Source: Candidatus Latescibacterota bacterium (GTDB lineage Bacteria > Latescibacterota > UBA2968). From it: a stretch of DNA of 64,000 nucleotides. Of the stretch, positions 1 through 64,000 are shown piece by piece. The stretch is taken from contig OZ242195.1 of the NCBI GenBank assembly GCA_965205975.1, positions 5,056,001-5,120,000 on the forward strand, given 5' to 3'. The position numbers and the translations under genes are program-made. Under the pieces are notes generated by a model. It searched no databases. It was not told the DNA's origin and saw only the letters and a list, made by a program, of their open reading frames with translations. Each line of letters opens with the position of its first letter. Within the stretch, counting starts at the first letter, position 1.

Positions 1-69
1 TGCACGGGATAAAAAATATCGGCGATGGCCCGCTTCAATACGCCGTGATTATTAGAAAATGAGTGGACA

Positions 70-1209
70 TCAGTAGCCTTTTCGCAACACATCCATAATG
101 TGCGCAGAGAGCGATTGCACGGTTTCGTCAAAATTTACATTCTCAACAGTTATGATGCGATGTGCTTCGCCCACTTTGAGGATATGTTTTTGAATCTCCA
201 AAATGGCATCGAGGTTTTCTACATAGTGGTGCGACGTTCTTTGCGTTGCTTCTTCATTGCGAAATTCAAAACGCTCGGCATATTGCTTTTTGTCATCTAA
301 GTACAGGGTCATCCAGATAAATGTTGCCTGATTTTTATAGGTGCTCAAATCGATCAAATCGGGCAGGAGATGTACCCCGTCAATTATCAGGTTGACATGC
401 TCTTCAATGGCGCGCTCAATCATTGCTCGCACGCCAACGCCAACGCGAACAGCCTGTTCGCGAAATGCCTGTACTACTGGTGGATGCTCACCGGCCAACT
501 CTGCACCTGTGTGTTGCCAGGCAGAAAAGGAAGAGGCGTGCAACGCGGGCATTAGTTCGGGTGCGATCATCAACCGCATAATCTGTCGAATGGCATCGGT
601 GGAGGCGACGCGCGAAATTTTTAGCTGGTTGGCCAATGCCACTCCCACGGATGTTTTGCCTACCCCAGTTGCGCCGCTGATGAGAATAATGAGTGGCTTG
701 TGTTGTCGATCCTTGCGAAATTGATACCAGGCCTCATAGCGCTCGGCATACTGAGATCCATAGCCGTCTTTTAAGCTTTTCAGTGTGATTTTAAAAATCT
801 GTGATCGCTTAATTACCGTGCCTTGTGACCTCGAAAGTTGTTGCTCAACCTCTGAGGCAATCTGGTGTGTGAGGTCGTGATCCAGCCCAATGGCTTCGAG
901 CGAGTCGGCAAGCCGCTCCAGAGAAAATAGTGTTCTATCTTCACCTTCTTCGATAAAAATTTGCCGCGATGTGGGTTCCCAAAAGATGGCATCGCCAATT
1001 ATCCGATCACCAAATTCGCGTTGCACCTGTTTCCGCACCAGGTCGGCCATATCTTCGGCGTTGATGTCTTTCGCTTTTTGAAGTGACCGACGGATGCCAT
1101 CTGCGAATTTGTATGCTTCTTGGAATGCGAATCCATGCTCAATTAAATAATGCGCCAGCATGCCCCGCAAAAATGGAATCCTTTTTTTGCCATCAACAAT
1201 TGTCGCCAT
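70..1209 (-). CDS. ATP-cone-containing 2-phosphoglycerate kinase-like P-loop kinase
   Basis: Two ATP-cone-like segments (RIPFLRGMLA..., RTLFSLERLADSL...), Walker A GATGVGKT, STDAIRQIMR and LHASSF motifs of the 2PGK family; ATG at 1209 preceded by GGAGA. Confidence 0.7.
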   Translation of the reverse strand: MATIVDGKKRIPFLRGMLAHYLIEHGFAFQEAYKFADGIRRSLQKAKDINAEDMADLVRKQVQREFGDRIIGDAIFWEPTSRQIFIEEGEDRTLFSLERLADSLEAIGLDHDLTHQIASEVEQQLSRSQGTVIKRSQIFKITLKSLKDGYGSQYAERYEAWYQFRKDRQHKPLIILISGATGVGKTSVGVALANQLKISRVASTDAIRQIMRLMIAPELMPALHASSFSAWQHTGAELAGEHPPVVQAFREQAVRVGVGVRAMIERAIEEHVNLIIDGVHLLPDLIDLSTYKNQATFIWMTLYLDDKKQYAERFEFRNEEATQRTSHHYVENLDAILEIQKHILKVGEAHRIITVENVNFDETVQSLSAHIMDVLRKGY

Positions 1210-1343
1210 GGCAATCTCCACTAAATACAGCTTTTTTTAAAAACCTATATCCGAACTTAGTGAACCTTTTGCACGGTGTCAAGTCTCTGTATTAAGGCTC
1301 GTCAAAGAGGCTGACAACGATCAACCGAAATGCGAGGATTTTT

Positions 1344-2819
1344 ATGTCTGTACAGCCGAACGTCTTGTTAATTTCGACAGATCACTGGCCTGCCCACCTT
1401 TTGGGATGTGATGGTCATCCTGTTATTCAGACGCCAACGCTGGATGAATTGGCGCGAAGTGGGGTGCGTTTTTCCAATTGTTATGCCGAATGCCCGGTGT
1501 GTATTCCGGCGCGGCGTACGTTGATGACGGGTACCACGCCGCGAACGCACGGGGATCGCGTGTTTAAAGAGACACTCGAAATGCCCGATATGCCAACTCT
1601 GGCGCAGACCTTTCGCAATGCGGGTTATCAAGCGTATGCCGTGGGTAAGTTGCATGTGTTTCCGCAGCGGGATCGCATTGGGTTTGACGATGTGATTTTA
1701 GACGAGGAGGGACGCACGCAGTATGGGGTTCTCGACGATTACGAACTTTTTTTGGGCGATCAGGGCTATGCGGGCGAGCATTTCAATCACGGTATGAGCA
1801 ATAACGAGTATGGCGCGATGCCCTGGCATTTGTCCGATGAAACCCATGCGACGAATTGGGCGACTCAGAATCTGGTGCGTTTTATCAAACGACGAGATCC
1901 CGTGCGCCCATCTTTCTGGTTTATTTCCTATCGGCATCCCCATCCGCCGATTGTGCCGCTGCAAAAGTACCTGGATTTTTATCGGGATATGGAGATGGAT
2001 ACGCCGTTTACAGGTGATTGGGTTCGGTCGGGAAATCTTCCCTATAGTCTTCAATCGATGACTGCGCGGGGAGACAAGCACAGTGCGGTTCAAATCGAGA
2101 TGGCGCGGCGTGCCTTTTATGCCCTGTGTACTCATATTGACCATAGTCTGCGCGTGTTGATTGGGACGCTTAGGGAGGAGGGTTTGCTCGATAATACGAT
2201 TATTTGTTTTACGTCGGATCACGGCGATATGTTGGGCAATCACAATATGTTGGCGAAGCGTCTTTTTTACGAGGGGTCGGCCAATATTCCGATGATTTTG
2301 CTGGGTACGGCTGGCGATGAGCGGGTCGGGTTCAATCGCGTGGATGATCGCCTGGTGGGGTGGCAAGATGTGATGCCCACGTTGTTGGATCTGGCGGGGA
2401 TAGATATTCCCGATACTGTGGAGGGAATGTCGATGGTTGGCGAGCAAGAGCGGGATTGGTTTTACGGCGAGGTCGGCGAAGATGCCCACGCGACGCGGAT
2501 GATTTGCGATGGACGCTACAAGTTGATTTACTATTCTGTGGGAAATTGCCGACAGCTTTTTGATCTGAAAGCTGATCCCCAGGAACTCGTGGATTTGTCG
2601 TCCGATCCGCAATACGCTGAGACCTTGTCGCGGTTGACCGCGCTCTTGATTGGCGAACTTTACGGCGAGGATGAAAAATGGGTCGAGAATGGACAATTGG
2701 TGGGCCTGCCAGACCAGCCATATCATCCCGGTCCCAACCGGGGGCTGACCAGCCAGCGCGGGCAACACTGGCCTCCACCTCCAAAATCCGATATGCCCCA
2801 GATTCAATGGCATGCGTGA
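1344..2819 (+). CDS. Sulfatase-like hydrolase (Cys-type)
   Basis: PNVLLISTD, CIPARR (CxPxR), GKLH and FTSDHGD motifs. Confidence 0.9.
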   Translation: MSVQPNVLLISTDHWPAHLLGCDGHPVIQTPTLDELARSGVRFSNCYAECPVCIPARRTLMTGTTPRTHGDRVFKETLEMPDMPTLAQTFRNAGYQAYAVGKLHVFPQRDRIGFDDVILDEEGRTQYGVLDDYELFLGDQGYAGEHFNHGMSNNEYGAMPWHLSDETHATNWATQNLVRFIKRRDPVRPSFWFISYRHPHPPIVPLQKYLDFYRDMEMDTPFTGDWVRSGNLPYSLQSMTARGDKHSAVQIEMARRAFYALCTHIDHSLRVLIGTLREEGLLDNTIICFTSDHGDMLGNHNMLAKRLFYEGSANIPMILLGTAGDERVGFNRVDDRLVGWQDVMPTLLDLAGIDIPDTVEGMSMVGEQERDWFYGEVGEDAHATRMICDGRYKLIYYSVGNCRQLFDLKADPQELVDLSSDPQYAETLSRLTALLIGELYGEDEKWVENGQLVGLPDQPYHPGPNRGLTSQRGQHWPPPPKSDMPQIQWHA

Positions 2820-2831
2820 GAAGGAGGATTT

Positions 2832-3842
2832 ATGCCATCGCGATTGTTCAATTCACATCCAGATCACGGGATTCGCGTGCCATGCGAGGTGGTGGAAGCT
2901 TATGTGTGTGAGCTTTTTCTCGCTGTGGGTACGTCTGAAGAACACGCGCAGCATATGGCGGTTACGTTGACGGCAAATGATTTGCGCTGTGTGTTTAGCC
3001 ACGGTACGCGGCAGGTGCGCGACTATATATCGCAAATGAAGAATGGGCATACCAATCCGCGGCCCAATGTGACGGTGGTGTCCGAGTCAGAGGCGACGGC
3101 TATACTGGATGGGGATGGTGGGTTGGGGTATTTCCCATCGCATCGGGGAACGGAGATGGCAATTGAAAAGGCGTTAAAGGTGGGGGTGGGTACGGTGACG
3201 ACGCGCAATCACTTCCACTTTGGCGCAGCGGGCAATTATTCCCGTATGGCGCTTGCCAGCGATTGTATCGGGATGGCGCTGTCTTCTCATCGCTATCGCC
3301 CGCGTCCAGATGCGACGGTTATGAGTGCGTCGGGTGGGTCGCCGATTAGTATTGCCGTGCCCACTGGGGAACAACCCCCTCTAATTATGGATATGGCGGC
3401 GCACTTTATCCCTTATAGTGAAGAATCATTTGAGAAGTTTCCCGCGGCAGTTTTCAAGGGTTTGGGGCTGGCGGCTGTGCTTCAGGCGATGGGGGGAATT
3501 TTGGCCGGTATCTGGAATGAGGGGTATGAGTTTACAGGTGAAGGCGAGGGGGCGGCACCACATCAAGGTGCGTTTATTGCGGTGTTTGATGTGAAGCGGT
3601 TTGCCGATGTGGAAGTGTTTAAGCGAGAGATGGATCGCTATGTCGGCGAGGCGCGTGCCACAAAACCGCTGCCGGGGCACGATCGCGCCGAGTTGGCCGG
3701 CGGCATGGAATGGCAATGGGAAAGAGAGCACCGCGAGATCGGTATTCCCATGACCGATGATCACCGCGATTTGCTGGAGAAAGTGGGCAATGATGTCGGG
3801 GTTTCGTCGCCGTTTGGGGAATTTGAGGGATCCCGGTTTTAG
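2832..3842 (+). CDS. Ldh_2 (malate/lactate/sulfolactate/ureidoglycolate-type) oxidoreductase
   Basis: SHG, LDGDGGLG, RNHFHFGAAGNY, PISIAVP and DMA motifs; RBS AGGAGG. Confidence 0.85.
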   Translation: MPSRLFNSHPDHGIRVPCEVVEAYVCELFLAVGTSEEHAQHMAVTLTANDLRCVFSHGTRQVRDYISQMKNGHTNPRPNVTVVSESEATAILDGDGGLGYFPSHRGTEMAIEKALKVGVGTVTTRNHFHFGAAGNYSRMALASDCIGMALSSHRYRPRPDATVMSASGGSPISIAVPTGEQPPLIMDMAAHFIPYSEESFEKFPAAVFKGLGLAAVLQAMGGILAGIWNEGYEFTGEGEGAAPHQGAFIAVFDVKRFADVEVFKREMDRYVGEARATKPLPGHDRAELAGGMEWQWEREHREIGIPMTDDHRDLLEKVGNDVGVSSPFGEFEGSRF

Positions 3843-3877
3843 AATTACAAACTGATGTTAGGCATGTCTGGGATTTC

Positions 3878-3915
3878 TGTCATGCTGAGCGGAGTGGAAC
3901 GGAGCCGAAGCATCT
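3878..3915. repeat. Palindromic intergenic repeat unit (TGTCATGCTGAGCG...CGAAGCATCT type)
   Basis: ATGCT...AGCAT arms in an intergenic spacer; resembles widespread REP/RPE-like units. Confidence 0.45.
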
Positions 3916-3920
3916 GTTCC

Positions 3921-3947
3921 ACTGACTACTGACTACTGACTACTAAC
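3921..3947. repeat. Heptamer tandem repeat (ACTGACT)x3 plus a partial copy
   Basis: actgact actgact actgact actaac directly upstream of the sulfatase RBS. Confidence 0.8.
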
Positions 3948-3961
3948 AGAAGGAGCAATAT

Positions 3962-5254
3962 ATGAGCCATAGACCGAATATTCTTTTTCTTTTTGCCGAT
4001 CAGATGCACGCTTTTGCGATGGGGTGTATGGGTACGGAGGATATTCATACGCCAAATCTGGATAAGCTGGCGCGAGAAGGGGTTTTGTTTCGCAATTGTT
4101 ATTCCAATGCACCGGTTTGTACGCCGTTTCGCGCGACGCTGATTTCGGGGCAATACGGGTCGCAGACAGATACGTTGCGCAATGGGCGGTATATTCCCGA
4201 GGGGACGCGCACACTGGCAGGCGCGCTGAATGACGCGGGATATCGAACCGGTTGGGTGGGCAAGTGGCATTTGGGCGCAACAGGTAATTTGTGGATCCCA
4301 CCCGAGTTGCGGGCGGATTTTACGGAGTTTATCGGGTATCAGTGTTATAACGATTTTTTGCACAGTGTGAAATTTTACGATGAAGTGGGTGATGAGCATT
4401 GGTATGATGATCACAGAACGGATGTGACGAGTGATATTGCGATTGAGCGCATGGAGAAGATGGTGGGAGACGCACCTTTCGCGCTGTTTGTGTCCTATCA
4501 GAATCCGCATTATCCCGAGCAACCGGGATATGAATACGACGAGATGTATCGGGGTGTGACCATTGCGCGACGTCCAAATTGCGAGGAGGTTGATCCCTAT
4601 ACGAGAACGCATAGTCCGCCGAGTCCCAAACCGCAGGAGAACGATCCGATTTATCAGCGCTATGGCAATGATCTCGATGAGTATCTGCGCGCGTATTACG
4701 CGATGGTGACGCAGTTGGATGCAAATGTGGGGCGGATGATGGATGCGCTGGATCGCATGGGGTTGCGGGATAATACGGTGGTGATGTTCACGTCCGATCA
4801 CGGGGATTTGCAGGGTAGTCACGGAGAGACGAATAAGGGCAAGGCCTGGGAGGAGTCGAGTCGGATTCCCCTGATTGTTCGCGCACCGGGGGGCGCGGCT
4901 GGCGCGGTGGTGGATGATCTGGTGTCTGGTGTGGATTTTTTTGCGACGTGTGTAGATTACGCGGGGCAGCCTCCCGTTCCTTCGGTTGAGGGCGATAGTT
5001 TCGCGTCTGTGGTGAGCGATCCTTCTCAGACCTTAGACCGACCAGTGTTTTCAGAGATGCAGCCCTGGTGTATGGTGCGCGAAGGCGCGTTTAAGCTGGT
5101 GGTGGAGAAAGAGGGTTTTGTGGCAACACATTTGTTCGATTTGGAAAATGATCCCTACGAGATGAATAATCTGCTGAACGATCCCGCAAATGCCGAGAAA
5201 CAGGCGCATTTATACGATGTGTTGCAAAACTGGTACAGGCGCGTGAAGAGGTGA
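3962..5254 (+). CDS. Sulfatase (Cys-type)
   Basis: RPNILFLFADQ, CTPFR (CxPxR), GKWHLG and FTSDHGD motifs. Confidence 0.9.
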   Translation: MSHRPNILFLFADQMHAFAMGCMGTEDIHTPNLDKLAREGVLFRNCYSNAPVCTPFRATLISGQYGSQTDTLRNGRYIPEGTRTLAGALNDAGYRTGWVGKWHLGATGNLWIPPELRADFTEFIGYQCYNDFLHSVKFYDEVGDEHWYDDHRTDVTSDIAIERMEKMVGDAPFALFVSYQNPHYPEQPGYEYDEMYRGVTIARRPNCEEVDPYTRTHSPPSPKPQENDPIYQRYGNDLDEYLRAYYAMVTQLDANVGRMMDALDRMGLRDNTVVMFTSDHGDLQGSHGETNKGKAWEESSRIPLIVRAPGGAAGAVVDDLVSGVDFFATCVDYAGQPPVPSVEGDSFASVVSDPSQTLDRPVFSEMQPWCMVREGAFKLVVEKEGFVATHLFDLENDPYEMNNLLNDPANAEKQAHLYDVLQNWYRRVKR

Positions 5255-5284
5255 TTGTGGATGGTGCTGGAAGGGAAGGAGCAA

Positions 5285-5998
5285 ATGGAGGACAGCGTGG
5301 AGAGATCAAAGAGTAAAGAGCCAGGTTGGAAATTCTGGTATCGCTTTTCGAGCTACAAATACACTATTCTCGCCCTTTCTGTGGTTTTTCTTTTTTTTAC
5401 AATGCCGTTGTTAGAGCGCGAGGGAGAGTATTTTTTACCGTTTCTTTTTTTACCGATTATGGCCGCGGTGCTCTGGACGTTGAGCCTTCATAGAGGGCTA
5501 TTGGCGTTGTGTTTGGCACTCGGGTTTCTGGGATTTGGTTTTCATTTAATTGTCGAGGCTATTGATCTGCCTGAGGAAATATCCAGAGTGTTTGAGATGG
5601 CAGAGACGAGTTTTTATAAACTGTTTTACGGGATATGCCTTCTGGTCTTTTTGCACCGGATTTTTTCTGAGACGACGGTCACAGCAGATACCATTCAGGG
5701 GGGGATAGCCGTTTATTTTTTGAGCGGCTTGTTATGGGCATTTTTTTATGAAACTCTGTTATTATTTAATCCAGATGCGATTTTGTTTTCGGATCAGGTT
5801 CAGGGTGAGTTTTCAGATCTCATTTATTTTTCGTTTGTAACAATGACCACCCTGGGCTATGGAGATATAACGCCTGTGAGCCGGATGGCGAAAAATCTGG
5901 CTCTTTTGGAAGCTGTTTGGGGACAAACCTATCTGGCGGTGCTGGTTGCTCGCCTGGTGGGATTGCATTTAAGTGGCAGCGGTAAATTTGATAGATGA
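5285..5998 (+). CDS. Potassium channel family protein (Ion_trans_2 pore)
   Basis: Selectivity filter YFSFVTMTTLGYGDITP, several TM helices; ATG 5285 after AAGGAG. Confidence 0.85.
   Translation: MEDSVERSKSKEPGWKFWYRFSSYKYTILALSVVFLFFTMPLLEREGEYFLPFLFLPIMAAVLWTLSLHRGLLALCLALGFLGFGFHLIVEAIDLPEEISRVFEMAETSFYKLFYGICLLVFLHRIFSETTVTADTIQGGIAVYFLSGLLWAFFYETLLLFNPDAILFSDQVQGEFSDLIYFSFVTMTTLGYGDITPVSRMAKNLALLEAVWGQTYLAVLVARLVGLHLSGSGKFDR
5916..5995. repeat. Left copy of the direct repeat flanking the RND cassette
   Basis: 5916-5944 is identical to 12725-12753; ATTTAAGTGGCAGCGGT nearby matches ATTTAAGTAGCAGCGGT at the right copy. Confidence 0.85.
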
Positions 5999-6099
5999 AT
6001 AGACGCACGGATACAGGTGCAGCCTACAACGCAGCGGTAGGTGTGCAACTGGCCGCCAGGCCAGTTCACCGAGTAATAGATGATATTAAGGGAAAGGTT

Positions 6100-8475
6100 A
6101 TGAATGACATAAGGTGGTGTTTCGCATTTGGCGTTTTCTTGTTTTTCTTATTAGCAGTGCCCGAAATTTGTGCTCAAAATCAAAAAGAGCGCGTCGCGAT
6201 CGGCGTACTTGTAGATGATAAGCAACAGCGAGCAGATATCGGGATTGATCAATTAAAACGCGAATTGGACGCGCTTTTGGGGGCAAAATATCATATCCAG
6301 ATTTTAGAAGATAATATTCTGAGCGCAGATTGGTCTGCCAATGTTGCTGCCAAAAACTATGATCATCTGATGGAAGACGGGGATATAGACATTATCATTG
6401 GCTTTGGCGTCTTGACCAGTTCAGTAATCGCACAAAGGGGCACCTATCAAAAACCCGTTATTGCACTGGGCATTTTTGATCCCAAATTGCAGGGTTTGCC
6501 CGCAGTTGAAAAAAACAGGTCGGGCGTTCACAATCTCACTTATATCCTCTGGTCTGATCGATTTTTGGAAAGAGAACTGGATGTTTTTTACGACATTTTT
6601 CCATATCAAAAAGTGGGCGTTGTCTTCTACGGTGAAGTGTTGAATTTGCTCGCCAGTGATATGGCTTTTGTAGAAGATATGATGCAAAAAAATCGAACTT
6701 CATTTGTATTGCTTCCATTCACTAACGAGACTGAAACCCTGTCTATGGCAATTCGCCAGGGTATTGATGCTTTCTATATCGGGTATTTGGGGCCACATGA
6801 AGGCGCAGAGAAACGCGCATTTATCGACGCCGTGAATAACAGGGGAGTGCCCTCTTTTGGTTCTTCTACGGCCGATGTTCAGCAGGGCGTTTTGGCGGCT
6901 ATCACGCCAGAAGAAAATTTCTCCAGAATTATTCGTCGCATTTCCCTGCATGTCGAAGCCATTCTCAATGGCGAAGATGCAGCGCATTTGCCCGTTTACG
7001 TGAGCTTTGAAGAAAATTTGACGCTCAATATGCAAACCGCCAACAAGATCGGGTTTTCTCCCAAATTTACCGTGCTTGCAAAGGCCGAATTGGTCAATGA
7101 ATTTGCCTCGGAAGGCGCCCGTGTCGTGAATTTGCACCAGGTGATGCGGGAAGCGATGAACACCAACCTCGATCTGAAAATCGAAGCAGGTGCTGTCGAT
7201 GCCGCGCAACAAGAGGTGTTTCTATCTCGCACCCGCTTTTTTCCTTCTTTGAGCGTTGGCGCAACAGGTGTGCAGATTGATAAAAACCGCGCCGAGAGCT
7301 CTTTTGGGCAGCAGCCAGAGCGAGTCGTCACTGGAACAGCAGGGATTAAGCAATTGATTTTCTCTGAACAGGCGATGGGCAATGTGTCTATTCAAAAATA
7401 TCTGTTACATGCGTCGGAATACGGCTACGAAAAATTAAAGCTCGACGTTATCTTAAATGCATCAGGAGCTTATTTTAACGTCTTGAGAGCTAAAATCAGG
7501 CGCAAAATTCAGCAAGACAATGTGGCCCTCATCAGGAGAAATCTCGAAATTGCCAGACAACGGGAAGCCGTCGGCTATTCCGGGCGCTCGGATGTCTATC
7601 GTTGGGAGAGCCGGTTGGCAACGGCCAATACGGATTTGTTGGCCGCCAAAAACAATGTGGCATTGGCGAAGATCCAACTGAACCAATTGCTCAATCGCCC
7701 CATTGATGATGCGTTTATCGCGCAGGAGACCACGTTGTCCGACAGTCTGTACTTTGGCTATCTGGGCAGTGTGAGAGAATATATTGATACGCCCAAATCT
7801 TTGAGTATTTATACTGATTTTCTCATACGAGAAGCCATTCACAATGCGCCGGAAATTAAGCGAGTTGCGGCAAATATCAACGCCCTGCAAAGATCGCTTC
7901 GATCATTTGAGCTGGTGCGCTTTGTTCCAACCATTGGCCTGGGCGCAGAATGGCAGCGCGTCTTGTCCCGAAGTGGTACCGGTTCGGATGTTGTCGGTGT
8001 GAATCCAGTAGATAATTCCTGGAATGTGAGCCTCAGTGCTTCGCTGCCCCTTTTTCAAGGTGGCACGACCCGCATTAATATTCAGCAGGCCCATATCGAA
8101 ATTAATAAACTCGAAGATCAACGCACGCGATTGATGCGGGTTCTGGAGTCGAATGTGCGGGCTACAATGCTGGACGTAATCGTCAAAGCGGTTAATCTCG
8201 AATCATCCCAAAAATCGGCTGAATTGGCCGATAAAAGTCTGGCACTGGTGCAAGATGGATACGCGCAAGGACGCGTCTCTATCGTCAATCTGGTAGATGC
8301 ACAAAATGCAGCGTTGGCCGCCAGGTTGAGCGCATTGGGTTCGGAGTATGAGTTTTTGATCAGCGTGTTAAAAACCGAGCGCGCTGTGGGGAAGTTCAGC
8401 ATGTTGAGCACATCTGAAGAGCAGCAAAATTTTCTCAATCGCTTTGAGGCTTATTTTAACGAGCGTGCCCGTTAA
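6100..8475 (+). CDS. TolC-family outer membrane efflux protein with an N-terminal ABC-type substrate-binding-like domain
   Basis: Signal peptide, then an ~330-aa periplasmic-binding-like region ending LTLNMQTANKIG, then two OEP repeats; first gene of the MFP/RND operon. Confidence 0.8.
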   Translation: MNDIRWCFAFGVFLFFLLAVPEICAQNQKERVAIGVLVDDKQQRADIGIDQLKRELDALLGAKYHIQILEDNILSADWSANVAAKNYDHLMEDGDIDIIIGFGVLTSSVIAQRGTYQKPVIALGIFDPKLQGLPAVEKNRSGVHNLTYILWSDRFLERELDVFYDIFPYQKVGVVFYGEVLNLLASDMAFVEDMMQKNRTSFVLLPFTNETETLSMAIRQGIDAFYIGYLGPHEGAEKRAFIDAVNNRGVPSFGSSTADVQQGVLAAITPEENFSRIIRRISLHVEAILNGEDAAHLPVYVSFEENLTLNMQTANKIGFSPKFTVLAKAELVNEFASEGARVVNLHQVMREAMNTNLDLKIEAGAVDAAQQEVFLSRTRFFPSLSVGATGVQIDKNRAESSFGQQPERVVTGTAGIKQLIFSEQAMGNVSIQKYLLHASEYGYEKLKLDVILNASGAYFNVLRAKIRRKIQQDNVALIRRNLEIARQREAVGYSGRSDVYRWESRLATANTDLLAAKNNVALAKIQLNQLLNRPIDDAFIAQETTLSDSLYFGYLGSVREYIDTPKSLSIYTDFLIREAIHNAPEIKRVAANINALQRSLRSFELVRFVPTIGLGAEWQRVLSRSGTGSDVVGVNPVDNSWNVSLSASLPLFQGGTTRINIQQAHIEINKLEDQRTRLMRVLESNVRATMLDVIVKAVNLESSQKSAELADKSLALVQDGYAQGRVSIVNLVDAQNAALAARLSALGSEYEFLISVLKTERAVGKFSMLSTSEEQQNFLNRFEAYFNERAR

Positions 8476-8507
8476 GCAGTCCTCTATCAAATAGGGAGAG
8501 AAGTCCT

Positions 8508-9593
8508 ATGAAGCCTAAACATATATTGGTCGTTTTTTGCACAGTTTTGCTTTTTTGTTGCGGTGGCGAGAAAGAAAAAAACGAAATCATAAGGCCAGTT
8601 CGATACCAACAAGTCTTTCTCGCTGGCGACGAACAAAGCAGAATTTTGTCTGGCGTGTCAAAAGCCGGTACCGAATCAAAGTTGAGCTTTCGCGTTGGGG
8701 GCATTGTTGAAGCCGTGGATGTCAAAATTGGCGAGAAGGTCAACAAAGGCATGAAGATCGCTTCCGTTGACAATTCAGATGCCCAACTCAACTATGAAAA
8801 AGCAATTGAGACGTTGAGAAAAGTGGAGATCCAGAAAGATAATGCCCGGTCAAATTTAGACAGAGTAAAGGAATTATACGAGAACAACAATGTGTCTTTA
8901 AGCGAGTACGAGGTCGCTAAAGATAAATACGCTTCGGCAAATTCCGCTCATAACACCGAAAAAAGAAATGCAGATCTGAGGAAACGGGAACTCGATTATT
9001 ACGCGCTCTACGCGCCGATGGATGGCATTATCTCGAAGGTCGCTATTGAAAAAAATGAACAGGTCAGCCCCGGTCAGGCCGTTATTACCATCACATCCGA
9101 AGATGATATTGAAGTGAGCGTCGGTATGCCAGAAGTATTCATTTCTCGGGTCAAGACCGGCGAAAAAGTCTCCGTGAAATTTTCATCTGTTCCGGACAAA
9201 GTTTTTGATGGGACGATCTCAGAAGTGTCTTTTGCCGCGGGAACCCAATCGCCTGTCTATCCGGTTATCGTAACGGTAGAACATCCAACCAGCGACATCA
9301 GGCCGGGCATGACGGCGGATGTTACCTTTCATTTTTCTCCGCGCGATCCCGCATCTGCGGAAAGGCTGATTGTTCCGATCAGTGCCGTAGGAGAAGACGC
9401 TCAGGGCAATTTCGTGTTCACGCTCACAAAAAGTGAAAACGGTCTCGCCATAACGCATAAAAAGAAAGTAATAGTCGGAAAATTGTTCCACGATGGATTT
9501 GAAATCATTGAGGGATTGCAAAATGGTGCGCTCGTCGTCACCGCGGGCGTGGCAAGTCTCACAGAGGGCATGACGGTCAAGTTGTTGCAGTAA
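8508..9593 (+). CDS. RND efflux periplasmic adaptor (MFP) subunit
   Basis: Lipoprotein-like N-terminus; LSFRVGG, LYAPMDG and IRPGMTA motifs. Confidence 0.9.
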   Translation: MKPKHILVVFCTVLLFCCGGEKEKNEIIRPVRYQQVFLAGDEQSRILSGVSKAGTESKLSFRVGGIVEAVDVKIGEKVNKGMKIASVDNSDAQLNYEKAIETLRKVEIQKDNARSNLDRVKELYENNNVSLSEYEVAKDKYASANSAHNTEKRNADLRKRELDYYALYAPMDGIISKVAIEKNEQVSPGQAVITITSEDDIEVSVGMPEVFISRVKTGEKVSVKFSSVPDKVFDGTISEVSFAAGTQSPVYPVIVTVEHPTSDIRPGMTADVTFHFSPRDPASAERLIVPISAVGEDAQGNFVFTLTKSENGLAITHKKKVIVGKLFHDGFEIIEGLQNGALVVTAGVASLTEGMTVKLLQ

Positions 9594-9606
9594 GAGGAGA
9601 TAACAT

Positions 9607-12600
9607 ATGAACATCACGGAATTTGCAATTAAAAACAATGTCGTCACATTGTCCCTGTTGGTCGTCATAATTATCACCGGGATCTCCGCTTTTCAAAATA
9701 TGTCCCGCGATGATATGCCGCCGTTTCTCGTGCGCGTTGCCAATGTCGTAACGACCTTTCCAGGGGCCAGTCCGCAACGGATGGAACTGCTCATTTCCGA
9801 TAAAATTGAAGAAGTGTGCCAGGAAGTGCCAGAGGTGGATTATATCCAGAGTGAAAATCGCACCGGTGTATCAGTTGTCTCGATATTTATCAAAGATAGC
9901 GAGAATGATCTCCAGCCGATTTTTGATAAACTGCGCCGAAAAGTAGATGCTGTGCGCAACCAACTGCCTGCCGGTGTCGCGAGCGTGAATTTCATCGACG
10001 AGGGAGCAGATGTTTATGGTATCATCCTGGGTCTAACAGCAGACGGATTTACTTATGCAGAATTAAAAGAAGCTGCAGATGCCATCCGAGATGATTTAAT
10101 TAAACTGCCAAATGCTGCAAAAATAAAGATCGTGGGTGCTCGCGAAGAGCGCGTCTATCTCGATTACGACAATGCGCGTCTGGCGGAATTGGGACTTACG
10201 CAGCAAAAACTCAAAAATGTTATTTCCAGTACTAATATCGTTTTTTCCGGCGGCGACGTCGAAGTCGGCAATGAGCGGATTATCCTGGAGCCTACGGGAA
10301 ATTTTGAACTGATAGAAGACATCAAAAAAATCATTGTTTCTTCCGAAAAAGGCGAACTGGTATTTTTGGGGGATATTGTCAATATTTATCGCGGCTATGT
10401 CGAACCTCAAAAATCGAGTGTACGCATTGATGGAAAACCGGGATTGGCCATTGGTGTCAATCTCAAAAAAGGCGGCAATATTATTGAATTGGGAAGAGAA
10501 ATTGATGCGCGTCTCGAATATTACCAGACTGTTTTGCCCTGGGGATTCAAAATCGTTAGAGCAGCTTCTCAGGATGAAGTCGTAGATGACTCCGTAAAGA
10601 ACTTCCTCGGAAATCTATACCAGGCAGTGGGCGTGGTACTACTCGTCATGCTGCTTTTTCTCGGCTTGCGTACGGGCCTTATCGTGGCTTCTCTGATTCC
10701 GATGGCGATCGTGACTACGATATTATTGATGTCGCAATTTGGCCTGGGACTGAACCAGGTTTCACTGGCCTCCCTGATTATCGCGCTCGGTATGCTGGTC
10801 GATAATGCCATTGTCGTTTCCGAATCCATTATGGTCAAAATGGATAAGGGCGAAAAAGCCATTGACGCGGCTATCGCGTCTGCCAGAGAGTTATTTATGC
10901 CACTGCTCATATCCTCATTGACGACATCCGCCGCATTCTTCGCTTTCTATATGGCAGAATCGGTCATGGGCGAAATCATGGGCGAATTATTCGTGGTGGT
11001 GAGCTTAGCACTCCTTTCCTCCTGGCTTCTTTCCATGACATTGATACCGCTTTTGTGTATTTATTTTTTAAAAGTCCGCCCCAAGGTGGAACGCGTAAAG
11101 CCGAATAGATTTCAGGCATTTTACGAGAAGATTCTGGTAGGCAATCTACAGCGTCCTTTCCTGTTTTTGAGCGGTGTGGTTGTTGTCTTTGCCATCGCCC
11201 TGTGGTGTTTTCGCTTTCTCCCCTTCATTTTTTTTCCAGATAGCGAACGCGCCCTGGTCACTGTTAATGTAGATCTGCCTTTGGGCAGTACCATCGACAA
11301 AACAGAAGCGGTGGTCAAAGCCATCGAAAACTACGTCATAGAGGAGCTCCTGGCTGGAGAAGACCGCGCGGAAGGCGTGGTTTCGTTTTCGTCGTACACT
11401 GGTGAGGGTGCGCCCCAATACGACCTGGGTTATACGGCACCAGAAGCCCTGCCCAGTTCTGCCCATATTTTGCTGAACACCAGTTCCTCAGTTGCCAATC
11501 AGCGAGTGATAGATGCGGTTGACAATTTCATTTTTCAAAATCTACCGGAGGCGAAGGGTAAGGTGAAGCGATTATCCGGCGGTGGAGACAATGCTATTGA
11601 AATTCGCATTTTTGGAGATGACCCAGAGGTGCTCTATCGACTGATGGCGGAAACCAAGGCCAAATTGCGCAGCATTGAGGGTAGCAAAAATGTTCGCGAC
11701 AGTTGGGGACCGCGCACAAAAAAATTCATCGTTGATATCGATCAACGTCGTGCGAGGCTCGCAGGTGTGACCAGTCAGGACATTGCCGTGTCTTTGCAAA
11801 CCGCGCTGAATGGCTTGGAAACCGGGCAATTTCGGGAGGGCGATAAAATTATTCCAATTGTGATGCGAAACAATCAGATGGAAGACCGCCGCATTCAGGA
11901 CCTGGAAAGCATGCATGTTTACGCGCAGCAAAGTGGTAAAAACGTACCTCTCAAGCAAGTTGCGGATATGAACATTGAGTGGCAGGCTGCGAAAATTTTG
12001 CGGCGAGACCTGATCAGAACAATTTCGGTTATGAGTGGATTGGAATCTGGATATACTGCTGCAGAGATTATGGATCACATAACGCCGTGGTTAGAACAAC
12101 AACAGAGAACGTGGCCTTCTGGATATGTGTATAAATTAGGGGGAGAAGCAGAAACGAGTGCAAATAATATCGGGGCAATTATGAACTATCTACCCCTGTC
12201 GTTTTTTATTATTGTCCTCTTGCTCATCGGTCAATTCAATTCCCTTCGCAAACCATTGATTATTTTGCTGACGATTCCGTTGGGCATAATCGGTGTGATT
12301 TTTGGGTTGTTGTTCACCGGTTCCTATTTTGGCTTCATGCCATTTTTGGGGATCATTTCCCTATCTGGCATTGTGATCAACAATGCAATTGTCTTGATTG
12401 ATCGCATTCAAATTGAAATGGATGAGTTTAAGCGCACACAACAAGATGCGATTGTAGCTGCTGCTCAACAGCGGTTCCGTCCCATTATGCTTACAACAGC
12501 AACGACGACTTTGGGTTTGATTCCGCTATGGATCGGTGGTGGCGTCATCTGGGAACCCATGGCGATCACAATTATCTTTGGATTGCTCTTTGCCACGATT

Positions 12601-12660
12601 TTAACACTGTTGGTCGTACCGGTGATGTACAAGCTCTTTTTTAAGGCGCCTGCCCCTTAA
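9607..12660 (+). CDS. RND efflux permease (AcrB/AcrD/AcrF family)
   Basis: 1017 aa; FPGASP, GMLVDNAIVV and RFRPIMLTT motifs. Confidence 0.93.
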   Translation: MNITEFAIKNNVVTLSLLVVIIITGISAFQNMSRDDMPPFLVRVANVVTTFPGASPQRMELLISDKIEEVCQEVPEVDYIQSENRTGVSVVSIFIKDSENDLQPIFDKLRRKVDAVRNQLPAGVASVNFIDEGADVYGIILGLTADGFTYAELKEAADAIRDDLIKLPNAAKIKIVGAREERVYLDYDNARLAELGLTQQKLKNVISSTNIVFSGGDVEVGNERIILEPTGNFELIEDIKKIIVSSEKGELVFLGDIVNIYRGYVEPQKSSVRIDGKPGLAIGVNLKKGGNIIELGREIDARLEYYQTVLPWGFKIVRAASQDEVVDDSVKNFLGNLYQAVGVVLLVMLLFLGLRTGLIVASLIPMAIVTTILLMSQFGLGLNQVSLASLIIALGMLVDNAIVVSESIMVKMDKGEKAIDAAIASARELFMPLLISSLTTSAAFFAFYMAESVMGEIMGELFVVVSLALLSSWLLSMTLIPLLCIYFLKVRPKVERVKPNRFQAFYEKILVGNLQRPFLFLSGVVVVFAIALWCFRFLPFIFFPDSERALVTVNVDLPLGSTIDKTEAVVKAIENYVIEELLAGEDRAEGVVSFSSYTGEGAPQYDLGYTAPEALPSSAHILLNTSSSVANQRVIDAVDNFIFQNLPEAKGKVKRLSGGGDNAIEIRIFGDDPEVLYRLMAETKAKLRSIEGSKNVRDSWGPRTKKFIVDIDQRRARLAGVTSQDIAVSLQTALNGLETGQFREGDKIIPIVMRNNQMEDRRIQDLESMHVYAQQSGKNVPLKQVADMNIEWQAAKILRRDLIRTISVMSGLESGYTAAEIMDHITPWLEQQQRTWPSGYVYKLGGEAETSANNIGAIMNYLPLSFFIIVLLLIGQFNSLRKPLIILLTIPLGIIGVIFGLLFTGSYFGFMPFLGIISLSGIVINNAIVLIDRIQIEMDEFKRTQQDAIVAAAQQRFRPIMLTTATTTLGLIPLWIGGGVIWEPMAITIIFGLLFATILTLLVVPVMYKLFFKAPAP

Positions 12661-12685
12661 TCACATGTCAAAAAATACGAACAAA

Positions 12686-12718
12686 AAAACGCCCAGTCCC
12701 GACAAGACTGGGCGTTTT
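12686..12718. terminator. Bidirectional intrinsic terminator between the RND permease and ppk1
   Basis: AAAACGCCCAGTC-7nt-GACTGGGCGTTTT hairpin between convergent genes. Confidence 0.85.
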
Positions 12719-12724
12719 GTGGGT

Positions 12725-12783
12725 TTTGGGGACAAACCTATCTGGCGGTGCTGTATTTAAGTAGCAGCGGTCGATTCGATTGA
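12725..12783. repeat. Right copy of the direct repeat, overlapping the ppk1 3' end
   Basis: Copy of the K+ channel 3' end with an internal ~21-bp deletion. Confidence 0.85.
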
Positions 12784-14877
12784 GGGTGGTGTTTGGGCAA
12801 AGAAGTCGGGGATATCGACGGGTTCGCCCAGAGACAGATTCATGAGCATGTCGTGCATACAGAATGCGGGTTCGTTTTGGGCGGGTTCAATGTGACGGTC
12901 CGTGCCATCGGGCAGGAGTTCACGCGATTTGACATTGTCGGCAAAGCATGTGCTGAGGAGTTCTGATTTTATTCGTGCAATTAAGTCCGGGTCTTCGATG
13001 GGGCAAAGCGTTTCGACGCGGCGGCGCAAATTTCGAGGCATCCAATCCGCGCTGCCGATATACACATCGGGGTTCCCGTCATTTTCAAAGTAATAGACGC
13101 GGCTGTGTTCCAGGAATCGTCCGATGATGCTGCGCACTCTGATGTTGTCGCTTATACCGGGGACACCCGCACGCAGACAGCATATACCGCGCACGATCAG
13201 GTCAATTTGCACGCCGTTTTGCGATGCGCGATACAGCGCGCGGATCACTTTGGGGTCTTGAAGTGAATTCATTTTCGCGACAATACGGGCTGTGCGTCCT
13301 TTGCGGGCATGATGGATTTCGCGGTCGATTTTTTGAAGGATAGAGTCGAGCATGGTAGAGGGTGCAATGAGAAATTTGCTGACCTGGGGATGTGCAGATT
13401 GCGTGGTGAGCAGGTTAAAAATTTCGGCCACATCACTTGTGATGTCTTCGCGTGCTGTGAATAATCCCAGGTCCGTATAAAGTCGGGCTGTTGAGGGATT
13501 GTAATTGCCCGTGCCGATGTGGGCATAGCGGCGTAGCCCGTTATTGGCTTCGCGCCTGACCAGCAGCGAGAGTTTGCAATGCGTTTTAAGGCCCACGACG
13601 CCATATACGACGCATACACCCGCATCCTGAAGGCGGCGCGCCCATCGAATATTGGATGCCTCGTCAAATCGCGCTTTGAGTTCGACAACCACTGTGACTT
13701 CTTTGCCCGCCTCTGCTGCGCGAATCAGTGCATCGATAACGGGCGAATCTTCGCTGGTGCGATAGAGCGTTTGTTTGATGGCGAGCACATCGGGGTCGGT
13801 TGCCGCTGAATTGACGAATTGAACAACGGGTGTAAAGGCATCGTAGGGATGGTGGAGCAGTATATCTTTTTGTCTGATCTGATCAAAGAGGGTATCGATT
13901 TCTTCATAAGTCTGGTCGGGCGGGTGATAGGGTGAATATTTCAAATCGGATCTGGGGGTCGCGCTATAAAGTCCCATTAAACGGTTGAGATTTACCGGTC
14001 CGTTGACCTGATACACCTGATTGTTTTTTAGACTGTATGTCGATTGTAAGCGCTTGACAAGTGCCTTGCTCGCATCGGCTTCGATTTCGAGACGGACCGT
14101 GTCGCCTTTGCGCCGATTTTGTAATTCGTCTTCAATGGCGAGCAATAAGTCATCGGTTTCTTCTTCGTCCAGGTAAAGGTCGCTGTTTCGGGTGATGCGA
14201 AAAGCGGCTGTGTCGAGAATTTGATATCCCCGGAAAAGTTCGGGAATATGTGCCTGAACAATATCGGCGAGGAAGACAAAGTCGATGCGCTGGCTGTCTT
14301 CTTCTCGGGGCAAGCGAATCAGACGCGGCAATAGACGAGGAACCTGCACGACGCCGAGCAGTGTTTCACCTTCGCGGTTTTTGAGCAAAAGGGCGATGCA
14401 AAGGGCTTTGTTGATCAGGCGTGGTAATGGGTGTGCAGGACTGATGGTGAGCGGGGTTAAAACCGGGTAGAGTTCTGCGTGGCAGTAGTCGTCGAGGAAG
14501 GATTTTTCGCGTTTGGAAAGCGTGCTGATGGTGCGTATGTGAACATCTGCGTCGCGCAATGCGGGAAGGAGTTCATCGTTCCAGCAGGCGTATTGCTCAT
14601 CGACCATGCGATGGGCTTCTTTTGCAATGGCCGAAAATTGTTCTTCGGGCAAGAGGCCATCGGGTCCGTAATCGGAAATGCCCGCTTCTACTTGCTGGAG
14701 CAGGCCCGCTACGCGCACTTCAAAAAATTCGTCGAGGTTGTTGGCCACGATGCCCAGGAATTTGACCCGTTCCAGCAGGGGATTTTCAGGGGTGCGGGCT
14801 TCTTGTAATACGCGCTGATTAAAACGCAGCCATGAAAGTTCTCTATTAAGATAGAGACTGGTATCGCCGAGGTCCAT
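12757..14877 (-). CDS. ppk1: Polyphosphate kinase 1
   Basis: YLNRELSWL, NLDEFFEVRVAG, LLHHPY, ELKARFDE, KTHCK and GRFLEHSR motifs. Confidence 0.97.
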   Translation of the reverse strand: MDLGDTSLYLNRELSWLRFNQRVLQEARTPENPLLERVKFLGIVANNLDEFFEVRVAGLLQQVEAGISDYGPDGLLPEEQFSAIAKEAHRMVDEQYACWNDELLPALRDADVHIRTISTLSKREKSFLDDYCHAELYPVLTPLTISPAHPLPRLINKALCIALLLKNREGETLLGVVQVPRLLPRLIRLPREEDSQRIDFVFLADIVQAHIPELFRGYQILDTAAFRITRNSDLYLDEEETDDLLLAIEDELQNRRKGDTVRLEIEADASKALVKRLQSTYSLKNNQVYQVNGPVNLNRLMGLYSATPRSDLKYSPYHPPDQTYEEIDTLFDQIRQKDILLHHPYDAFTPVVQFVNSAATDPDVLAIKQTLYRTSEDSPVIDALIRAAEAGKEVTVVVELKARFDEASNIRWARRLQDAGVCVVYGVVGLKTHCKLSLLVRREANNGLRRYAHIGTGNYNPSTARLYTDLGLFTAREDITSDVAEIFNLLTTQSAHPQVSKFLIAPSTMLDSILQKIDREIHHARKGRTARIVAKMNSLQDPKVIRALYRASQNGVQIDLIVRGICCLRAGVPGISDNIRVRSIIGRFLEHSRVYYFENDGNPDVYIGSADWMPRNLRRRVETLCPIEDPDLIARIKSELLSTCFADNVKSRELLPDGTDRHIEPAQNEPAFCMHDMLMNLSLGEPVDIPDFFAQTPPSIESTAAT

Positions 14878-14923
14878 AACACACTCCGGGGAAGAGGCGA
14901 CGGAATTGCGTTAAATGTCAGGT

Positions 14924-14953
14924 ATTATAATGCGGTATTGAGCAGTTTGTCAA
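14924..14953 (-). promoter_or_regulatory. Consensus sigma-70 promoter for ppk1
   Basis: TTGACA-N18-TATAAT on the minus strand, ~45 nt upstream of the ATG. Confidence 0.8.
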
Positions 14954-14971
14954 ATAAAAACGGCGATCTTG

Positions 14972-15013
14972 AAGAAAAGGTCGGATGGGCAAAAATCCAT
15001 CCGACCTTTTCTT
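14972..15013. terminator. Perfect 17-bp hairpin with U-tracts on both strands
   Basis: AAGAAAAGGTCGGATGG-8nt-CCATCCGACCTTTTCTT. Confidence 0.7.
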
Positions 15014-15066
15014 TTGAGAAGAGAGTTAGCGGGAAGAATCCCCGAAGAAAGGATGAAATGGCGTAT

Positions 15067-15130
15067 TTGTAACAAAAATGTCACGATTTTGTGACCAAAG
15101 CGTAACCGTTTTGGAGGCGATTTGTAACAT
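15067..15130 (+). promoter_or_regulatory. Pho-box array (11-bp direct repeats)
   Basis: GTAAC/GTCAC/GTGAC/GTAAC/GTAAC at 15069, 15080, 15091, 15102 and 15124, upstream of the porin-pst operon. Confidence 0.75.
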
Positions 15131-15188
15131 TATAGCGATATCTTATTGCGGAGAACGCCGTTTATTCACCAATTCGGAGGGAGAGCAC

Positions 15189-16142
15189 ATGCGTATTTGT
15201 AAAGCAATTTGGGGAATACTGTTGTGTTTGGGTTTTGTTTTGGCGGGACGGGGTGAAGCTGTAGATACCAAGCTTCAGGGTGTTATGTTTGCCGATTATT
15301 ATATCGTTAGGGGAAATGGAGAAGAAGAGAATGGCTTTCGGTTTCGACGCATTTATCTCACCCATGACCTGAAGTGGAGTGATACCTTTTCTGGACGGGT
15401 TCGGCTGGAAGCCAAGGATGCGGGCTTTAATAGTGAAGAGAAAATAGAACCTTTTGTAAAGCACGCGTATTTGCGCTATCGCAAAAATGGCCATGCGATC
15501 TATATGGGGCTGTCTGGTACGCCAACATGGAACGTATCGGAGTCTGTTTGGGGTTATCGCTCGGTCGAGAAGACCCTCATGGATCGAAAAAAAATTGCCT
15601 CTTCTGCTGATTTAGGTATTGCATATCGCACGCGATTGGATGAAGCTGGAAAGTTAAATGCCCAGATTATGCTGGCCAATGGCAGCGGGCAGCATTCCGA
15701 GACAGATCACTACAAGAAAATTTACGGTCTGTTGCATTTTAATCCCGGTACCCTGAATGTGACGACTTATGTAGATTGGGAAAAACGTCCAGGCAATCTA
15801 GATCGCACGACTTTTGCTACGTTTATCGGGTTGAAAAAGAAAAATTTCCACGGTGGATTGGAAGGCTTTGTGCAATGGCGCAACCATACCGCACAGGTGC
15901 GGGGGCTTTCACTATTCGGCACAGGGCAGTTTAGCAAAAAGATAAAGGTGTTTGCTCGTAGCGATTTCTTTGATCCAGACGATAAGTCTGACGACGATGG
16001 GGAATATTGCTTTCTCGGAGGGCTTGACATTGAGCCGGTAAAGGATATTCACATTATGCCCAATGTGATGGCCACAAATTTTCAGGCTCCAGATGTGGAT
16101 ATTGAGATGGTTCCCCGGCTAACGCTATATGTCAGGTTTTGA
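15189..16142 (+). CDS. Putative phosphate-selective outer membrane porin (OprO/OprP-like)
   Basis: Signal peptide, GFRFRRIYL basic motif, amphipathic strands, terminal Phe; first gene of the pst operon. Confidence 0.65.
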   Translation: MRICKAIWGILLCLGFVLAGRGEAVDTKLQGVMFADYYIVRGNGEEENGFRFRRIYLTHDLKWSDTFSGRVRLEAKDAGFNSEEKIEPFVKHAYLRYRKNGHAIYMGLSGTPTWNVSESVWGYRSVEKTLMDRKKIASSADLGIAYRTRLDEAGKLNAQIMLANGSGQHSETDHYKKIYGLLHFNPGTLNVTTYVDWEKRPGNLDRTTFATFIGLKKKNFHGGLEGFVQWRNHTAQVRGLSLFGTGQFSKKIKVFARSDFFDPDDKSDDDGEYCFLGGLDIEPVKDIHIMPNVMATNFQAPDVDIEMVPRLTLYVRF

Positions 16143-16195
16143 TTATCACATAAATGTCGTGTTTTCGTCATCTCGCGATACAGGTTTATTTTTTT
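16143..16195 (+). promoter_or_regulatory. Possible second Pho-box promoter for pstS
   Basis: ATCAC/GTCGT/GTCAT at 16145, 16156 and 16167 (11-bp period). Confidence 0.45.
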
Positions 16196-16225
16196 ATTCT
16201 GTAACACTACGCTAGGAGAGATTGA

Positions 16226-17203
16226 ATGACCAGATTTATTTGTATGATCGCATGTGTGGCTGTTTTGACACAGGCTGCGGCTCAGGCGCAGGAAGATTCG
16301 CCTGTTCCTGCGTATCAAAAAGTGAGTGGGATTTCCGGAAGTGCCAACAGCATTGGGTCAGATACGATGAATAATTTGATGACGCTCTGGTTGGAAGGCT
16401 TTCGCAAGTACTATCCCAGTGTAACTATTCAGGTTGAGGGCAAGGGATCGAGCACTGCGCCTCCCGCACTGATCGAAGGCACCGCGCAATTTGGCCCCAT
16501 GTCGCGCCCGATGAAGGCTTCGGAGATAGACAAGTTTGAAAAGCATTTTGGATATCCCCCCACAGTGTTGCGAGCCTCGCTGGATGCATTGGCTATTTTT
16601 GTCAATAAAGATAACCCAATTAATGGGTTGACTTTGCAGCAGGTAGATGCGATTTTTTCTAAGACGCGACGCGGTGAGTATAAGGAAGATATTACGAGAT
16701 GGGGGCAGTTGGGTCTGGGAGACGATTGGAAAAATGCCGCATTCAGCCTTTATGGTCGCAATTCCGCGTCGGGTACTTATGGGTTCTTCAAAGATCACGC
16801 GCTGTTTAAGGGCGATTTCAAAGACGAAGTAAAAGAGCAACCGGGGTCTGCTTCGGTTGTGCAGGGCGTGGCCGAAGACAGGTATAGTATTGGTTATAGT
16901 GGCATAGGTTACAAGACATCTGGCGTGCGCGTCGTACCTCTGGCGTTGGAAACTGGCGAACCCTTTAGAGAGGGTACGATAGAAAATGTGATCGATGGAT
17001 CTTATCCTCTGGGGCGTTTTTTGTATTTGTACATCAACAAGGTGCCCAATAAACCTCTCGATCCGCTGGTGAGAGAATTTTGTAAATTTATTTTTTCCAA
17101 AGAAGGGCAAGAGATTGTCGTTAAAGATGGCTATATGCCCGTGCCCTATCAGGTGGTTAAAGAGGAAATCGAGAAGTTACAGTTACCCATCCAAACACCC
17201 TAA
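16226..17203 (+). CDS. pstS: Phosphate ABC transporter substrate-binding protein
   Basis: GSDTM, EGKGSSTA and GRNSASGTY motifs; signal peptide. Confidence 0.95.
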   Translation: MTRFICMIACVAVLTQAAAQAQEDSPVPAYQKVSGISGSANSIGSDTMNNLMTLWLEGFRKYYPSVTIQVEGKGSSTAPPALIEGTAQFGPMSRPMKASEIDKFEKHFGYPPTVLRASLDALAIFVNKDNPINGLTLQQVDAIFSKTRRGEYKEDITRWGQLGLGDDWKNAAFSLYGRNSASGTYGFFKDHALFKGDFKDEVKEQPGSASVVQGVAEDRYSIGYSGIGYKTSGVRVVPLALETGEPFREGTIENVIDGSYPLGRFLYLYINKVPNKPLDPLVREFCKFIFSKEGQEIVVKDGYMPVPYQVVKEEIEKLQLPIQTP

Positions 17204-17309
17204 TTGCCAGCGGTGAGACGTTAGAGGGCCAGCCAACTTCCATCCCAGAGGCGAGAGAAAGCCCCCAGCCCCTGTTTCTCATTCCACCTTTCCCGTCTCA
17301 CTCTTTATT

Positions 17310-19550
17310 ATGGCACTTCCATTGAAACCATTATCAAAGCGACAATTGCCCGGCATCACGCCAAAGGCACGTCTGATGGACCGCACTGGGCAGTGGATAA
17401 TCACTGCTGGCGGCATCGGTGTGATTCTGTCGGTGCTGGGCATTTTTCTTTTTGTGTTGATGGAGTCCTATCCCCTGTTTTTGAAGCCGAGCGCGTCCAG
17501 GACACATACCTTTGATTTTTCGCACCGTCAGCCGGTTCTGTGTACGGGGGTTGATCCCTATCAGGCAGTGATGTTTATCGTGCATGAAGCGGGGATTGAT
17601 TTTGTGGATATGACTACAAAGTCGGTGACAAAGTCTGTATCTATTCCCGAACTACAGGGACGGCGCATTCGGGCAGCTTATCGCGCTCTGGATAATACGC
17701 ATGTTGGCCTGGGTCTGGACGACGGTACAATGCTGGACTGTCGCGTGAATTTTGCCGTGGATTACGATGCGGAGGGAAAACAGATTGTGACGCCGTCTTT
17801 TGATGTTGAGTCGGCGATGGATCTAACCGATAAGGCTCTTGTGCATCTCGTATTTCGACACGATGGAAAGTCCCGCGGCACAGTACTTGGCATTGCGGAT
17901 TCCGGGCAACTCGTTTTGGGAATTTCCGAAACACAGCGCGGTCTTTTGGGCGGTGGCAAAACGACCATTCGCAGATATGATTTGACCGATGAGATCAAAG
18001 GGCGAGCCAGGGTGGGTGCCGTGGCAAAATCGGGACGCTATGTTCTGGTGGGCACAGACCGCGGTGAAGTATTTCGATGGGAAATTGGACGGGGAGGGGC
18101 CAATCCCAGGCTATTGGATTATTTTCGAGTTTCCGATCAGGAGGTGTCTGCGCTGGATTTTGTGCTGGGCGATGTGTCGCTCGTCGTGGGCGATGTGGGT
18201 GGTCGTGTGTCTGCCTGGATGCCCGTCAGAACGAGCGAGGGCGATAATAAAAGGGTGTTCAAAAGGGTCCACACTTTGCAGTCTCATCCGATGGCGGTGA
18301 ATGCACTGGCATCGTCTGCTCGCGACAAACAATTTTTATCGGGCGATGTATCGGGGATGGTTGCGTTGCATCACATGACATCGGAACAAACGTTTTTCCA
18401 ATTGCCCGGTGATAGACCTATTCAATCCCTGTCTTTTGCGCCAAAAGCAAATGGCTTTTTGACTGTGAGTAAGTCGGGACAGGTGACGGATTTTGATCTC
18501 CAAAATCCACATCCCGAAGTGACGCTACAAACACTTTTTGGCAAAGTGTGGTACGAGGGATATACGGAGCCTCAATACGTGTGGCAATCCACGGGCGGGT
18601 CGGATGATTTTGAACCCAAGTTGAGTATTGTGCCTTTGATATTTGGTACCTTTAAGGGCACGCTTTACGCGATGTTATTCGCGTTGCCTCTGGCTGTTTT
18701 GGCAGCGATTTACACATCGGAATTTGCCTCTCCCAACGTGCGTAGTCTGGTCAAACCCGTGGTGGAGTTGATGGCTTCGCTTCCCAGTGTGATTCTGGGA
18801 TTTTTGGCTGGTTTGTGGTTGGCACCGCTGCTGGAGACGAGGATCGTCGGTGCGCTGCTGTTGTTGCCCTGTGTGCCTATTGTCGTGGTGATATGTGCGT
18901 GGGCGTGGGGACAGGTGTCCGAAGATTTTGCACGCAGAGTACCGGATCACTGGATTCTAACTTTGCTGGCTGGCATCGCGTTGTTTTCGCTCTATCTGTC
19001 GTTCGCACTCGGTCCTTTGGCTGAATCGCTTTTGTTTGGCGGCAATTTTCAAAGCTGGCTGCTCGGCACAACGGGTACGCGCTACGATCAGCGCAATTGT
19101 CTGGTGGTGGGCTTTGCGATGGGGTTTGCCGTGGTACCCATTATTTACACGATCTGCGAAGATGCTCTGTCGAGTGTGCCGCAGCATCTACGCGCTGGAT
19201 CACTCGCGCTGGGCGCAACGCCATGGCAAACGGCTATCCGCGTGGTGTTGCCCACGGCGAGCCCGGGTATTTTTTCCGCGACTATGATTGGATTTGGCCG
19301 CGCTGTGGGCGAAACGATGATTGTGTTGATGGCTACGGGCAATACGCCGATTTTGGATTGGACCATTTTTAATGGCATGCGCACGATGTCGGCCAATATC
19401 GCCGTGGAGATTCCCGAAGCACCCCATGAAGGTACGCTTTATCGCGTGTTGTTTTTGACAGGGGTTTTGCTGGCGGCGATTACTTTTTTGGTGAATACAC
19501 TGGCAGAAGTGGTGCGGCAGCGTTTGCGCGAGAAGTATAGCAGGATTTAA
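17310..19550 (+). CDS. pstC: Phosphate ABC transporter permease PstC with a large beta-propeller-like periplasmic domain
   Basis: ELMASLPSVI, SLALGATPWQT and GRAVGETM motifs; WD40-like N-terminal half. Confidence 0.9.
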   Translation: MALPLKPLSKRQLPGITPKARLMDRTGQWIITAGGIGVILSVLGIFLFVLMESYPLFLKPSASRTHTFDFSHRQPVLCTGVDPYQAVMFIVHEAGIDFVDMTTKSVTKSVSIPELQGRRIRAAYRALDNTHVGLGLDDGTMLDCRVNFAVDYDAEGKQIVTPSFDVESAMDLTDKALVHLVFRHDGKSRGTVLGIADSGQLVLGISETQRGLLGGGKTTIRRYDLTDEIKGRARVGAVAKSGRYVLVGTDRGEVFRWEIGRGGANPRLLDYFRVSDQEVSALDFVLGDVSLVVGDVGGRVSAWMPVRTSEGDNKRVFKRVHTLQSHPMAVNALASSARDKQFLSGDVSGMVALHHMTSEQTFFQLPGDRPIQSLSFAPKANGFLTVSKSGQVTDFDLQNPHPEVTLQTLFGKVWYEGYTEPQYVWQSTGGSDDFEPKLSIVPLIFGTFKGTLYAMLFALPLAVLAAIYTSEFASPNVRSLVKPVVELMASLPSVILGFLAGLWLAPLLETRIVGALLLLPCVPIVVVICAWAWGQVSEDFARRVPDHWILTLLAGIALFSLYLSFALGPLAESLLFGGNFQSWLLGTTGTRYDQRNCLVVGFAMGFAVVPIIYTICEDALSSVPQHLRAGSLALGATPWQTAIRVVLPTASPGIFSATMIGFGRAVGETMIVLMATGNTPILDWTIFNGMRTMSANIAVEIPEAPHEGTLYRVLFLTGVLLAAITFLVNTLAEVVRQRLREKYSRI

Positions 19551-19560
19551 TGTTCTGGAG

Positions 19561-21195
19561 ATGGATGTGAAGAATTTACTGAATAGAAGCACTTCAGCAC
19601 ATGTTTGGAAAACAGGTATGCCATTTATCTGGTTGACCGGCAGCGCGCTGGCGCTTTGTTTGCTCATGATTACAGGGCTGGTCGCGCTGGTTATGTACAA
19701 TGGCACTGGATTTTTTTGGCCCTCGGATATCGAAGCTGTAATACTCAAAGATGGTCGGAAAGCAATGGGGCAGCGGTGGGATAAGCAGGAGATTCCGGCG
19801 TCGAATCGGACGGGATCCGGACAATTTCGCATTCAGCTCAAAGTGGGCAATCGCGATGTGTATGGCAGCGATTTTCAATGGATAGATGAATCGGATATTC
19901 AATCGAGGGATTATCTCAAAGAGGCGGTGGTTTTTGAGCGGCGCGAGTGGGGCAATTTTTACGGGTTTATCGAAGCTCTGTACGAAGGTGAAACCCAGGT
20001 GTCGAATACATGGGATGTGCTGCAAGCACAATTGGATAATACCCGGGAGCGACACGAACAGATTCGGCAAATTGAAGAAGATGCGATTGGCGACTTAAAT
20101 CGGCAAATTGAAAGCCTGCGACTAAAAAAACGCGAGATAGAATTGGGTGATGGAGATACCGATGAGATTGACGCGATTGATCGAGAAAGCAGATCCTATT
20201 GGGAAGCTTATGAACGATTGGCCGACCAGTTGGCGCAGTTGCGAGCAGCCAACGAGGTTTACCGCATAGATGTGCGGTTAATTGGCGGTGAGGTGCGGCA
20301 GATTGCCACGGCCGATGTCGTGCGTGCCTATCGTCCCAACCGACTGGGGATTTTGGGAAAAACGAGCGTTTATTTTTCGCGCGTAGGGGAATTTTTATTT
20401 CATGAACCCCGTGAGTCCAATACAGAAGGCGGGGTATTTCCCGCGATCTTTGGCACTGTTATGATGGTTTTTTTAATGAGTTTGGCGGCTGTGCCATTTG
20501 GCATATTAGCTGCGCTCTATTTGCGCGAATACGCCAGTCAAGGTATTTTAGTTAGAGTGATTCGCATTGCGGTTAATAATCTGGCGGGTGTACCTTCTAT
20601 TGTTTTTGGGATGTTTGGCCTGGGATTTTTTGTTTATGGTATTGGCGGAAGTATCGATCAGTTCTTTTTTCCCGAGGCGTTGCCCACGCCCACATTTGGT
20701 ACTGGCGGCATTTTGTGGGCTTCGTTGACCCTGGCATTGCTAACGGTGCCAGTGATGATTGTTTCAGCCGAAGAGGCGCTTTCTGCCGTGCCGAGCGATG
20801 TGCGTGCCGGGTCGCTGGCACTCGGGGCGACCAAATTGCAGACCATTTTGCGCGTGGTTTTGCCCGGCGCGTTGCCGGGTATTCTCACGGGTATTATTCT
20901 CGTGATTGCCCGCGGTGCTGGCGAAGTGGCTCCGCTGATGATTACTGGCGTTGTGAAATTGGCTCCTGCATTGCCCGTGGATGGTATCTGGCCCTTTTTT
21001 CATCTGGAACGCAAGTTTATGCATCTGGGATTTCACATTTACGATGTGGGTTTCCAGTCGCCCAATGTCGAGGCAGCTCGCCCCATGGTATATACGACGA
21101 CTTTATTGCTGATGGGGATTGTACTGGCTCTGAATCTGGTGGCGATTCTGGTTCGCAATCGGCTTCGCAAGCGCGTTGGTGGTGCGACGTTTTAA
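19561..21195 (+). CDS. pstA: Phosphate ABC transporter permease PstA
   Basis: NLAGVPSIVFG, SLALGATK and ARGAGEVAPL motifs. Confidence 0.93.
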   Translation: MDVKNLLNRSTSAHVWKTGMPFIWLTGSALALCLLMITGLVALVMYNGTGFFWPSDIEAVILKDGRKAMGQRWDKQEIPASNRTGSGQFRIQLKVGNRDVYGSDFQWIDESDIQSRDYLKEAVVFERREWGNFYGFIEALYEGETQVSNTWDVLQAQLDNTRERHEQIRQIEEDAIGDLNRQIESLRLKKREIELGDGDTDEIDAIDRESRSYWEAYERLADQLAQLRAANEVYRIDVRLIGGEVRQIATADVVRAYRPNRLGILGKTSVYFSRVGEFLFHEPRESNTEGGVFPAIFGTVMMVFLMSLAAVPFGILAALYLREYASQGILVRVIRIAVNNLAGVPSIVFGMFGLGFFVYGIGGSIDQFFFPEALPTPTFGTGGILWASLTLALLTVPVMIVSAEEALSAVPSDVRAGSLALGATKLQTILRVVLPGALPGILTGIILVIARGAGEVAPLMITGVVKLAPALPVDGIWPFFHLERKFMHLGFHIYDVGFQSPNVEAARPMVYTTTLLLMGIVLALNLVAILVRNRLRKRVGGATF

Positions 21196-21218
21196 ATAGG
21201 TGAGAGAAAGGAATCACG

Positions 21219-22031
21219 ATGGCTGAAGCAGAACTTGTAAATACAGGGTCCGACGAAGCAATTGTTCCAGATATTCAGAATCCCATTGTCACCATATCGA
21301 ATCTGAGTCTGTATTACGGCGAGACGCAGGCCCTTTTTGACATTGACATGCAGATTCCCGAGTATCGGGTAACGGCTTTGATCGGTCCTTCGGGATGCGG
21401 GAAGTCAACGCTGTTGCGGTGCCTGAATAGGCTGAACGATTTGATCGATTCGGTGCATATCGAGGGTGTGGTTGAAATTGATAATGACGACATTTACGGT
21501 CCCGGGTACGATGTGATTTCGTTGCGCCGCCAGGTCGGTATGGTGTTTCAAAAGTCCAATCCCTTTCCCAAGTCGATTTATGAGAATCTCGTTTACGGTT
21601 TGAGAATTGCAGGTGAAAATCGGCGGACGGTACTCGATGAGGTGGTGGAACGCAGTTTGCAGGCTGCCGCGCTTTGGGATGAAGTAAAAGACCGGCTCGA
21701 TGACAGTGCTCTGGGTCTTTCAGGAGGCCAGCAGCAGAGGTTGTGCATTGCGCGTGCAATTGCTGTTGAGCCTGCGGTAATCTTGATGGATGAACCCTGT
21801 TCGGCACTGGATCCAATTGCGACAGGGCGTATTGAAGAGACAATAGAAGGCCTCAAAAAGCAATATACGATTGTGATTGTAACACACAATATGCAGCAGG
21901 CGTCGCGCATTTCGGATTATACGGCGTTTTTCTATTTGGGGCGTTTGATTGAGATGGCCGAAACGAGTGAGATGTTTACCAATCCGCAGCTCAAACAAAC
22001 CGAAGATTATGTGACGGGGCGGTTTGGCTAA
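21219..22031 (+). CDS. pstB: Phosphate ABC transporter ATPase
   Basis: [32 protein letters not shown]; ends TGRFG. Confidence 0.97.
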
Positions 22032-22042
22032 GCAGAGGAGTA

Positions 22043-22729
22043 ATGATTATGGAGCGTACTCTCGATCAGCATCTCGACCACCTCAAAGGTGAGTTATTGA
22101 AGATGGGCAGTGCGGTGGAAGAGTCGATTGAACAGGCAGTACAGTCACTTGTAGAACGCGACAATCACCTCGCCGATGTGGTTGAAGAAGGTGGGCATGA
22201 CATTGACGATTGGGAAGTGGCGATAGAAGAAGAGTGTTTGAAGTTGCTGGCTGTGCAGCAACCCGTGGCTGGCGATTTGCGCCTGGTGGCGGGGATTATG
22301 AAGATCAATTACGATCTCGAGCGCATCAATGATCAGGCGGTGAATATCGCGCAGCGCGCTCGTTTGCTCAATCAGATGCCGCAATTGAAACCGCTGATCG
22401 ATATTCCGCGAATGGCCGTGTTAGCACGGGGTATGGTCAGAGATGCACTGGATGCTTTTGTCAATCGCGACGTGGAATTGGCCAATAAGGTGCGTAAAAT
22501 TGACGATACAATGGATGCGTTGCGCGATCAAATTTTCCGCGAGTTGTTGACGTACTTAAACACAGGTATGTCCTCGACTGTAGATCAGGCAATTTTGCTC
22601 ATTCTCGTGTCCCGGCATTTGGAGCGCATTGGCGATCATTCATCCAATATTGCCGAAAATGTCGTCTATCTCGTTCAGGGGCGCATTGTGAGACATCAAC
22701 AGGAAGAATTGCGCGCGGGAGAAGAGTAA
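22043..22729 (+). CDS. phoU: Phosphate signalling protein PhoU
   Basis: QPVAGDLR, DLERINDQA and LERIGDH motifs. Confidence 0.95.
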   Translation: MIMERTLDQHLDHLKGELLKMGSAVEESIEQAVQSLVERDNHLADVVEEGGHDIDDWEVAIEEECLKLLAVQQPVAGDLRLVAGIMKINYDLERINDQAVNIAQRARLLNQMPQLKPLIDIPRMAVLARGMVRDALDAFVNRDVELANKVRKIDDTMDALRDQIFRELLTYLNTGMSSTVDQAILLILVSRHLERIGDHSSNIAENVVYLVQGRIVRHQQEELRAGEE

Positions 22730-22743
22730 TTCCCAACGTATCT

Positions 22744-22813
22744 TTATCGCGAACAATTAACGGCTTTGTCGCATAAACGACACGCGATTGTAACACGGCA
22801 ATGATATTATACT
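22744..22813 (+). promoter_or_regulatory. Putative Pho-box promoter downstream of phoU
   Basis: 11-bp-phased ATCGC/TTAAC/GTCGC/GACAC/GTAAC (22746-22794) followed by TATACT at 22808. Confidence 0.5.
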
Positions 22814-22819
22814 CCAAGC

Positions 22820-22873
22820 ACGACGTATTCTCCCTCTTGGGAACCGGCCCGCGACCCGGTTCCCATTTTTTTT
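22820..22873 (+). ncRNA. Candidate ~50-nt small RNA with a CU-rich seed and intrinsic terminator
   Basis: Promoter above; unpaired ATTCTCCCTCTT; GGGAACCGG/CCGGTTCCC hairpin plus T-run. Confidence 0.4.
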
Positions 22874-22900
22874 GCCCCGAATTTGAGTTCGGGGCTTTTT
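22839..22900 (+). terminator. Two tandem intrinsic terminators
   Basis: GGGAACCGG..CCGGTTCCC-A-T8 and GCCCCGAA..TTCGGGGC-T5. Confidence 0.8.
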
Positions 22901-22902
22901 CG

Positions 22903-22957
22903 TTGACCCAAAACACATCCCTATGTATTTTACTCTTTAGATATATTATTATCTAAA
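22903..22957 (+). promoter_or_regulatory. Sigma-70-like promoter with a downstream palindromic operator
   Basis: TTGACC-N17-TATTTT, then TTTAGATA-N6-TATCTAAA over the expected start site. Confidence 0.5.
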
Positions 22958-22979
22958 TATTAATAAAAAATTAAGGTGG

Positions 22980-23528
22980 TTGATCTCCTTGCCCAATTGC
23001 ATAAAATCCGAAGCCCGGTTTTGCGAGCGCTGTGGGACTTTGCTGGTTGTAAAAGCAGTTGAAGATCGGGAGAGGCCTTGTTGTCCGGCGTGTGGATTTG
23101 TGGTTTATCTCGACCCCAAGGTCGCGGCCGGAGTTATTGTCACTCTCGATGGTGGCGTTGTCTTGCTCAAGCGCAATATTGAACCCGGGTTTGGCAAGTG
23201 GGTGTTCCCTGGCGGATATGTGGATGCGGGCGAGCCAACCGATGTCGCGGCGGTACGCGAGACCCGCGAGGAAGTGGGGTTAGAGGTTGAGATCGGCGAG
23301 TTGCTCGGCGTGTTGTCTTATGAAGGGGAACGGGTGGTGCTGATTGTTTATACTGGACGGGTTGTGGGCGGAAAGTTGGAAGGCAATTTTGAATCGCAGG
23401 CTGTAGCTACATTTGCTCCTCGGGATATTCCCTGGAATGATCTGGCTTTTGATACGACCAGAGAGGCATTGCAAATTTGGGTGGCACAGTATGGCGAAAT
23501 GTACGCAAAAGAAAGGTTATTATGCTGA
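22980..23528 (+). CDS. NUDIX hydrolase with an N-terminal zinc ribbon
   Basis: CERCG...CPACG; Nudix box GGYVDAGEPTDVAAVRETREEVG. Confidence 0.88.
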   Translation: MISLPNCIKSEARFCERCGTLLVVKAVEDRERPCCPACGFVVYLDPKVAAGVIVTLDGGVVLLKRNIEPGFGKWVFPGGYVDAGEPTDVAAVRETREEVGLEVEIGELLGVLSYEGERVVLIVYTGRVVGGKLEGNFESQAVATFAPRDIPWNDLAFDTTREALQIWVAQYGEMYAKERLLC

Positions 23529-24433
23529 ATTCTATTGAAGATGTTGAAGAGCGGTTTGCCGAGCAGGGGTATATCACGGACCGCACATTGGCAACGACGA
23601 TTTTTTTGGCGCAGTCGCTTGGCAAACCGATTTTTCTGGAAGGGGAACCAGGCGTTGGAAAGACAGAAGTGGCCAAAGTTATGGCCAGTATTTTTAATAC
23701 CGAGTTGATTCGATTGCAGTGCTATGAAGGCATTGATGCCAATACGGCATTGTACGAGTGGAACTATCCGCGCCAGATGCTGGAGCTAAGGCTCGAAGAG
23801 GCGCGAGGCATCGACAAGGCCGAAATTGGTCAAAATATTTTCCGCGAAGATTTTTTGCTCAAGCGTCCCCTTTTGTCGGCTCTTGAGGGCAGCGTAGAAA
23901 AGCAACAGGTGTTGTTGATCGATGAGGTGGATCGGTCGGATGAAGAGTTTGAAGCGTTTTTGCTGGAGGTGTTGTCCGATTTCCAGATTACGATTCCCGA
24001 GATTGGTGCGATAAAAGCGATGCAAGTGCCGTTTGTCGTACTTACGTCCAACCGAACGCGCGAGTTGCACGATGCACTGAAGCGTCGGTGTTTGTATTTG
24101 TGGATTGACTATCCCACGTTTACCAAAGAAATGGATATTGTGCGGTCGCGTGTGTCGGGTGTGCAGGGCGAATTGGCACAACAGGTTTGCGGGTTTATGC
24201 AACTGTTGCGCAATCGCGATTTTTACAAAAAGCCCGGCGTTGCCGAAACGATTGATTGGGCACTGGCTTTGATGGCTATGCAAGTTGAAGAACTGGATCC
24301 TCAGATAGTTGATGCGACGTTGGGATGTGTTTTGAAGTATAAAGAAGATATTGAAAAAATTCAGGAAGACGGCCTGCCACAACTGATTGAGAAGGCTCGA
24401 TTGTTAAAAGAACGCGCGCAAGTTGCTGTTTAG
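23522..24433 (+). CDS. MoxR-family AAA+ ATPase (CoxD-like)
   Basis: EGEPGVGKT, RLQCYEG, LLIDEVD and DALKRRC motifs. Confidence 0.9.
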   Translation: MLNSIEDVEERFAEQGYITDRTLATTIFLAQSLGKPIFLEGEPGVGKTEVAKVMASIFNTELIRLQCYEGIDANTALYEWNYPRQMLELRLEEARGIDKAEIGQNIFREDFLLKRPLLSALEGSVEKQQVLLIDEVDRSDEEFEAFLLEVLSDFQITIPEIGAIKAMQVPFVVLTSNRTRELHDALKRRCLYLWIDYPTFTKEMDIVRSRVSGVQGELAQQVCGFMQLLRNRDFYKKPGVAETIDWALALMAMQVEELDPQIVDATLGCVLKYKEDIEKIQEDGLPQLIEKARLLKERAQVAV

Positions 24434-24441
24434 GAGATCAC

Positions 24442-25578
24442 ATGCCAAGAACCATGTTGGGACGAGTTGTCGGTTTTTCGAGGGCTTTGCACAGTGCAGG
24501 CGTTGAAGTCAATGCGGGCAATCTCATCGATTTGTGCGATAGTTTTCAATATATCAGTCTGCACAATCGAAGCGATTTTTATGCTGCTGCGCGGGCAACA
24601 CTGGTGTCGCGCTATGACGATCTGGAGACTTTTGACGAGGTTTTCAGGGCTTTCTGGGCGCGGCCGATTTTGCCCGACGATATGACGCTGACCGATACTG
24701 ATGCCGGCGGAGATCCGGATCTCGATGTTCAGGCAGATGTCAATGAGGTAGTGGATACCGCAGATTTGCAGGAAGAGGCCGAAGGGGAGGGCGAGTCCGA
24801 GGAGGTTGGGTATAGTCCCGATGAGGCGTTGATGGGAAAAGATCTGGCGGCAATGTCCGATCGCGAGATTGAGCAGGCTCGAAAGGTGATCCACGAAATT
24901 GTGAATATCATTGCCAATCGCCGCAGTCGCAGGCGCGTGCCGGAGAATCGGGGGGCTGAACTGGATTTCAGGCGTACATGGCGGCGCAATGCGCTGTATG
25001 GTTCTGATGGTGTGGAATTGATGATGAAGCGGCGGCGCATCAAAAAGACCAAGCTGATGTTGTTGTGTGATGTGAGCGGATCTATGGATTGTTATAGCCG
25101 CTTTCTAATCCGCTTTATCTACGCGCTCAAGCGCGAAATCCGAGATGTGGAGGTCGGGGTGTTTTCCACGCGGATGACCGCAATTTCGCGACTGCTCAAA
25201 ACAAAAGGCATTGAAGAATCACTTGTAGAAGTGGCTGATACAGTACACGACTGGGCGGGTGGAACAGATATTGGCGGGTGTTTGCGCGAGTTTAACGACC
25301 AGTTTGCGCGCGATATGCTGCACTCGCGCACTGTGATGATTATTGTGAGCGATGGCTGGGATCGGGGCGATCCCGATTTGATGCGACAAGAGATGGCGCG
25401 TTTGCGAAAGCGCGTGCATAAATTGATGTGGCTCAATCCGCTTTTGGGCACGCCGGGATATCAGCCCCTGTGTTTGGGGATGAAGACAGCACTTCCCTAT
25501 TTGGATTATTTTTTACCCGCACACAATCTGGAGAGTTTGATTCAATTGGCCCGAACACTGCGGTCCGTTTGGAAGTAG
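24442..25578 (+). CDS. VWA-domain protein (CoxE-like)
   Basis: DVSGSM MIDAS, WAGGTDIG, SDGWDRG and WLNPL motifs. Confidence 0.9.
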   Translation: MPRTMLGRVVGFSRALHSAGVEVNAGNLIDLCDSFQYISLHNRSDFYAAARATLVSRYDDLETFDEVFRAFWARPILPDDMTLTDTDAGGDPDLDVQADVNEVVDTADLQEEAEGEGESEEVGYSPDEALMGKDLAAMSDREIEQARKVIHEIVNIIANRRSRRRVPENRGAELDFRRTWRRNALYGSDGVELMMKRRRIKKTKLMLLCDVSGSMDCYSRFLIRFIYALKREIRDVEVGVFSTRMTAISRLLKTKGIEESLVEVADTVHDWAGGTDIGGCLREFNDQFARDMLHSRTVMIIVSDGWDRGDPDLMRQEMARLRKRVHKLMWLNPLLGTPGYQPLCLGMKTALPYLDYFLPAHNLESLIQLARTLRSVWK

Positions 25579-25587
25579 GGGGATGTT

Positions 25588-26679
25588 ATGGCTGGTCAAG
25601 ATGTTTTTCAAGAGGCGTTGGCTCTGGTTTTACAGGGCGAAAAAGCCGCCTTATCGACAATTGTGTCGAGCAAGGGGTCTTTGCCGATGAGTAAAAAGGC
25701 CAAGATGCTCGTGCGTCCCGATGGCAAAATTATAGGTACGGTGGGCGGCGGATGTTTGGAAGCCGATGTGTGGGCCGAAGCCCGTCATGTGATGGAAACC
25801 GAAGCACCGACTTTGCAGAAGTTTATTTTGACGGAGAAACACGCGGGCGAAAATGGCCTCAATTGCGGCGGCAATGTCGAGATTTTTACCGAGCCTCTGT
25901 TGCCCGGTCGCGCAGATGATATGCTCGGCGATATTGCTCGGGTTCGCAAAGTGCGCGGTTCGGCCGTGTTGGCAACGCTGGTTTCGGGCGGCGATCAGGT
26001 GGGCGCGAAGTTATTGGTACATCCCGATGGCAGGACGGTGGGGAGCCTGGGCCATGACCTTGCCGAAGCATGTGTGAGGGAAGAGGTGGTGGCTTTTAAG
26101 GCGATTCCAGAGAGTTTGCTCAAAGTTATAAAGATCGGCTCGGAACCCGTTGTGGTCTTTTTGGAATCTATTTGTCCCGAGCCCACGCTGTTTTTGTTTG
26201 GTGGGGGGCATGTGTCCTTTGCCATCGCGCAGATCGCGCATTCGGTTGGGTTTCGGATTGTGGTTATTGACGACCGGCCTATGTTTGCCAACAAAGAGCG
26301 GTTTCCCATGGCGAGTGAAACGCTGACGCTGGAGATGGAGACGGCTTTTGATCATATAGTTATTGATGATTTGTCTTATGTGGTGGCTGTGACGCGCGGG
26401 CATCAGCACGACAAACCGATCATTGAGCAGGCGATTAATACCCAGGCGGCGTATGTCGGTATGATTGGCAGCCGTCGCAAGATCGCGCTGATGTGGAAAG
26501 AGTTTGAAGCCAAAGGTATTCTGAGAGAAAAATTGGATGCGGTTCACGCGCCGATTGGATTGGATATCGGTGCAGATACACCCGAAGAAATTGCCGTGAG
26601 TATTGTGTCAGAACTTATTCAGGTGCGCCGATCACAGGGAAAGCCCATTCATCAGGGTATGTCGCTGTCATCGGTGTGA
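25588..26679 (+). CDS. XdhC/CoxF-family molybdoenzyme maturation factor
   Basis: GTVGGGCLE, CGG, FGGGHV and HAPIGLDIGADTPEEIAVSI motifs. Confidence 0.9.
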   Translation: MAGQDVFQEALALVLQGEKAALSTIVSSKGSLPMSKKAKMLVRPDGKIIGTVGGGCLEADVWAEARHVMETEAPTLQKFILTEKHAGENGLNCGGNVEIFTEPLLPGRADDMLGDIARVRKVRGSAVLATLVSGGDQVGAKLLVHPDGRTVGSLGHDLAEACVREEVVAFKAIPESLLKVIKIGSEPVVVFLESICPEPTLFLFGGGHVSFAIAQIAHSVGFRIVVIDDRPMFANKERFPMASETLTLEMETAFDHIVIDDLSYVVAVTRGHQHDKPIIEQAINTQAAYVGMIGSRRKIALMWKEFEAKGILREKLDAVHAPIGLDIGADTPEEIAVSIVSELIQVRRSQGKPIHQGMSLSSV

Positions 26680-26818
26680 GGTAAATGACTTATTGTCGGG
26701 GGAGAACAAGGAGGTGACGCAAGCGACATAGTTGTAAACGATTTACGTGAGGAAGGATGAATGAGAGGCGCGTGTCTTTAAGTCTGGTTTTCGAAATTAT
26801 TTCTGAAGGGAGTTAACC

Positions 26819-29707
26819 ATGACAAGATGGATAATCGCACTTGTTGCGATGTCGTTTTTATCCGCATCGGCGATGGCCGGGGTGACGGGTAAAATTGCGG
26901 GTCAGATTGTTGACAAAGATGACGGTGGCGGATTGCCCGGTGCCAATGTGGTGGTTCTAGGGCTGCACAGTGTCTTTGGTGCGACATCAGATCCCGAAGG
27001 CAATTTTGTGATTTTGAATGTGCCGGCAGGCACTTATGACGTAAAATGCAGCTTTATCGGATATCGTGACGTGGTGCTTAAGGGCATCAAGGTGTTGCCC
27101 GATTTGACCACCGAAGTAGATTTTGTACTTACAGAACAAGTTCTGGAAGCCGAAGCTATCGAAGTGGTGGCGGAGCGCCCGCTGGTACAGAAAGACAAGA
27201 CCAGTTCAATGCGCCTCGTAACCAGCGAAGAACTCGAATATATGCCGGTTCGCGGGTATGCAGCGGCTACATCCTTGCAGGCGGGTGTGACGAGTCGGAA
27301 CGGCACACTTTATATACGCGGTGGGCGGTTTTCAGAAGTCGATTACATTGTTGATGGCGTGTCGCAGAAGGATTTGCAATTTGGCTCATCAACCACGACG
27401 CTGAGCAATGGTGCTATAGATCAGGTATCTGTGATTGTGGGTGGGTTTGAAGCGGAGTACGGGCGCGTGATGTCGGGCGTTGTCAAGGTGGTGACGCGCG
27501 AAGGCGGGCAGAACTATTCGGGGTCTGTGGAACATATCACCGATGAAATGAATGACCGCAGTTGGGCTGGTGCGCCCTCTTATGGGTATAACACTACCGA
27601 TGCGACATTTGGTGGTCCACTCATTCCCGGGACGAACGGGCCTTCGTTTTTTGTTTCTGGGGAACGCATTGATCGCCTTGACCGCAGCCCGCGCTGGGGG
27701 GTGGAAGTCCACGAGTGGGAAAAAGACCTGTTGTCACAGGAAGATTACGATTTGCTCAGCGAGGGCATCTTGCCGCATTATACGCTCGAGAGATGGGGCT
27801 GGCAGGGCAAGCTGTCGTATCGGTTGTCCGACGAAATCGGTTTGAAAGCCGGAATTGTAGGCTCAAAAACGGATCGTTTGAGCTATAGTCACACCTATCG
27901 CTATAATTTGCGACATGCGCCGCGTGTAAAAAGAGATAACTATTCGGCATTTGCCCGCGTGACCTATACGCTCGGTGCAAAGACCTTCTTCACCTTGCAA
28001 ACAAGCATGTTCGACCAGAATTTCAAGGGGGGTGATGGGGTTCATTTCGACAATTTGCACGACTATGCCCGTCCCCAGGGCAATCCGCGTTATGATGCGG
28101 AAAGTTTGTTTGCACGCGGCGATGTGGATTCCACCGAGATTATGCGGACAACGGAAACCATCAATGATCTCTCTATAACGTATTTTGAAGGCGATGAGGG
28201 GCGCATATATAATAGCTTTGAGCAAAGTAGTTCATTTTATCTTACGCCTATCGACTTTGATTTGACCAGCCAGATTAGCCGCAATCACCAGTTTAAGCTC
28301 GGTTTTGACGTGCAGATGCATCGGTTGCGTTATTATCGTCATCTGGTCCCCAGTTTGATCTTTCGCGGTCCATTTGTCAGCCCAGACGACAGGGGTGGCT
28401 TTCAGGATGTGAATCGCTATGGGTATGATTACGATTGGAATAAGCAGGTAATTGTGCCTCTGGACACGGCCCGCGACGCGCTAAAAGAGCCTATTTTGGC
28501 CTCTTTTTACGTGCAAGACAAGATGGAATACGACGGATTGATTATCAATGCGGGCATTCGGTACGATTATTTGAATGCGAGTACCGATGTGCTGGCCAAT
28601 GAAGCCGTGCCACTGGGTGGCGATTCCACGCTGGATCCGTCGGATCTGGCGGGCAACAGCGTGTATCACAAAATTAGCCCGCGCCTGGGGGTTGGGTTTC
28701 CCGTTACAGACAAGACCGTATTTCACATGAACTACGGTATTTTTTACCAGCAACCCAAGCTGGAAGACCTGTATGTTGGTCTGGATTATCTGGAATACAA
28801 AGCGCCTTTGGGGGGTTATTATTTCGCCTTTGGCAATCCGAATCTCAAACCGGAAAAAACCACGGCTTATGAAGTGGGTGTGGTACAGCAGGTGGGCGGT
28901 CATGCCAGCGTCGATGTCACTGCTTATTACAAAGCTGTGGAAAACCTCGTCCAGGTGACGACAATTCCGTCTGATCCCGCAGCCTTTGCCTCGTTCCGCA
29001 ACACCGACTACGGAACCATCAAGGGGCTGGACTTTGGTTTGTTGATGCGTCGTATAGGGCGCACGACAGCACGTCTGTCTTATTCTCTATCTTATGCGAC
29101 GGGCACGGGATCATCGCCACAAACCCAGCGGCGGATCGCCTGGACATTCCAACCCGGCGTGACCGAGCCGCCCAAAACGACTTCACCGCTCGACTTTGAT
29201 CAACGCCACAAAATTTCGGCATCTATCGACTATCGCTTTGTAGATAAAGATGGCCCGAGGTTCCTGGGTGGTCAGCCGCTGTCTAATGCTGGGATCAATG
29301 TGTTGTTCACTGCCGGGAGTGGGTTCCCCTATACCCCCACGTTTACGTATAATGAAGTGACTACAGGGGCTTCTTCGTCGCGTCCTTCGGGACCGGTGAA
29401 TTCCAGCTATGGTCCCTGGACGTTCAGGACCGATTTAAAGGCGAATAAGCGTTTCAAAATTGTAGGACTTCAGGGCGACATATACGTCTGGGTGCTCAAT
29501 TTGTTCAACCGCGCCAATGCAACCAGTCCCGTGTATTCGAGCACGGGCAGCCCAATGACTTCGGGCTGGTTGAATACAGGCGAAGGCCGCAAATTTGTGG
29601 AGCGCTTTGGTCAACTGGGTGAAGACAAATACAAGCTCAAAGAGAACAGCCCATTCAACTTTGGCACGCCGCGGCAGGTTCGCTTCGGACTCGCGCTCAG
29701 CTTCTAA
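26819..29707 (+). CDS. TonB-dependent receptor with an N-terminal carboxypeptidase-regulatory-like domain
   Basis: Signal peptide, GKIAGQIVD..LPGANV, plug IRGGR..YIVDG, GNPNLKPEKT; ends PRQVRFGLALSF. Confidence 0.9.
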   Translation: MTRWIIALVAMSFLSASAMAGVTGKIAGQIVDKDDGGGLPGANVVVLGLHSVFGATSDPEGNFVILNVPAGTYDVKCSFIGYRDVVLKGIKVLPDLTTEVDFVLTEQVLEAEAIEVVAERPLVQKDKTSSMRLVTSEELEYMPVRGYAAATSLQAGVTSRNGTLYIRGGRFSEVDYIVDGVSQKDLQFGSSTTTLSNGAIDQVSVIVGGFEAEYGRVMSGVVKVVTREGGQNYSGSVEHITDEMNDRSWAGAPSYGYNTTDATFGGPLIPGTNGPSFFVSGERIDRLDRSPRWGVEVHEWEKDLLSQEDYDLLSEGILPHYTLERWGWQGKLSYRLSDEIGLKAGIVGSKTDRLSYSHTYRYNLRHAPRVKRDNYSAFARVTYTLGAKTFFTLQTSMFDQNFKGGDGVHFDNLHDYARPQGNPRYDAESLFARGDVDSTEIMRTTETINDLSITYFEGDEGRIYNSFEQSSSFYLTPIDFDLTSQISRNHQFKLGFDVQMHRLRYYRHLVPSLIFRGPFVSPDDRGGFQDVNRYGYDYDWNKQVIVPLDTARDALKEPILASFYVQDKMEYDGLIINAGIRYDYLNASTDVLANEAVPLGGDSTLDPSDLAGNSVYHKISPRLGVGFPVTDKTVFHMNYGIFYQQPKLEDLYVGLDYLEYKAPLGGYYFAFGNPNLKPEKTTAYEVGVVQQVGGHASVDVTAYYKAVENLVQVTTIPSDPAAFASFRNTDYGTIKGLDFGLLMRRIGRTTARLSYSLSYATGTGSSPQTQRRIAWTFQPGVTEPPKTTSPLDFDQRHKISASIDYRFVDKDGPRFLGGQPLSNAGINVLFTAGSGFPYTPTFTYNEVTTGASSSRPSGPVNSSYGPWTFRTDLKANKRFKIVGLQGDIYVWVLNLFNRANATSPVYSSTGSPMTSGWLNTGEGRKFVERFGQLGEDKYKLKENSPFNFGTPRQVRFGLALSF

Positions 29708-29722
29708 ATGGGAGATCAGGAC

Positions 29723-32700
29723 ATGAAAAGCTTTTTGAATATTTTGACACTAACTTTGATGAGCGTGAGCATGGCTGGCATTGCGCTGGCTGTATCGCCC
29801 TCGCAAAAGCCGCGATTGGGTAAAATTAGTACTGATCAATTCTTCGATGTGAACAATATCTCAATGAGAGTGACAAACCAGGGATCATTTGCCTTTGATC
29901 CCGCGACCGGGGGGCCGGGCCTTGAATTTCCCAAGGGTACGGGTAAAACCGCGGTCTATGCCGCCGGTCCGTGGATTGCGGGCAAGGTCAATGGCGAAAT
30001 CCGCGTGGCGATTGCCGAGTATTCATTTGAGTATGCGCCTGGGCCGATTTTGCCCGACGGCACACCTGCCGATCCGGAACCTGACCGCTATCGCGTGTAT
30101 AAGATCAACAGAGGCGATGGCTCGGAAAACCCGGATTACGCGCAGTGGCCGGTTGAAGACGGCGCGCCGGTCAATCCCGACGGCACGCCGATGGTCCTGG
30201 GCGATCAGACCTTATGGGCGGTGTATAACGATGCCGATCCCGGCGTTCACGCCAATATGCAGACCGCGCCTTTGGGTCTTGAAATACAGCAGACGACATT
30301 TGGGTTCGACCGCACAGGTCCGCTGGGCAATGTGGTGTTCGTCAAATTTTTGATTATCAACAAAGGTGGCAATACCATCGATAGCACTTATGTGTCGATT
30401 TGGTCTGATCCCGATCTGGGGCAGTTCGATAACGATCTGGTGGGCTGTGATGTGGAGACCAGCTTTGGGTTTTGCTATAACGGATCAAACGTAGATGCGC
30501 AGTATGGTTCTTCGCCTCCGGCCGTAGGATATGACTTTTTCAAGGGTCCGATTGGCGATGACGGTGTGGAATTGCCCATGACGTCGTTTAATAAATATAT
30601 CAATGGCACGGATCCTCGTACTGCATTAGAGACCTATAATTATATGAAAGGCCTTGACCCGGACGGTGGCGTGGCCGATCACACCGATCCAATTACGGGT
30701 CAGGTGAAGGCATTTATGGTCGATGGAGATCCGGTTACAGGTACGGGCTGGCTTGACGAAAACCCGGCTGACCGCCGCTTGATGCTCACGGCAGGGCCGT
30801 TTACCTTTGCGCCCGGCGATACGCAGGAAGTGGTGGGTGCCATTATTATAGGACAAGGTCAGGATCGTCTCACGTCGATTACGGCTGCACGTTTTAACGA
30901 TACATTTGCACAATCGGCTTTTGATGCCAATTTTGAATTGCCATCGCCCCCGCCCGCACCCAAAGTATCCGTGGGGGTAACGGGCGATCACCGGGGCAAT
31001 GGCAGAATTCAGTTGACCTGGGGTAATGACTCAGAAGTCGCTTCGGGCGATTATGCATTTGAAGGTTATAATGTGTACCAGGGCGAGTCGGTCGCTGGTC
31101 CCTGGCGGCGTCTTTTGACTTATGACGTGGTCAATGGTTCGGCCATTATTTTTGATAATGAGTTTGATGAAAGTGCCGGTGTGGTGGTCAACTCGCCCGT
31201 GCAATTTGGCGGCGACTCGGGTATTCGGCGCTTTATCGAACTTACCGAGGATAAAATTTCGGGCGGTAGGCTGGTGACGGGGAAAACCTATTATTTTGCA
31301 GTGACGGCCTATTCGTTGAATGAGAACAGGTCGCCCAGAACGCTCGAGACATCCATCACACCTCTGGCCGATGGACGCATGACGTTTAAGCCTCTTTCGG
31401 ATGAGATGATTCCGGCCAATGGCATTGTGCCGCGCGGCCCCACTGCGGGTACGCGATTCAATACCGTGGAGGTGGATAGTGTCGTAGAGCATACATCGGG
31501 TGTAAGCGATGGTATTGTGGCTGTGGAGGTGGTTGACGATACACGGGTTACGGGCGCGTCTTACGAAGTGCGCTTCCGCGATACCGAGGCCGGAACAGTG
31601 TGGGATCTGGTCAATCTATCGAGTGGTCAGGCCGTGCTTTCAGATATGGAGCAGCACGCAAATATAGATGATGCGATTACCAATCCGATTGTCGAGGGTT
31701 TGCTCGTGCGCGTCACCGGTCCTCCTCTCGGCATGAAAGATTGGGATATTCCATCGGGCGAGCGGTGGATAACCCCGGCGAATACCAGACCCGATTTGGC
31801 TGGTTTTTCTACTGAAGGCTTCGGAGGTGGGATAACGGGCGATGTTGCCCATAGTTGGTTTGGTCCCACGAGCGTGTCGCCTTCGCAGTTGGTCAATGTG
31901 GAATTGCGATTTACGAATGTGATTGAAGATGATGGCGAAGATCAGTACAAACCCCTTGATCTGACAAATTCCAATGTGTCGTGGGGATATCGGTATTTGC
32001 GCGCCGCGAACAGACCTGCACCCGCTCCCGATGAACTAACCCTGTCCAAAGTGCCTTATGACTGGAGTGATTACATAGTCAATACAGAAGGTCCGGGTGT
32101 TTATGTGTATCAGGACCGGAGGCCTATTGCTCTGTCGGCATGGGATGTCGAAAATAATCGGCGCCTCGAAGTGGGTTGGCTGGAAAACAATCTGGCCAGC
32201 GGCCTGGTCAATGGGGCCTGGGGCCCGCCATTTTACGAAGATGTACCCCATACATTTGTCGCCCGCGAGTGGCTGTTCATTTTTGATCGGGATTATACCG
32301 AGCGAGATGATGATTCCAATTTGGCGGAGTTGTCTCAGGGCTTGATCAACGATGCGCCGGCACCGCCCATTATGTATATCCTTTTTGTTAATCGCCGCGC
32401 GCTAGATCGGTTCCCGCAGGATGGCGATTCGTTTTTGATGATCGTCAATAAAATCAATACTCCCGACGATGTGTTTTCATTTAGCACGCAGGGGATTCTC
32501 CGCGGTGATCAAGAGATGGCGGTGGAGGATTTGACAAAAATTCTGGCGGTGCCCAATCCGTATCTGGGGCGTTCGTCTTATGAATTTAGCTCTCTTGCAC
32601 GCCAGATGCGTTTTACCAATCTTCCCGCGCAATGCACGATCCGAATTTTCAGTCTGTCGGGCGATCTGGTGCGAACGATTGAGCACAACAACGGTCTGTC

Positions 32701-32845
32701 GTTTGATACCTGGGATCTGAAAACAGATCAGGGCGTGCTGGTTGCCAGCGGCATTTATATCGCGCATTTTGACGCGCCAAATATCGGTACGCATTTTATC
32801 AAGTGCGCGGTGTTCATGGAAGCTGAGACGCTGAACTCATTTTAA
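29723..32845 (+). CDS. Large secreted protein with a T9SS/FlgD-like C-terminal domain (cargo 1)
   Basis: Signal peptide; FN3-like segment; C-terminal VPNPY...FTNLP...IRIFSLSGDLVRTI...WDL...SGIY. Confidence 0.7.
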   Translation: MKSFLNILTLTLMSVSMAGIALAVSPSQKPRLGKISTDQFFDVNNISMRVTNQGSFAFDPATGGPGLEFPKGTGKTAVYAAGPWIAGKVNGEIRVAIAEYSFEYAPGPILPDGTPADPEPDRYRVYKINRGDGSENPDYAQWPVEDGAPVNPDGTPMVLGDQTLWAVYNDADPGVHANMQTAPLGLEIQQTTFGFDRTGPLGNVVFVKFLIINKGGNTIDSTYVSIWSDPDLGQFDNDLVGCDVETSFGFCYNGSNVDAQYGSSPPAVGYDFFKGPIGDDGVELPMTSFNKYINGTDPRTALETYNYMKGLDPDGGVADHTDPITGQVKAFMVDGDPVTGTGWLDENPADRRLMLTAGPFTFAPGDTQEVVGAIIIGQGQDRLTSITAARFNDTFAQSAFDANFELPSPPPAPKVSVGVTGDHRGNGRIQLTWGNDSEVASGDYAFEGYNVYQGESVAGPWRRLLTYDVVNGSAIIFDNEFDESAGVVVNSPVQFGGDSGIRRFIELTEDKISGGRLVTGKTYYFAVTAYSLNENRSPRTLETSITPLADGRMTFKPLSDEMIPANGIVPRGPTAGTRFNTVEVDSVVEHTSGVSDGIVAVEVVDDTRVTGASYEVRFRDTEAGTVWDLVNLSSGQAVLSDMEQHANIDDAITNPIVEGLLVRVTGPPLGMKDWDIPSGERWITPANTRPDLAGFSTEGFGGGITGDVAHSWFGPTSVSPSQLVNVELRFTNVIEDDGEDQYKPLDLTNSNVSWGYRYLRAANRPAPAPDELTLSKVPYDWSDYIVNTEGPGVYVYQDRRPIALSAWDVENNRRLEVGWLENNLASGLVNGAWGPPFYEDVPHTFVAREWLFIFDRDYTERDDDSNLAELSQGLINDAPAPPIMYILFVNRRALDRFPQDGDSFLMIVNKINTPDDVFSFSTQGILRGDQEMAVEDLTKILAVPNPYLGRSSYEFSSLARQMRFTNLPAQCTIRIFSLSGDLVRTIEHNNGLSFDTWDLKTDQGVLVASGIYIAHFDAPNIGTHFIKCAVFMEAETLNSF

Positions 32846-32871
32846 CGAACCGCTGAATGGAGGAATAACTT

Positions 32872-33927
32872 ATGTTCAGGCAGATGATTTTTCTGTTTGC
32901 CGCGCTGGCATTGATCGCTCAGGATGCCCGTGCAGGCGATGAGAGCCGCATCGGCACAGCTGCGGCACAAGAGTTGCGCATTCCAATTGGTTCGCGCGGT
33001 ACAGCACTTGGGGGCGCCATACTGGCTCATGTAAAAGGCGCAGAGGCATTGCAGTGGAATCCCTCGGGATTGGTATTTGGAATGCATAAGCGCGAAGCCG
33101 TGTTTTCATATCTGGATTATATCGCGGATATGAATGTGAATTATTTTGCGATTACTACACGTCTAAGGGATGATATTTCGGTGGGGATCAGTGCCCGCGT
33201 GTTTGCGGTGGGCGATATTGTTGTGACGACCGAGGAATCGCCCGAAGGCACGGGTGAGATACTTTCGCCGAGGTTTTCGTGTGTGACATTTACGTATTCG
33301 CAATTGTTGACAGATCGCGTGTCGTTTGGCACCACGATTAAATATATCCACGAGGCGATTAAGCGAGAGGTGGCCAATGGTCTGGCATTTGACTTTGGGT
33401 TTCAGTACAAAACCGCGCTAAAAGGTTTGACGCTGGGTATTGCCATGCGAAACTATGGTCCAGACATGCGGTTTGATGGTCCGGATCTGGATCGGGTGGT
33501 GAAATTGCAAGACGCGGTTCCAGAGGCTGATCCCCAAGCCGGGTCGCGCACTTTCCGCACGTCGCTGGCCGCCGCCGAGTTGCCCACGTCCATAGAAATT
33601 GGTTTTTCCTATAATTTCTATGAAGACGCGCTGGGCAAAGCTATTTTTTCTGCGACCTTCCGCAATAATAATCTGGCAACTGATGAGTATCAGGCTGGCG
33701 TTGAGTATTCGATGAAGCAAATTCTTCAGTTGCGCGGAGGGTATGTGACATCTCCAACGGGCGATGCCCTGCCCAACGGGTTTAATAAGGAGTATATTCT
33801 GGGCCCGACGTTTGGATTTGGTCTCAATGTGCCCATGGGAAATATGGCTTTTCAAGTGGATTATGCCTATGGCAGAACCGAGTACTTTCAGGATAATCAC
33901 TGGGTGACTGTGGGGCTTGGGTTCTGA
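32872..33927 (+). CDS. PorV/PorQ-like (UPF0164) outer membrane beta-barrel
   Basis: LRIPIGSRGTALG...WNPSGL motif; ends GLGF. Confidence 0.8.
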   Translation: MFRQMIFLFAALALIAQDARAGDESRIGTAAAQELRIPIGSRGTALGGAILAHVKGAEALQWNPSGLVFGMHKREAVFSYLDYIADMNVNYFAITTRLRDDISVGISARVFAVGDIVVTTEESPEGTGEILSPRFSCVTFTYSQLLTDRVSFGTTIKYIHEAIKREVANGLAFDFGFQYKTALKGLTLGIAMRNYGPDMRFDGPDLDRVVKLQDAVPEADPQAGSRTFRTSLAAAELPTSIEIGFSYNFYEDALGKAIFSATFRNNNLATDEYQAGVEYSMKQILQLRGGYVTSPTGDALPNGFNKEYILGPTFGFGLNVPMGNMAFQVDYAYGRTEYFQDNHWVTVGLGF

Positions 33928-33950
33928 GAAGTGCGTCCTGCGAGGCAAGA

Positions 33951-33995
33951 AATAAAAAAGCTCAGAAATCATTGCGATCTCTGAGCTTTTTTATT
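33951..33995. terminator. Bidirectional intrinsic terminator
   Basis: AATAAAAAAGCTCAGA...TCTGAGCTTTTTTATT between convergent genes. Confidence 0.88.
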
Positions 33996-34018
33996 TGAGG
34001 GGTGATAGGTGTCTTCCC

Positions 34019-35068
34019 CTATTGAAGCATTTTGCAATCTTCATCTTTTACGTTACAACTTGAGTTGTTGTAATATTCTTTGAGCTTGCGCTGGAGGGTG
34101 CGAAGGCTAATGCCCAGCCTTTTGGCCGCATGTGTGCGGTTGCCATTAACGCAGTTCAGGGTGTAGTCTATGATGAGTTTTTCAACGGTGTGTAGGGATA
34201 GTCCTTCGAGCATGCTCAAATCGATGTTCACGGCATTTGAATCCTCGCGCTGAGGCGTATAAATATCGGAGGGCAGATCAGTCGGTAATATGGTGTCTCT
34301 TTTGACCATAACGGCGAGACGTTCGAGAATATTTTTGAGTTCGCGCACGTTGCCTGGCCATGAATAGGTCATGAGATACAGGATCGTCTCGGGAGCGAGT
34401 TCTTTAGGTGCGAGGTCGTTGTCCTGAGCAAAGTTTTTGAGAAAATTGGTTGCCATTGCGGGGATGTCTTCGGGATGTAGCCGCAAAGGGGGCATATCAA
34501 TGTGAAGGACATTGAGGCGATAGTAGAGATCTTCGCGGAATGAGCCATTGGCAACGGCTTTTTTGAGGTCGATATTTGTGGCGGCAATAATCCGCACATC
34601 GATGTCGATGGGGTCTGTACTGCCCACGCGCATTATCTGCTGGCTTTCCAGAACGCGCAACCACTTGGCCTGTACGTCAAGGCCCAGGTCGCCGATTTCA
34701 TCGAGAAATAAGGTGCCGCGATGTGCTGCCTCAAATACGCCCTGTCGGGTCGTGGTCGCACTGGTAAAAGCCCCTTTGATATGGCCGAAGAGATGGCTTT
34801 CGGTCAGTTCGCGGGGAATTGCAGCACAATTTACAGTAATAAAAGGATGAGCGGCTCTGGAGCCGATGTCGTGGAGTGTTTTTGCAGCCAGTTCTTTGCC
34901 TGTACCACTTTCTCCTGTGATGAGCACAGTCGTCTTAAAAGGAGCCAGGTATTGAATCTGGTCTCTGATTTTCGCTATGCATGTCGATGCACCTTGAAGC
35001 AGGTGTTCTGTTTTGTCCTTTTCGTTCTGCTCATCTCTGGGTTCGGTAATCAGTATCTGTTTTTGCAT
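34019..35068 (-). CDS. Sigma-54 enhancer-binding protein with no N-terminal sensory domain (AAA+ plus Fis HTH)
   Basis: GESGTGKE, GAFTSA, LFLDEIG, FREDLYYRL, WPGNVREL and GNRTHAAKRLGISLRTLQRKL. Confidence 0.9.
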   Translation of the reverse strand: MQKQILITEPRDEQNEKDKTEHLLQGASTCIAKIRDQIQYLAPFKTTVLITGESGTGKELAAKTLHDIGSRAAHPFITVNCAAIPRELTESHLFGHIKGAFTSATTTRQGVFEAAHRGTLFLDEIGDLGLDVQAKWLRVLESQQIMRVGSTDPIDIDVRIIAATNIDLKKAVANGSFREDLYYRLNVLHIDMPPLRLHPEDIPAMATNFLKNFAQDNDLAPKELAPETILYLMTYSWPGNVRELKNILERLAVMVKRDTILPTDLPSDIYTPQREDSNAVNIDLSMLEGLSLHTVEKLIIDYTLNCVNGNRTHAAKRLGISLRTLQRKLKEYYNNSSCNVKDEDCKMLQ

Positions 35069-35248
35069 AGTCCTCCCATCTGTTAGAGATAGGATTTTGA
35101 CGGATTTTTTAGCTATTACTCTCTTTCTATTAGACTATCAGATGTACGCTTAGTTCCGCATTGGATTGTTAAAATTTGTAATCCGAAAATTTGTACCTGA
35201 GCATTGAGGCGCGATCTTTTTTTGATCGTGTCTTTTTTATTTTGCAGT

Positions 35249-35283
35249 GCGACACTATGACGCACCCGGCGACATTTTGACGC
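35249..35283. promoter_or_regulatory. Tandem enhancer (UAS) sites GCGACA-N3-TGACGC
   Basis: gcgacactatgacgc at 35249 and gcgacattttgacgc at 35269, ~290 bp upstream of a -24/-12 promoter. Confidence 0.65.
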
Positions 35284-35430
35284 TGTTAGCGCGGTTGATT
35301 TTTACTGTTTTGTAAAAATAAAAATAATTTTTACGCTCAAGACAGTGTATAGAGTTGACTTAAAAACCCGTGAGTAATTGCTCAGATATTTTGATAGACT
35401 TTTGCTAATTTCATGGATGATTTGTCTATA

Positions 35431-35443
35431 AATCAATGAGTTA
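35431..35443 (+). promoter_or_regulatory. IHF-binding consensus
   Basis: AATCAATGAGTTA matches WATCAA-N4-TTR; lies between the UAS and the sigma-54 promoter. Confidence 0.6.
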
Positions 35444-35562
35444 GGCATATATAAAAAAGATCTATGTGTATCGAAAAACGCCAGGGCAAAAAGATATTTC
35501 ACATTTGCGCCCTGGGCGATTGAAAAAAATTAAGTGAATCCCAGTGCTCTTAAAGCAAGAAC

Positions 35563-35578
35563 TGGCACTCATTTTGCT
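35563..35578 (+). promoter_or_regulatory. Sigma-54 -24/-12 promoter
   Basis: TGGCACTCATTTTGCT (GG-N10-GC). Confidence 0.85.
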
Positions 35579-35820
35579 TAAGGTATGACTGATGTTTGAT
35601 GACATCTTTGCTACCAGGCGAGCACTGCTATGGAGAAGTGCTGACCTTTAGCAAAATCGTGTGAGGGGGGAGACGCACCCCCCTCACATATTAAGCATTG
35701 AGAACATGAGTAGAGATTGAAAAGTCTATACTGAAAGGAGGGTACGGGGAAATAGAAAATGCGCTGGGGTAATTGTAGAAGAAGTCGATCGTAAACACAT
35801 TTCACAAAGGAGCAGTATCC

Positions 35821-38481
35821 ATGTCCAAAAAGCTCTGGTTTTACGCCTCCGGATTTTTCGCCGGAGTTGGCATGTGCCTGGCGGGTCTGGTCACACAGGC
35901 TCAGGCTCAATGGCCCGGCAATGCCAGAATCTCGATGTCCCGGGGTCAAATCGGTCACACGCTCCACAATCCGGGCATGACGGGAAAGAAAGATAACACG
36001 ACAAAGCTGGCACAGTCTTCGTTTTCGTATCCTCAGGGCCGCAATATCAAGGTGTATTCGGGCGGTTCTGAGCGCGAAGGCTGGAATGCCAAGTCAAATA
36101 CAGGTGGTGAAGGCTTCTGGGTGCTTTCCAATACGGGTGGCAGCCCCCACGGTACGTATGCAGGTCCGCGTATTACGTCTTCAGACCTTGTTGGTCGTGC
36201 CCACGATATGACGCAGATGCCCGAAGCCTATGTAGGCGTTGTAGAAGATGAGAATTGGGCAATGGCGATTCGCAGAGATAGTGGTGCGGACGCGCCCAAT
36301 ATCGCGGGATCGACGGTTGCAGACCGCCTGACCAACTGGTGGCCGAGTGCTCACGGTATTTCCAGCCCAACCCCTGGGACAAATAGGGCTGTTGTTGTCT
36401 GGAACTTCCGTTTTGGTCGCTACAACAGCAATGAGCCTTTTGCCAATCGCATTGGTTCTGGAGAATTCCCGCAGTACAGTGCGCCTTCGTGGGTGGAATC
36501 GCTGTCTGAGGATGATTTTCCCGAGATGATCGGTATTCAAGAAGGCGGTTCTTCTGCCACGGGTCTGGAGTGGACGCGCAAGTGGTTTTCCACGGCACAT
36601 CCCGATCACGATGAGTATTTTGTCGTTGACAACGAAGTGGTGAACAATTCGGGTTCGACGGCTGAAGGTGTGTATATCACCTTTGCCAACCGATTCCACG
36701 CGGGTCAGGCATCGGGCTGGCGGGGTTCGACCTCGTGGAATCACGCTTTCGATTGGACGCGCGATGATTATTATCGCAATACATTGGCAGCCAATTACCT
36801 CAACGGCGTCAGCCGTGGGGATTACACCTCTGCGCTTGGCAGATCTGCTGGTTTGCAGCGCGGTGTTGATCTTGCCAATGACGGCCATTTTATGACGTAT
36901 TACCACGATGGGGACTCCGATCATATTACCAATTTGATCAATGATATAGGCGATCAGTATCGCTATGCGATTGCCAAAGAGCGCTATACTCGCGAACAGA
37001 CCTGGGTGCGCGAGGGCATGATGCAGCACGCTCAGTATTTTGGTCTGGGCACTGTGGATGCCTTCCCGCCGTTTATGCGCTATGGCGGTGTGGATGATGA
37101 GATGTATGTGGCACCGCACGACAATCCGGCTACAGGGCACGATGAGAGCATGCAACAGCCCGCTTCGGTGCTCTTCCACGGCTATCGCGGTACGAATGAT
37201 TTTGACTATCCCTCGCCAGACCGTGCGGGCGATGCTCAGATTTACGACGCGGTTGCCAATGGCGGCTATACTGCTGAAAATGACACGCCTGGGCATTACT
37301 CAACGCTGGTATCTTATGGTCCCTACACGCTGGCACCAGGTGAGAAGGCCAAAGTGGTGGTCGCCTATGTGGCGGGATTAGCAGCAGATCACGCCAAGTA
37401 TGACGATTACAAGAAGTATGCCATGCCCTTCAACCTGGGGTGGATGAACCACTACGGTGGCAGGGGATCTGAGGCTACAGAGTTGGCAGATCGCCAGCCG
37501 GATATACCATTAGGCGAAGATGTGCTGTTCGATCACTTTGAGAATGCGATTCAGTGGTATAACTGGGGTTATGATCTTCCCAACCAGCCGCCGAATACCA
37601 AGGTGGCGTGGGATTCCAACCTTCAGGGTAAGACGCAGATTCGGTGGAGTGTCTTTGGCGAAGAGGCAATGGATCCAGATTATTCTGGCGCCCAGGCACA
37701 GGATTTGCGCGGGTATCGCATCTATCGCTCGTCTGTAGAGTATCAGGGCGAGTGGGAGTATGTGACGGAGTTTTCATTCGAGGATGCGCGTGCGGGCAAT
37801 TTGCCCACGGGTGTTTCGTATGATCCTTCTCGTACGTGGACAACGGTGAAGAGCGGTTCCTGGCCAACGGGTATTCCGCTGCTGACGAATCAGTACGTTG
37901 ATGCTGGTGTGCACGGTGGTCTCAATCCCGCTGCTGGTCCTGAGATTCCCGGCACATATCTGTTTGACGATCAAAACACAAACGCAGGCTTCCCCAACTG
38001 GTATAGTGTGCGTATGTATGACTCTGGCCACGGTGATTGGAATGGCGTGAGTAGCGTTGATGTCCTTGAAGCCTCGCAGAGCACCTCTCTGGGTTCTGTG
38101 TATGGTTCTCGCACGGGTATTGTTCCCGTGGTTCCTGGTGCAGCCGTGTTTGATCGCCTCGAAGAGCAGGTTCGCGTGGTTCCCAATCCGTTCAAGGTGG
38201 ATAGCGATTTACATACGTACAACCGCCAGCAGAATATGCGGTTTACGAATCTGCCGGGTCGCTGTCAGATCGACCTTTACGATGTGACGGGTCAGCGAAT
38301 CTGGACCTTCTACAATCAGGATCCTCTGAAGGGCGAAGTGACTTATATCCAGCTTGCCGAGAATCGTCCGTCTAACTTTGGTGAGGCGATGTTCCCTGGC
38401 ATATACTTCTGGAAAGTCACGTCTTTGATGCCGGGATCAGAAGGCGTAACACAGACCGGCACTTTCGTGATCATCAAGTAA
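35821..38481 (+). CDS. Large secreted protein with a T9SS/FlgD-like C-terminal domain (cargo 2, paralog of cargo 1)
   Basis: Signal peptide; GPYTLAPGE, LPNQPP, GYRIYR and VVPNPF...FTNLP...PGIY motifs; strong RBS. Confidence 0.7.
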   Translation: MSKKLWFYASGFFAGVGMCLAGLVTQAQAQWPGNARISMSRGQIGHTLHNPGMTGKKDNTTKLAQSSFSYPQGRNIKVYSGGSEREGWNAKSNTGGEGFWVLSNTGGSPHGTYAGPRITSSDLVGRAHDMTQMPEAYVGVVEDENWAMAIRRDSGADAPNIAGSTVADRLTNWWPSAHGISSPTPGTNRAVVVWNFRFGRYNSNEPFANRIGSGEFPQYSAPSWVESLSEDDFPEMIGIQEGGSSATGLEWTRKWFSTAHPDHDEYFVVDNEVVNNSGSTAEGVYITFANRFHAGQASGWRGSTSWNHAFDWTRDDYYRNTLAANYLNGVSRGDYTSALGRSAGLQRGVDLANDGHFMTYYHDGDSDHITNLINDIGDQYRYAIAKERYTREQTWVREGMMQHAQYFGLGTVDAFPPFMRYGGVDDEMYVAPHDNPATGHDESMQQPASVLFHGYRGTNDFDYPSPDRAGDAQIYDAVANGGYTAENDTPGHYSTLVSYGPYTLAPGEKAKVVVAYVAGLAADHAKYDDYKKYAMPFNLGWMNHYGGRGSEATELADRQPDIPLGEDVLFDHFENAIQWYNWGYDLPNQPPNTKVAWDSNLQGKTQIRWSVFGEEAMDPDYSGAQAQDLRGYRIYRSSVEYQGEWEYVTEFSFEDARAGNLPTGVSYDPSRTWTTVKSGSWPTGIPLLTNQYVDAGVHGGLNPAAGPEIPGTYLFDDQNTNAGFPNWYSVRMYDSGHGDWNGVSSVDVLEASQSTSLGSVYGSRTGIVPVVPGAAVFDRLEEQVRVVPNPFKVDSDLHTYNRQQNMRFTNLPGRCQIDLYDVTGQRIWTFYNQDPLKGEVTYIQLAENRPSNFGEAMFPGIYFWKVTSLMPGSEGVTQTGTFVIIK

Positions 38482-38517
38482 GGCGCGAAGCGTCAGACAT
38501 AAAAAAGGAGAAAGACA

Positions 38518-39534
38518 ATGTTTAAGAAAGCACTGCTCTTCGGTCTGGCTGTTGCGCTTGCCCTGCCGATGTATGCACAGGCTCAGGAAGAGCGGCCGAC
38601 TCAGGATTCATTAGGACCTTTTCCCGTGGATAGGACGCGCGTGCCTCCTGAAACGGATCTGATTAAGTATGCTCGCGTTACGACGACTTCTTATGGATTC
38701 TTGAAGCTGACGGGCAATGCGCGCTCAGCAGGTATGGGCGATGCGTATTCGTCTGTTGGCAATGATCTGTCGGCTGTGTTTTACAACCCTGCTGGCGCAA
38801 CGCAGATTGAGCGCTACGCGCTGACAGCTTCTTACCTGAAGTGGATTGTGGGGTCTTCAATGGGGACGTTTGCCATTGGTGCCAAGACGAATGTGGCGAC
38901 CTTTGCAGTCAACTTTGCGTATTTTACCACAGATGAATTTGAAGAGACCACCTCATCTCAACCCGGCGGCACGGGTCGCATGGCCACAGCAGGCGACATG
39001 GCTGTTGGTCTGACCATTGCCAAGCAGGTGACAGATAAGTTGAGTGTGGGTGGTAATCTGCGCTGGGTTCAGGAAGACCTGGATTTGCAGTCGTATTCGT
39101 CTTATGACATAGATTTTGGTACGCTCTTTTACACGGGCTTCCATTCCACGCGTCTGGGTATGTCGATGCGCAACTTGGGCGGCGACCAGGACGTGATAGG
39201 TCAGAAGGCGCGTTTCCCGATGGTATTCAACCTGTCGGGTGCTGCTGAAGTCTATGGCAATCTGGGTGATCCGCTGTCAGTCACAGTGGCAGTTGAACAG
39301 ATGTTCTTCACAGACTCGATCAACCGTTATCACTTTGGCGCGGAAGCATGGGTACAGAACATGCTGGCGTTGCGTGGTGGTTACAAGATCGGTTATGACT
39401 CCGAGTCGTGGACAGTGGGTGCTGGCTTGCGTCAGAAGTTAGGCGATCAGAGTGTGGGTGTGGATGTATCGTATTCAAGGGCTGAGGCACTTGATGAATA
39501 TCCCATTCGCGTTTCTGTTGGCGTTGGCTTCTAA
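38518..39534 (+). CDS. PorV/PorQ-like (UPF0164) outer membrane beta-barrel
   Basis: FLKLTGNARSAGMGDAY...FYNPAG motif; ends GVGF. Confidence 0.85.
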   Translation: MFKKALLFGLAVALALPMYAQAQEERPTQDSLGPFPVDRTRVPPETDLIKYARVTTTSYGFLKLTGNARSAGMGDAYSSVGNDLSAVFYNPAGATQIERYALTASYLKWIVGSSMGTFAIGAKTNVATFAVNFAYFTTDEFEETTSSQPGGTGRMATAGDMAVGLTIAKQVTDKLSVGGNLRWVQEDLDLQSYSSYDIDFGTLFYTGFHSTRLGMSMRNLGGDQDVIGQKARFPMVFNLSGAAEVYGNLGDPLSVTVAVEQMFFTDSINRYHFGAEAWVQNMLALRGGYKIGYDSESWTVGAGLRQKLGDQSVGVDVSYSRAEALDEYPIRVSVGVGF

Positions 39535-39558
39535 GAGAGCTTTTCCCACCAGATACAC

Positions 39559-39594
39559 AAAGGGCTGCGGTCGTAAGATCGCAGCCCTTTTTTT
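39559..39594 (+). terminator. Intrinsic terminator
   Basis: AAAGGGCTGCG...CGCAGCCCTTTTTTT. Confidence 0.88.
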
Positions 39595-39656
39595 GATCGC
39601 GGATTTTCGCGGATTTTTGGATTTCGCTGATGAAAGGCGAAAAAACACGCGTTCAG

Positions 39657-39693
39657 CGGTGTATTTAACCATCTGGAATGGTTTCTTTTACCA
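39657..39693. promoter_or_regulatory. Tandem YGGT-N7-ACCA palindromes (putative PspF-type UAS)
   Basis: cggtgtatttaacca and tggtttcttttacca, 22 bp apart, ~80-110 bp upstream of the -24 box. Confidence 0.5.
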
Positions 39694-39769
39694 ATATCAG
39701 GTGGTTTTTTTGTGCCTTAAAAATATTTATTTGTATAAAAAACAATAAGATAGAATCTGAAGGATATTT

Positions 39770-39785
39770 TGGCACGGATATTGCA
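39770..39785 (+). promoter_or_regulatory. Sigma-54 -24/-12 promoter of pspA
   Basis: TGGCACGGATATTGCA. Confidence 0.88.
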
Positions 39786-39831
39786 TAGAGATAGATGTGA
39801 TCAATAACCAAAAATCGAAAGGAGATATTCC

Positions 39832-40494
39832 ATGGGTACTTTTTCAAGAATAAGCAATGTGGTCCGCGCTGAGGTTGACGATGTTCTGAATAAGATAGAG
39901 GATCCAAAGAAGATGGTGCGGCAGATGGTTCTGGATATGGAGGATGCGCTGGATGATGCGGTGGTTGCCGTGGCACAGGCGATGGCAAGCGAGAAGTTGC
40001 TGGCGCGTCGGATTGCTCAGAAACGGGAAGAGTCGGCTTTGTGGGCGCGCAAGGCAGAGGATGCTATGGATGCTGGTGAGGAGGAATTGGCGCGCAAGGC
40101 ACTGGTTCAGAAGGTGGCGGTTGATGAAGCGGTCAATACGCTGCAGAAAGCGCGGGGGGAAGCGGAAGAGGTGACGGAGACGCTGAAGCGGAGACTCGCA
40201 GAACTGAAGGCGAAGTTGGCGTCTGCCCGCGCGCAACAAAGCACGCTGGCGATTCGCAAACAGGTGGTGGTGCAGGAGATGCGACAAGATGCGCGTGTAG
40301 AAGCTTATGATCGGTTTGTTCGAGATGTGGCGCGCGAGGAAGCGGCGGCTGAGATTTATGCGGAGATGGCAGACGATGCACAGTTGCAAGAAGAGTTTGA
40401 TCAACTGGAGCGAAAGCAGCGCGTCGAGGCTGAGATGCGGGTGTTGAAGGAGAAAGTCAAACAGAGCGCAAGCCAGAATGATGAAATGGTTTAA
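39832..40494 (+). CDS. pspA: PspA/IM30 family protein
   Basis: MGTFSRISNVVRA, EDPKKMVRQMVLDME and GEEELARKAL motifs; coiled coil. Confidence 0.88.
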   Translation: MGTFSRISNVVRAEVDDVLNKIEDPKKMVRQMVLDMEDALDDAVVAVAQAMASEKLLARRIAQKREESALWARKAEDAMDAGEEELARKALVQKVAVDEAVNTLQKARGEAEEVTETLKRRLAELKAKLASARAQQSTLAIRKQVVVQEMRQDARVEAYDRFVRDVAREEAAAEIYAEMADDAQLQEEFDQLERKQRVEAEMRVLKEKVKQSASQNDEMV

Positions 40495-40497
40495 GCA

Positions 40498-40558
40498 GGG
40501 GGCCGTCCCCTACACAGACACGATCATTGCATGTAGGGGCGACCCCCTGTGGTCGCCC
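40498..40558. repeat. GTAG-family REP-like palindromic element
   Basis: GGGGGCCGTCCCCTACA inverted against TGTAGGGGCGACCCCC, followed by GGTCGCCC; between convergent genes. Confidence 0.6.
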
Positions 40559-40568
40559 GCTGATGGCT

Positions 40569-41561
40569 CTATGTATTGAGATCTACTTCCTTAAACATCG
40601 GTGGCAGGGAAGCACCGTCAATCGCTTTATATTCCACTGCAGTATGGGGATACGCAAAGCCGAGGCGGTCGCTATTTGCAAATGCCTCCATAATTTTTGC
40701 GACAATTTCGGTTGATATCTTTTGTCGCTCTACGGCAATTGACTGATACCGCAAGCGCATCATAACTCCCGAATCAAAAAACTCCGCGCGCACCTCGGGT
40801 TCTTTTCCCGTCTCCTCTACAATTGTTCCCGTCACTTCCCGCGCACAAGTAATCAGTGTCTTCTCCGCCAATTTGTAATCCGAATCGTAGGATATCCTTA
40901 CGGGTACCTCATCCAGAATATATTTCGTCTCTTGAGACACGGCGTAATTGATCACCATCTGATCGAATAACACCGCATTGGGAATCAAAATGCCGCGGTT
41001 AGAAGACTCTTCACCGCCAATTGTACCGCCGACCTCACCCAGCAAAACATGCGTTGGTGAAATTTCCAAAACATCGCCCCGCACCCCCTGAATAATAATG
41101 CGATCCCCAATTTTAAAAGGCCGCTTAATCATCACCATCAACCATGCGGCCACGCCCGTTACTGGCCGCTGAAGGGACCAGCCCAAAACCATACCCACAA
41201 AAGCAACCGTCAGCCCCATTGCTGCCAGAGATCCCGACATACTCACAATGACAAAAAGAATACCAACCAGCATAAACGAATACCGCCACATCGTCAAAAA
41301 CTGCCGAATTTGTGCATCCGTGCGATGATGTTCCTCCATTGCGAGAATGATCAATCTCTTCGATATCTTATAGGCAAATAGCAACACAATCAATATCACA
41401 ACCGCATATAAAATGCCGACTATGGACTCTCCCAGCGTCTCCGACATAGACAGCTTGATATTTCGCACATAATCAAATGGCCTGGCCCGCGTCGCAACTG
41501 TCTGCAATGTATCCTGCGCGGCTTGTAATGTGTCCTGCACGACCTTCAATGTATCCGACAT
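40569..41561 (-). CDS. MscS-family mechanosensitive channel
   Basis: KRPFKIGDRI and IPNAVL motifs; C-terminal FAYPH. Confidence 0.85.
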   Translation of the reverse strand: MSDTLKVVQDTLQAAQDTLQTVATRARPFDYVRNIKLSMSETLGESIVGILYAVVILIVLLFAYKISKRLIILAMEEHHRTDAQIRQFLTMWRYSFMLVGILFVIVSMSGSLAAMGLTVAFVGMVLGWSLQRPVTGVAAWLMVMIKRPFKIGDRIIIQGVRGDVLEISPTHVLLGEVGGTIGGEESSNRGILIPNAVLFDQMVINYAVSQETKYILDEVPVRISYDSDYKLAEKTLITCAREVTGTIVEETGKEPEVRAEFFDSGVMMRLRYQSIAVERQKISTEIVAKIMEAFANSDRLGFAYPHTAVEYKAIDGASLPPMFKEVDLNT

Positions 41562-41566
41562 AATCT

Positions 41567-42457
41567 TTACCCTTTCTTATTCGTTTCTTGTGATAGTGTA
41601 GCCAAAAGCGTTGGTTCCACACTCTGCATATGCAAATCTCGCTGCGGGAATGGAATCGTAATATTTCGCTCTCGAAATGCCCGGACGATTGCAAAATTTA
41701 AATCGCTAATCACAAAATACTGGCGGGGTGGATTCTCAATCCAAACCAGCAGATCAAAATTCAGAGAACTATCGCCAAAGCCCAGAAATTGCATCTGCGG
41801 CTCGGGATCGGACAAAACCTCTGGATGCGCTCGCCCCACTTCCAGCAGTGTCTCTGCGACCAGTTCCACATCAGCACCGTAAGACACACCCACAGATGCG
41901 TGAATACGTACTTTTGACCCTTGAAAGCTCCAGTTTGTGACATTTTCAGATAGAAATTTTGAATTGGGCACAATAATCGTCACATTATCCAGGGTCTCGA
42001 CCTTTGTGCTATATGCATTGACCGCCTGTACAGTGCCTTGCACGCCGCCCACCTCCACAAAATCTCCCTCCTGCACGGGGCGCTCAAATAACATAATGAG
42101 TCCGCTGATAAAATTGTGGGTAATAGTTTGCAATCCCAGACCAATCCCCACCAACAATACCGCACTAACTGCTGCCAATGTCGTCAGATTAATCCCGGTA
42201 TATTCTATGGCGATAAATACGCCGATGCACATGGTAACAATGTGCAATAGACGACAGATAGCAGACTGCGAACCCTTATTCATGTGTATCCGTTCAAACA
42301 CATTGCGCCGCAACATCCGCTGCAACAACCGCGATATACCATAAGCAATGAGGATAATCAGCGTAGCCGTCAGCAAAATGGCTGGCGTTATTTCTATTTC
42401 GCCAAAAGAAACGATTGGTTCCTCAATTACCGTGCGTAAATTATCCCAGGGATTCAT
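41567..42457 (-). CDS. MscS-family mechanosensitive channel
   Basis: GIGLGLQ..NFISG..FERPVQEGD, VPNS and IPFPQRDLH motifs. Confidence 0.92.
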   Translation of the reverse strand: MNPWDNLRTVIEEPIVSFGEIEITPAILLTATLIILIAYGISRLLQRMLRRNVFERIHMNKGSQSAICRLLHIVTMCIGVFIAIEYTGINLTTLAAVSAVLLVGIGLGLQTITHNFISGLIMLFERPVQEGDFVEVGGVQGTVQAVNAYSTKVETLDNVTIIVPNSKFLSENVTNWSFQGSKVRIHASVGVSYGADVELVAETLLEVGRAHPEVLSDPEPQMQFLGFGDSSLNFDLLVWIENPPRQYFVISDLNFAIVRAFRERNITIPFPQRDLHMQSVEPTLLATLSQETNKKG

Positions 42458-42459
42458 AC

Positions 42460-44436
42460 TTAATCCTCCCGAACCAATACAATAAGATCATCCGATTCAC
42501 TCAGTATATACGGCTCATCACGCGTCGGATTGAGCACAACCCCGCTGTTTTGGAAGCGAATACCCAGCGCGATTTCGCCCCGACATGCCGACATTTCCTG
42601 GAGTTCTCCAAAATTCACATTTTGACCTGCTATGCCGTAATCCAAAACCCGGCGAAAGAAAATCTCTGCACCACCGACAGTAAATAACTCTTCATAAACG
42701 ACATTGATCTCTCGACGCAACGCAACCTGTGCCAGCACGTGGCTTGCAATCAGGGGCGTAATCAATACCTCGCTGTCGTAATCTTCAAACATCGCCACAT
42801 TGTCGGAATCCAGCAAATCGACCAGAATTTCTGGTTTATGCGTACCCTCATCCAGCACATTTCTCAGCACCAGATGCACCACAATCGTCCGCGCATCTGA
42901 TTCTTCCTGTGTTTCCACCCGATCACTGCCTAAAATCACCACATTGTCATACCTATCTGGCTCCATTTCTCTTAAATTTGATAGCGAAGTGGTCTCTCCT
43001 TCGCGATGGGTGATAGCCACGCGGCGCAGATCAATGCCTTTTTGTTCTATCTCTGCTTCTCTTTCCGCCAAAGGTACAAGAGACAAAACCGAGATCTCAA
43101 ACTGTTCATCAATCTGTCGGTCGAACTCTTTGAGTAATTCCACTGCTTTGTGATTCCATCCCAAAATTAAGACGCGCCGTTTGCCCTTTTCCTTAACATA
43201 GGGCATTTCCTGAAATTTACGCGATACGCGTTCTATCTGATAATTTCTCAGTGGTTCACAGTCCCGGTGATTTTCTGCCAAAAAGACCAGCCGGTCTTCT
43301 GATTCCAAAATCAGATCCTCGGGTGGATTGAGCAGGGGGTAAAATGACTCACCCTGGGGACGCACTACGCCCAGCAAAATCGCTTTGGAATACGCACCTG
43401 ATAGATCGCCAAAACGAGACCCCGTAAACTGTTTGGAGGTGTGAATATAGATCTCATTGCCAACCCCGTGCGACAAAATCTCGTGGAACACATGCGACAA
43501 TCCCGGATGACGCACATTTTGCGCCATACATCGCGTAATAAAAACATCGCTCGCCAAAATTTCTAAAATGCCTCTATATGCCCGCTTTGCCATATCCACT
43601 TTGTCGGAATCGAAAATTTCTGTCACCAGTAAAGGTAGAGTTTCTTTGGCATCCCGCTTCTCGCCCTGATTCGATATCGACATCAGTGTTTTTATAATGC
43701 GCATATCCGATTCATCCGCACTGCCATAAGCAAAATCTGCACCGGGCAAAATAATGGCACTCGCATTTTTGAAATCCACGCGCTCCAGATGTTCTATCCG
43801 CAGAGGTATCCCCGACCGAAAAGTGATCTTCTTGGGATTCCACAGAGAACCCAGTGCCCTCCGCAATTCCATTGTGCGCTCCAGGCTCACGTCTTCGGAA
43901 AGAATTACCACGTGTAATCCGCGCGCACCGAGCAGTTGTAAAAACCGACGCACGCGACCTTCGGCGCGCATCAACTCGCTGACAATTTCAGAAGTGCGAT
44001 TGGTCCATCCCAAAATCAAAATGTGATTGCGACGCACAATGGGCGTAAGCCCGCGTTCAAAATTGCGGATCGTCTGATTGAGCCACTGCGTCATGATCGC
44101 GATCAACGACCCCATAAAAAGCACGTATCCAAGCACCGTTACCACCGTTGAGATCACGCGGCGGGGAATCCCTTCGTCATCTCCCAAATAACCCGGATCG
44201 GTCAAACGCAAAAAAGCCCACCAGATGGCTGTCTCGTGATCATCAAAAGGCGCGTCCGTTTCCTGAACCAGCAAACCACCACCAATGGCGACCAGCCCGA
44301 CCAGCGAGGCGATGAACAGCAGGTGAAAGTGGACGCCCAGCAACAACAATCGCTCAACGCGAAATTTCAGATAATTTTTTATTCGCGCAAACGGGTCAGT
44401 AGTTCGCGATCGCAATTTTAAAAAAAGATTTTCCAT
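42460..44436 (-). CDS. CASTOR/POLLUX-related ion channel with RCK domains
   Basis: WWAFLRLTDPG pore; two RCK domains (HILILGW, RVLILGWN); terminal VVLNP. Confidence 0.8.
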   Translation of the reverse strand: MENLFLKLRSRTTDPFARIKNYLKFRVERLLLLGVHFHLLFIASLVGLVAIGGGLLVQETDAPFDDHETAIWWAFLRLTDPGYLGDDEGIPRRVISTVVTVLGYVLFMGSLIAIMTQWLNQTIRNFERGLTPIVRRNHILILGWTNRTSEIVSELMRAEGRVRRFLQLLGARGLHVVILSEDVSLERTMELRRALGSLWNPKKITFRSGIPLRIEHLERVDFKNASAIILPGADFAYGSADESDMRIIKTLMSISNQGEKRDAKETLPLLVTEIFDSDKVDMAKRAYRGILEILASDVFITRCMAQNVRHPGLSHVFHEILSHGVGNEIYIHTSKQFTGSRFGDLSGAYSKAILLGVVRPQGESFYPLLNPPEDLILESEDRLVFLAENHRDCEPLRNYQIERVSRKFQEMPYVKEKGKRRVLILGWNHKAVELLKEFDRQIDEQFEISVLSLVPLAEREAEIEQKGIDLRRVAITHREGETTSLSNLREMEPDRYDNVVILGSDRVETQEESDARTIVVHLVLRNVLDEGTHKPEILVDLLDSDNVAMFEDYDSEVLITPLIASHVLAQVALRREINVVYEELFTVGGAEIFFRRVLDYGIAGQNVNFGELQEMSACRGEIALGIRFQNSGVVLNPTRDEPYILSESDDLIVLVRED

Positions 44437-44452
44437 ACAGCCACCTTGTCAA

Positions 44453-45286
44453 TTACTCATCAGCAACATCCGTAAAACGCACATCAGACGGTATGAGCTT
44501 GCGTCTGGACAATTCCTTTTTAATACGACTGGTAAGATCAGTGGCGAAACTGTTCTCGTAGCGCGTGTCAAATACGTACGCTTTTACCACGAGATGTGTC
44601 AGATGCGTCTCTTCAAATTTGTCCTTGACATTGACCACCACTGGCTTTTTAAGATATGCGAGCCTGGATGTAAGCACGGCTTCGCGAGCCACATCCTCAA
44701 TCTCTTTCAAGCCAGCCCGCGCTGGCAGGTATATATCTACAACGACCTGGCAATCGAGATTCCCGGCATTGGTGTTCGACACGCCAGAGGTCAGCAATGT
44801 GGAATTCGGCACGGTGACGAGAGAATCATCAATCGTCTGTAACTTCGTACTGCGCAGACCAATCGACACGACTTCGCCGTAATAAGAGCCTACGGTCACG
44901 CGATCGCCGATTTGGAAGGACCGGTCAAACAGTACAACAATACCACCAATAAGATCATTGAGAAGATCTTTCGCGGCAAGCCCAAGTGCCAGAGCGATTG
45001 ACCCCAACAGGGCGAGCAGGGTATTTTGTTCGGGTGCGATAATAACGATAGAATAATAAATCGCAACCCCGTAAATACCGATACGCAGCAGGGGCTGGAC
45101 GCGCTTGAATAGCAAGCGATGTGAAGGAAATCGGTTGGCTCCAAAATCCAACGCGAGGCGAATGAGTGTTGTCACCGCATAAGCTATCGCAATCACCAGC
45201 AGGACAGACAGTATTTTAGCGGCGTTAATGTGTAAGCCACCGCTTCCCGTGAGTTGTTCGAGAGGTGAAGTATCCATGATGCTCAA
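44453..45286 (-). CDS. MscS-family mechanosensitive channel
   Basis: FDRSFQIGDRV, GEVVSIGLRST and VPNS motifs; start may be ATG 45277. Confidence 0.88.
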   Translation of the reverse strand: MSIMDTSPLEQLTGSGGLHINAAKILSVLLVIAIAYAVTTLIRLALDFGANRFPSHRLLFKRVQPLLRIGIYGVAIYYSIVIIAPEQNTLLALLGSIALALGLAAKDLLNDLIGGIVVLFDRSFQIGDRVTVGSYYGEVVSIGLRSTKLQTIDDSLVTVPNSTLLTSGVSNTNAGNLDCQVVVDIYLPARAGLKEIEDVAREAVLTSRLAYLKKPVVVNVKDKFEETHLTHLVVKAYVFDTRYENSFATDLTSRIKKELSRRKLIPSDVRFTDVADE

Positions 45287-45300
45287 ATTCCTGTTTTAGA

Positions 45301-47857
45301 TCACAAGAGGCCGCGTCCTTCCAGCATTTCCTCTACGGCTTTCAAACCAATGGGATTAATGCGAAAACGCGTCGATTCCTGATCAAACTCGAGAATATTG
45401 TCGTTCCACAGGATCTCGAGTTCCAGTCTGGTCTGGATGAGGTCTTTGTCGAGTATTGATGATAGTTCAGCGGCAGTAAGATTGTCGTGCTGTAACACCG
45501 CGATCAGAATAAATGCCTGTTCAAGCGAGAAATTGCGCACAATTCCGAGGTCAATCTCACTGACGGGATTAACCAGGAGGAGGTCGCTTTCCGAAAGCTC
45601 GAGTGACCGCAACCAATACAGGAGGGCGACAGAAATATTCTCCTCACTGATCTCCGCCAGATTTTTGAAATAGATCTGGGACAGCACTTCCTGAACAGCC
45701 GGATCTTCTGGTCGGTGCCAGCGGTGCACGCGCCGGCGCACGGTTTTTTCCAATTCCTTGTTTGTCGCGTAACGCAGGCGGTAGCCACTCTGGTTGTGAC
45801 GCTGCATCAGAAGCATTTGAAGTTCTGCAGGCTGCCAACTCTGAATCCCGACCTCAAAGTGAAATAGGCGATTCAGGGGGAGCCACAGACCGAGATAGCC
45901 GCGCGTATGCTGGTCGAGAGAAATACCCCAGAGTATGTGGTGGTTGGTACGCGCGATGAGCCAGAGCAGGTGTTGGATTGCATCCAGATCACCGATACAT
46001 TTGAAAAACAGATTGTGACACCCTTCGAGTATCACAGCCCGTCGCGGTCCTTGCAACAATTTCAGAGATAGGTCGTCAAAGCTCCCTGCATCTTCTATCT
46101 CAAGAACATTTGCCAGATAGGATACCAGTTCAGGCGCGGTCGTCATCTTGCACTCAATTGCGGACAGGGTTACGACCGAAGCGTCATCGAACAGTCGCGA
46201 GACAGCAATATTCAACAACGTCGTTTTGCCCGCACCCCGTTGTCCGAATAAAATGAAGGAGGACGTAAGACCATCTTCCCAGCGCTGAATCGCCTGTTCA
46301 ATAGTCGCCAACTCTTCATCAAATCCGACAAATAACGCCTCGTCATTCAAAGAATCAAAAGCGAAATGAACCGTGTAATCTTCTGGCAGCCCGAGATATT
46401 TGATCGACTCCAGATTGGCTTTGTCGAGTGCCAGACGGACTTCGCGCTCGGCCGGTGCCATTAAGCCCAGGCGACGCAACACGGGTTTTACGATGCCAGA
46501 GGCGGCATTGAATAGCACGATTGCCTGTACTCGGAGAAATGACAACAGGCGCAGCACTACCTGTCTGCACGCTCTCAAGACGGTTGAAGTAATCTGACGC
46601 CCGAATCGTCCGAGTTTTGCAAGATAGAACGCAATCCGACCATAACGGGCAGCGTCCTGACCGATCAGTTCCAACCGCTCCTGGTGCTCGCATTCGAGTT
46701 CCCACAGCAGCGACTCCCACGCCATTCGGGTATAGTCGTTGAGGTCCCTCAATCGATTGATCGCGCGATTGAATCCCATCTGAACATCGGGCGACAGTAC
46801 ATCGTCTCCCTGCGACAGGCCACTCTCAACTGTGTTGATCGCGTACCTGAACGTACTGAACACGCTGTCCACGCCTTCGAGCGATCCTTCAATACGGATT
46901 TTTTCGAATTGCTGGTACGCAGTATCGGCCCTGTTTTCCAGACCGCTGAAATGGGCAGAGCCAATCTGGCGTAATGGAACAAGCCGGTAGCTCGTTCGAT
47001 TTTTCCAATTCAGATCGTGTACATAACTGACCTTTTCCGGTAGATTGTCAAAAACAGAGGAGGAATTTTGGAATGCGGCCTGGTTTAATACCTCCACCTC
47101 GGCCAGATTATTGGAATTGCTCAAATCCGCACGAAGCGAGTCGAAAATGTCTTGCACGGTTTCGCGTATCTGAGGAAGTGACTCTTGCAGGGCCTGAGGA
47201 CGACGGCGTAGCTGGATTGATACATCTTGTTGTATTCTTCGCAACTGTTCAACTGTAGATCCCGTGCGCTGACGGACGGCGTGCAGGTCTTTCTCCTGCT
47301 GCACACGCACTGCCTGGCGCACCTCAGATAGTTGGCGTCGGATGTTTCCAATGGCTGCCCTGTAGCCTGTGACCTCTTCTGGAGGCTCGGCGTAGTTATG
47401 AGTGAGACTAATGAGATCGATCAATCTCGGGCAGCGCAGCAGGCGCAGAAACCGCAGATCGAACGACACGATGGAAAAGAAAAAATTCAGAATGACGATG
47501 AGATCGGCGATCTGTAGCGGACGAAGTCCAAAACGCAACCGAGCGGACAGGTGTGTTCCCCCAGCTACATGGACGGACCACATACGCGCCAGATATTCGA
47601 CAATTAGCAAACCGATAAATAGCCATTCGAACCAGTAAGAATAATAGAGAAAATAAAAATGCAGAATGTCGTTACCCGGCCACCACTCGAACCGCTGCAG
47701 ATACGCCATGAGGGTTTTCGGCCACCAGATATCGAGGCATTGAACACCCGTATTAAAGAGCACAAGAACGAGTATCGCCCAGTTGATCCGCCGGCTGAAC
47801 AAGTCGCCAGGACCGGCGATTTCGAGAATTTCGTATGTTCGATTTTTTATTTTTTTT
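45301..47857 (-). pseudogene. Voltage-sensor-like domain / coiled coil / AAA+ P-loop fusion; original ATG (49083) cut off by an IS insertion
   Basis: Four N-terminal TM helices with S4-like DLRFLRLLRCPRL; Walker A GQRGAGKT; removing the IS restores in-frame MIDYIKKIKNRTYEILEIAGPGDLFSRR; could still be expressed from TTG 47802. Confidence 0.75.
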
Positions 47858-49060
47858 TATAGTACACGACAAAACCTAAATGGTGTTACAAAGTGGCGGA
47901 TTCCTCAGTAAACGAATGCATTTGTGGAACTGTTGGTATTGCTGGTTTATATTGAGGAGGACATACTGCAAATAGTCCAACCCATATCGGAAGAGACTTT
48001 TCTCCATGCGCCCGTGGTTTTTAACCTTCAAAGGATTTGTTTTTGCGATCCATTCGCCGATGATATGCGCCCAAGTGCAGGCGATAGCCAAAAGCGCGAT
48101 GAGTTTTTCAATGCGGTCTTGATGTATGAGGTGGGTTTCTTCCAGATTAAATCCTCGACTTTTAAGATTTGCAAAAAGGACTTCAATGCCCCAGCGTTCT
48201 TTATAGGTATCCAATGCGGCTTGACCTTGTTGGTGTTGGTTGCTGGCAAGGATGAGGTATTGATCCTTTAATCTTATTGCAGACAGATACACAGGTAGGT
48301 CATAAACGCGGCAGGGTCTTTGTAGGCTGACCTGCTGATGGCTGTGCAAATTTTCAAAGCGTTTTTTTATGGGAATCTCTCGACCTGCCCTTGAGACAAG
48401 GGCATTTTCCTTGATGCGGATGACAAAAGGGATGTCTTGTGTATGTAGCCACCTAAACCATTCTCTTCCAATAAATTCTCTGTCTGCGACGACAACGCGG
48501 ATATGAGACTTGGGAATGCGCGTAAGCACCTGTTTCATCAACTCAATGCGTTCATCACTATTGGAATTGCCTCGTTTTGGCAACAGCATCCAACAGATAG
48601 GAAAGGCGACCCCTTCATAGATTATGCCTGCGGTTAGGATGTTGATATTGAATTTTCCTAACTTCCAATTGGTGCGATCTATTGAGACTGTAAAATCGGT
48701 CTTGATGGGTAATAAGTGTAAGATCAGTCGCGTCACGGCTTCATAAGGGATGTCAAACTCAGCGAAAAAACGCTGTATCCTGCGGTAATTTGACTGCGGT
48801 TTGACCTGTCCATTTAGCGCATTGGCCAGCTTAGTGAAGTTGACCGTGCTCAGCTTGACCAACGACAAGATGAAGGCCGCTTTGAAGGTTAGGCGTGCTT
48901 TATGCCACCCAAAATGGCCTTGCAGTATAGCGCGAAGTTGTATAACTTGAGGAGACATAGACCTGTGCCTTGTTGAGATGAGAAGGTTCGTTTTCACACA
49001 TTCAAACCTAACTCTTTTTCACTCTTTGCACAGGTCTTTTATTTTTTGTCGTGTACTTTA
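47858..49060 (-). mobile_element. IS4-family (IS10 group, ISAba1-like ends) insertion sequence with a 9-bp target duplication
   Basis: Terminal IRs TATAGTACACGACAAAA and TAAAGTACACGACAAAA; ATTTTTTTT duplicated at 47849-47857 and 49061-49069. Confidence 0.92.
47876..48958 (-). CDS. IS4-family DDE transposase
   Basis: SIDRTNWKLG, VADREFIG and YKERWGIEVLFANLKSRGF (YREK) motifs; start could be GTG 48997. Confidence 0.92.
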   Translation of the reverse strand: MSPQVIQLRAILQGHFGWHKARLTFKAAFILSLVKLSTVNFTKLANALNGQVKPQSNYRRIQRFFAEFDIPYEAVTRLILHLLPIKTDFTVSIDRTNWKLGKFNINILTAGIIYEGVAFPICWMLLPKRGNSNSDERIELMKQVLTRIPKSHIRVVVADREFIGREWFRWLHTQDIPFVIRIKENALVSRAGREIPIKKRFENLHSHQQVSLQRPCRVYDLPVYLSAIRLKDQYLILASNQHQQGQAALDTYKERWGIEVLFANLKSRGFNLEETHLIHQDRIEKLIALLAIACTWAHIIGEWIAKTNPLKVKNHGRMEKSLFRYGLDYLQYVLLNINQQYQQFHKCIRLLRNPPLCNTI

Positions 49061-49097
49061 ATTTTTTTTATATAATCGATCATAAATTAATCCACTG

Positions 49098-49197
49098 GAC
49101 GCCTGCTTAAAACATGCAGAGCCTGCCCCTGCATGCCTTAAGCAGGGGCGTGACGAGCGACGGTTGTCATTGCGGCATGGTGTAAGCCGCAATCCAG
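49098..49197. repeat. Composite palindromic repeat element
   Basis: CCTGCTTAA..CATGCAG...CTGCATG..TTAAGCAGG nested IR plus GTCATTGCGGC..GCCGCAATCC hairpin. Confidence 0.55.
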
Positions 49198-49239
49198 CCC
49201 ATCAAAAAAATATATCAGCGAATTTTTTTGACAGACCAC

Positions 49240-50199
49240 TTAGTGTGTAGCCATCTCCGTCGCCAGATGCAGAACCGCATCGCCGCGATGCACCAGAGGC
49301 GATATGGTCCGTCCGATCACGAGGCCATCTCGCGGCGCTGTCAAATTCAGGGTGCTGCTGCCAAAAGGATCGGAAATGTCACCCAATTTCTGTCGCCTTG
49401 TGACCTGCTCTCCCATTGACACATCCAACTGCAAAATGCCACTTTGCCGCGCCCGAACCCAGGTCGTGCGCGTAACTTCGACCGAGGGCGCAACATCTGG
49501 TGCGATGGGTTCTGCGAGCATGTCCAGTGCCCACATTACTCTCAAAACGCCATTCACGCCCATTTCAATCGCGCTTTCGTTGAACCGCATGGGTTCGCCC
49601 CCTTCGTACAACAAAAGCGGAATGCCTCGCCCTGTCGCTACCCGACGCAGCGATCCTGCAGGACTGGTGCTATCGACCAGCACGGGCGCGGCAAATGCCT
49701 CGGCCACGCGCCGCGTTTCCGCATCTTTCAAATTTGCGCGTATTTGGGGCAAATTTGTTCGCGGCGGTGCTGCTGTGTGCAAGTCGATTCCGTGCGTACA
49801 CCGATAGACTACTTCGTTCGAGAAGATATGCGCCAACCGCGACGCCAGAGAACCGCGCGATGATCCGGGAAAGGATCGATTCAAATCGCGCCGATCGGGC
49901 AAATAGCGCGACTCGTACACAAAGCCAAAGACATTGATAATGGGCACAGCTACCAGTGTGCCCCTCATATTCTCGACCTGTACGTTTTCCAAAACCCGCC
50001 GAATAATTTCAATCCCATTGATCTCATCGCCGTGTAGTGCTGCACCAACAAATAGCCGGGGTCCCGCTTCCCGGCCGTGTAGCACTTCCACGGGAATCGT
50101 CATCTGGGTATGCGTGTAAAGCATAGCCAGCGGAATTTCGATATTCCTGCGCGTTCCCGGCGCAACGTTTGTTCCGCTAATTTCAAATGCCTCGCGCAT
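49240..50199 (-). CDS. Succinylglutamate desuccinylase/aspartoacylase family protein
   Basis: ALHGDEING, DLNRSFPG, IDLHT and YEGGE motifs. Confidence 0.9.
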   Translation of the reverse strand: MREAFEISGTNVAPGTRRNIEIPLAMLYTHTQMTIPVEVLHGREAGPRLFVGAALHGDEINGIEIIRRVLENVQVENMRGTLVAVPIINVFGFVYESRYLPDRRDLNRSFPGSSRGSLASRLAHIFSNEVVYRCTHGIDLHTAAPPRTNLPQIRANLKDAETRRVAEAFAAPVLVDSTSPAGSLRRVATGRGIPLLLYEGGEPMRFNESAIEMGVNGVLRVMWALDMLAEPIAPDVAPSVEVTRTTWVRARQSGILQLDVSMGEQVTRRQKLGDISDPFGSSTLNLTAPRDGLVIGRTISPLVHRGDAVLHLATEMATH

Positions 50200-51102
50200 C
50201 TATCCTCTCCCACGCGTGCGTGTTCTTCCACGCTTAGTGTTCTTTTCCAAAAACGCAATAATCAAGTCCGCAACATCGATATTCGTCGCTTTTTCGATCC
50301 CCTCGAGACCGGGAGAAGTATTGACTTCCATCACCAGAGGTCCGTGATTTGACCGCAAAATATCCACGCCGGCAATATTCAAGCCCATTATCTTGGCCGC
50401 GCGCACCGCTGTTGACCGTTCTTCGGGTGTAATGCGAATCATTTCAGCAGAGCCGCCGCGATGCAGATTCGACCGAAATTCTCCGGGTTCTGCCCGGCGC
50501 ATCATTGACGCCACCACGCGCCCGCCAACCACCAGACAACGAATATCCGTGCCCCCGGCTTCCTTGATAAATTCCTGTACCAGGATATTCGCGTCTAAAC
50601 CGCGAAATGCCTCGATCACACTTTCGGCCGCAGAATCCGTTTCGGCGAGCACCACGCCAATTCCCTGTGTGCCTTCCAGCAGCTTGATCACGAGCGGCGC
50701 ACCACCCACAATATTGAGCAAGCCTTCGATATCTTTTGTCGAATGGGCAAATCCAGTCACGGGCAATCCAACGCCTTCTGCCGCCAGCAATTGCAGGGAG
50801 CGCAATTTGTCGCGCGCTCTGGTAATCGCCTGCGATTCATTGGCGGGAAACACCCCCATCATTTCAAATTGTCTGACGACCGCTGTCCCGTAAAAGGTGT
50901 ACGACGCGCCAATACGCGGAATCACTGTGTCAAAATCCAGTGATTCGCCTCGAAAAATCACGGATGGTCGATGGGATGTAATATTCATATAAAGCCGCGC
51001 ATAATCCACAACGCGTGCCTCATGGCCTCTTTCTATGGCCGCTTCTTTGAGACGCCGCGTCGAATACAAGTTTGGACCTCGCGATAAAATTCCAATTTTC
51101 AT
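50200..51102 (-). CDS. rimK: RimK alpha-L-glutamate ligase
   Basis: [33 protein letters not shown] and [12 protein letters not shown] motifs. Confidence 0.95.
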
Positions 51103-51112
51103 ACTTATCTCC

Positions 51113-51568
51113 TTAAGTTTGGTTTTTGGCGGGATACGCCGTTCGGAATGAACGACCAGGATCTACTATAAATCGGCCTCTGAGGGCATGGCGTCCCAAC
51201 AACATCCGAAAGCCCATTTCATCTCGGCTGGTCAATGTCAGCTCAATTTCCCAATCGCGATTGTGCATTCGCATCATAGTGCGGATCACGGGACGCCTTT
51301 CTACCTTGCCATTAGAACTTCTTATCTGGCGATCTCCAATCACCTCCGCTTCGACTTCCACCGCCTGGCGAGCGGTGCGCTGTATGGGTTGAATCTCAAA
51401 ACGCACCATCCGCTTGCCTCGCCGCCGAAACCGCTTCAGATTAAATGCGTGCAATGCAGATGACCGCGCACCCGTATCGATTTTTGCCTTGATTGCTTCG
51501 ACATTGAAATCGGGCAATGCCACCCACTCGCGCCACCCTATGATCCATATCGGTTCACGCTGTGTCAC
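51113..51568 (-). CDS. RimB-like retropepsin-fold ('ATP-dependent zinc') protease
   Basis: [21 protein letters not shown] and RMLLGR motifs; GTG 51568 after GGAGG. Confidence 0.88.
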
Positions 51569-51670
51569 AGTTCCTCCATGAATTTTACAGACGCTTTCTA
51601 CAATGAACCCCGATCTTGAATTAGTCCCTAAATAACCTGCTATGCGTCTCTCTGTCAAGCGTTTGTACAC

Positions 51671-51704
51671 AAAAGCCCCGGACGTTATCTAACGCCCAAG
51701 GCTT
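51671..51704 (-). terminator. Intrinsic terminator downstream of the barrel gene
   Basis: AAGCCTTGGGCGTT-AGAT-AACGTCCGGGGCTTTT on the minus strand. Confidence 0.7.
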
Positions 51705-51852
51705 CTATTCATTGGTGGTCACAGCGTCACGCATATATTCTAAACACAGTATCGGTTGGAGCCACCCATTCCCCGCTTATGTTACCACAGTGAGGGTATA
51801 TGGGCGACTCCGACCTTGTCGCAGCATGCTCGATCAATATTCGGGCGGTTTT

Positions 51853-53016
51853 TTATCGCAGGCGGTACTCGATAGCCATGTTCAGGCTCTGAGTGGCGTC
51901 TTCACCGCGCGTTTTAGCGATAGTACCGGTGATATTGAGATTGATCTGATTTTCGATGAAGAAGATGAATCCCGACCGTACCTGTCCGACTAATATTGCA
52001 TCGATGTCTGGCTCGCTGCGCGTAGAAGTTATAATGTTGCTGAGCGTAAAATCGACGCGGTTGGTCACCTCATACAGATAGTTCAGCGACAGCGACAGCG
52101 TATAGATGTCGCCAAAATCGCCGGTAAATGGCGAGGTGTACTGAGCACTGATGTCGAACTGAGATTTCCAGCCCACGGGCCGTGAGTACCTGACTCGCAG
52201 GGACATCCCCGGGTCTTGACGAGGGGTGTCTGAGTCCTTCGTCACAGCTTCAAAGCGGATGCCTGTGCGCACATCCCAGCCGATAAAGCGCTCGTTCACA
52301 TGTTCCTGGAAGAGTACTTCATCGACGCGTAGCGTGCCGACAGCACCAAATCCTCCCTCAACAAACATTCCAGACTTGGCAATAACTTCCTCCATTGCCC
52401 TGAACCATCTGGGCTTGTAACGGTCGCCAAATTGGGTCTCGAACTCCCCACGGCGCTCGATCACCTGGGCGAGCGCGATCAGTGTCTCTTTGGACAGAGG
52501 CCCCTTAATGACGCCTTCGTCTATCAGGAATTGTTCAATACGCACAGCCTGGGCGAGCGGTGTAACGCGGATGAAGCGTCCGTATCCCACGCCCGGCGTA
52601 ACATCGATGGTCGGGCGGTCAAAGTCGCTGTTGCCAGTGACGAGAAGTTCGCCAGAATAAAAAAAATCACCTTCCGGATTGAAGTACTTCCTGATCCCTG
52701 GACCTGCCACGAAACTGTAGGAGCCTTCTTGCGTGCCGTCAGAAGTTCGACGTGTCAATCCGACGCCGTTTAAGTTGAGGTCCCAGGCGTAAGGCAGGGA
52801 GTTGTAATAGCGGTGGTACACCAGAGAAGCAGAGCCGTCGCTGGTTCCGGTGTTGCTTCCACTGCCAGCATAGGAATACGTGCCTCCGAGGCGTAGCTGT
52901 TGGGCTGTGCTCACGGGAACATCGTAGTCCTCTGGAGATACAGTCTGCGCTCGTAGTTGGGAAGGTGCGATGAAGGCGACGATGAGTAAAGCCAGAACTA
53001 TGCGTGTGTTTGTCAT
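51853..53016 (-). CDS. Hypothetical outer membrane beta-barrel protein
   Basis: Signal peptide (..SQLRA), alternating amphipathic strands, ends MAIEYRLR; strong RBS. Confidence 0.6.
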   Translation of the reverse strand: MTNTRIVLALLIVAFIAPSQLRAQTVSPEDYDVPVSTAQQLRLGGTYSYAGSGSNTGTSDGSASLVYHRYYNSLPYAWDLNLNGVGLTRRTSDGTQEGSYSFVAGPGIRKYFNPEGDFFYSGELLVTGNSDFDRPTIDVTPGVGYGRFIRVTPLAQAVRIEQFLIDEGVIKGPLSKETLIALAQVIERRGEFETQFGDRYKPRWFRAMEEVIAKSGMFVEGGFGAVGTLRVDEVLFQEHVNERFIGWDVRTGIRFEAVTKDSDTPRQDPGMSLRVRYSRPVGWKSQFDISAQYTSPFTGDFGDIYTLSLSLNYLYEVTNRVDFTLSNIITSTRSEPDIDAILVGQVRSGFIFFIENQINLNITGTIAKTRGEDATQSLNMAIEYRLR

Positions 53017-53064
53017 TGTATCACTCCTTTGGTTAAGGTGGTATGTTGAATATCGAGAATAGTG

Positions 53065-54684
53065 TTACTCTTCCTTTGAGTCCGAAGAGCTGTCCTCGTT
53101 TACTTCTTCCAGCCTCTGTGTCCATTGCTCCATCTGTTTTTGCGCCAGGTCGCGCCCCCCCAGGCCGAACGCAATCGCGACGGCGATAGCTGCTGAACCG
53201 AGGATGAGTCCAAAGGCGAGGGTAATGATCTCGTTTGCGATACCCATCTGTCCGAGTGCCATAAAGAGAGACAGTGCTACGATCGCAACCCGGACGGTCG
53301 CACCGAGTATGCTGCCATAGACGCCTCCTTTTCTGGACGCGATGCGACCAAATACGGCCGCGAGGTAAAGCCCGAAACCGAAGATCACCGCGCCAAAGAC
53401 GACCTTGCCAAATAGCAGCGTCAGCGTCACGAACATGCCTGCCAGTTCCTCGAAGCCGAGTTGCGCGGTTGCCTCAATAGCCGAGAAGAGGAGGACAGCC
53501 ACCATGGCGAGATATCCCGCCAGTTGCGAAGGTGGACGATCCAACGCAAAGGTTGTCTCCACTGTTGAAGACGGGCTATTCCCCTCAGAGGTCGCCTCCG
53601 CGATGGAAGGCGATCGTTCCTCAGCAACGGTCACTTCCGCTATTCCGAAGCGTTGTAGCAGCGTGTTGAAGCCCATTTGCCTGAGCACGTCGTCAACCAC
53701 GCGGGATACTAATCGAGCTACCAAATACCCGATGAGGAGGATGCCTGCGGCGACCAGGATAGACGGCACTGCGGCCAATACCCCTGCCAGCATGGAACTG
53801 GCAGGATCGGAAATAGCCTCGAAGTTTAGCGATTCGAGGGCGGCGATCGCTGCGAATATCAAGATGACCGCATAAGACAATGTACCGGCAAGCCCCGAAA
53901 GACTTTCGATACCCAGTCCAGTTGCCAGTCCCATGCGACGACCAAAATTGTTTATCCCGGTGGCGTCGAGGACGTTGGTGATTATCTGCTGGACGATGCG
54001 CGCACCGAGCCAGCCGATTAGCATGATGAGGGCGGCGGCAAACAGGTTGGGCAGGAAACCGATGATTTTGGCCATCATCTGCTGTACTGGTTGTAGCAAT
54101 CCCTGCAAGCTCAGGACATCCAGGACCGCTGGAAGTAGCACGAGAAACGTGAGCCAGTACACCACGTTGCCGATTGTCTGCGGCAGTCCGCTCTCTGTTG
54201 CGGTCTCAAGCCCGGCTGGTTCAGCCAGGCGCTGCTCGATATTTGCTCGTGATAGCACGGCTATTACGATTCTTCGCAACAGACTACCCACGAGCCAGGC
54301 AATCAAAAGCAGCGCGGCAGCGCCCAACAGCTTGGGTAAGTAGATCAAAATTTGGCTCAGCATCGCGTTGAGGGGGACGGTCACTGTCGTCAGGTCGAGT
54401 ATCTGAAAGAAGGCAACGAGCACGAAGATCATCACCAGATAGAACACTGCCTTGCTGATCCAGCGTTCAACGTGGATGTTCGCAGCGGCGTCGCGGCCCA
54501 TGACCAGTTCGAGCAATCTGTCATCTACTTGCGTTTTGAGCAGAACTCGACGGACGACCCAGGACACCAGATGAGCCACTATCCATCCGAATACGAGGAT
54601 AGTAAAAGGTAAGATGATATGTGCAAAGGGTGAGAAGTATTGCTCCCACCATTCCCAACCTGCAAACATATTTGCTATTTCCAT
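53065..54684 (-). CDS. TM-helix-repeat (CmpX/MscS-associated) membrane protein
   Basis: Repeated LPKLLGAA/LPNLFAAA/VPSILVAA units; C-terminal AIAFGLGGRD; ATG 54684 after AAAGGA. Confidence 0.8.
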   Translation of the reverse strand: MEIANMFAGWEWWEQYFSPFAHIILPFTILVFGWIVAHLVSWVVRRVLLKTQVDDRLLELVMGRDAAANIHVERWISKAVFYLVMIFVLVAFFQILDLTTVTVPLNAMLSQILIYLPKLLGAAALLLIAWLVGSLLRRIVIAVLSRANIEQRLAEPAGLETATESGLPQTIGNVVYWLTFLVLLPAVLDVLSLQGLLQPVQQMMAKIIGFLPNLFAAALIMLIGWLGARIVQQIITNVLDATGINNFGRRMGLATGLGIESLSGLAGTLSYAVILIFAAIAALESLNFEAISDPASSMLAGVLAAVPSILVAAGILLIGYLVARLVSRVVDDVLRQMGFNTLLQRFGIAEVTVAEERSPSIAEATSEGNSPSSTVETTFALDRPPSQLAGYLAMVAVLLFSAIEATAQLGFEELAGMFVTLTLLFGKVVFGAVIFGFGLYLAAVFGRIASRKGGVYGSILGATVRVAIVALSLFMALGQMGIANEIITLAFGLILGSAAIAVAIAFGLGGRDLAQKQMEQWTQRLEEVNEDSSSDSKEE

Positions 54685-54739
54685 GGCAATTCCTTTCTCC
54701 ATATTGAATGGTACCTTTTTTCCTGTCAGGCAAAATAGA

Positions 54740-54755
54740 AGCAAATCCCGTGCCA
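54740..54755 (-). promoter_or_regulatory. Sigma-54 -24/-12 promoter
   Basis: TGGCACGGGATTTGCT on the minus strand. Confidence 0.88.
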
Positions 54756-54837
54756 CTCTTAGAGTCGCCCAATTTGGTGATTATTACATCGTGTTGTACG
54801 ATACCGGGACCGGAGCTTGACCATCGGAGTCGTGACT

Positions 54838-54884
54838 GCGACATTGTGACTGCGACATTTTGTCGTTACCAGTCATTTTGACGT
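54838..54884. promoter_or_regulatory. Enhancer sites CGACA-N3-TGWCG
   Basis: gcgacattgtgactg, gcgacattttgtcgt and cagtcattttgacgt, ~85-130 bp upstream of the -24 box. Confidence 0.65.
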
Positions 54885-54982
54885 AGTGCATAACATGAAC
54901 AGGTTGTATTCCACATAGTAATGATGTAACTTTATTTCATCTCGCTTAATAATTTCAATTTTGATAGAGGTTCATACTACCG

Positions 54983-56395
54983 ATGCAGGCATTTTCCAGT
55001 CCAATCGCTTATACGCCTTTTCATGGCAGCGTGTTTGTTGCCGATAGCAACCCGAAAAATCTGGCAAACGTGACCAAAATTTTGCGGGAGAACGGTTGTG
55101 ATGAAGTTGTCGGAGCGACTGATGGCACCGTTGCAGAGCAGTTGCTCAAAACGCAGTCTCTGGATGTGGCGATCATAGATATCAACATGCCGGGTGGTAT
55201 GCAGTTGCTGAACATAGCTATCACACTGACGCCACCGCTGCCGGTAGTTATCTTCACCTCTTATGCGACTGTAAAACAAGCGGTACAGGCCCTGCGGCTG
55301 GGTGCCGTTGATTATGTGGTCAAACCAGTTGATGCCAGCGATCTGCTGACTGCCGTACATCGTGCGCTTGAACGCAAGCGGGTATTTGACCACGTTTCAG
55401 ATAAACGGGTGGAGGCGAGGACGGAATTCGGCGAATTGCTGGGGACCTCTAATGCGATGGAGGTGGTGTTTAATCAGATCCGCCGTGCGGCACCGTTCAA
55501 ATCGACGGTTCTCATCACGGGCGAAAGCGGTACTGGCAAAGAGCTGGTGGCAAGTGCTATTCACTCTCTCAGTGCCGTGAGCAATGGGCCGTTTGTTGCC
55601 ATCAACTGCTCGGCTCTGCCGGTGGGATTGGCTGATAGTGAGTTATTTGGACATGAGAAAGGTTCTTTTACCGGGGCCACACAGGACCGACAGGGGCTTT
55701 TTGAAGCAGCCCAGGGGGGGACTCTCTTCCTCGACGAAATAGGGGACTTAGATATGCAGGTGCAGACGAAATTATTGCGCGTGCTTGAGGAACAAAAAGT
55801 CCGACATGTAGGAGCGAGCCAATTTATCGATGTCAACGTGCGTGTTGTCGCGGCTTCAAATGTGGATCTGACGACGGCGGTCAAAATGGGACGATTTCGG
55901 GAAGACCTGTATTACCGCCTCAACGTCATTCATATTTCCGTCCCATCTCTCAGAGCGCGGAAGTCGGATATCCCTTTGCTGGTGCGGGTTTTTGCCGAGC
56001 GTTTCGCAGATCAGAACGGGATCGCTCCCGTTGAAATAGCGGATCGGTGTCTTGACCGTATGGCTGAATACGGCTGGCCGGGAAATGTCAGGGAACTAAA
56101 GAACATGGTGGAGCGTCTGGTGATCTATGCCTCAGACGGAAACAGGGCAATTGGAGAGAAAGACATCGAGTCCATTTTGCCAATGGATGATAGAACCACT
56201 TCCCTAAAAGATTCAGAATCTCAGAAATCGGATTTCGTGCCGAGGAGGCTGGACGAAGCAGAAAGGAAGATGATTTTGGATACGCTCAAGCATACCGGCG
56301 GAAATCGCACTCAGAGCGCCGACATTTTGGGTATCAGTGTGCGAACGCTGCAGCGGAAAATCACAGAGTACGGCGTTACGTCTCAGAAAACCTGA
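54983..56395 (+). CDS. Sigma-54-dependent response regulator (REC-AAA+-Fis HTH)
   Basis: IIDINMP receiver, GESGTGKE, GSFTGA, WPGNVREL and GISVRTLQRKI motifs. Confidence 0.92.
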   Translation: MQAFSSPIAYTPFHGSVFVADSNPKNLANVTKILRENGCDEVVGATDGTVAEQLLKTQSLDVAIIDINMPGGMQLLNIAITLTPPLPVVIFTSYATVKQAVQALRLGAVDYVVKPVDASDLLTAVHRALERKRVFDHVSDKRVEARTEFGELLGTSNAMEVVFNQIRRAAPFKSTVLITGESGTGKELVASAIHSLSAVSNGPFVAINCSALPVGLADSELFGHEKGSFTGATQDRQGLFEAAQGGTLFLDEIGDLDMQVQTKLLRVLEEQKVRHVGASQFIDVNVRVVAASNVDLTTAVKMGRFREDLYYRLNVIHISVPSLRARKSDIPLLVRVFAERFADQNGIAPVEIADRCLDRMAEYGWPGNVRELKNMVERLVIYASDGNRAIGEKDIESILPMDDRTTSLKDSESQKSDFVPRRLDEAERKMILDTLKHTGGNRTQSADILGISVRTLQRKITEYGVTSQKT

Positions 56396-56426
56396 ACCAT
56401 TATTATTGTCCGTTTGTACATTATTC

Positions 56427-56556
56427 ACGACATAATGTCGCTGTGAGACATTATGTCGCCTGATCGCGTAATTTGCATTCTACTTTCAATGGCTTACGAT
56501 ATCAATACCGGCTGGGTTAAAGACATCGCGTTGGATGAGTTGGCACTGAAGTTCTT
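56427..56556 (+). promoter_or_regulatory. Enhancer pair, IHF-like site and degenerate sigma-54 promoter
   Basis: acgacataatgtcgc (56427), gagacattatgtcgc (56445), tttcaatggctta (56484), TGGCACTGAAGTTCT (56541). Confidence 0.5.
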
Positions 56557-56571
56557 GGGCAAGGAGGGCGC

Positions 56572-58755
56572 ATGAGCGTGGTGCAGCAGCGGGGTATTTA
56601 TTGTGTCCTCGCTTGTTTTTTGTTCGCTTCTTCATTATGTGCTGAAGATATACGGCTTACGGTGATTCACAGCAACGATGTATCCGGGCAATTGACGCGG
56701 CGCGGAGATCGCGGTGGGATGGCTGCGCGCGTGGAGTTGATTCGCAAATTGCAGACTTCTGAGCCAGCGATTGTTCTGGATGCGGGGGATGCTCTGGGAC
56801 CCAATGCGATGTCGCGGTTTGACGGGGGGGCAACGATGTGCGCGGCGATGAATCGCGCGAATTATGCGGCTATGACGGTAGGGAATCACGATCTGTCTTT
56901 GGGGTGGGATGTTTTGGAAGCGCGGCAAAAGGAAATTGATTTTCCGATGCTGGCGGCGAATCTCGTGCGAAAAGATGGTGGAAAGCCTCCTTTGCCGGGT
57001 TATACACTGGTAAAGGTCGGCGATGTTCAGGTGGGGATTATCGGTGTGTTGGGTCGAGAGGTTGCAGATAAAATTGACCCGGGTCATCTGTCGGGTTTGA
57101 GGGTTGGCGATCCCGTCAAAGTTGTGGATTCATTGGCCGTGGTGTTGCGCGGTAAAAAGGCGCAGTGCGTTATTGTTTTGGCGCATATGGATGAAACGAG
57201 TGCTTTGAATTTTGCTCGCGGGGTTGAGGGGGTAGATCTGGTTGTCGCTGGTGGATTTAGCGATCTGGATCGCGGTTTACAGGTGCCGGGTCTGATCCGT
57301 CTGGTGAATGGTTTGACGCTGGTCGTTACGCCGAGCAATGGGATATCTGTTGGCCGCGTTGTGCTCCATCTTTCGCCGGATACTCAAGGCAATATGAAGG
57401 TGGTGGATGTTTCGACAGAGCAGATTCCGGTGGATCGATCAGTGGCGCGTGACTCGGAGACAGAGCGGTTGGTCAACGATCTCAGGCAAAGATACGAACA
57501 GGTCGCGAATCAGAGGATAGGTCGGATTGTGGGAAAGACATATCGGGATCAAGGGCATGTTGTTGCAGGGGTGATGCGGCGATATTTGGATGGCGAGGTG
57601 GGCATTATCAATCGGGGAGGATTGGGGCTTGTGCCTTCAAATCGTGTGCTCAAAGTGGGTCATATCGATCATTTGATCCCTTTTGATGACCGTCTGGTGA
57701 AGATGAGACTGACGGGGGCGCAACTTTTGAGTATTGTCAAACGCAGTCAGGATACGCTGGGGGAAGATGCACAGTTGATTTTTTCCGGTTTGGAAAAAAA
57801 TACAATTAATGGGCGTCCCATTCAAAAGAATGAATTGTATCGCGTTGCAGTTGTCGAGTTTTTGGCTAATGGCGGCGATGGATATGGCGAATTTCGCAGG
57901 GGAACAGAGGTCGTTTTTACGGGTATGCCGCTCCGACAAATGGTCGTTTATGCGCTGCGAGATACGCAGGCTGTGCTGGTTCCTCGCGAGTTTGCCACTC
58001 TGAGATCAGATGGCATTTGGCACCTGAATTGGGCTGTTAAGGGCGCGTTTAATCGCAACTATATCGATGGTACAACACTTGCATATCGCGAACAGAAAGA
58101 GCGCGTGTCATTTCTCAGTGGTAAGACCAGTCTGGCTTGGAATACGACGATGAATTTGATGGTTGTAAGAGATATGGGGAAACAAGTGCTTACGCTTGAG
58201 CAAAGTCTGGCGATTGGGCAAGTTGGAACGACGTTTGACGATTTAACGCGATCGAGAGATCAATTGGAAACAGATTTGATATATCGCTATCGCACGCAAT
58301 CTGTGGCTGATCCTTTTGTTTTGGCAGGGTACAGCACCGCGTTGAGCCGAATAGATGGGCAACGGCCCAGACTTCTGCGCGGTAGCATGGGGTTGCAGCG
58401 GCGTTTTGGGCGGACATTGACCGTTAGGTTAGGTGCTCGCGCACAGCGCGATCTGGCGGTTGACGCAACGGATCTGGGGTTGGTAGTGGGGTTGAACTAT
58501 CGGCGGTCATTGGGTAGCGGAAATTTTCGTTCGCGGGTGCGCAGCTTTACGGGGTTTACAGACCGGCATGTGGTGTCTTTAGAGAATTATAATTCGCTTA
58601 CTTTTCCATTGATTGGCGCGTTGAGTTTGTCTGTACAGCAGAACAATTTTTTGTATCGCGTCAATGAAATTCGCAATACGCCTGTTGATGGTATTGCCAA
58701 TCGGTGGGATCTGACGCTCGGTCTGGTTTATGATTTGGGGTGGAAGTGGTATTGA
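56572..58755 (+). CDS. 5'-nucleotidase-like (metallophosphoesterase plus C-domain) protein fused to a C-terminal beta-barrel
   Basis: HSNDVSG, LDAGDAL, GNHD and FLANGGDGY motifs; last ~250 aa are amphipathic strands ending WKWY. Confidence 0.7.
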   Translation: MSVVQQRGIYCVLACFLFASSLCAEDIRLTVIHSNDVSGQLTRRGDRGGMAARVELIRKLQTSEPAIVLDAGDALGPNAMSRFDGGATMCAAMNRANYAAMTVGNHDLSLGWDVLEARQKEIDFPMLAANLVRKDGGKPPLPGYTLVKVGDVQVGIIGVLGREVADKIDPGHLSGLRVGDPVKVVDSLAVVLRGKKAQCVIVLAHMDETSALNFARGVEGVDLVVAGGFSDLDRGLQVPGLIRLVNGLTLVVTPSNGISVGRVVLHLSPDTQGNMKVVDVSTEQIPVDRSVARDSETERLVNDLRQRYEQVANQRIGRIVGKTYRDQGHVVAGVMRRYLDGEVGIINRGGLGLVPSNRVLKVGHIDHLIPFDDRLVKMRLTGAQLLSIVKRSQDTLGEDAQLIFSGLEKNTINGRPIQKNELYRVAVVEFLANGGDGYGEFRRGTEVVFTGMPLRQMVVYALRDTQAVLVPREFATLRSDGIWHLNWAVKGAFNRNYIDGTTLAYREQKERVSFLSGKTSLAWNTTMNLMVVRDMGKQVLTLEQSLAIGQVGTTFDDLTRSRDQLETDLIYRYRTQSVADPFVLAGYSTALSRIDGQRPRLLRGSMGLQRRFGRTLTVRLGARAQRDLAVDATDLGLVVGLNYRRSLGSGNFRSRVRSFTGFTDRHVVSLENYNSLTFPLIGALSLSVQQNNFLYRVNEIRNTPVDGIANRWDLTLGLVYDLGWKWY

Positions 58756-58785
58756 GATCGAGCGTAACTATGTTGGTTTACCTTA

Positions 58786-59073
58786 TCAAACAAGCTCAAA
58801 TTTGCGAACCCGAATGTCGCTTGTTTTTGTTTTTATTTGAGCCAGATCATAATTCATTTGCTGACGCAACCAGCTTTCTGCACTGCCACCAAAAGCCTTC
58901 GAGAGACGCACTGCCATTTCCGTGGAAATGCCATTGTGTCCGTGAATCAGTCGAGACAAACTCGTGCGGGTTACACCCAATCCTTCGGCAGCTTCTGTAA
59001 TTGACAGGCCAAGCGGCTCGAGGCATTCTTCCAGAATAAATTTACCGGGATGAGGAGGATTCTTCATGGGCAT
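58786..59073 (-). CDS. higA: HigA-family antitoxin
   Basis: MKNPPHPG, Xre-type [17 protein letters not shown]. Confidence 0.92.
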
Positions 59074-59085
59074 GATATTCTCCTT

Positions 59086-59359
59086 CTAATGATAGTCTTC
59101 ATAATTGACATCGGCTACATCTGATTGTTCAAAGCGGAAGGTGACGCGCCAGTTTGCACGCACTGTGACGGCCCATAAGCCAGACCGATTTCCCCTGAGT
59201 GGATGTAAACGAAAACCAGGGAAATTCATATCTACTGGATTTTCGGCCACTTCGAGCCGTGCCAAAATATTTTTTAACTTACTCACATGTTCCGGATTCA
59301 CACCACGCGAGTCGTCTCTTTCATAGAGCCGTCTCAATCCCCGATGTCTAAAATATCAA
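59086..59359 (-). pseudogene. higB: HigB/RelE-family toxin with an apparent 5' frameshift
   Basis: FRHRGLRRLYE...RLHPLRG...WAVTVRANWRVTFRF...YEDYH; TTG ATA start is out of frame and an in-frame TGA precedes YFRH. Confidence 0.7.
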
Positions 59360-59464
59360 ATGCTATTCCCTAAAATTCTAAATTCTAACAGATAATATAA
59401 CACCTGTCAATGCTAATGAAACGACATAAGTTTGTGAATGTGTGTATCCTTTAATGGTATTTCC

Positions 59465-60736
59465 ATGTTAAAAAATAAAAAAAATAGACGCCCTGTTGCG
59501 GGTGCATTGATGGTTGGATTTGCAGCGAGTTTTTTGTTGTGTGGTTATGAGTTTGTGCGGAGTGTATCCACGTCGTTGTTCATTGGCGCGTATGGGGCGC
59601 ACAATTTGCCTTTTGTGATGACGCTGGCGCCTCTGGGTACGTTCGGTATGGTTTGGATGTACGGGGTGTTGTTGTCGCGGTTTGGGTCGCGGCAGACTTT
59701 GTTTTTGACGTCGGTGCTTTCGGGTGGGGGTATTCTGGCGTGTTATGGGGGGATTTTATCTGGTTTTCATCCGGCGGTAGGGGTGTTATATGTGCTGCGC
59801 GAAGCGTATATTGTGCTGATTATTGAACAGTACTGGTCGTTTATCAATAGCGTCTTGCGCGATGATCAGGGGCGAAAGTACAATGGGCCGATCTGTGGTA
59901 TTGCGTCGGTGGGTGCGATTTGTGGGGGTTTGATTGTAGGACAAACGGCGCAGGTGATAGGCAGTGAACATCTGCTGATTTTTGCAGGGTTATCGCTTTT
60001 GCCAGCAGCCGTTCTGGCGTGGTGGGCGTATGGTCTTGGAGGGGTGCCAGTTCAGGAGCCGGAAAAGCGGGGTAAGCTGGCATTGGGTTTGTTTCGGGAA
60101 ACTCCGACTTTGCGCTATCTCGCGGGTTTGATTTTTGTCACGCAGATGGTGTCGGCAGTGCTGGATCTGCGGTTCAGTGGGCTGGTGGAAACGGCTTTGC
60201 CGATGCAGGATGAACGCACCGCTTATTTGGGGTATTTTTATGCGTTGTTGAATGCCTGTGCATTTGTGTTTCAGTTTGGCGTTGCGCCCCTGTTGTTGCA
60301 CTTTGTGTCGTTGCGAACTGCTCATCTCGGTATTCCGGTGGTTCATTTGATAACGTGTGGGGTGTTGTTGGCATATCCGACTCTGACCACTGGTGCATTG
60401 GCCTATCTGGTGTTTAAGACACTGGATTATTCGGTGTTTCGGGCAGCAAAAGAACTGCTCTATATTCCGCTTTCGTTTGATGCGAGGTACCGGGCAAAAG
60501 AAGTGATCGATGCGTTTGGTTATCGCGCGTCAAAGGGGATGACTTCGGGTTTGATTGCACTGGCGGGGATTATTTCTTACAGGGTTTTCAATATTGGGCG
60601 GTTGCCGGGATCAGTATATCCGCTTGTGGCTTTGGGCGCGTTGGGTGTATGGAGCTGGATCGCGTGGGCAATTACAAGATCGGAGGATGATAGGGGCAGG
60701 CGACTACGGGTTTCAGAGGAAGTTGCCGATTTGTAG
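59465..60736 (+). CDS. TLC/NTT-family nucleotide (ATP/ADP) transporter-like MFS protein
   Basis: About 11-12 TM helices; DYSVFRAAKELLYIPL..RYRAKEVIDAFGYR motif. Confidence 0.7.
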   Translation: MLKNKKNRRPVAGALMVGFAASFLLCGYEFVRSVSTSLFIGAYGAHNLPFVMTLAPLGTFGMVWMYGVLLSRFGSRQTLFLTSVLSGGGILACYGGILSGFHPAVGVLYVLREAYIVLIIEQYWSFINSVLRDDQGRKYNGPICGIASVGAICGGLIVGQTAQVIGSEHLLIFAGLSLLPAAVLAWWAYGLGGVPVQEPEKRGKLALGLFRETPTLRYLAGLIFVTQMVSAVLDLRFSGLVETALPMQDERTAYLGYFYALLNACAFVFQFGVAPLLLHFVSLRTAHLGIPVVHLITCGVLLAYPTLTTGALAYLVFKTLDYSVFRAAKELLYIPLSFDARYRAKEVIDAFGYRASKGMTSGLIALAGIISYRVFNIGRLPGSVYPLVALGALGVWSWIAWAITRSEDDRGRRLRVSEEVADL

Positions 60737-60739
60737 AGC

Positions 60740-60768
60740 TTGACACAAAATGTCAAAACCTCTATTTT
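60740..60768 (+). promoter_or_regulatory. Sigma-70 promoter of the ileS leader
   Basis: TTGACA-N17-TATTTT. Confidence 0.7.
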
Positions 60769-60798
60769 TAACCGCGCTGATAGGAAAAGGATAAAAAT

Positions 60799-60936
60799 AT
60801 GACTACAACCCATCAAACATCTCCACAACTGAAAAAGGGTCCTGCCCAGGTGACAGGTTATCTGACACCGGGCAGTGCCATTGGGGTTATACGTATATAT
60901 GCCGCGGAGACGCTTGTGGGGTGTTGTTTGTCGTAA
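60799..60936 (+). CDS. Putative ileS leader peptide (45 aa, IGVIRI control region)
   Basis: AGGA RBS; Ile codons ATT, ATA, ATA at 60880-60897; stop lies just upstream of the terminator. Confidence 0.55.
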   Translation: MTTTHQTSPQLKKGPAQVTGYLTPGSAIGVIRIYAAETLVGCCLS

Positions 60937-60959
60937 GCTATATACTTTTTGTATGACAC

Positions 60960-60993
60960 ACCGCCAGGGGCGTTTGCCGTGGCGGTTTTTTTT
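60960..60993 (+). terminator. Attenuator terminator upstream of ileS
   Basis: ACCGCCA...TGGCGGT followed by a T-run. Confidence 0.75.
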
Positions 60994-61093
60994 GCAGTAA
61001 TTTGGGGCGGCATTTAACCTGATGGGTGGTGGGGTTGGGGGTATCCTGTTCATCCTTCCATCCTGCCCATCCTGATCCTGACAGGAGTTTTTA

Positions 61094-64000
61094 ATGTTTG
61101 AAAAAGTAGATACAAATGTGAATTTTCCCAAAGAAGAAGAGAAGGTGCTCGCTTTTTGGGATGAGATCAGGGCATTTGAAAAGTCGCTCGAGATCAGAAA
61201 GAATAACGATGAATACGTTTTTTACGATGGGCCGCCTTTTGCGACGGGTTTGCCGCATTACGGACACTTGCTGGCAGGGACGATCAAAGATGTGATCCCG
61301 CGCTATCAAACGATGAATGGCAAATACGTAGATCGCGTCTTTGGATGGGACTGTCACGGCTTGCCCGTAGAATACGAACTCAGCCAGGAATTGGGCTTGA
61401 ATAGCAAAAGTGAGATTGAGGAATACGGGATTGCGGAATACAATGAGGCTTGCCGGGGTATTGTTTTGCGCTATACTGCCGAGTGGCGACAATTTGTCAA
61501 ACGCATTGGCCGCTGGGTGGATTTTGAAAATGGGTATCGCACGATGGACCGCGACTATATGGAGTCTATCTGGTGGGTGTTCAAGCAGCTTTGGGATAAG
61601 GGCTTGATTTACGAAGGGCACAAAATTTTGCCTTACTGCCCCCAGGATGCGACACCTTTGTCCAATTTTGAAGCCAATCAAGGGTATGAGTCCGTGCAGG
61701 ACCCGGCTATTACCGTTGCGTTCAAGCTCAAAGATGAACCGGATACGTATCTGCTGGCGTGGACGACAACGCCCTGGACACTGCCGTCAAATCTGGCTCT
61801 GACCGTGCATGAAGATGTGGATTATGTGTATGTCAAAGATGGGAATGTGACGTACGTTCTCGCTGAGGAGCGTGTGGATACCTATTATCCCTCGGGCAGA
61901 CCCGAGATTGTCAGGACCGTAAAGGGGAAGGAACTTCTCGACTTGCAATACGAACCGCTTTTTCCCTATTTTGAAGATTTGCGTGCCCAGGGGGCGTTCC
62001 GCATTATCACAGCCGAGTTTGTCACGACTGAAGAAGGAACGGGTGTTGTCCACACGGCACCTGGATTTGGCGAAGACGATGCCGAAGCCGGTCGCGTTCA
62101 CGGCGTTCCGTCTGTTTGTCCGATTGATGCCGAATGCCGTTTTACGTCTGAGGTATGTGACTATGAAGGGCGTTTTGTCAAGGATTGTGATGGCGATATT
62201 GTGAATCGGTTAAAGGAAGAGGGCAAGCTCGTTCACCGCTCTACACATCACCACAGTTATCCCCATTGCTGGCGGTGTGAGGCGCCCCTTATTTACAGGG
62301 CGATTTCGACGTGGTTTGTCAATATTGAGAAAATTAAAGAGAAGATGCTCCGTGCAAACGCACAGATCCATTGGGTGCCCGAACATATCAAGGCGGGACG
62401 TTTTGGCAATTGGCTGGAAAATGCGCGGGATTGGGCGATTTCCCGCAATCGCTATTGGGGTTGCCCGCTTCCCCTGTGGCGAAATGAGGAGACGGGTGAG
62501 ACCGTGTGTGTTGGTTCCATCGGTGAGTTGGAGGAACGTACGGGTGGAAAGTTTGACGATATTCACAAGCATTTTATAGATCCCGTAATTATTGAGGGAG
62601 AAACCGGACCTCTTACCCGCGTGCCCGAAGTGCTCGATTGCTGGTTTGAGAGCGGTTCTATGCCTTATGCACAACGCCATTATCCGTTTGAAAATAAAGA
62701 TTGGCTGGACGCGCATTTTCCGGCGGATTTTATCGCTGAGGGATTGGATCAGACGCGCGGCTGGTTTTATACGCTTGTGGTGCTCGGTGCTGCCCTTTTT
62801 GACCGTCCGCCGTTTGAGAATGTCGTGGTCAATGGCATGATCCTGGCCGAAGATGGGCGCAAAATGTCCAAGCGATTGAAGAATTATCCCGATCCGATGC
62901 ATATTATGGATACTTATGGTGCCGACGCTCTGCGTCTCAATATGCTGTCTTCACCTGTGGTGCGCGGTGAAGATCTCGCGTTTTCGGAACAGGGGGTTCA
63001 AAAGACGATGCGCAGCGTCTTACTGCCTTTGTGGAATGCGTACAGTTTTCTCGTTACTTATGCCCGTGTTGATAACTGGCAGCCCACATCGGATCGGTCA
63101 GATCATCCGCTCGATCGCTGGATTCGCGCGCGTTTGAATCATCTGGTGCGCGATATTCGCCAGGGTCTGGATCGGTGTCATTTGCAGACAGCGGCTACGC
63201 GATTTGCAACGTTTATCGATGATATGACCAACTGGTATATCCGACGCAGCCGACGGCGTTTCTGGAAGAGCGATAATGATAGTGATAAATTATCTGCTTA
63301 TGCGACGCTCTACCATGTGCTCTTGACGCTGGTCAAAGCACTGGCGCCTTTCGCGCCGTTTATCACGGAAACGATCTACCGGAATTTGCGCGCGAGCAAT
63401 ATGCCAGAGTCCGTACATCTGTGTGACTATCCCGATGTGATTGAAGCCGATCTCGACGAAAAACTCGAACGACAGATGGCACGCACGCGAACAGCGGTTG
63501 GGTTGGGCAGGTTTTTGCGGAGTCAGGCCAATGCCAGGACCCGGCATCCGTTGCGTACGGCGATTCTGGTGTCTATGCAGGAGGATGTGCGTGCAGATCT
63601 CAGGGCATTACAGGATATTATCGCGGATGAGTTAAATGTGAAAGAGGTGGATATTCGCGACGATGAAGAGGCAGTGGTGACGCTTTCTGCAAAAGCCAAT
63701 TTCAGAGCGTTGGGTCCGCGTTTGGGGAAAAATATGAAGGTGGCAGCGGGGAAGATTGCGGGTCTGAGTTTTGAGGAAATTCAATCTTTGCGCGAGGGTC
63801 ACGCGCTGTCATTGGATTTGGATGGTGCGGATCCCCTGGAACTCACAGTTGATGATATTTTGATTCAGCGAGAGGAGAAGGAAGATATGCCTGTGGCAAA
63901 TGAAGGCGATATTACTGTGGCGCTGGATTTGCACAGAGATGAAAATTTGATACGCGAAGGTCTGGCGCGCGAGATTGTCCATGTGATTCAAAATATCCGC
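61094..64000 (+). CDS. ileS: Isoleucine--tRNA ligase, type 2 (partial, runs off the window)
   Basis: Read directly from the DNA: MFEKVDTNVNFPKEEE, FYDGPPFATGLPHYGH, GWDCHGLP, WTTTPWTLPSN and KMSKR. Confidence 0.96.
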   Translation, partial: MFEKVDTNVNFPKEEEKVLAFWDEIRAFEKSLEIRKNNDEYVFYDGPPFATGLPHYGHLLAGTIKDVIPRYQTMNGKYVDRVFGWDCHGLPVEYELSQELGLNSKSEIEEYGIAEYNEACRGIVLRYTAEWRQFVKRIGRWVDFENGYRTMDRDYMESIWWVFKQLWDKGLIYEGHKILPYCPQDATPLSNFEANQGYESVQDPAITVAFKLKDEPDTYLLAWTTTPWTLPSNLALTVHEDVDYVYVKDGNVTYVLAEERVDTYYPSGRPEIVRTVKGKELLDLQYEPLFPYFEDLRAQGAFRIITAEFVTTEEGTGVVHTAPGFGEDDAEAGRVHGVPSVCPIDAECRFTSEVCDYEGRFVKDCDGDIVNRLKEEGKLVHRSTHHHSYPHCWRCEAPLIYRAISTWFVNIEKIKEKMLRANAQIHWVPEHIKAGRFGNWLENARDWAISRNRYWGCPLPLWRNEETGETVCVGSIGELEERTGGKFDDIHKHFIDPVIIEGETGPLTRVPEVLDCWFESGSMPYAQRHYPFENKDWLDAHFPADFIAEGLDQTRGWFYTLVVLGAALFDRPPFENVVVNGMILAEDGRKMSKRLKNYPDPMHIMDTYGADALRLNMLSSPVVRGEDLAFSEQGVQKTMRSVLLPLWNAYSFLVTYARVDNWQPTSDRSDHPLDRWIRARLNHLVRDIRQGLDRCHLQTAATRFATFIDDMTNWYIRRSRRRFWKSDNDSDKLSAYATLYHVLLTLVKALAPFAPFITETIYRNLRASNMPESVHLCDYPDVIEADLDEKLERQMARTRTAVGLGRFLRSQANARTRHPLRTAILVSMQEDVRADLRALQDIIADELNVKEVDIRDDEEAVVTLSAKANFRALGPRLGKNMKVAAGKIAGLSFEEIQSLREGHALSLDLDGADPLELTVDDILIQREEKEDMPVANEGDITVALDLHRDENLIREGLAREIVHVIQNIR

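Follow-up and report, generated by a model that had tools for sequence, protein, structure and literature searches.

Several of the systems that come closest to the gene arrangement described here belong to type IX secretion (the T9SS), whose cargos carry C-terminal domains (CTDs). For type B CTDs it has been proven in Flavobacterium johnsoniae that the gene for the cognate shuttle lies directly 3' of the cargo gene, whereas all type A CTDs are stated to use a single PorV (PMC12618676). A conserved lysine in the last CTD strand contacts PorV, according to PMC10994853. The CTDs of PorU and PorZ stay uncleaved on PorV and PorQ, and cognate PorV-like barrels have been hypothesized to protect tails from cleavage (both from PMC10202324). 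We found no published description of a unit that joins such a cargo and barrel to a TonB-dependent receptor, although subscription journals and supplements could hold one. As for the phylum concerned, a check for the terms T9SS, TonB and PorV in PMC12993501 gave no mention, and PMC4454575 brings up TonB for B12 and iron only.

The locus and its duplicated module

We analysed a window of 64,000 nucleotides from a Candidatus Latescibacterota bacterium (contig OZ242195.1), in which the following features bear on the argument:

26819..29707, + strand: TonB-dependent receptor (962 aa; signal peptide, carboxypeptidase-regulatory-like N-terminal domain, plug, barrel)
29708..32845, + strand: cargo C1 (1045 aa; probable start 29723, the second Met, giving 1040 aa)
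32872..33927, + strand: barrel V1 (351 aa; PorV/PorQ family; probably dedicated to C1)
33950..33996, both strands: terminator-like hairpin, bidirectional, separating V1 from the convergent activator gene
34019..35068, - strand: sigma-54 activator (AAA+ and HTH, above the cut-offs of PF00158 and PF02954)
35563..35579, + strand: sigma-54 -24/-12 promoter motif of module 2 (TGGCAC-N5-TTGCT)
35660..35688, + strand: hairpin of 11 bp within the 5' leader predicted for module 2 (compensatory changes in relatives G012 and G014)
35808..39593, + strand: duplicated block (source: receptor operon G000:3026838-3030620)
35821..38481, + strand: cargo C2 (886 aa; signal peptide, head, FN3-like domain, variant CTD)
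38518..39534, + strand: barrel V2 (338 aa; PorV/PorQ family)
39559..39597, + strand: intrinsic terminator following V2 (stem of 14 pairs with a T run; terminator scan)

The initial annotation had recognized two paralogous modules, each with a large protein sharing ordered motifs with the other, followed by its own PorV-like barrel and a terminator. This layout holds: all four motif pairs occur in C1 and C2 in the order given, V1 follows C1 as V2 follows C2, and a hairpin closes each module. The hairpin after V1 (a stem with one mismatch and A6/T6 flanks) was read from the sequence and a self-inverted match and is absent from the list of the terminator scan. Taken as a whole, the sigma-70 scan (20 versus 14.0) and the terminator scan (21 versus 15.4) stayed close to chance, so we relied on single strong sites only; Rfam gave 0 matches over 26500-40000. 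BLASTP aligns C1 and C2 only in the tail (31% identity over 55 aa, E 5e-7) and in a GP(F/Y)T.APG strand (E 2e-4). Their paralogy is real, given that a profile-profile comparison of the two families matches them over 400 columns (probability 100, E 2.4e-41). We rejected the idea that the modules are functionally tied to pspA or to the coxD/E/xdhC-like genes upstream: the synteny is seen in the genus, but elsewhere these genes are not recurring neighbours.

Module 2 arose recently by duplication of the cargo and barrel genes that belong to a receptor operon at 3.03 Mb, 2 Mb from the window; the two blocks lie in opposite orientation, are 95.2% identical in DNA and have been homogenized by gene conversion. 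C2 differs from its twin at 46 positions, which are clustered and none of which falls after residue 759, and V2 and its twin at 3.027 Mb have equal phmmer scores. The module and the sigma-54 activator are inserted in 6 of 19 genus genomes, and the absence of the insertion from the other 13 led us to reject an ancient receptor-less type. The earlier view of module 2 as receptor-less and sigma-54-driven is thereby upheld as to the missing receptor and the upstream motif, and given up as to its being an independent type. The motif lies 258 nt 5' of C2, and at the corresponding position in the 5 relatives that carry the insertion; it precedes none of the 11 receptor starts of the genome, nor the twin cargo. 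Only the inserted copy is under sigma-54 control. The activator is present only where module 2 is inserted. Compared with the full form in G012 and G014, it has lost its receiver domain through an in-frame deletion of ~348 nt, and its loop reads GAFTSA here and GAFTNA in G008 (family motif GAFTGA). The predicted leader has a z-score of -3.55, with 0 of 200 shuffles as stable. RNA contigs from 4 runs of 4 studies cover both modules, a point in favour of the function proposed below. Their depth is 15-35x higher over C2-V2 than over triad 1, but contig depth cannot rank genes, and loose ends show that most C2-V2 contigs derive from the parent operon; the difference carries no weight here.

Receptor-cargo-barrel triads in this genome and its relatives

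The genome holds 12 cargo-barrel modules, two of them in the window. All 12 cargos with the variant tail are followed by a barrel, against only 1 of 13 classical-tail proteins with a barrel within 6 kb, and three further paralogues that lack this tail (L052, L059, L111) come with no barrel gene to match; barrel presence tracks the variant tail and not the head. The two-gene module originally proposed stands as a pair, yet the real unit is a triad with the receptor as its integral third member: there are 11 TonB receptor-cargo-barrel operons, and 11 of 11 genome members of the receptor clade are followed by a cargo gene. Across Latescibacterota, Eisenbacteria, Zixibacteria and Ignavibacteria, the receptor gene immediately precedes the C1 orthologue (79 loci) in 74 of 76 evaluable loci, and the barrel gene immediately follows it in 69 of 71. 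A second cargo clade (80 loci, some redundant) shows the receptor in 60 of 63 and the barrel in 70 of 73. The 2 exceptions among the C1 orthologues carry a classical CTD or a dockerin-like repeat at their C-terminus; like the three paralogues above, they lack variant tail and barrel together and serve as an internal control for the pairing. Tree distances are correlated among the 11 paralogous triads (rho 0.82, 0.78, 0.85; p<0.001) and among orthologous ones (0.61, 0.63, 0.53; 46 of 56 triads, 10 near-duplicates having been dropped). The dedicated cargo-barrel pairing suggested by the initial annotation is thus corroborated within the genome and across phyla, although congruent trees and gene order are expected from linkage alone and are no proof of contact.

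Cargo-barrel pairs without an upstream receptor exist at module 2, G018 L149 and L197, and a full-length cargo stands alone at L209. Copy number varies, with 9-48 matched stretches in each genus genome. The cargo family numbers 1,209 representatives at E 1e-30 and 14,492 at E 0.001, the latter count inflated by matches to FN3 or CTD only. A metagenome scan with a single-protein query gave 0 relatives among 19 candidates and was redone with a 9-sequence alignment as query.

Proposed function and its alternatives

We posit, at somewhat better than even confidence, that the triad is a three-part outer-membrane unit, likely for nutrient capture and import, in which the cargo acts as a SusD-like partner of the receptor. 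The cargo would leave the cell via SprA, its uncleaved tail would stay tethered on its own PorV-family barrel, as PorZ does on PorQ, and its ligand-capture head would be presented to the co-encoded TonB receptor, as SusD is to SusC. Module 2 would then supply extra or variant heads in trans to the receptor of the 3.03 Mb operon. That receptor is frameshifted in this assembly; in relatives, a single frame covers both halves at 15 of 15 loci. The frameshift, which counts against our proposal, may be real or an assembly error. Binding of the tail to the cognate barrel appears quite likely, and contact of the cargo with the receptor followed by uptake moderately so. The receptor of module 1 exceeds the cut-offs of PF00593, PF07715 and PF13620, with plug and barrel intact. 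The genome has one SusD versus 11 triads, SusD matches number at most one per genome in 31 genomes, and no SusD Pfam was found on C1 or C2. Gene order and this scarcity fit the idea, first put forward for module 1, that the cargo may substitute for SusD.

The AF2 models of C1 (pLDDT 88.9, pTM 0.77) and C2 (pLDDT 82.9, pTM 0.89) predict for C1, after its signal peptide, a beta-supersandwich head (mature 10-380), an FN3-like domain, a ~340-aa insert missing from C2, and the variant CTD. Pfam assigns 0 families to either protein, and C1 finds 0 matches among solved structures at E 1 by sequence. For the insert (residues 585-930), which the fold searches barely covered, an atlas search returned only unnamed clusters (best score 0.81). 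The modelled C1 head matches the glucodextranase N-domain (Z 19.6, rmsd 3.1, 238 aligned) and that of C2 the bacterial glucoamylase N-domain (Z 17.9, rmsd 3.2, 239 aligned). N-domains of (alpha/alpha)6 enzymes are non-catalytic, and no helical (alpha/alpha)6 barrel is found in either model; the head is thus probably a non-catalytic, ligand-binding domain. An unlikely alternative sees in the cargo an enzyme on a tether, be it a hydrolase, a lyase or an epimerase, cutting a polymer beside the receptor in the manner of SusG with the barrel still its anchor. The predicted fold is indeed also matched in GH174 fucanases, in a PL26 lyase and in mutarotases (Z 14.8, 14.2 and 13.2, respectively), and eleven positions (E164, D206, D208, D215, D235, D274, D313, D322, D327, R328, R329) are invariant in 113 C1 homologues. 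These residues could be catalytic, which counts against ligand capture, but no acidic residue is invariant over the 11 paralogues, where a handful are nearly so, and the top matches and the lack of any Pfam family likewise speak against an enzyme.

Less likely still is a role in surface structure or signalling, with the triad forming an adhesin, scaffold or sensor with a TonB-type barrel rather than an importer. Consistent catabolic neighbours are indeed lacking: recurring neighbours at 149 loci encode IPT/TIG, CTD, ASPIC/FG-GAP, TPR and GWxTD proteins, which point to no substrate, and the absence of a transporter or hydrolase neighbour at modules 1 and 2 counts against import. The ~43% identity of C1 orthologues across phyla with different lifestyles, the clustered variable positions of the C2 twins and the cargo-barrel pairs without a receptor in cis would also suit such a complex. 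The intact plug and barrel of the receptor argue against it, as does copy number that varies between relatives as in substrate-specific uptake loci. So too do the sodium:solute symporter and DUF6785 genes adjoining several triads; DUF6785/6784 membrane proteins, which we take to be inner-membrane transporters, are encoded no more than 5 kb away from 6 of 12 barrels versus a background of 7.6% (p 1e-4, the paralogues not being independent).

Returning to the tethered importer, the models place 7 predicted strands in the tails (mature 918-1007 of C1, 755-854 of C2). Both tails fail the type A CTD model TIGR04183 (cut-off 23; C1 17.8 bits, C2 no match), a failure that, judged by profile score, counts against our proposal. 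None of 9 further cargo paralogues passes it; sequences at 12 other sites of the genome do. The type B CTD model does not match the C1 and C2 tails at E 0.01. The closest solved relatives of the tail profile are the CTDs of PorU (E 7e-4) and PorZ, and C1 orthologues add a near-invariant E.L..F extension. A candidate lysine in the last strand, present in C1 and 87 of 126 representatives, probably corresponds in position to the PorV-binding residue (PMC10994853). C2 has T there, and C2-type tails T, M, L or A, which counts against our proposal. The N-termini of C1 and C2 are signal-peptide-like as judged by eye; a lipoprotein cargo was rejected, with a lipobox in 0 of 12 cargos of the genome and the Cys of the C2 leader not conserved in G018.

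The initial annotation noted no core T9SS genes in the window, and none was found among the 22 proteins scanned, which cover part of it. One SprA gene exceeds the cut-off elsewhere in the genome, and SprA occurs in 60 of 61 phylum genomes. Searches of the genome for GldL, GldM and GldN gave no match, as did the control searches, and GldM is over cut-off in 0 of 61 phylum genomes; this counts against our proposal as regards release of the cargo from SprA. That the barrel is a transient private shuttle from SprA, with the tail cut by a PorU-like protease and the cargo released or LPS-attached, is improbable. PorV acts so according to PMC10994853, and a PorU-like protein (271.5 bits against a cut-off of 420) is encoded in the genome. 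Yet a private barrel gene for every cargo suits carriers that act stoichiometrically, an argument also made for type B pairs (PMC12618676), and the tail resembles the uncleaved ones of PorU and PorZ, with the further extension in C1 orthologues.

Both barrels belong to the PorV/PorQ family (NF033709, cut-off 90: V1 169.8, V2 153.1 bits), of which 15 genes exceed the cut-off in the genome. They fall below the models for PorV proper (NF033710, cut-off 250: 73.1 and 56.4) and PorQ proper (NF033711, cut-off 220: 85.4 and 75.9); even the genome's best PorV candidate, at 2.748 Mb, reaches 160.6. The PorP/SprF model TIGR03519 (cut-off 90.55) gives V2 19.2 bits. That they are FadL-type hydrophobic-solute channels linked to the cargos by a shared pathway, with no tail-barrel interface, is very improbable: PorV lies within the FadL fold family (PMC12578637) and weak matches exist to TodX/FadL (E 0.002) and PF03349 (V2 20 bits, V1 no match at E 0.01), but the latter stays under its cut-off of 29.7, the match to the PorV structure (E 8e-22) is 19 orders of magnitude stronger, and barrels follow the tail rather than the head.

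More speculatively, and with considerable doubt, FCB bacteria outside Bacteroidia may possess a second, lipoprotein-free capture machine, exported by SprA without GldLM. It would consist of a TonB receptor and a type IX-secreted lid on a private PorV-family barrel, often joined by a further small barrel and an inner-membrane transporter of the DUF6785 type. Lids of the module 2 type would be exchangeable, duplicates keeping tail and barrel identical by gene conversion as the head diverges, so that one receptor could switch substrate under sigma-54 control. The proposed triad function, if true, would explain substrate capture in FCB lineages that degrade polymers yet have almost no SusD, namely Latescibacterota, Eisenbacteria, Zixibacteria and Ignavibacteria. 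It would also give a function to a very large unnamed cargo family and to many PorV paralogues lumped by annotation, and break the rule of one PorV for all type-A-like tails. The tail-protection hypothesis of PMC10202324 would become directly testable on 12 natural pairs in one genome.

Comparison with known systems

In the T9SS attachment complex of Porphyromonas gingivalis, the pairs PorZ-PorQ and PorU-PorV likewise combine a PorV-family barrel with a retained-CTD cargo (PMC10202324), and our tails score best against their CTDs. They differ in that our barrels, 12 per genome, fall under both equivalog cut-offs and are each co-encoded with cargo and TonB receptor, and that our cargo is neither sortase nor beta-propeller. 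Type B CTDs with PorP/SprF (PMC12618676) share the carrier directly downstream, one per cargo, and a probably uncleaved cargo, but our tail is type-A-like, the barrel PorV/PorQ and a TonB receptor part of the unit. The predicted head and linker helix resemble the N-terminal beta-supersandwich of GH15/GH65/GH94/GH116 (Z 17-20), at an identity of ~10% and with FN3-like domain and CTD in place of the (alpha/alpha)6 barrel.

The SusC/SusD (RagA/RagB) systems of Bacteroidota also pair a receptor bearing a carboxypeptidase-regulatory-like domain with a following surface-partner gene, in many paralogous operons duplicated as units. Our receptor, however, scores 47 bits on the SusC/RagA model TIGR04056 (cut-off 368), over its N-terminal part only, and its partner lacks a lipobox and is a predicted beta-protein rather than TPR-helical, so that the anchor would be a barrel and not a lipid. 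In BamG-BamH of the Bacteroidota BAM (PMC12578637 and PMC12611786), BamH is a lipoprotein and the large barrel is BamA, and our barrels reach at most 20 bits against the BamG model (NF053685, cut-off 250: V1 19.6, V2 no match). Nonetheless, this pair, in which a barrel of FadL/PorV fold holds a surface protein next to a larger barrel, offers, by analogy, a structural precedent for barrel-receptor-surface protein assemblies of the kind proposed here.

Order of receptor, cargo and barrel

All five open reading frames described in the initial annotation, with their lengths and four shared motif pairs, were recovered as stated in an ORF check of the window. A Pfam search of module 1 (TonB receptor, cargo C1 and barrel V1) identified a carboxypeptidase-regulatory-like domain, a plug and a barrel in the receptor, and the same kind of search matched no family to either C1 or C2, the cargo that module 2 encodes along with barrel V2. 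By BLASTP the alignment of C1 and C2 is restricted to the C-terminal tail and one strand; profile-profile comparison of their families spans 400 columns with probability 100. Both V1 and V2 score above the cut-off of the PorV/PorQ family in HMM searches, and below those of PorV, PorQ, BamG, PorP and FadL (HMM/Pfam). Genes resembling coxD, coxE and xdhC (AAA, VWA_CoxE, XdhC; 23477-26679) adjoin the receptor directly upstream and are kept in the genus, with a single RNA contig running from xdhC through V1. Elsewhere in the window, 12757-22729 holds polyphosphate kinase and a pstS-C-A-B-phoU-type phosphate uptake cluster, whose permease (17310-19550) has a predicted WD40-like domain, and the minus strand of 40569-47802 holds a cluster that, judged by eye, resembles three MscS-type channels and two larger membrane-associated proteins.

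Across the window's own genome (G000; 5.56 Mb, one contig, 98% complete), 15 PorV-family genes lie above the cut-off, and 12 of them sit directly after a cargo of the C1/C2 family, which gives the genome-wide count of cargo-barrel pairs. Eleven of these 12 cargos in turn sit directly after a receptor of one clade, all 11 receptors of which adjoin a cargo, forming triads; a profile made from the tails of these 12 cargos found no thirteenth above 21 bits in this genome. A PorV-family gene lies within 6 kb of one of the 13 ordinary-tail proteins in G000. In six triads (L006, L008, L009, L010, L011 and L012; all but L012 belong to the C2-type clade) the receptor is preceded by an outer-membrane barrel of 230-270 aa, a possible fourth subunit; five of these match PF13505, two of them above the cut-off. 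Furthermore, a DUF6785/6784 gene lies within 5 kb of 6 of the 12 barrels in G000, as against 7.6% by chance (triads L003, L004, L005, L006, L009 and L012), and DUF6785-DUF6784 membrane proteins, of which this genome has 35, are candidate inner-membrane partners. Neither window module has such a gene within 5 kb of its barrel, and our literature search found no paper mentioning DUF6785. Proteins with GWxTD domains and large TPR proteins recur beside triads L006, L007, L011 and L012, and also at 12 loci in other phyla.

Full-length homologues of C1, with ~40% identity, are found in Latescibacterota, Eisenbacteria and Zixibacteria. The search returned at least 497 genome stretches; among the best 79 loci, wherever the contig permits a verdict, the gene immediately before the cargo is a receptor in 74 of 76 and the gene immediately after it is a barrel in 69 of 71. 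The two exceptions without a barrel have cargos terminating in a classical tail or a dockerin-like repeat; a barrel is likewise missing from three further paralogues that lack the variant (type-A-like) tail. Thus, the presence of the barrel goes with the tail and not with the N-terminal head. Partial C1 duplicates upstream of the receptor in two genus genomes (L052:2517-4796 in G010; L059:1864-4242 in G006) have lost the FN3 part and tail, end in dockerin/EF-hand-like repeats and stand without a barrel. For a second cargo clade of ~700 aa, we took the 80 best of 287 metagenome loci, a set with some redundancy, and these have the receptor upstream in 60/63 and the barrel downstream in 70/73; the misses comprise two insertions, one separating cargo from barrel and the other receptor from cargo, plus a pair that lacks the upstream receptor, a cargo that lacks a barrel and a cargo that stands alone. 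The cargo-barrel pairing proposed in the initial annotation is therefore conserved in relatives. The trees of receptor, cargo and barrel also agree, both for the 11 paralogous triads (rho 0.78-0.85) and for 46 orthologous triads (rho 0.53-0.63), though linkage alone can explain this congruence.

Origin and control of module 2

Positions 35808-39593 of the window are 95.2% identical to G000:3026838-3030620, which encodes the cargo and barrel within an operon that also has a small barrel and a receptor. Module 2, earlier described as receptor-less, indeed has no receptor in its operon, but as a copy of part of this parent operon it does not constitute a separate type. The parent receptor itself reads as interrupted in this assembly:

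L010:7849-11123 (G000:3030849-3034123), parent-operon receptor, broken by two small indels ~90 nt apart

Its halves lie in one common frame at 15 of 15 loci from relatives, and the split is either an assembly error or a recent lesion.

Among 19 genus genomes, the module 1 site has V1 followed directly by pspA in 11, the activator and sigma-54 motif in 6 (C2 was seen in 5 of these) and neither arrangement in 2. The window has pspA directly past module 2, with its own sigma-54 motif:

39770-39786, sigma-54 motif of pspA
39832-40494, pspA

G004, G006 and G016 instead have pspA after the parent copy, an arrangement consistent with recombination between the two opposite-facing copies and suggestive of a large inversion. 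In the tree, copies from one genome cluster together, with support of 1.0 in both G008 and G004 and of 0.42 in G000. Over their last 1.3 kb the copies show 8 differences inside G000 against 61 from genome to genome, and the protein sequence of C2 departs from its parent twin at 46 places, every one of them before residue 760; we infer that gene conversion maintains the similarity of the two copies in tail and barrel, whereas they differ in the head and FN3 parts. G018, another relative, has C2-V2 without an upstream receptor:

L149 (G018:2737500-2750500), C2-V2 orthologues preceded, in the receptor's place, by an open frame of 2,242 aa or more

In G012 and G014 the activator (34019-35068 in the window) is a response regulator whose receiver is complete; an in-frame deletion of ~116 codons (relative to L152:1030-2374) has removed this receiver in G000, G003, G004 and G008. 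By eye, the G012/G014 receiver apparently carries His at the position expected for the phospho-accepting Asp. The leader of the sigma-54 copy is ~230 nt long and contains the following element:

35660-35688, GC-rich hairpin

In G012 and G014 the hairpin has two compensatory base-pair changes around a constant AGACGCA loop; it has no Rfam match, and its possible roles include stabilising the transcript, binding a protein or belonging to a small RNA. Most RNA runs containing the stretch carry the label sponge metagenome, and RNA contigs from 4 runs cover both modules. Since an 8,168-nt RNA contig joins C2-V2 to 4.5 kb of different upstream sequence, and loose contig ends match the parent spacer, most C2-V2 RNA contigs derive from the parent operon. 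A single shallow contig covers the sigma-54 leader.

Cargo architecture, proposed export and proposed function

The predicted models of both cargos are confident (pLDDT 88.9 for C1, 82.9 for C2) and begin with a beta-supersandwich and linker helix as in the N-domains of GH15/65/94/116 (C1: Z 19.6, rmsd 3.1; C2: Z 17.9, rmsd 3.2). The helical catalytic barrel that would follow such a head is absent from both models, and we regard it as unlikely that the cargo is a tethered enzyme. Past the head come an FN3-like domain, a 340-residue insert in C1 only, for which similarity searching gave no lead, and a seven-stranded tail, which scores below the type A cut-off and has the tails of PorU and PorZ as its best solved relatives. 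C1 orthologues carry an extra C-terminal E.L..F extension with E, E and L invariant; Lys is present in the tails of 87 of 126 representatives and missing from C2-type tails, and all 12 cargos lack a lipobox.

A search for sprA beyond the window identified one copy in G000, and a PorU-like gene was also found:

G000:1640322-1646597 (L001/L014), SprA, single copy
G000:2040336-2046047, PorU-like protein of 1,903 aa, below the cut-off, single

SprA scores above the cut-off in 60 of 61 phylum genomes and GldM in 0 of 61; GldL, GldM and GldN had no match in G000, but the controls for these searches gave no signal either.

By analogy with characterized systems, we consider it most likely, with moderate confidence, that the cargo is exported by Sec and then SprA, emerges bound to its own barrel with its tail retained, and takes a place next to the receptor, where it would act as a ligand-capturing lid, TonB powering import through the receptor. 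PMC10202324 describes tails retained on PorQ and PorV and hypothesizes that cognate PorV-like barrels shield tails; PMC12578637 and PMC12611786 have BamG anchoring a surface protein beside BamA. Further precedents are the cognate shuttles encoded downstream of type B tails, described in PMC12618676, and the binding of the tail to PorV loops inside SprA, with the motor required for release, described in PMC10994853. That the triad is instead a structural or signalling complex strikes us as quite improbable. That the triad barrel is a transient shuttle is a decidedly poor prospect. A FadL-type channel is the least credible reading of the barrel: a profile of 58 V1 orthologues matched solved PorV at E 8e-22 versus 0.002 for TodX, and the original PorV-like label stands.

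The lid-and-receptor arrangement proposed here would work much like SusC/SusD and PorZ-PorQ, but the triad failed the membership tests for both; the one SusD in G000 lies behind a receptor unrelated to the triad clade. No published description of the triad was found in a literature search with limited coverage of subscription journals. We conclude that the triad is real, and that it can be likened to SusC/SusD and PorZ-PorQ, yet is distinct from both.
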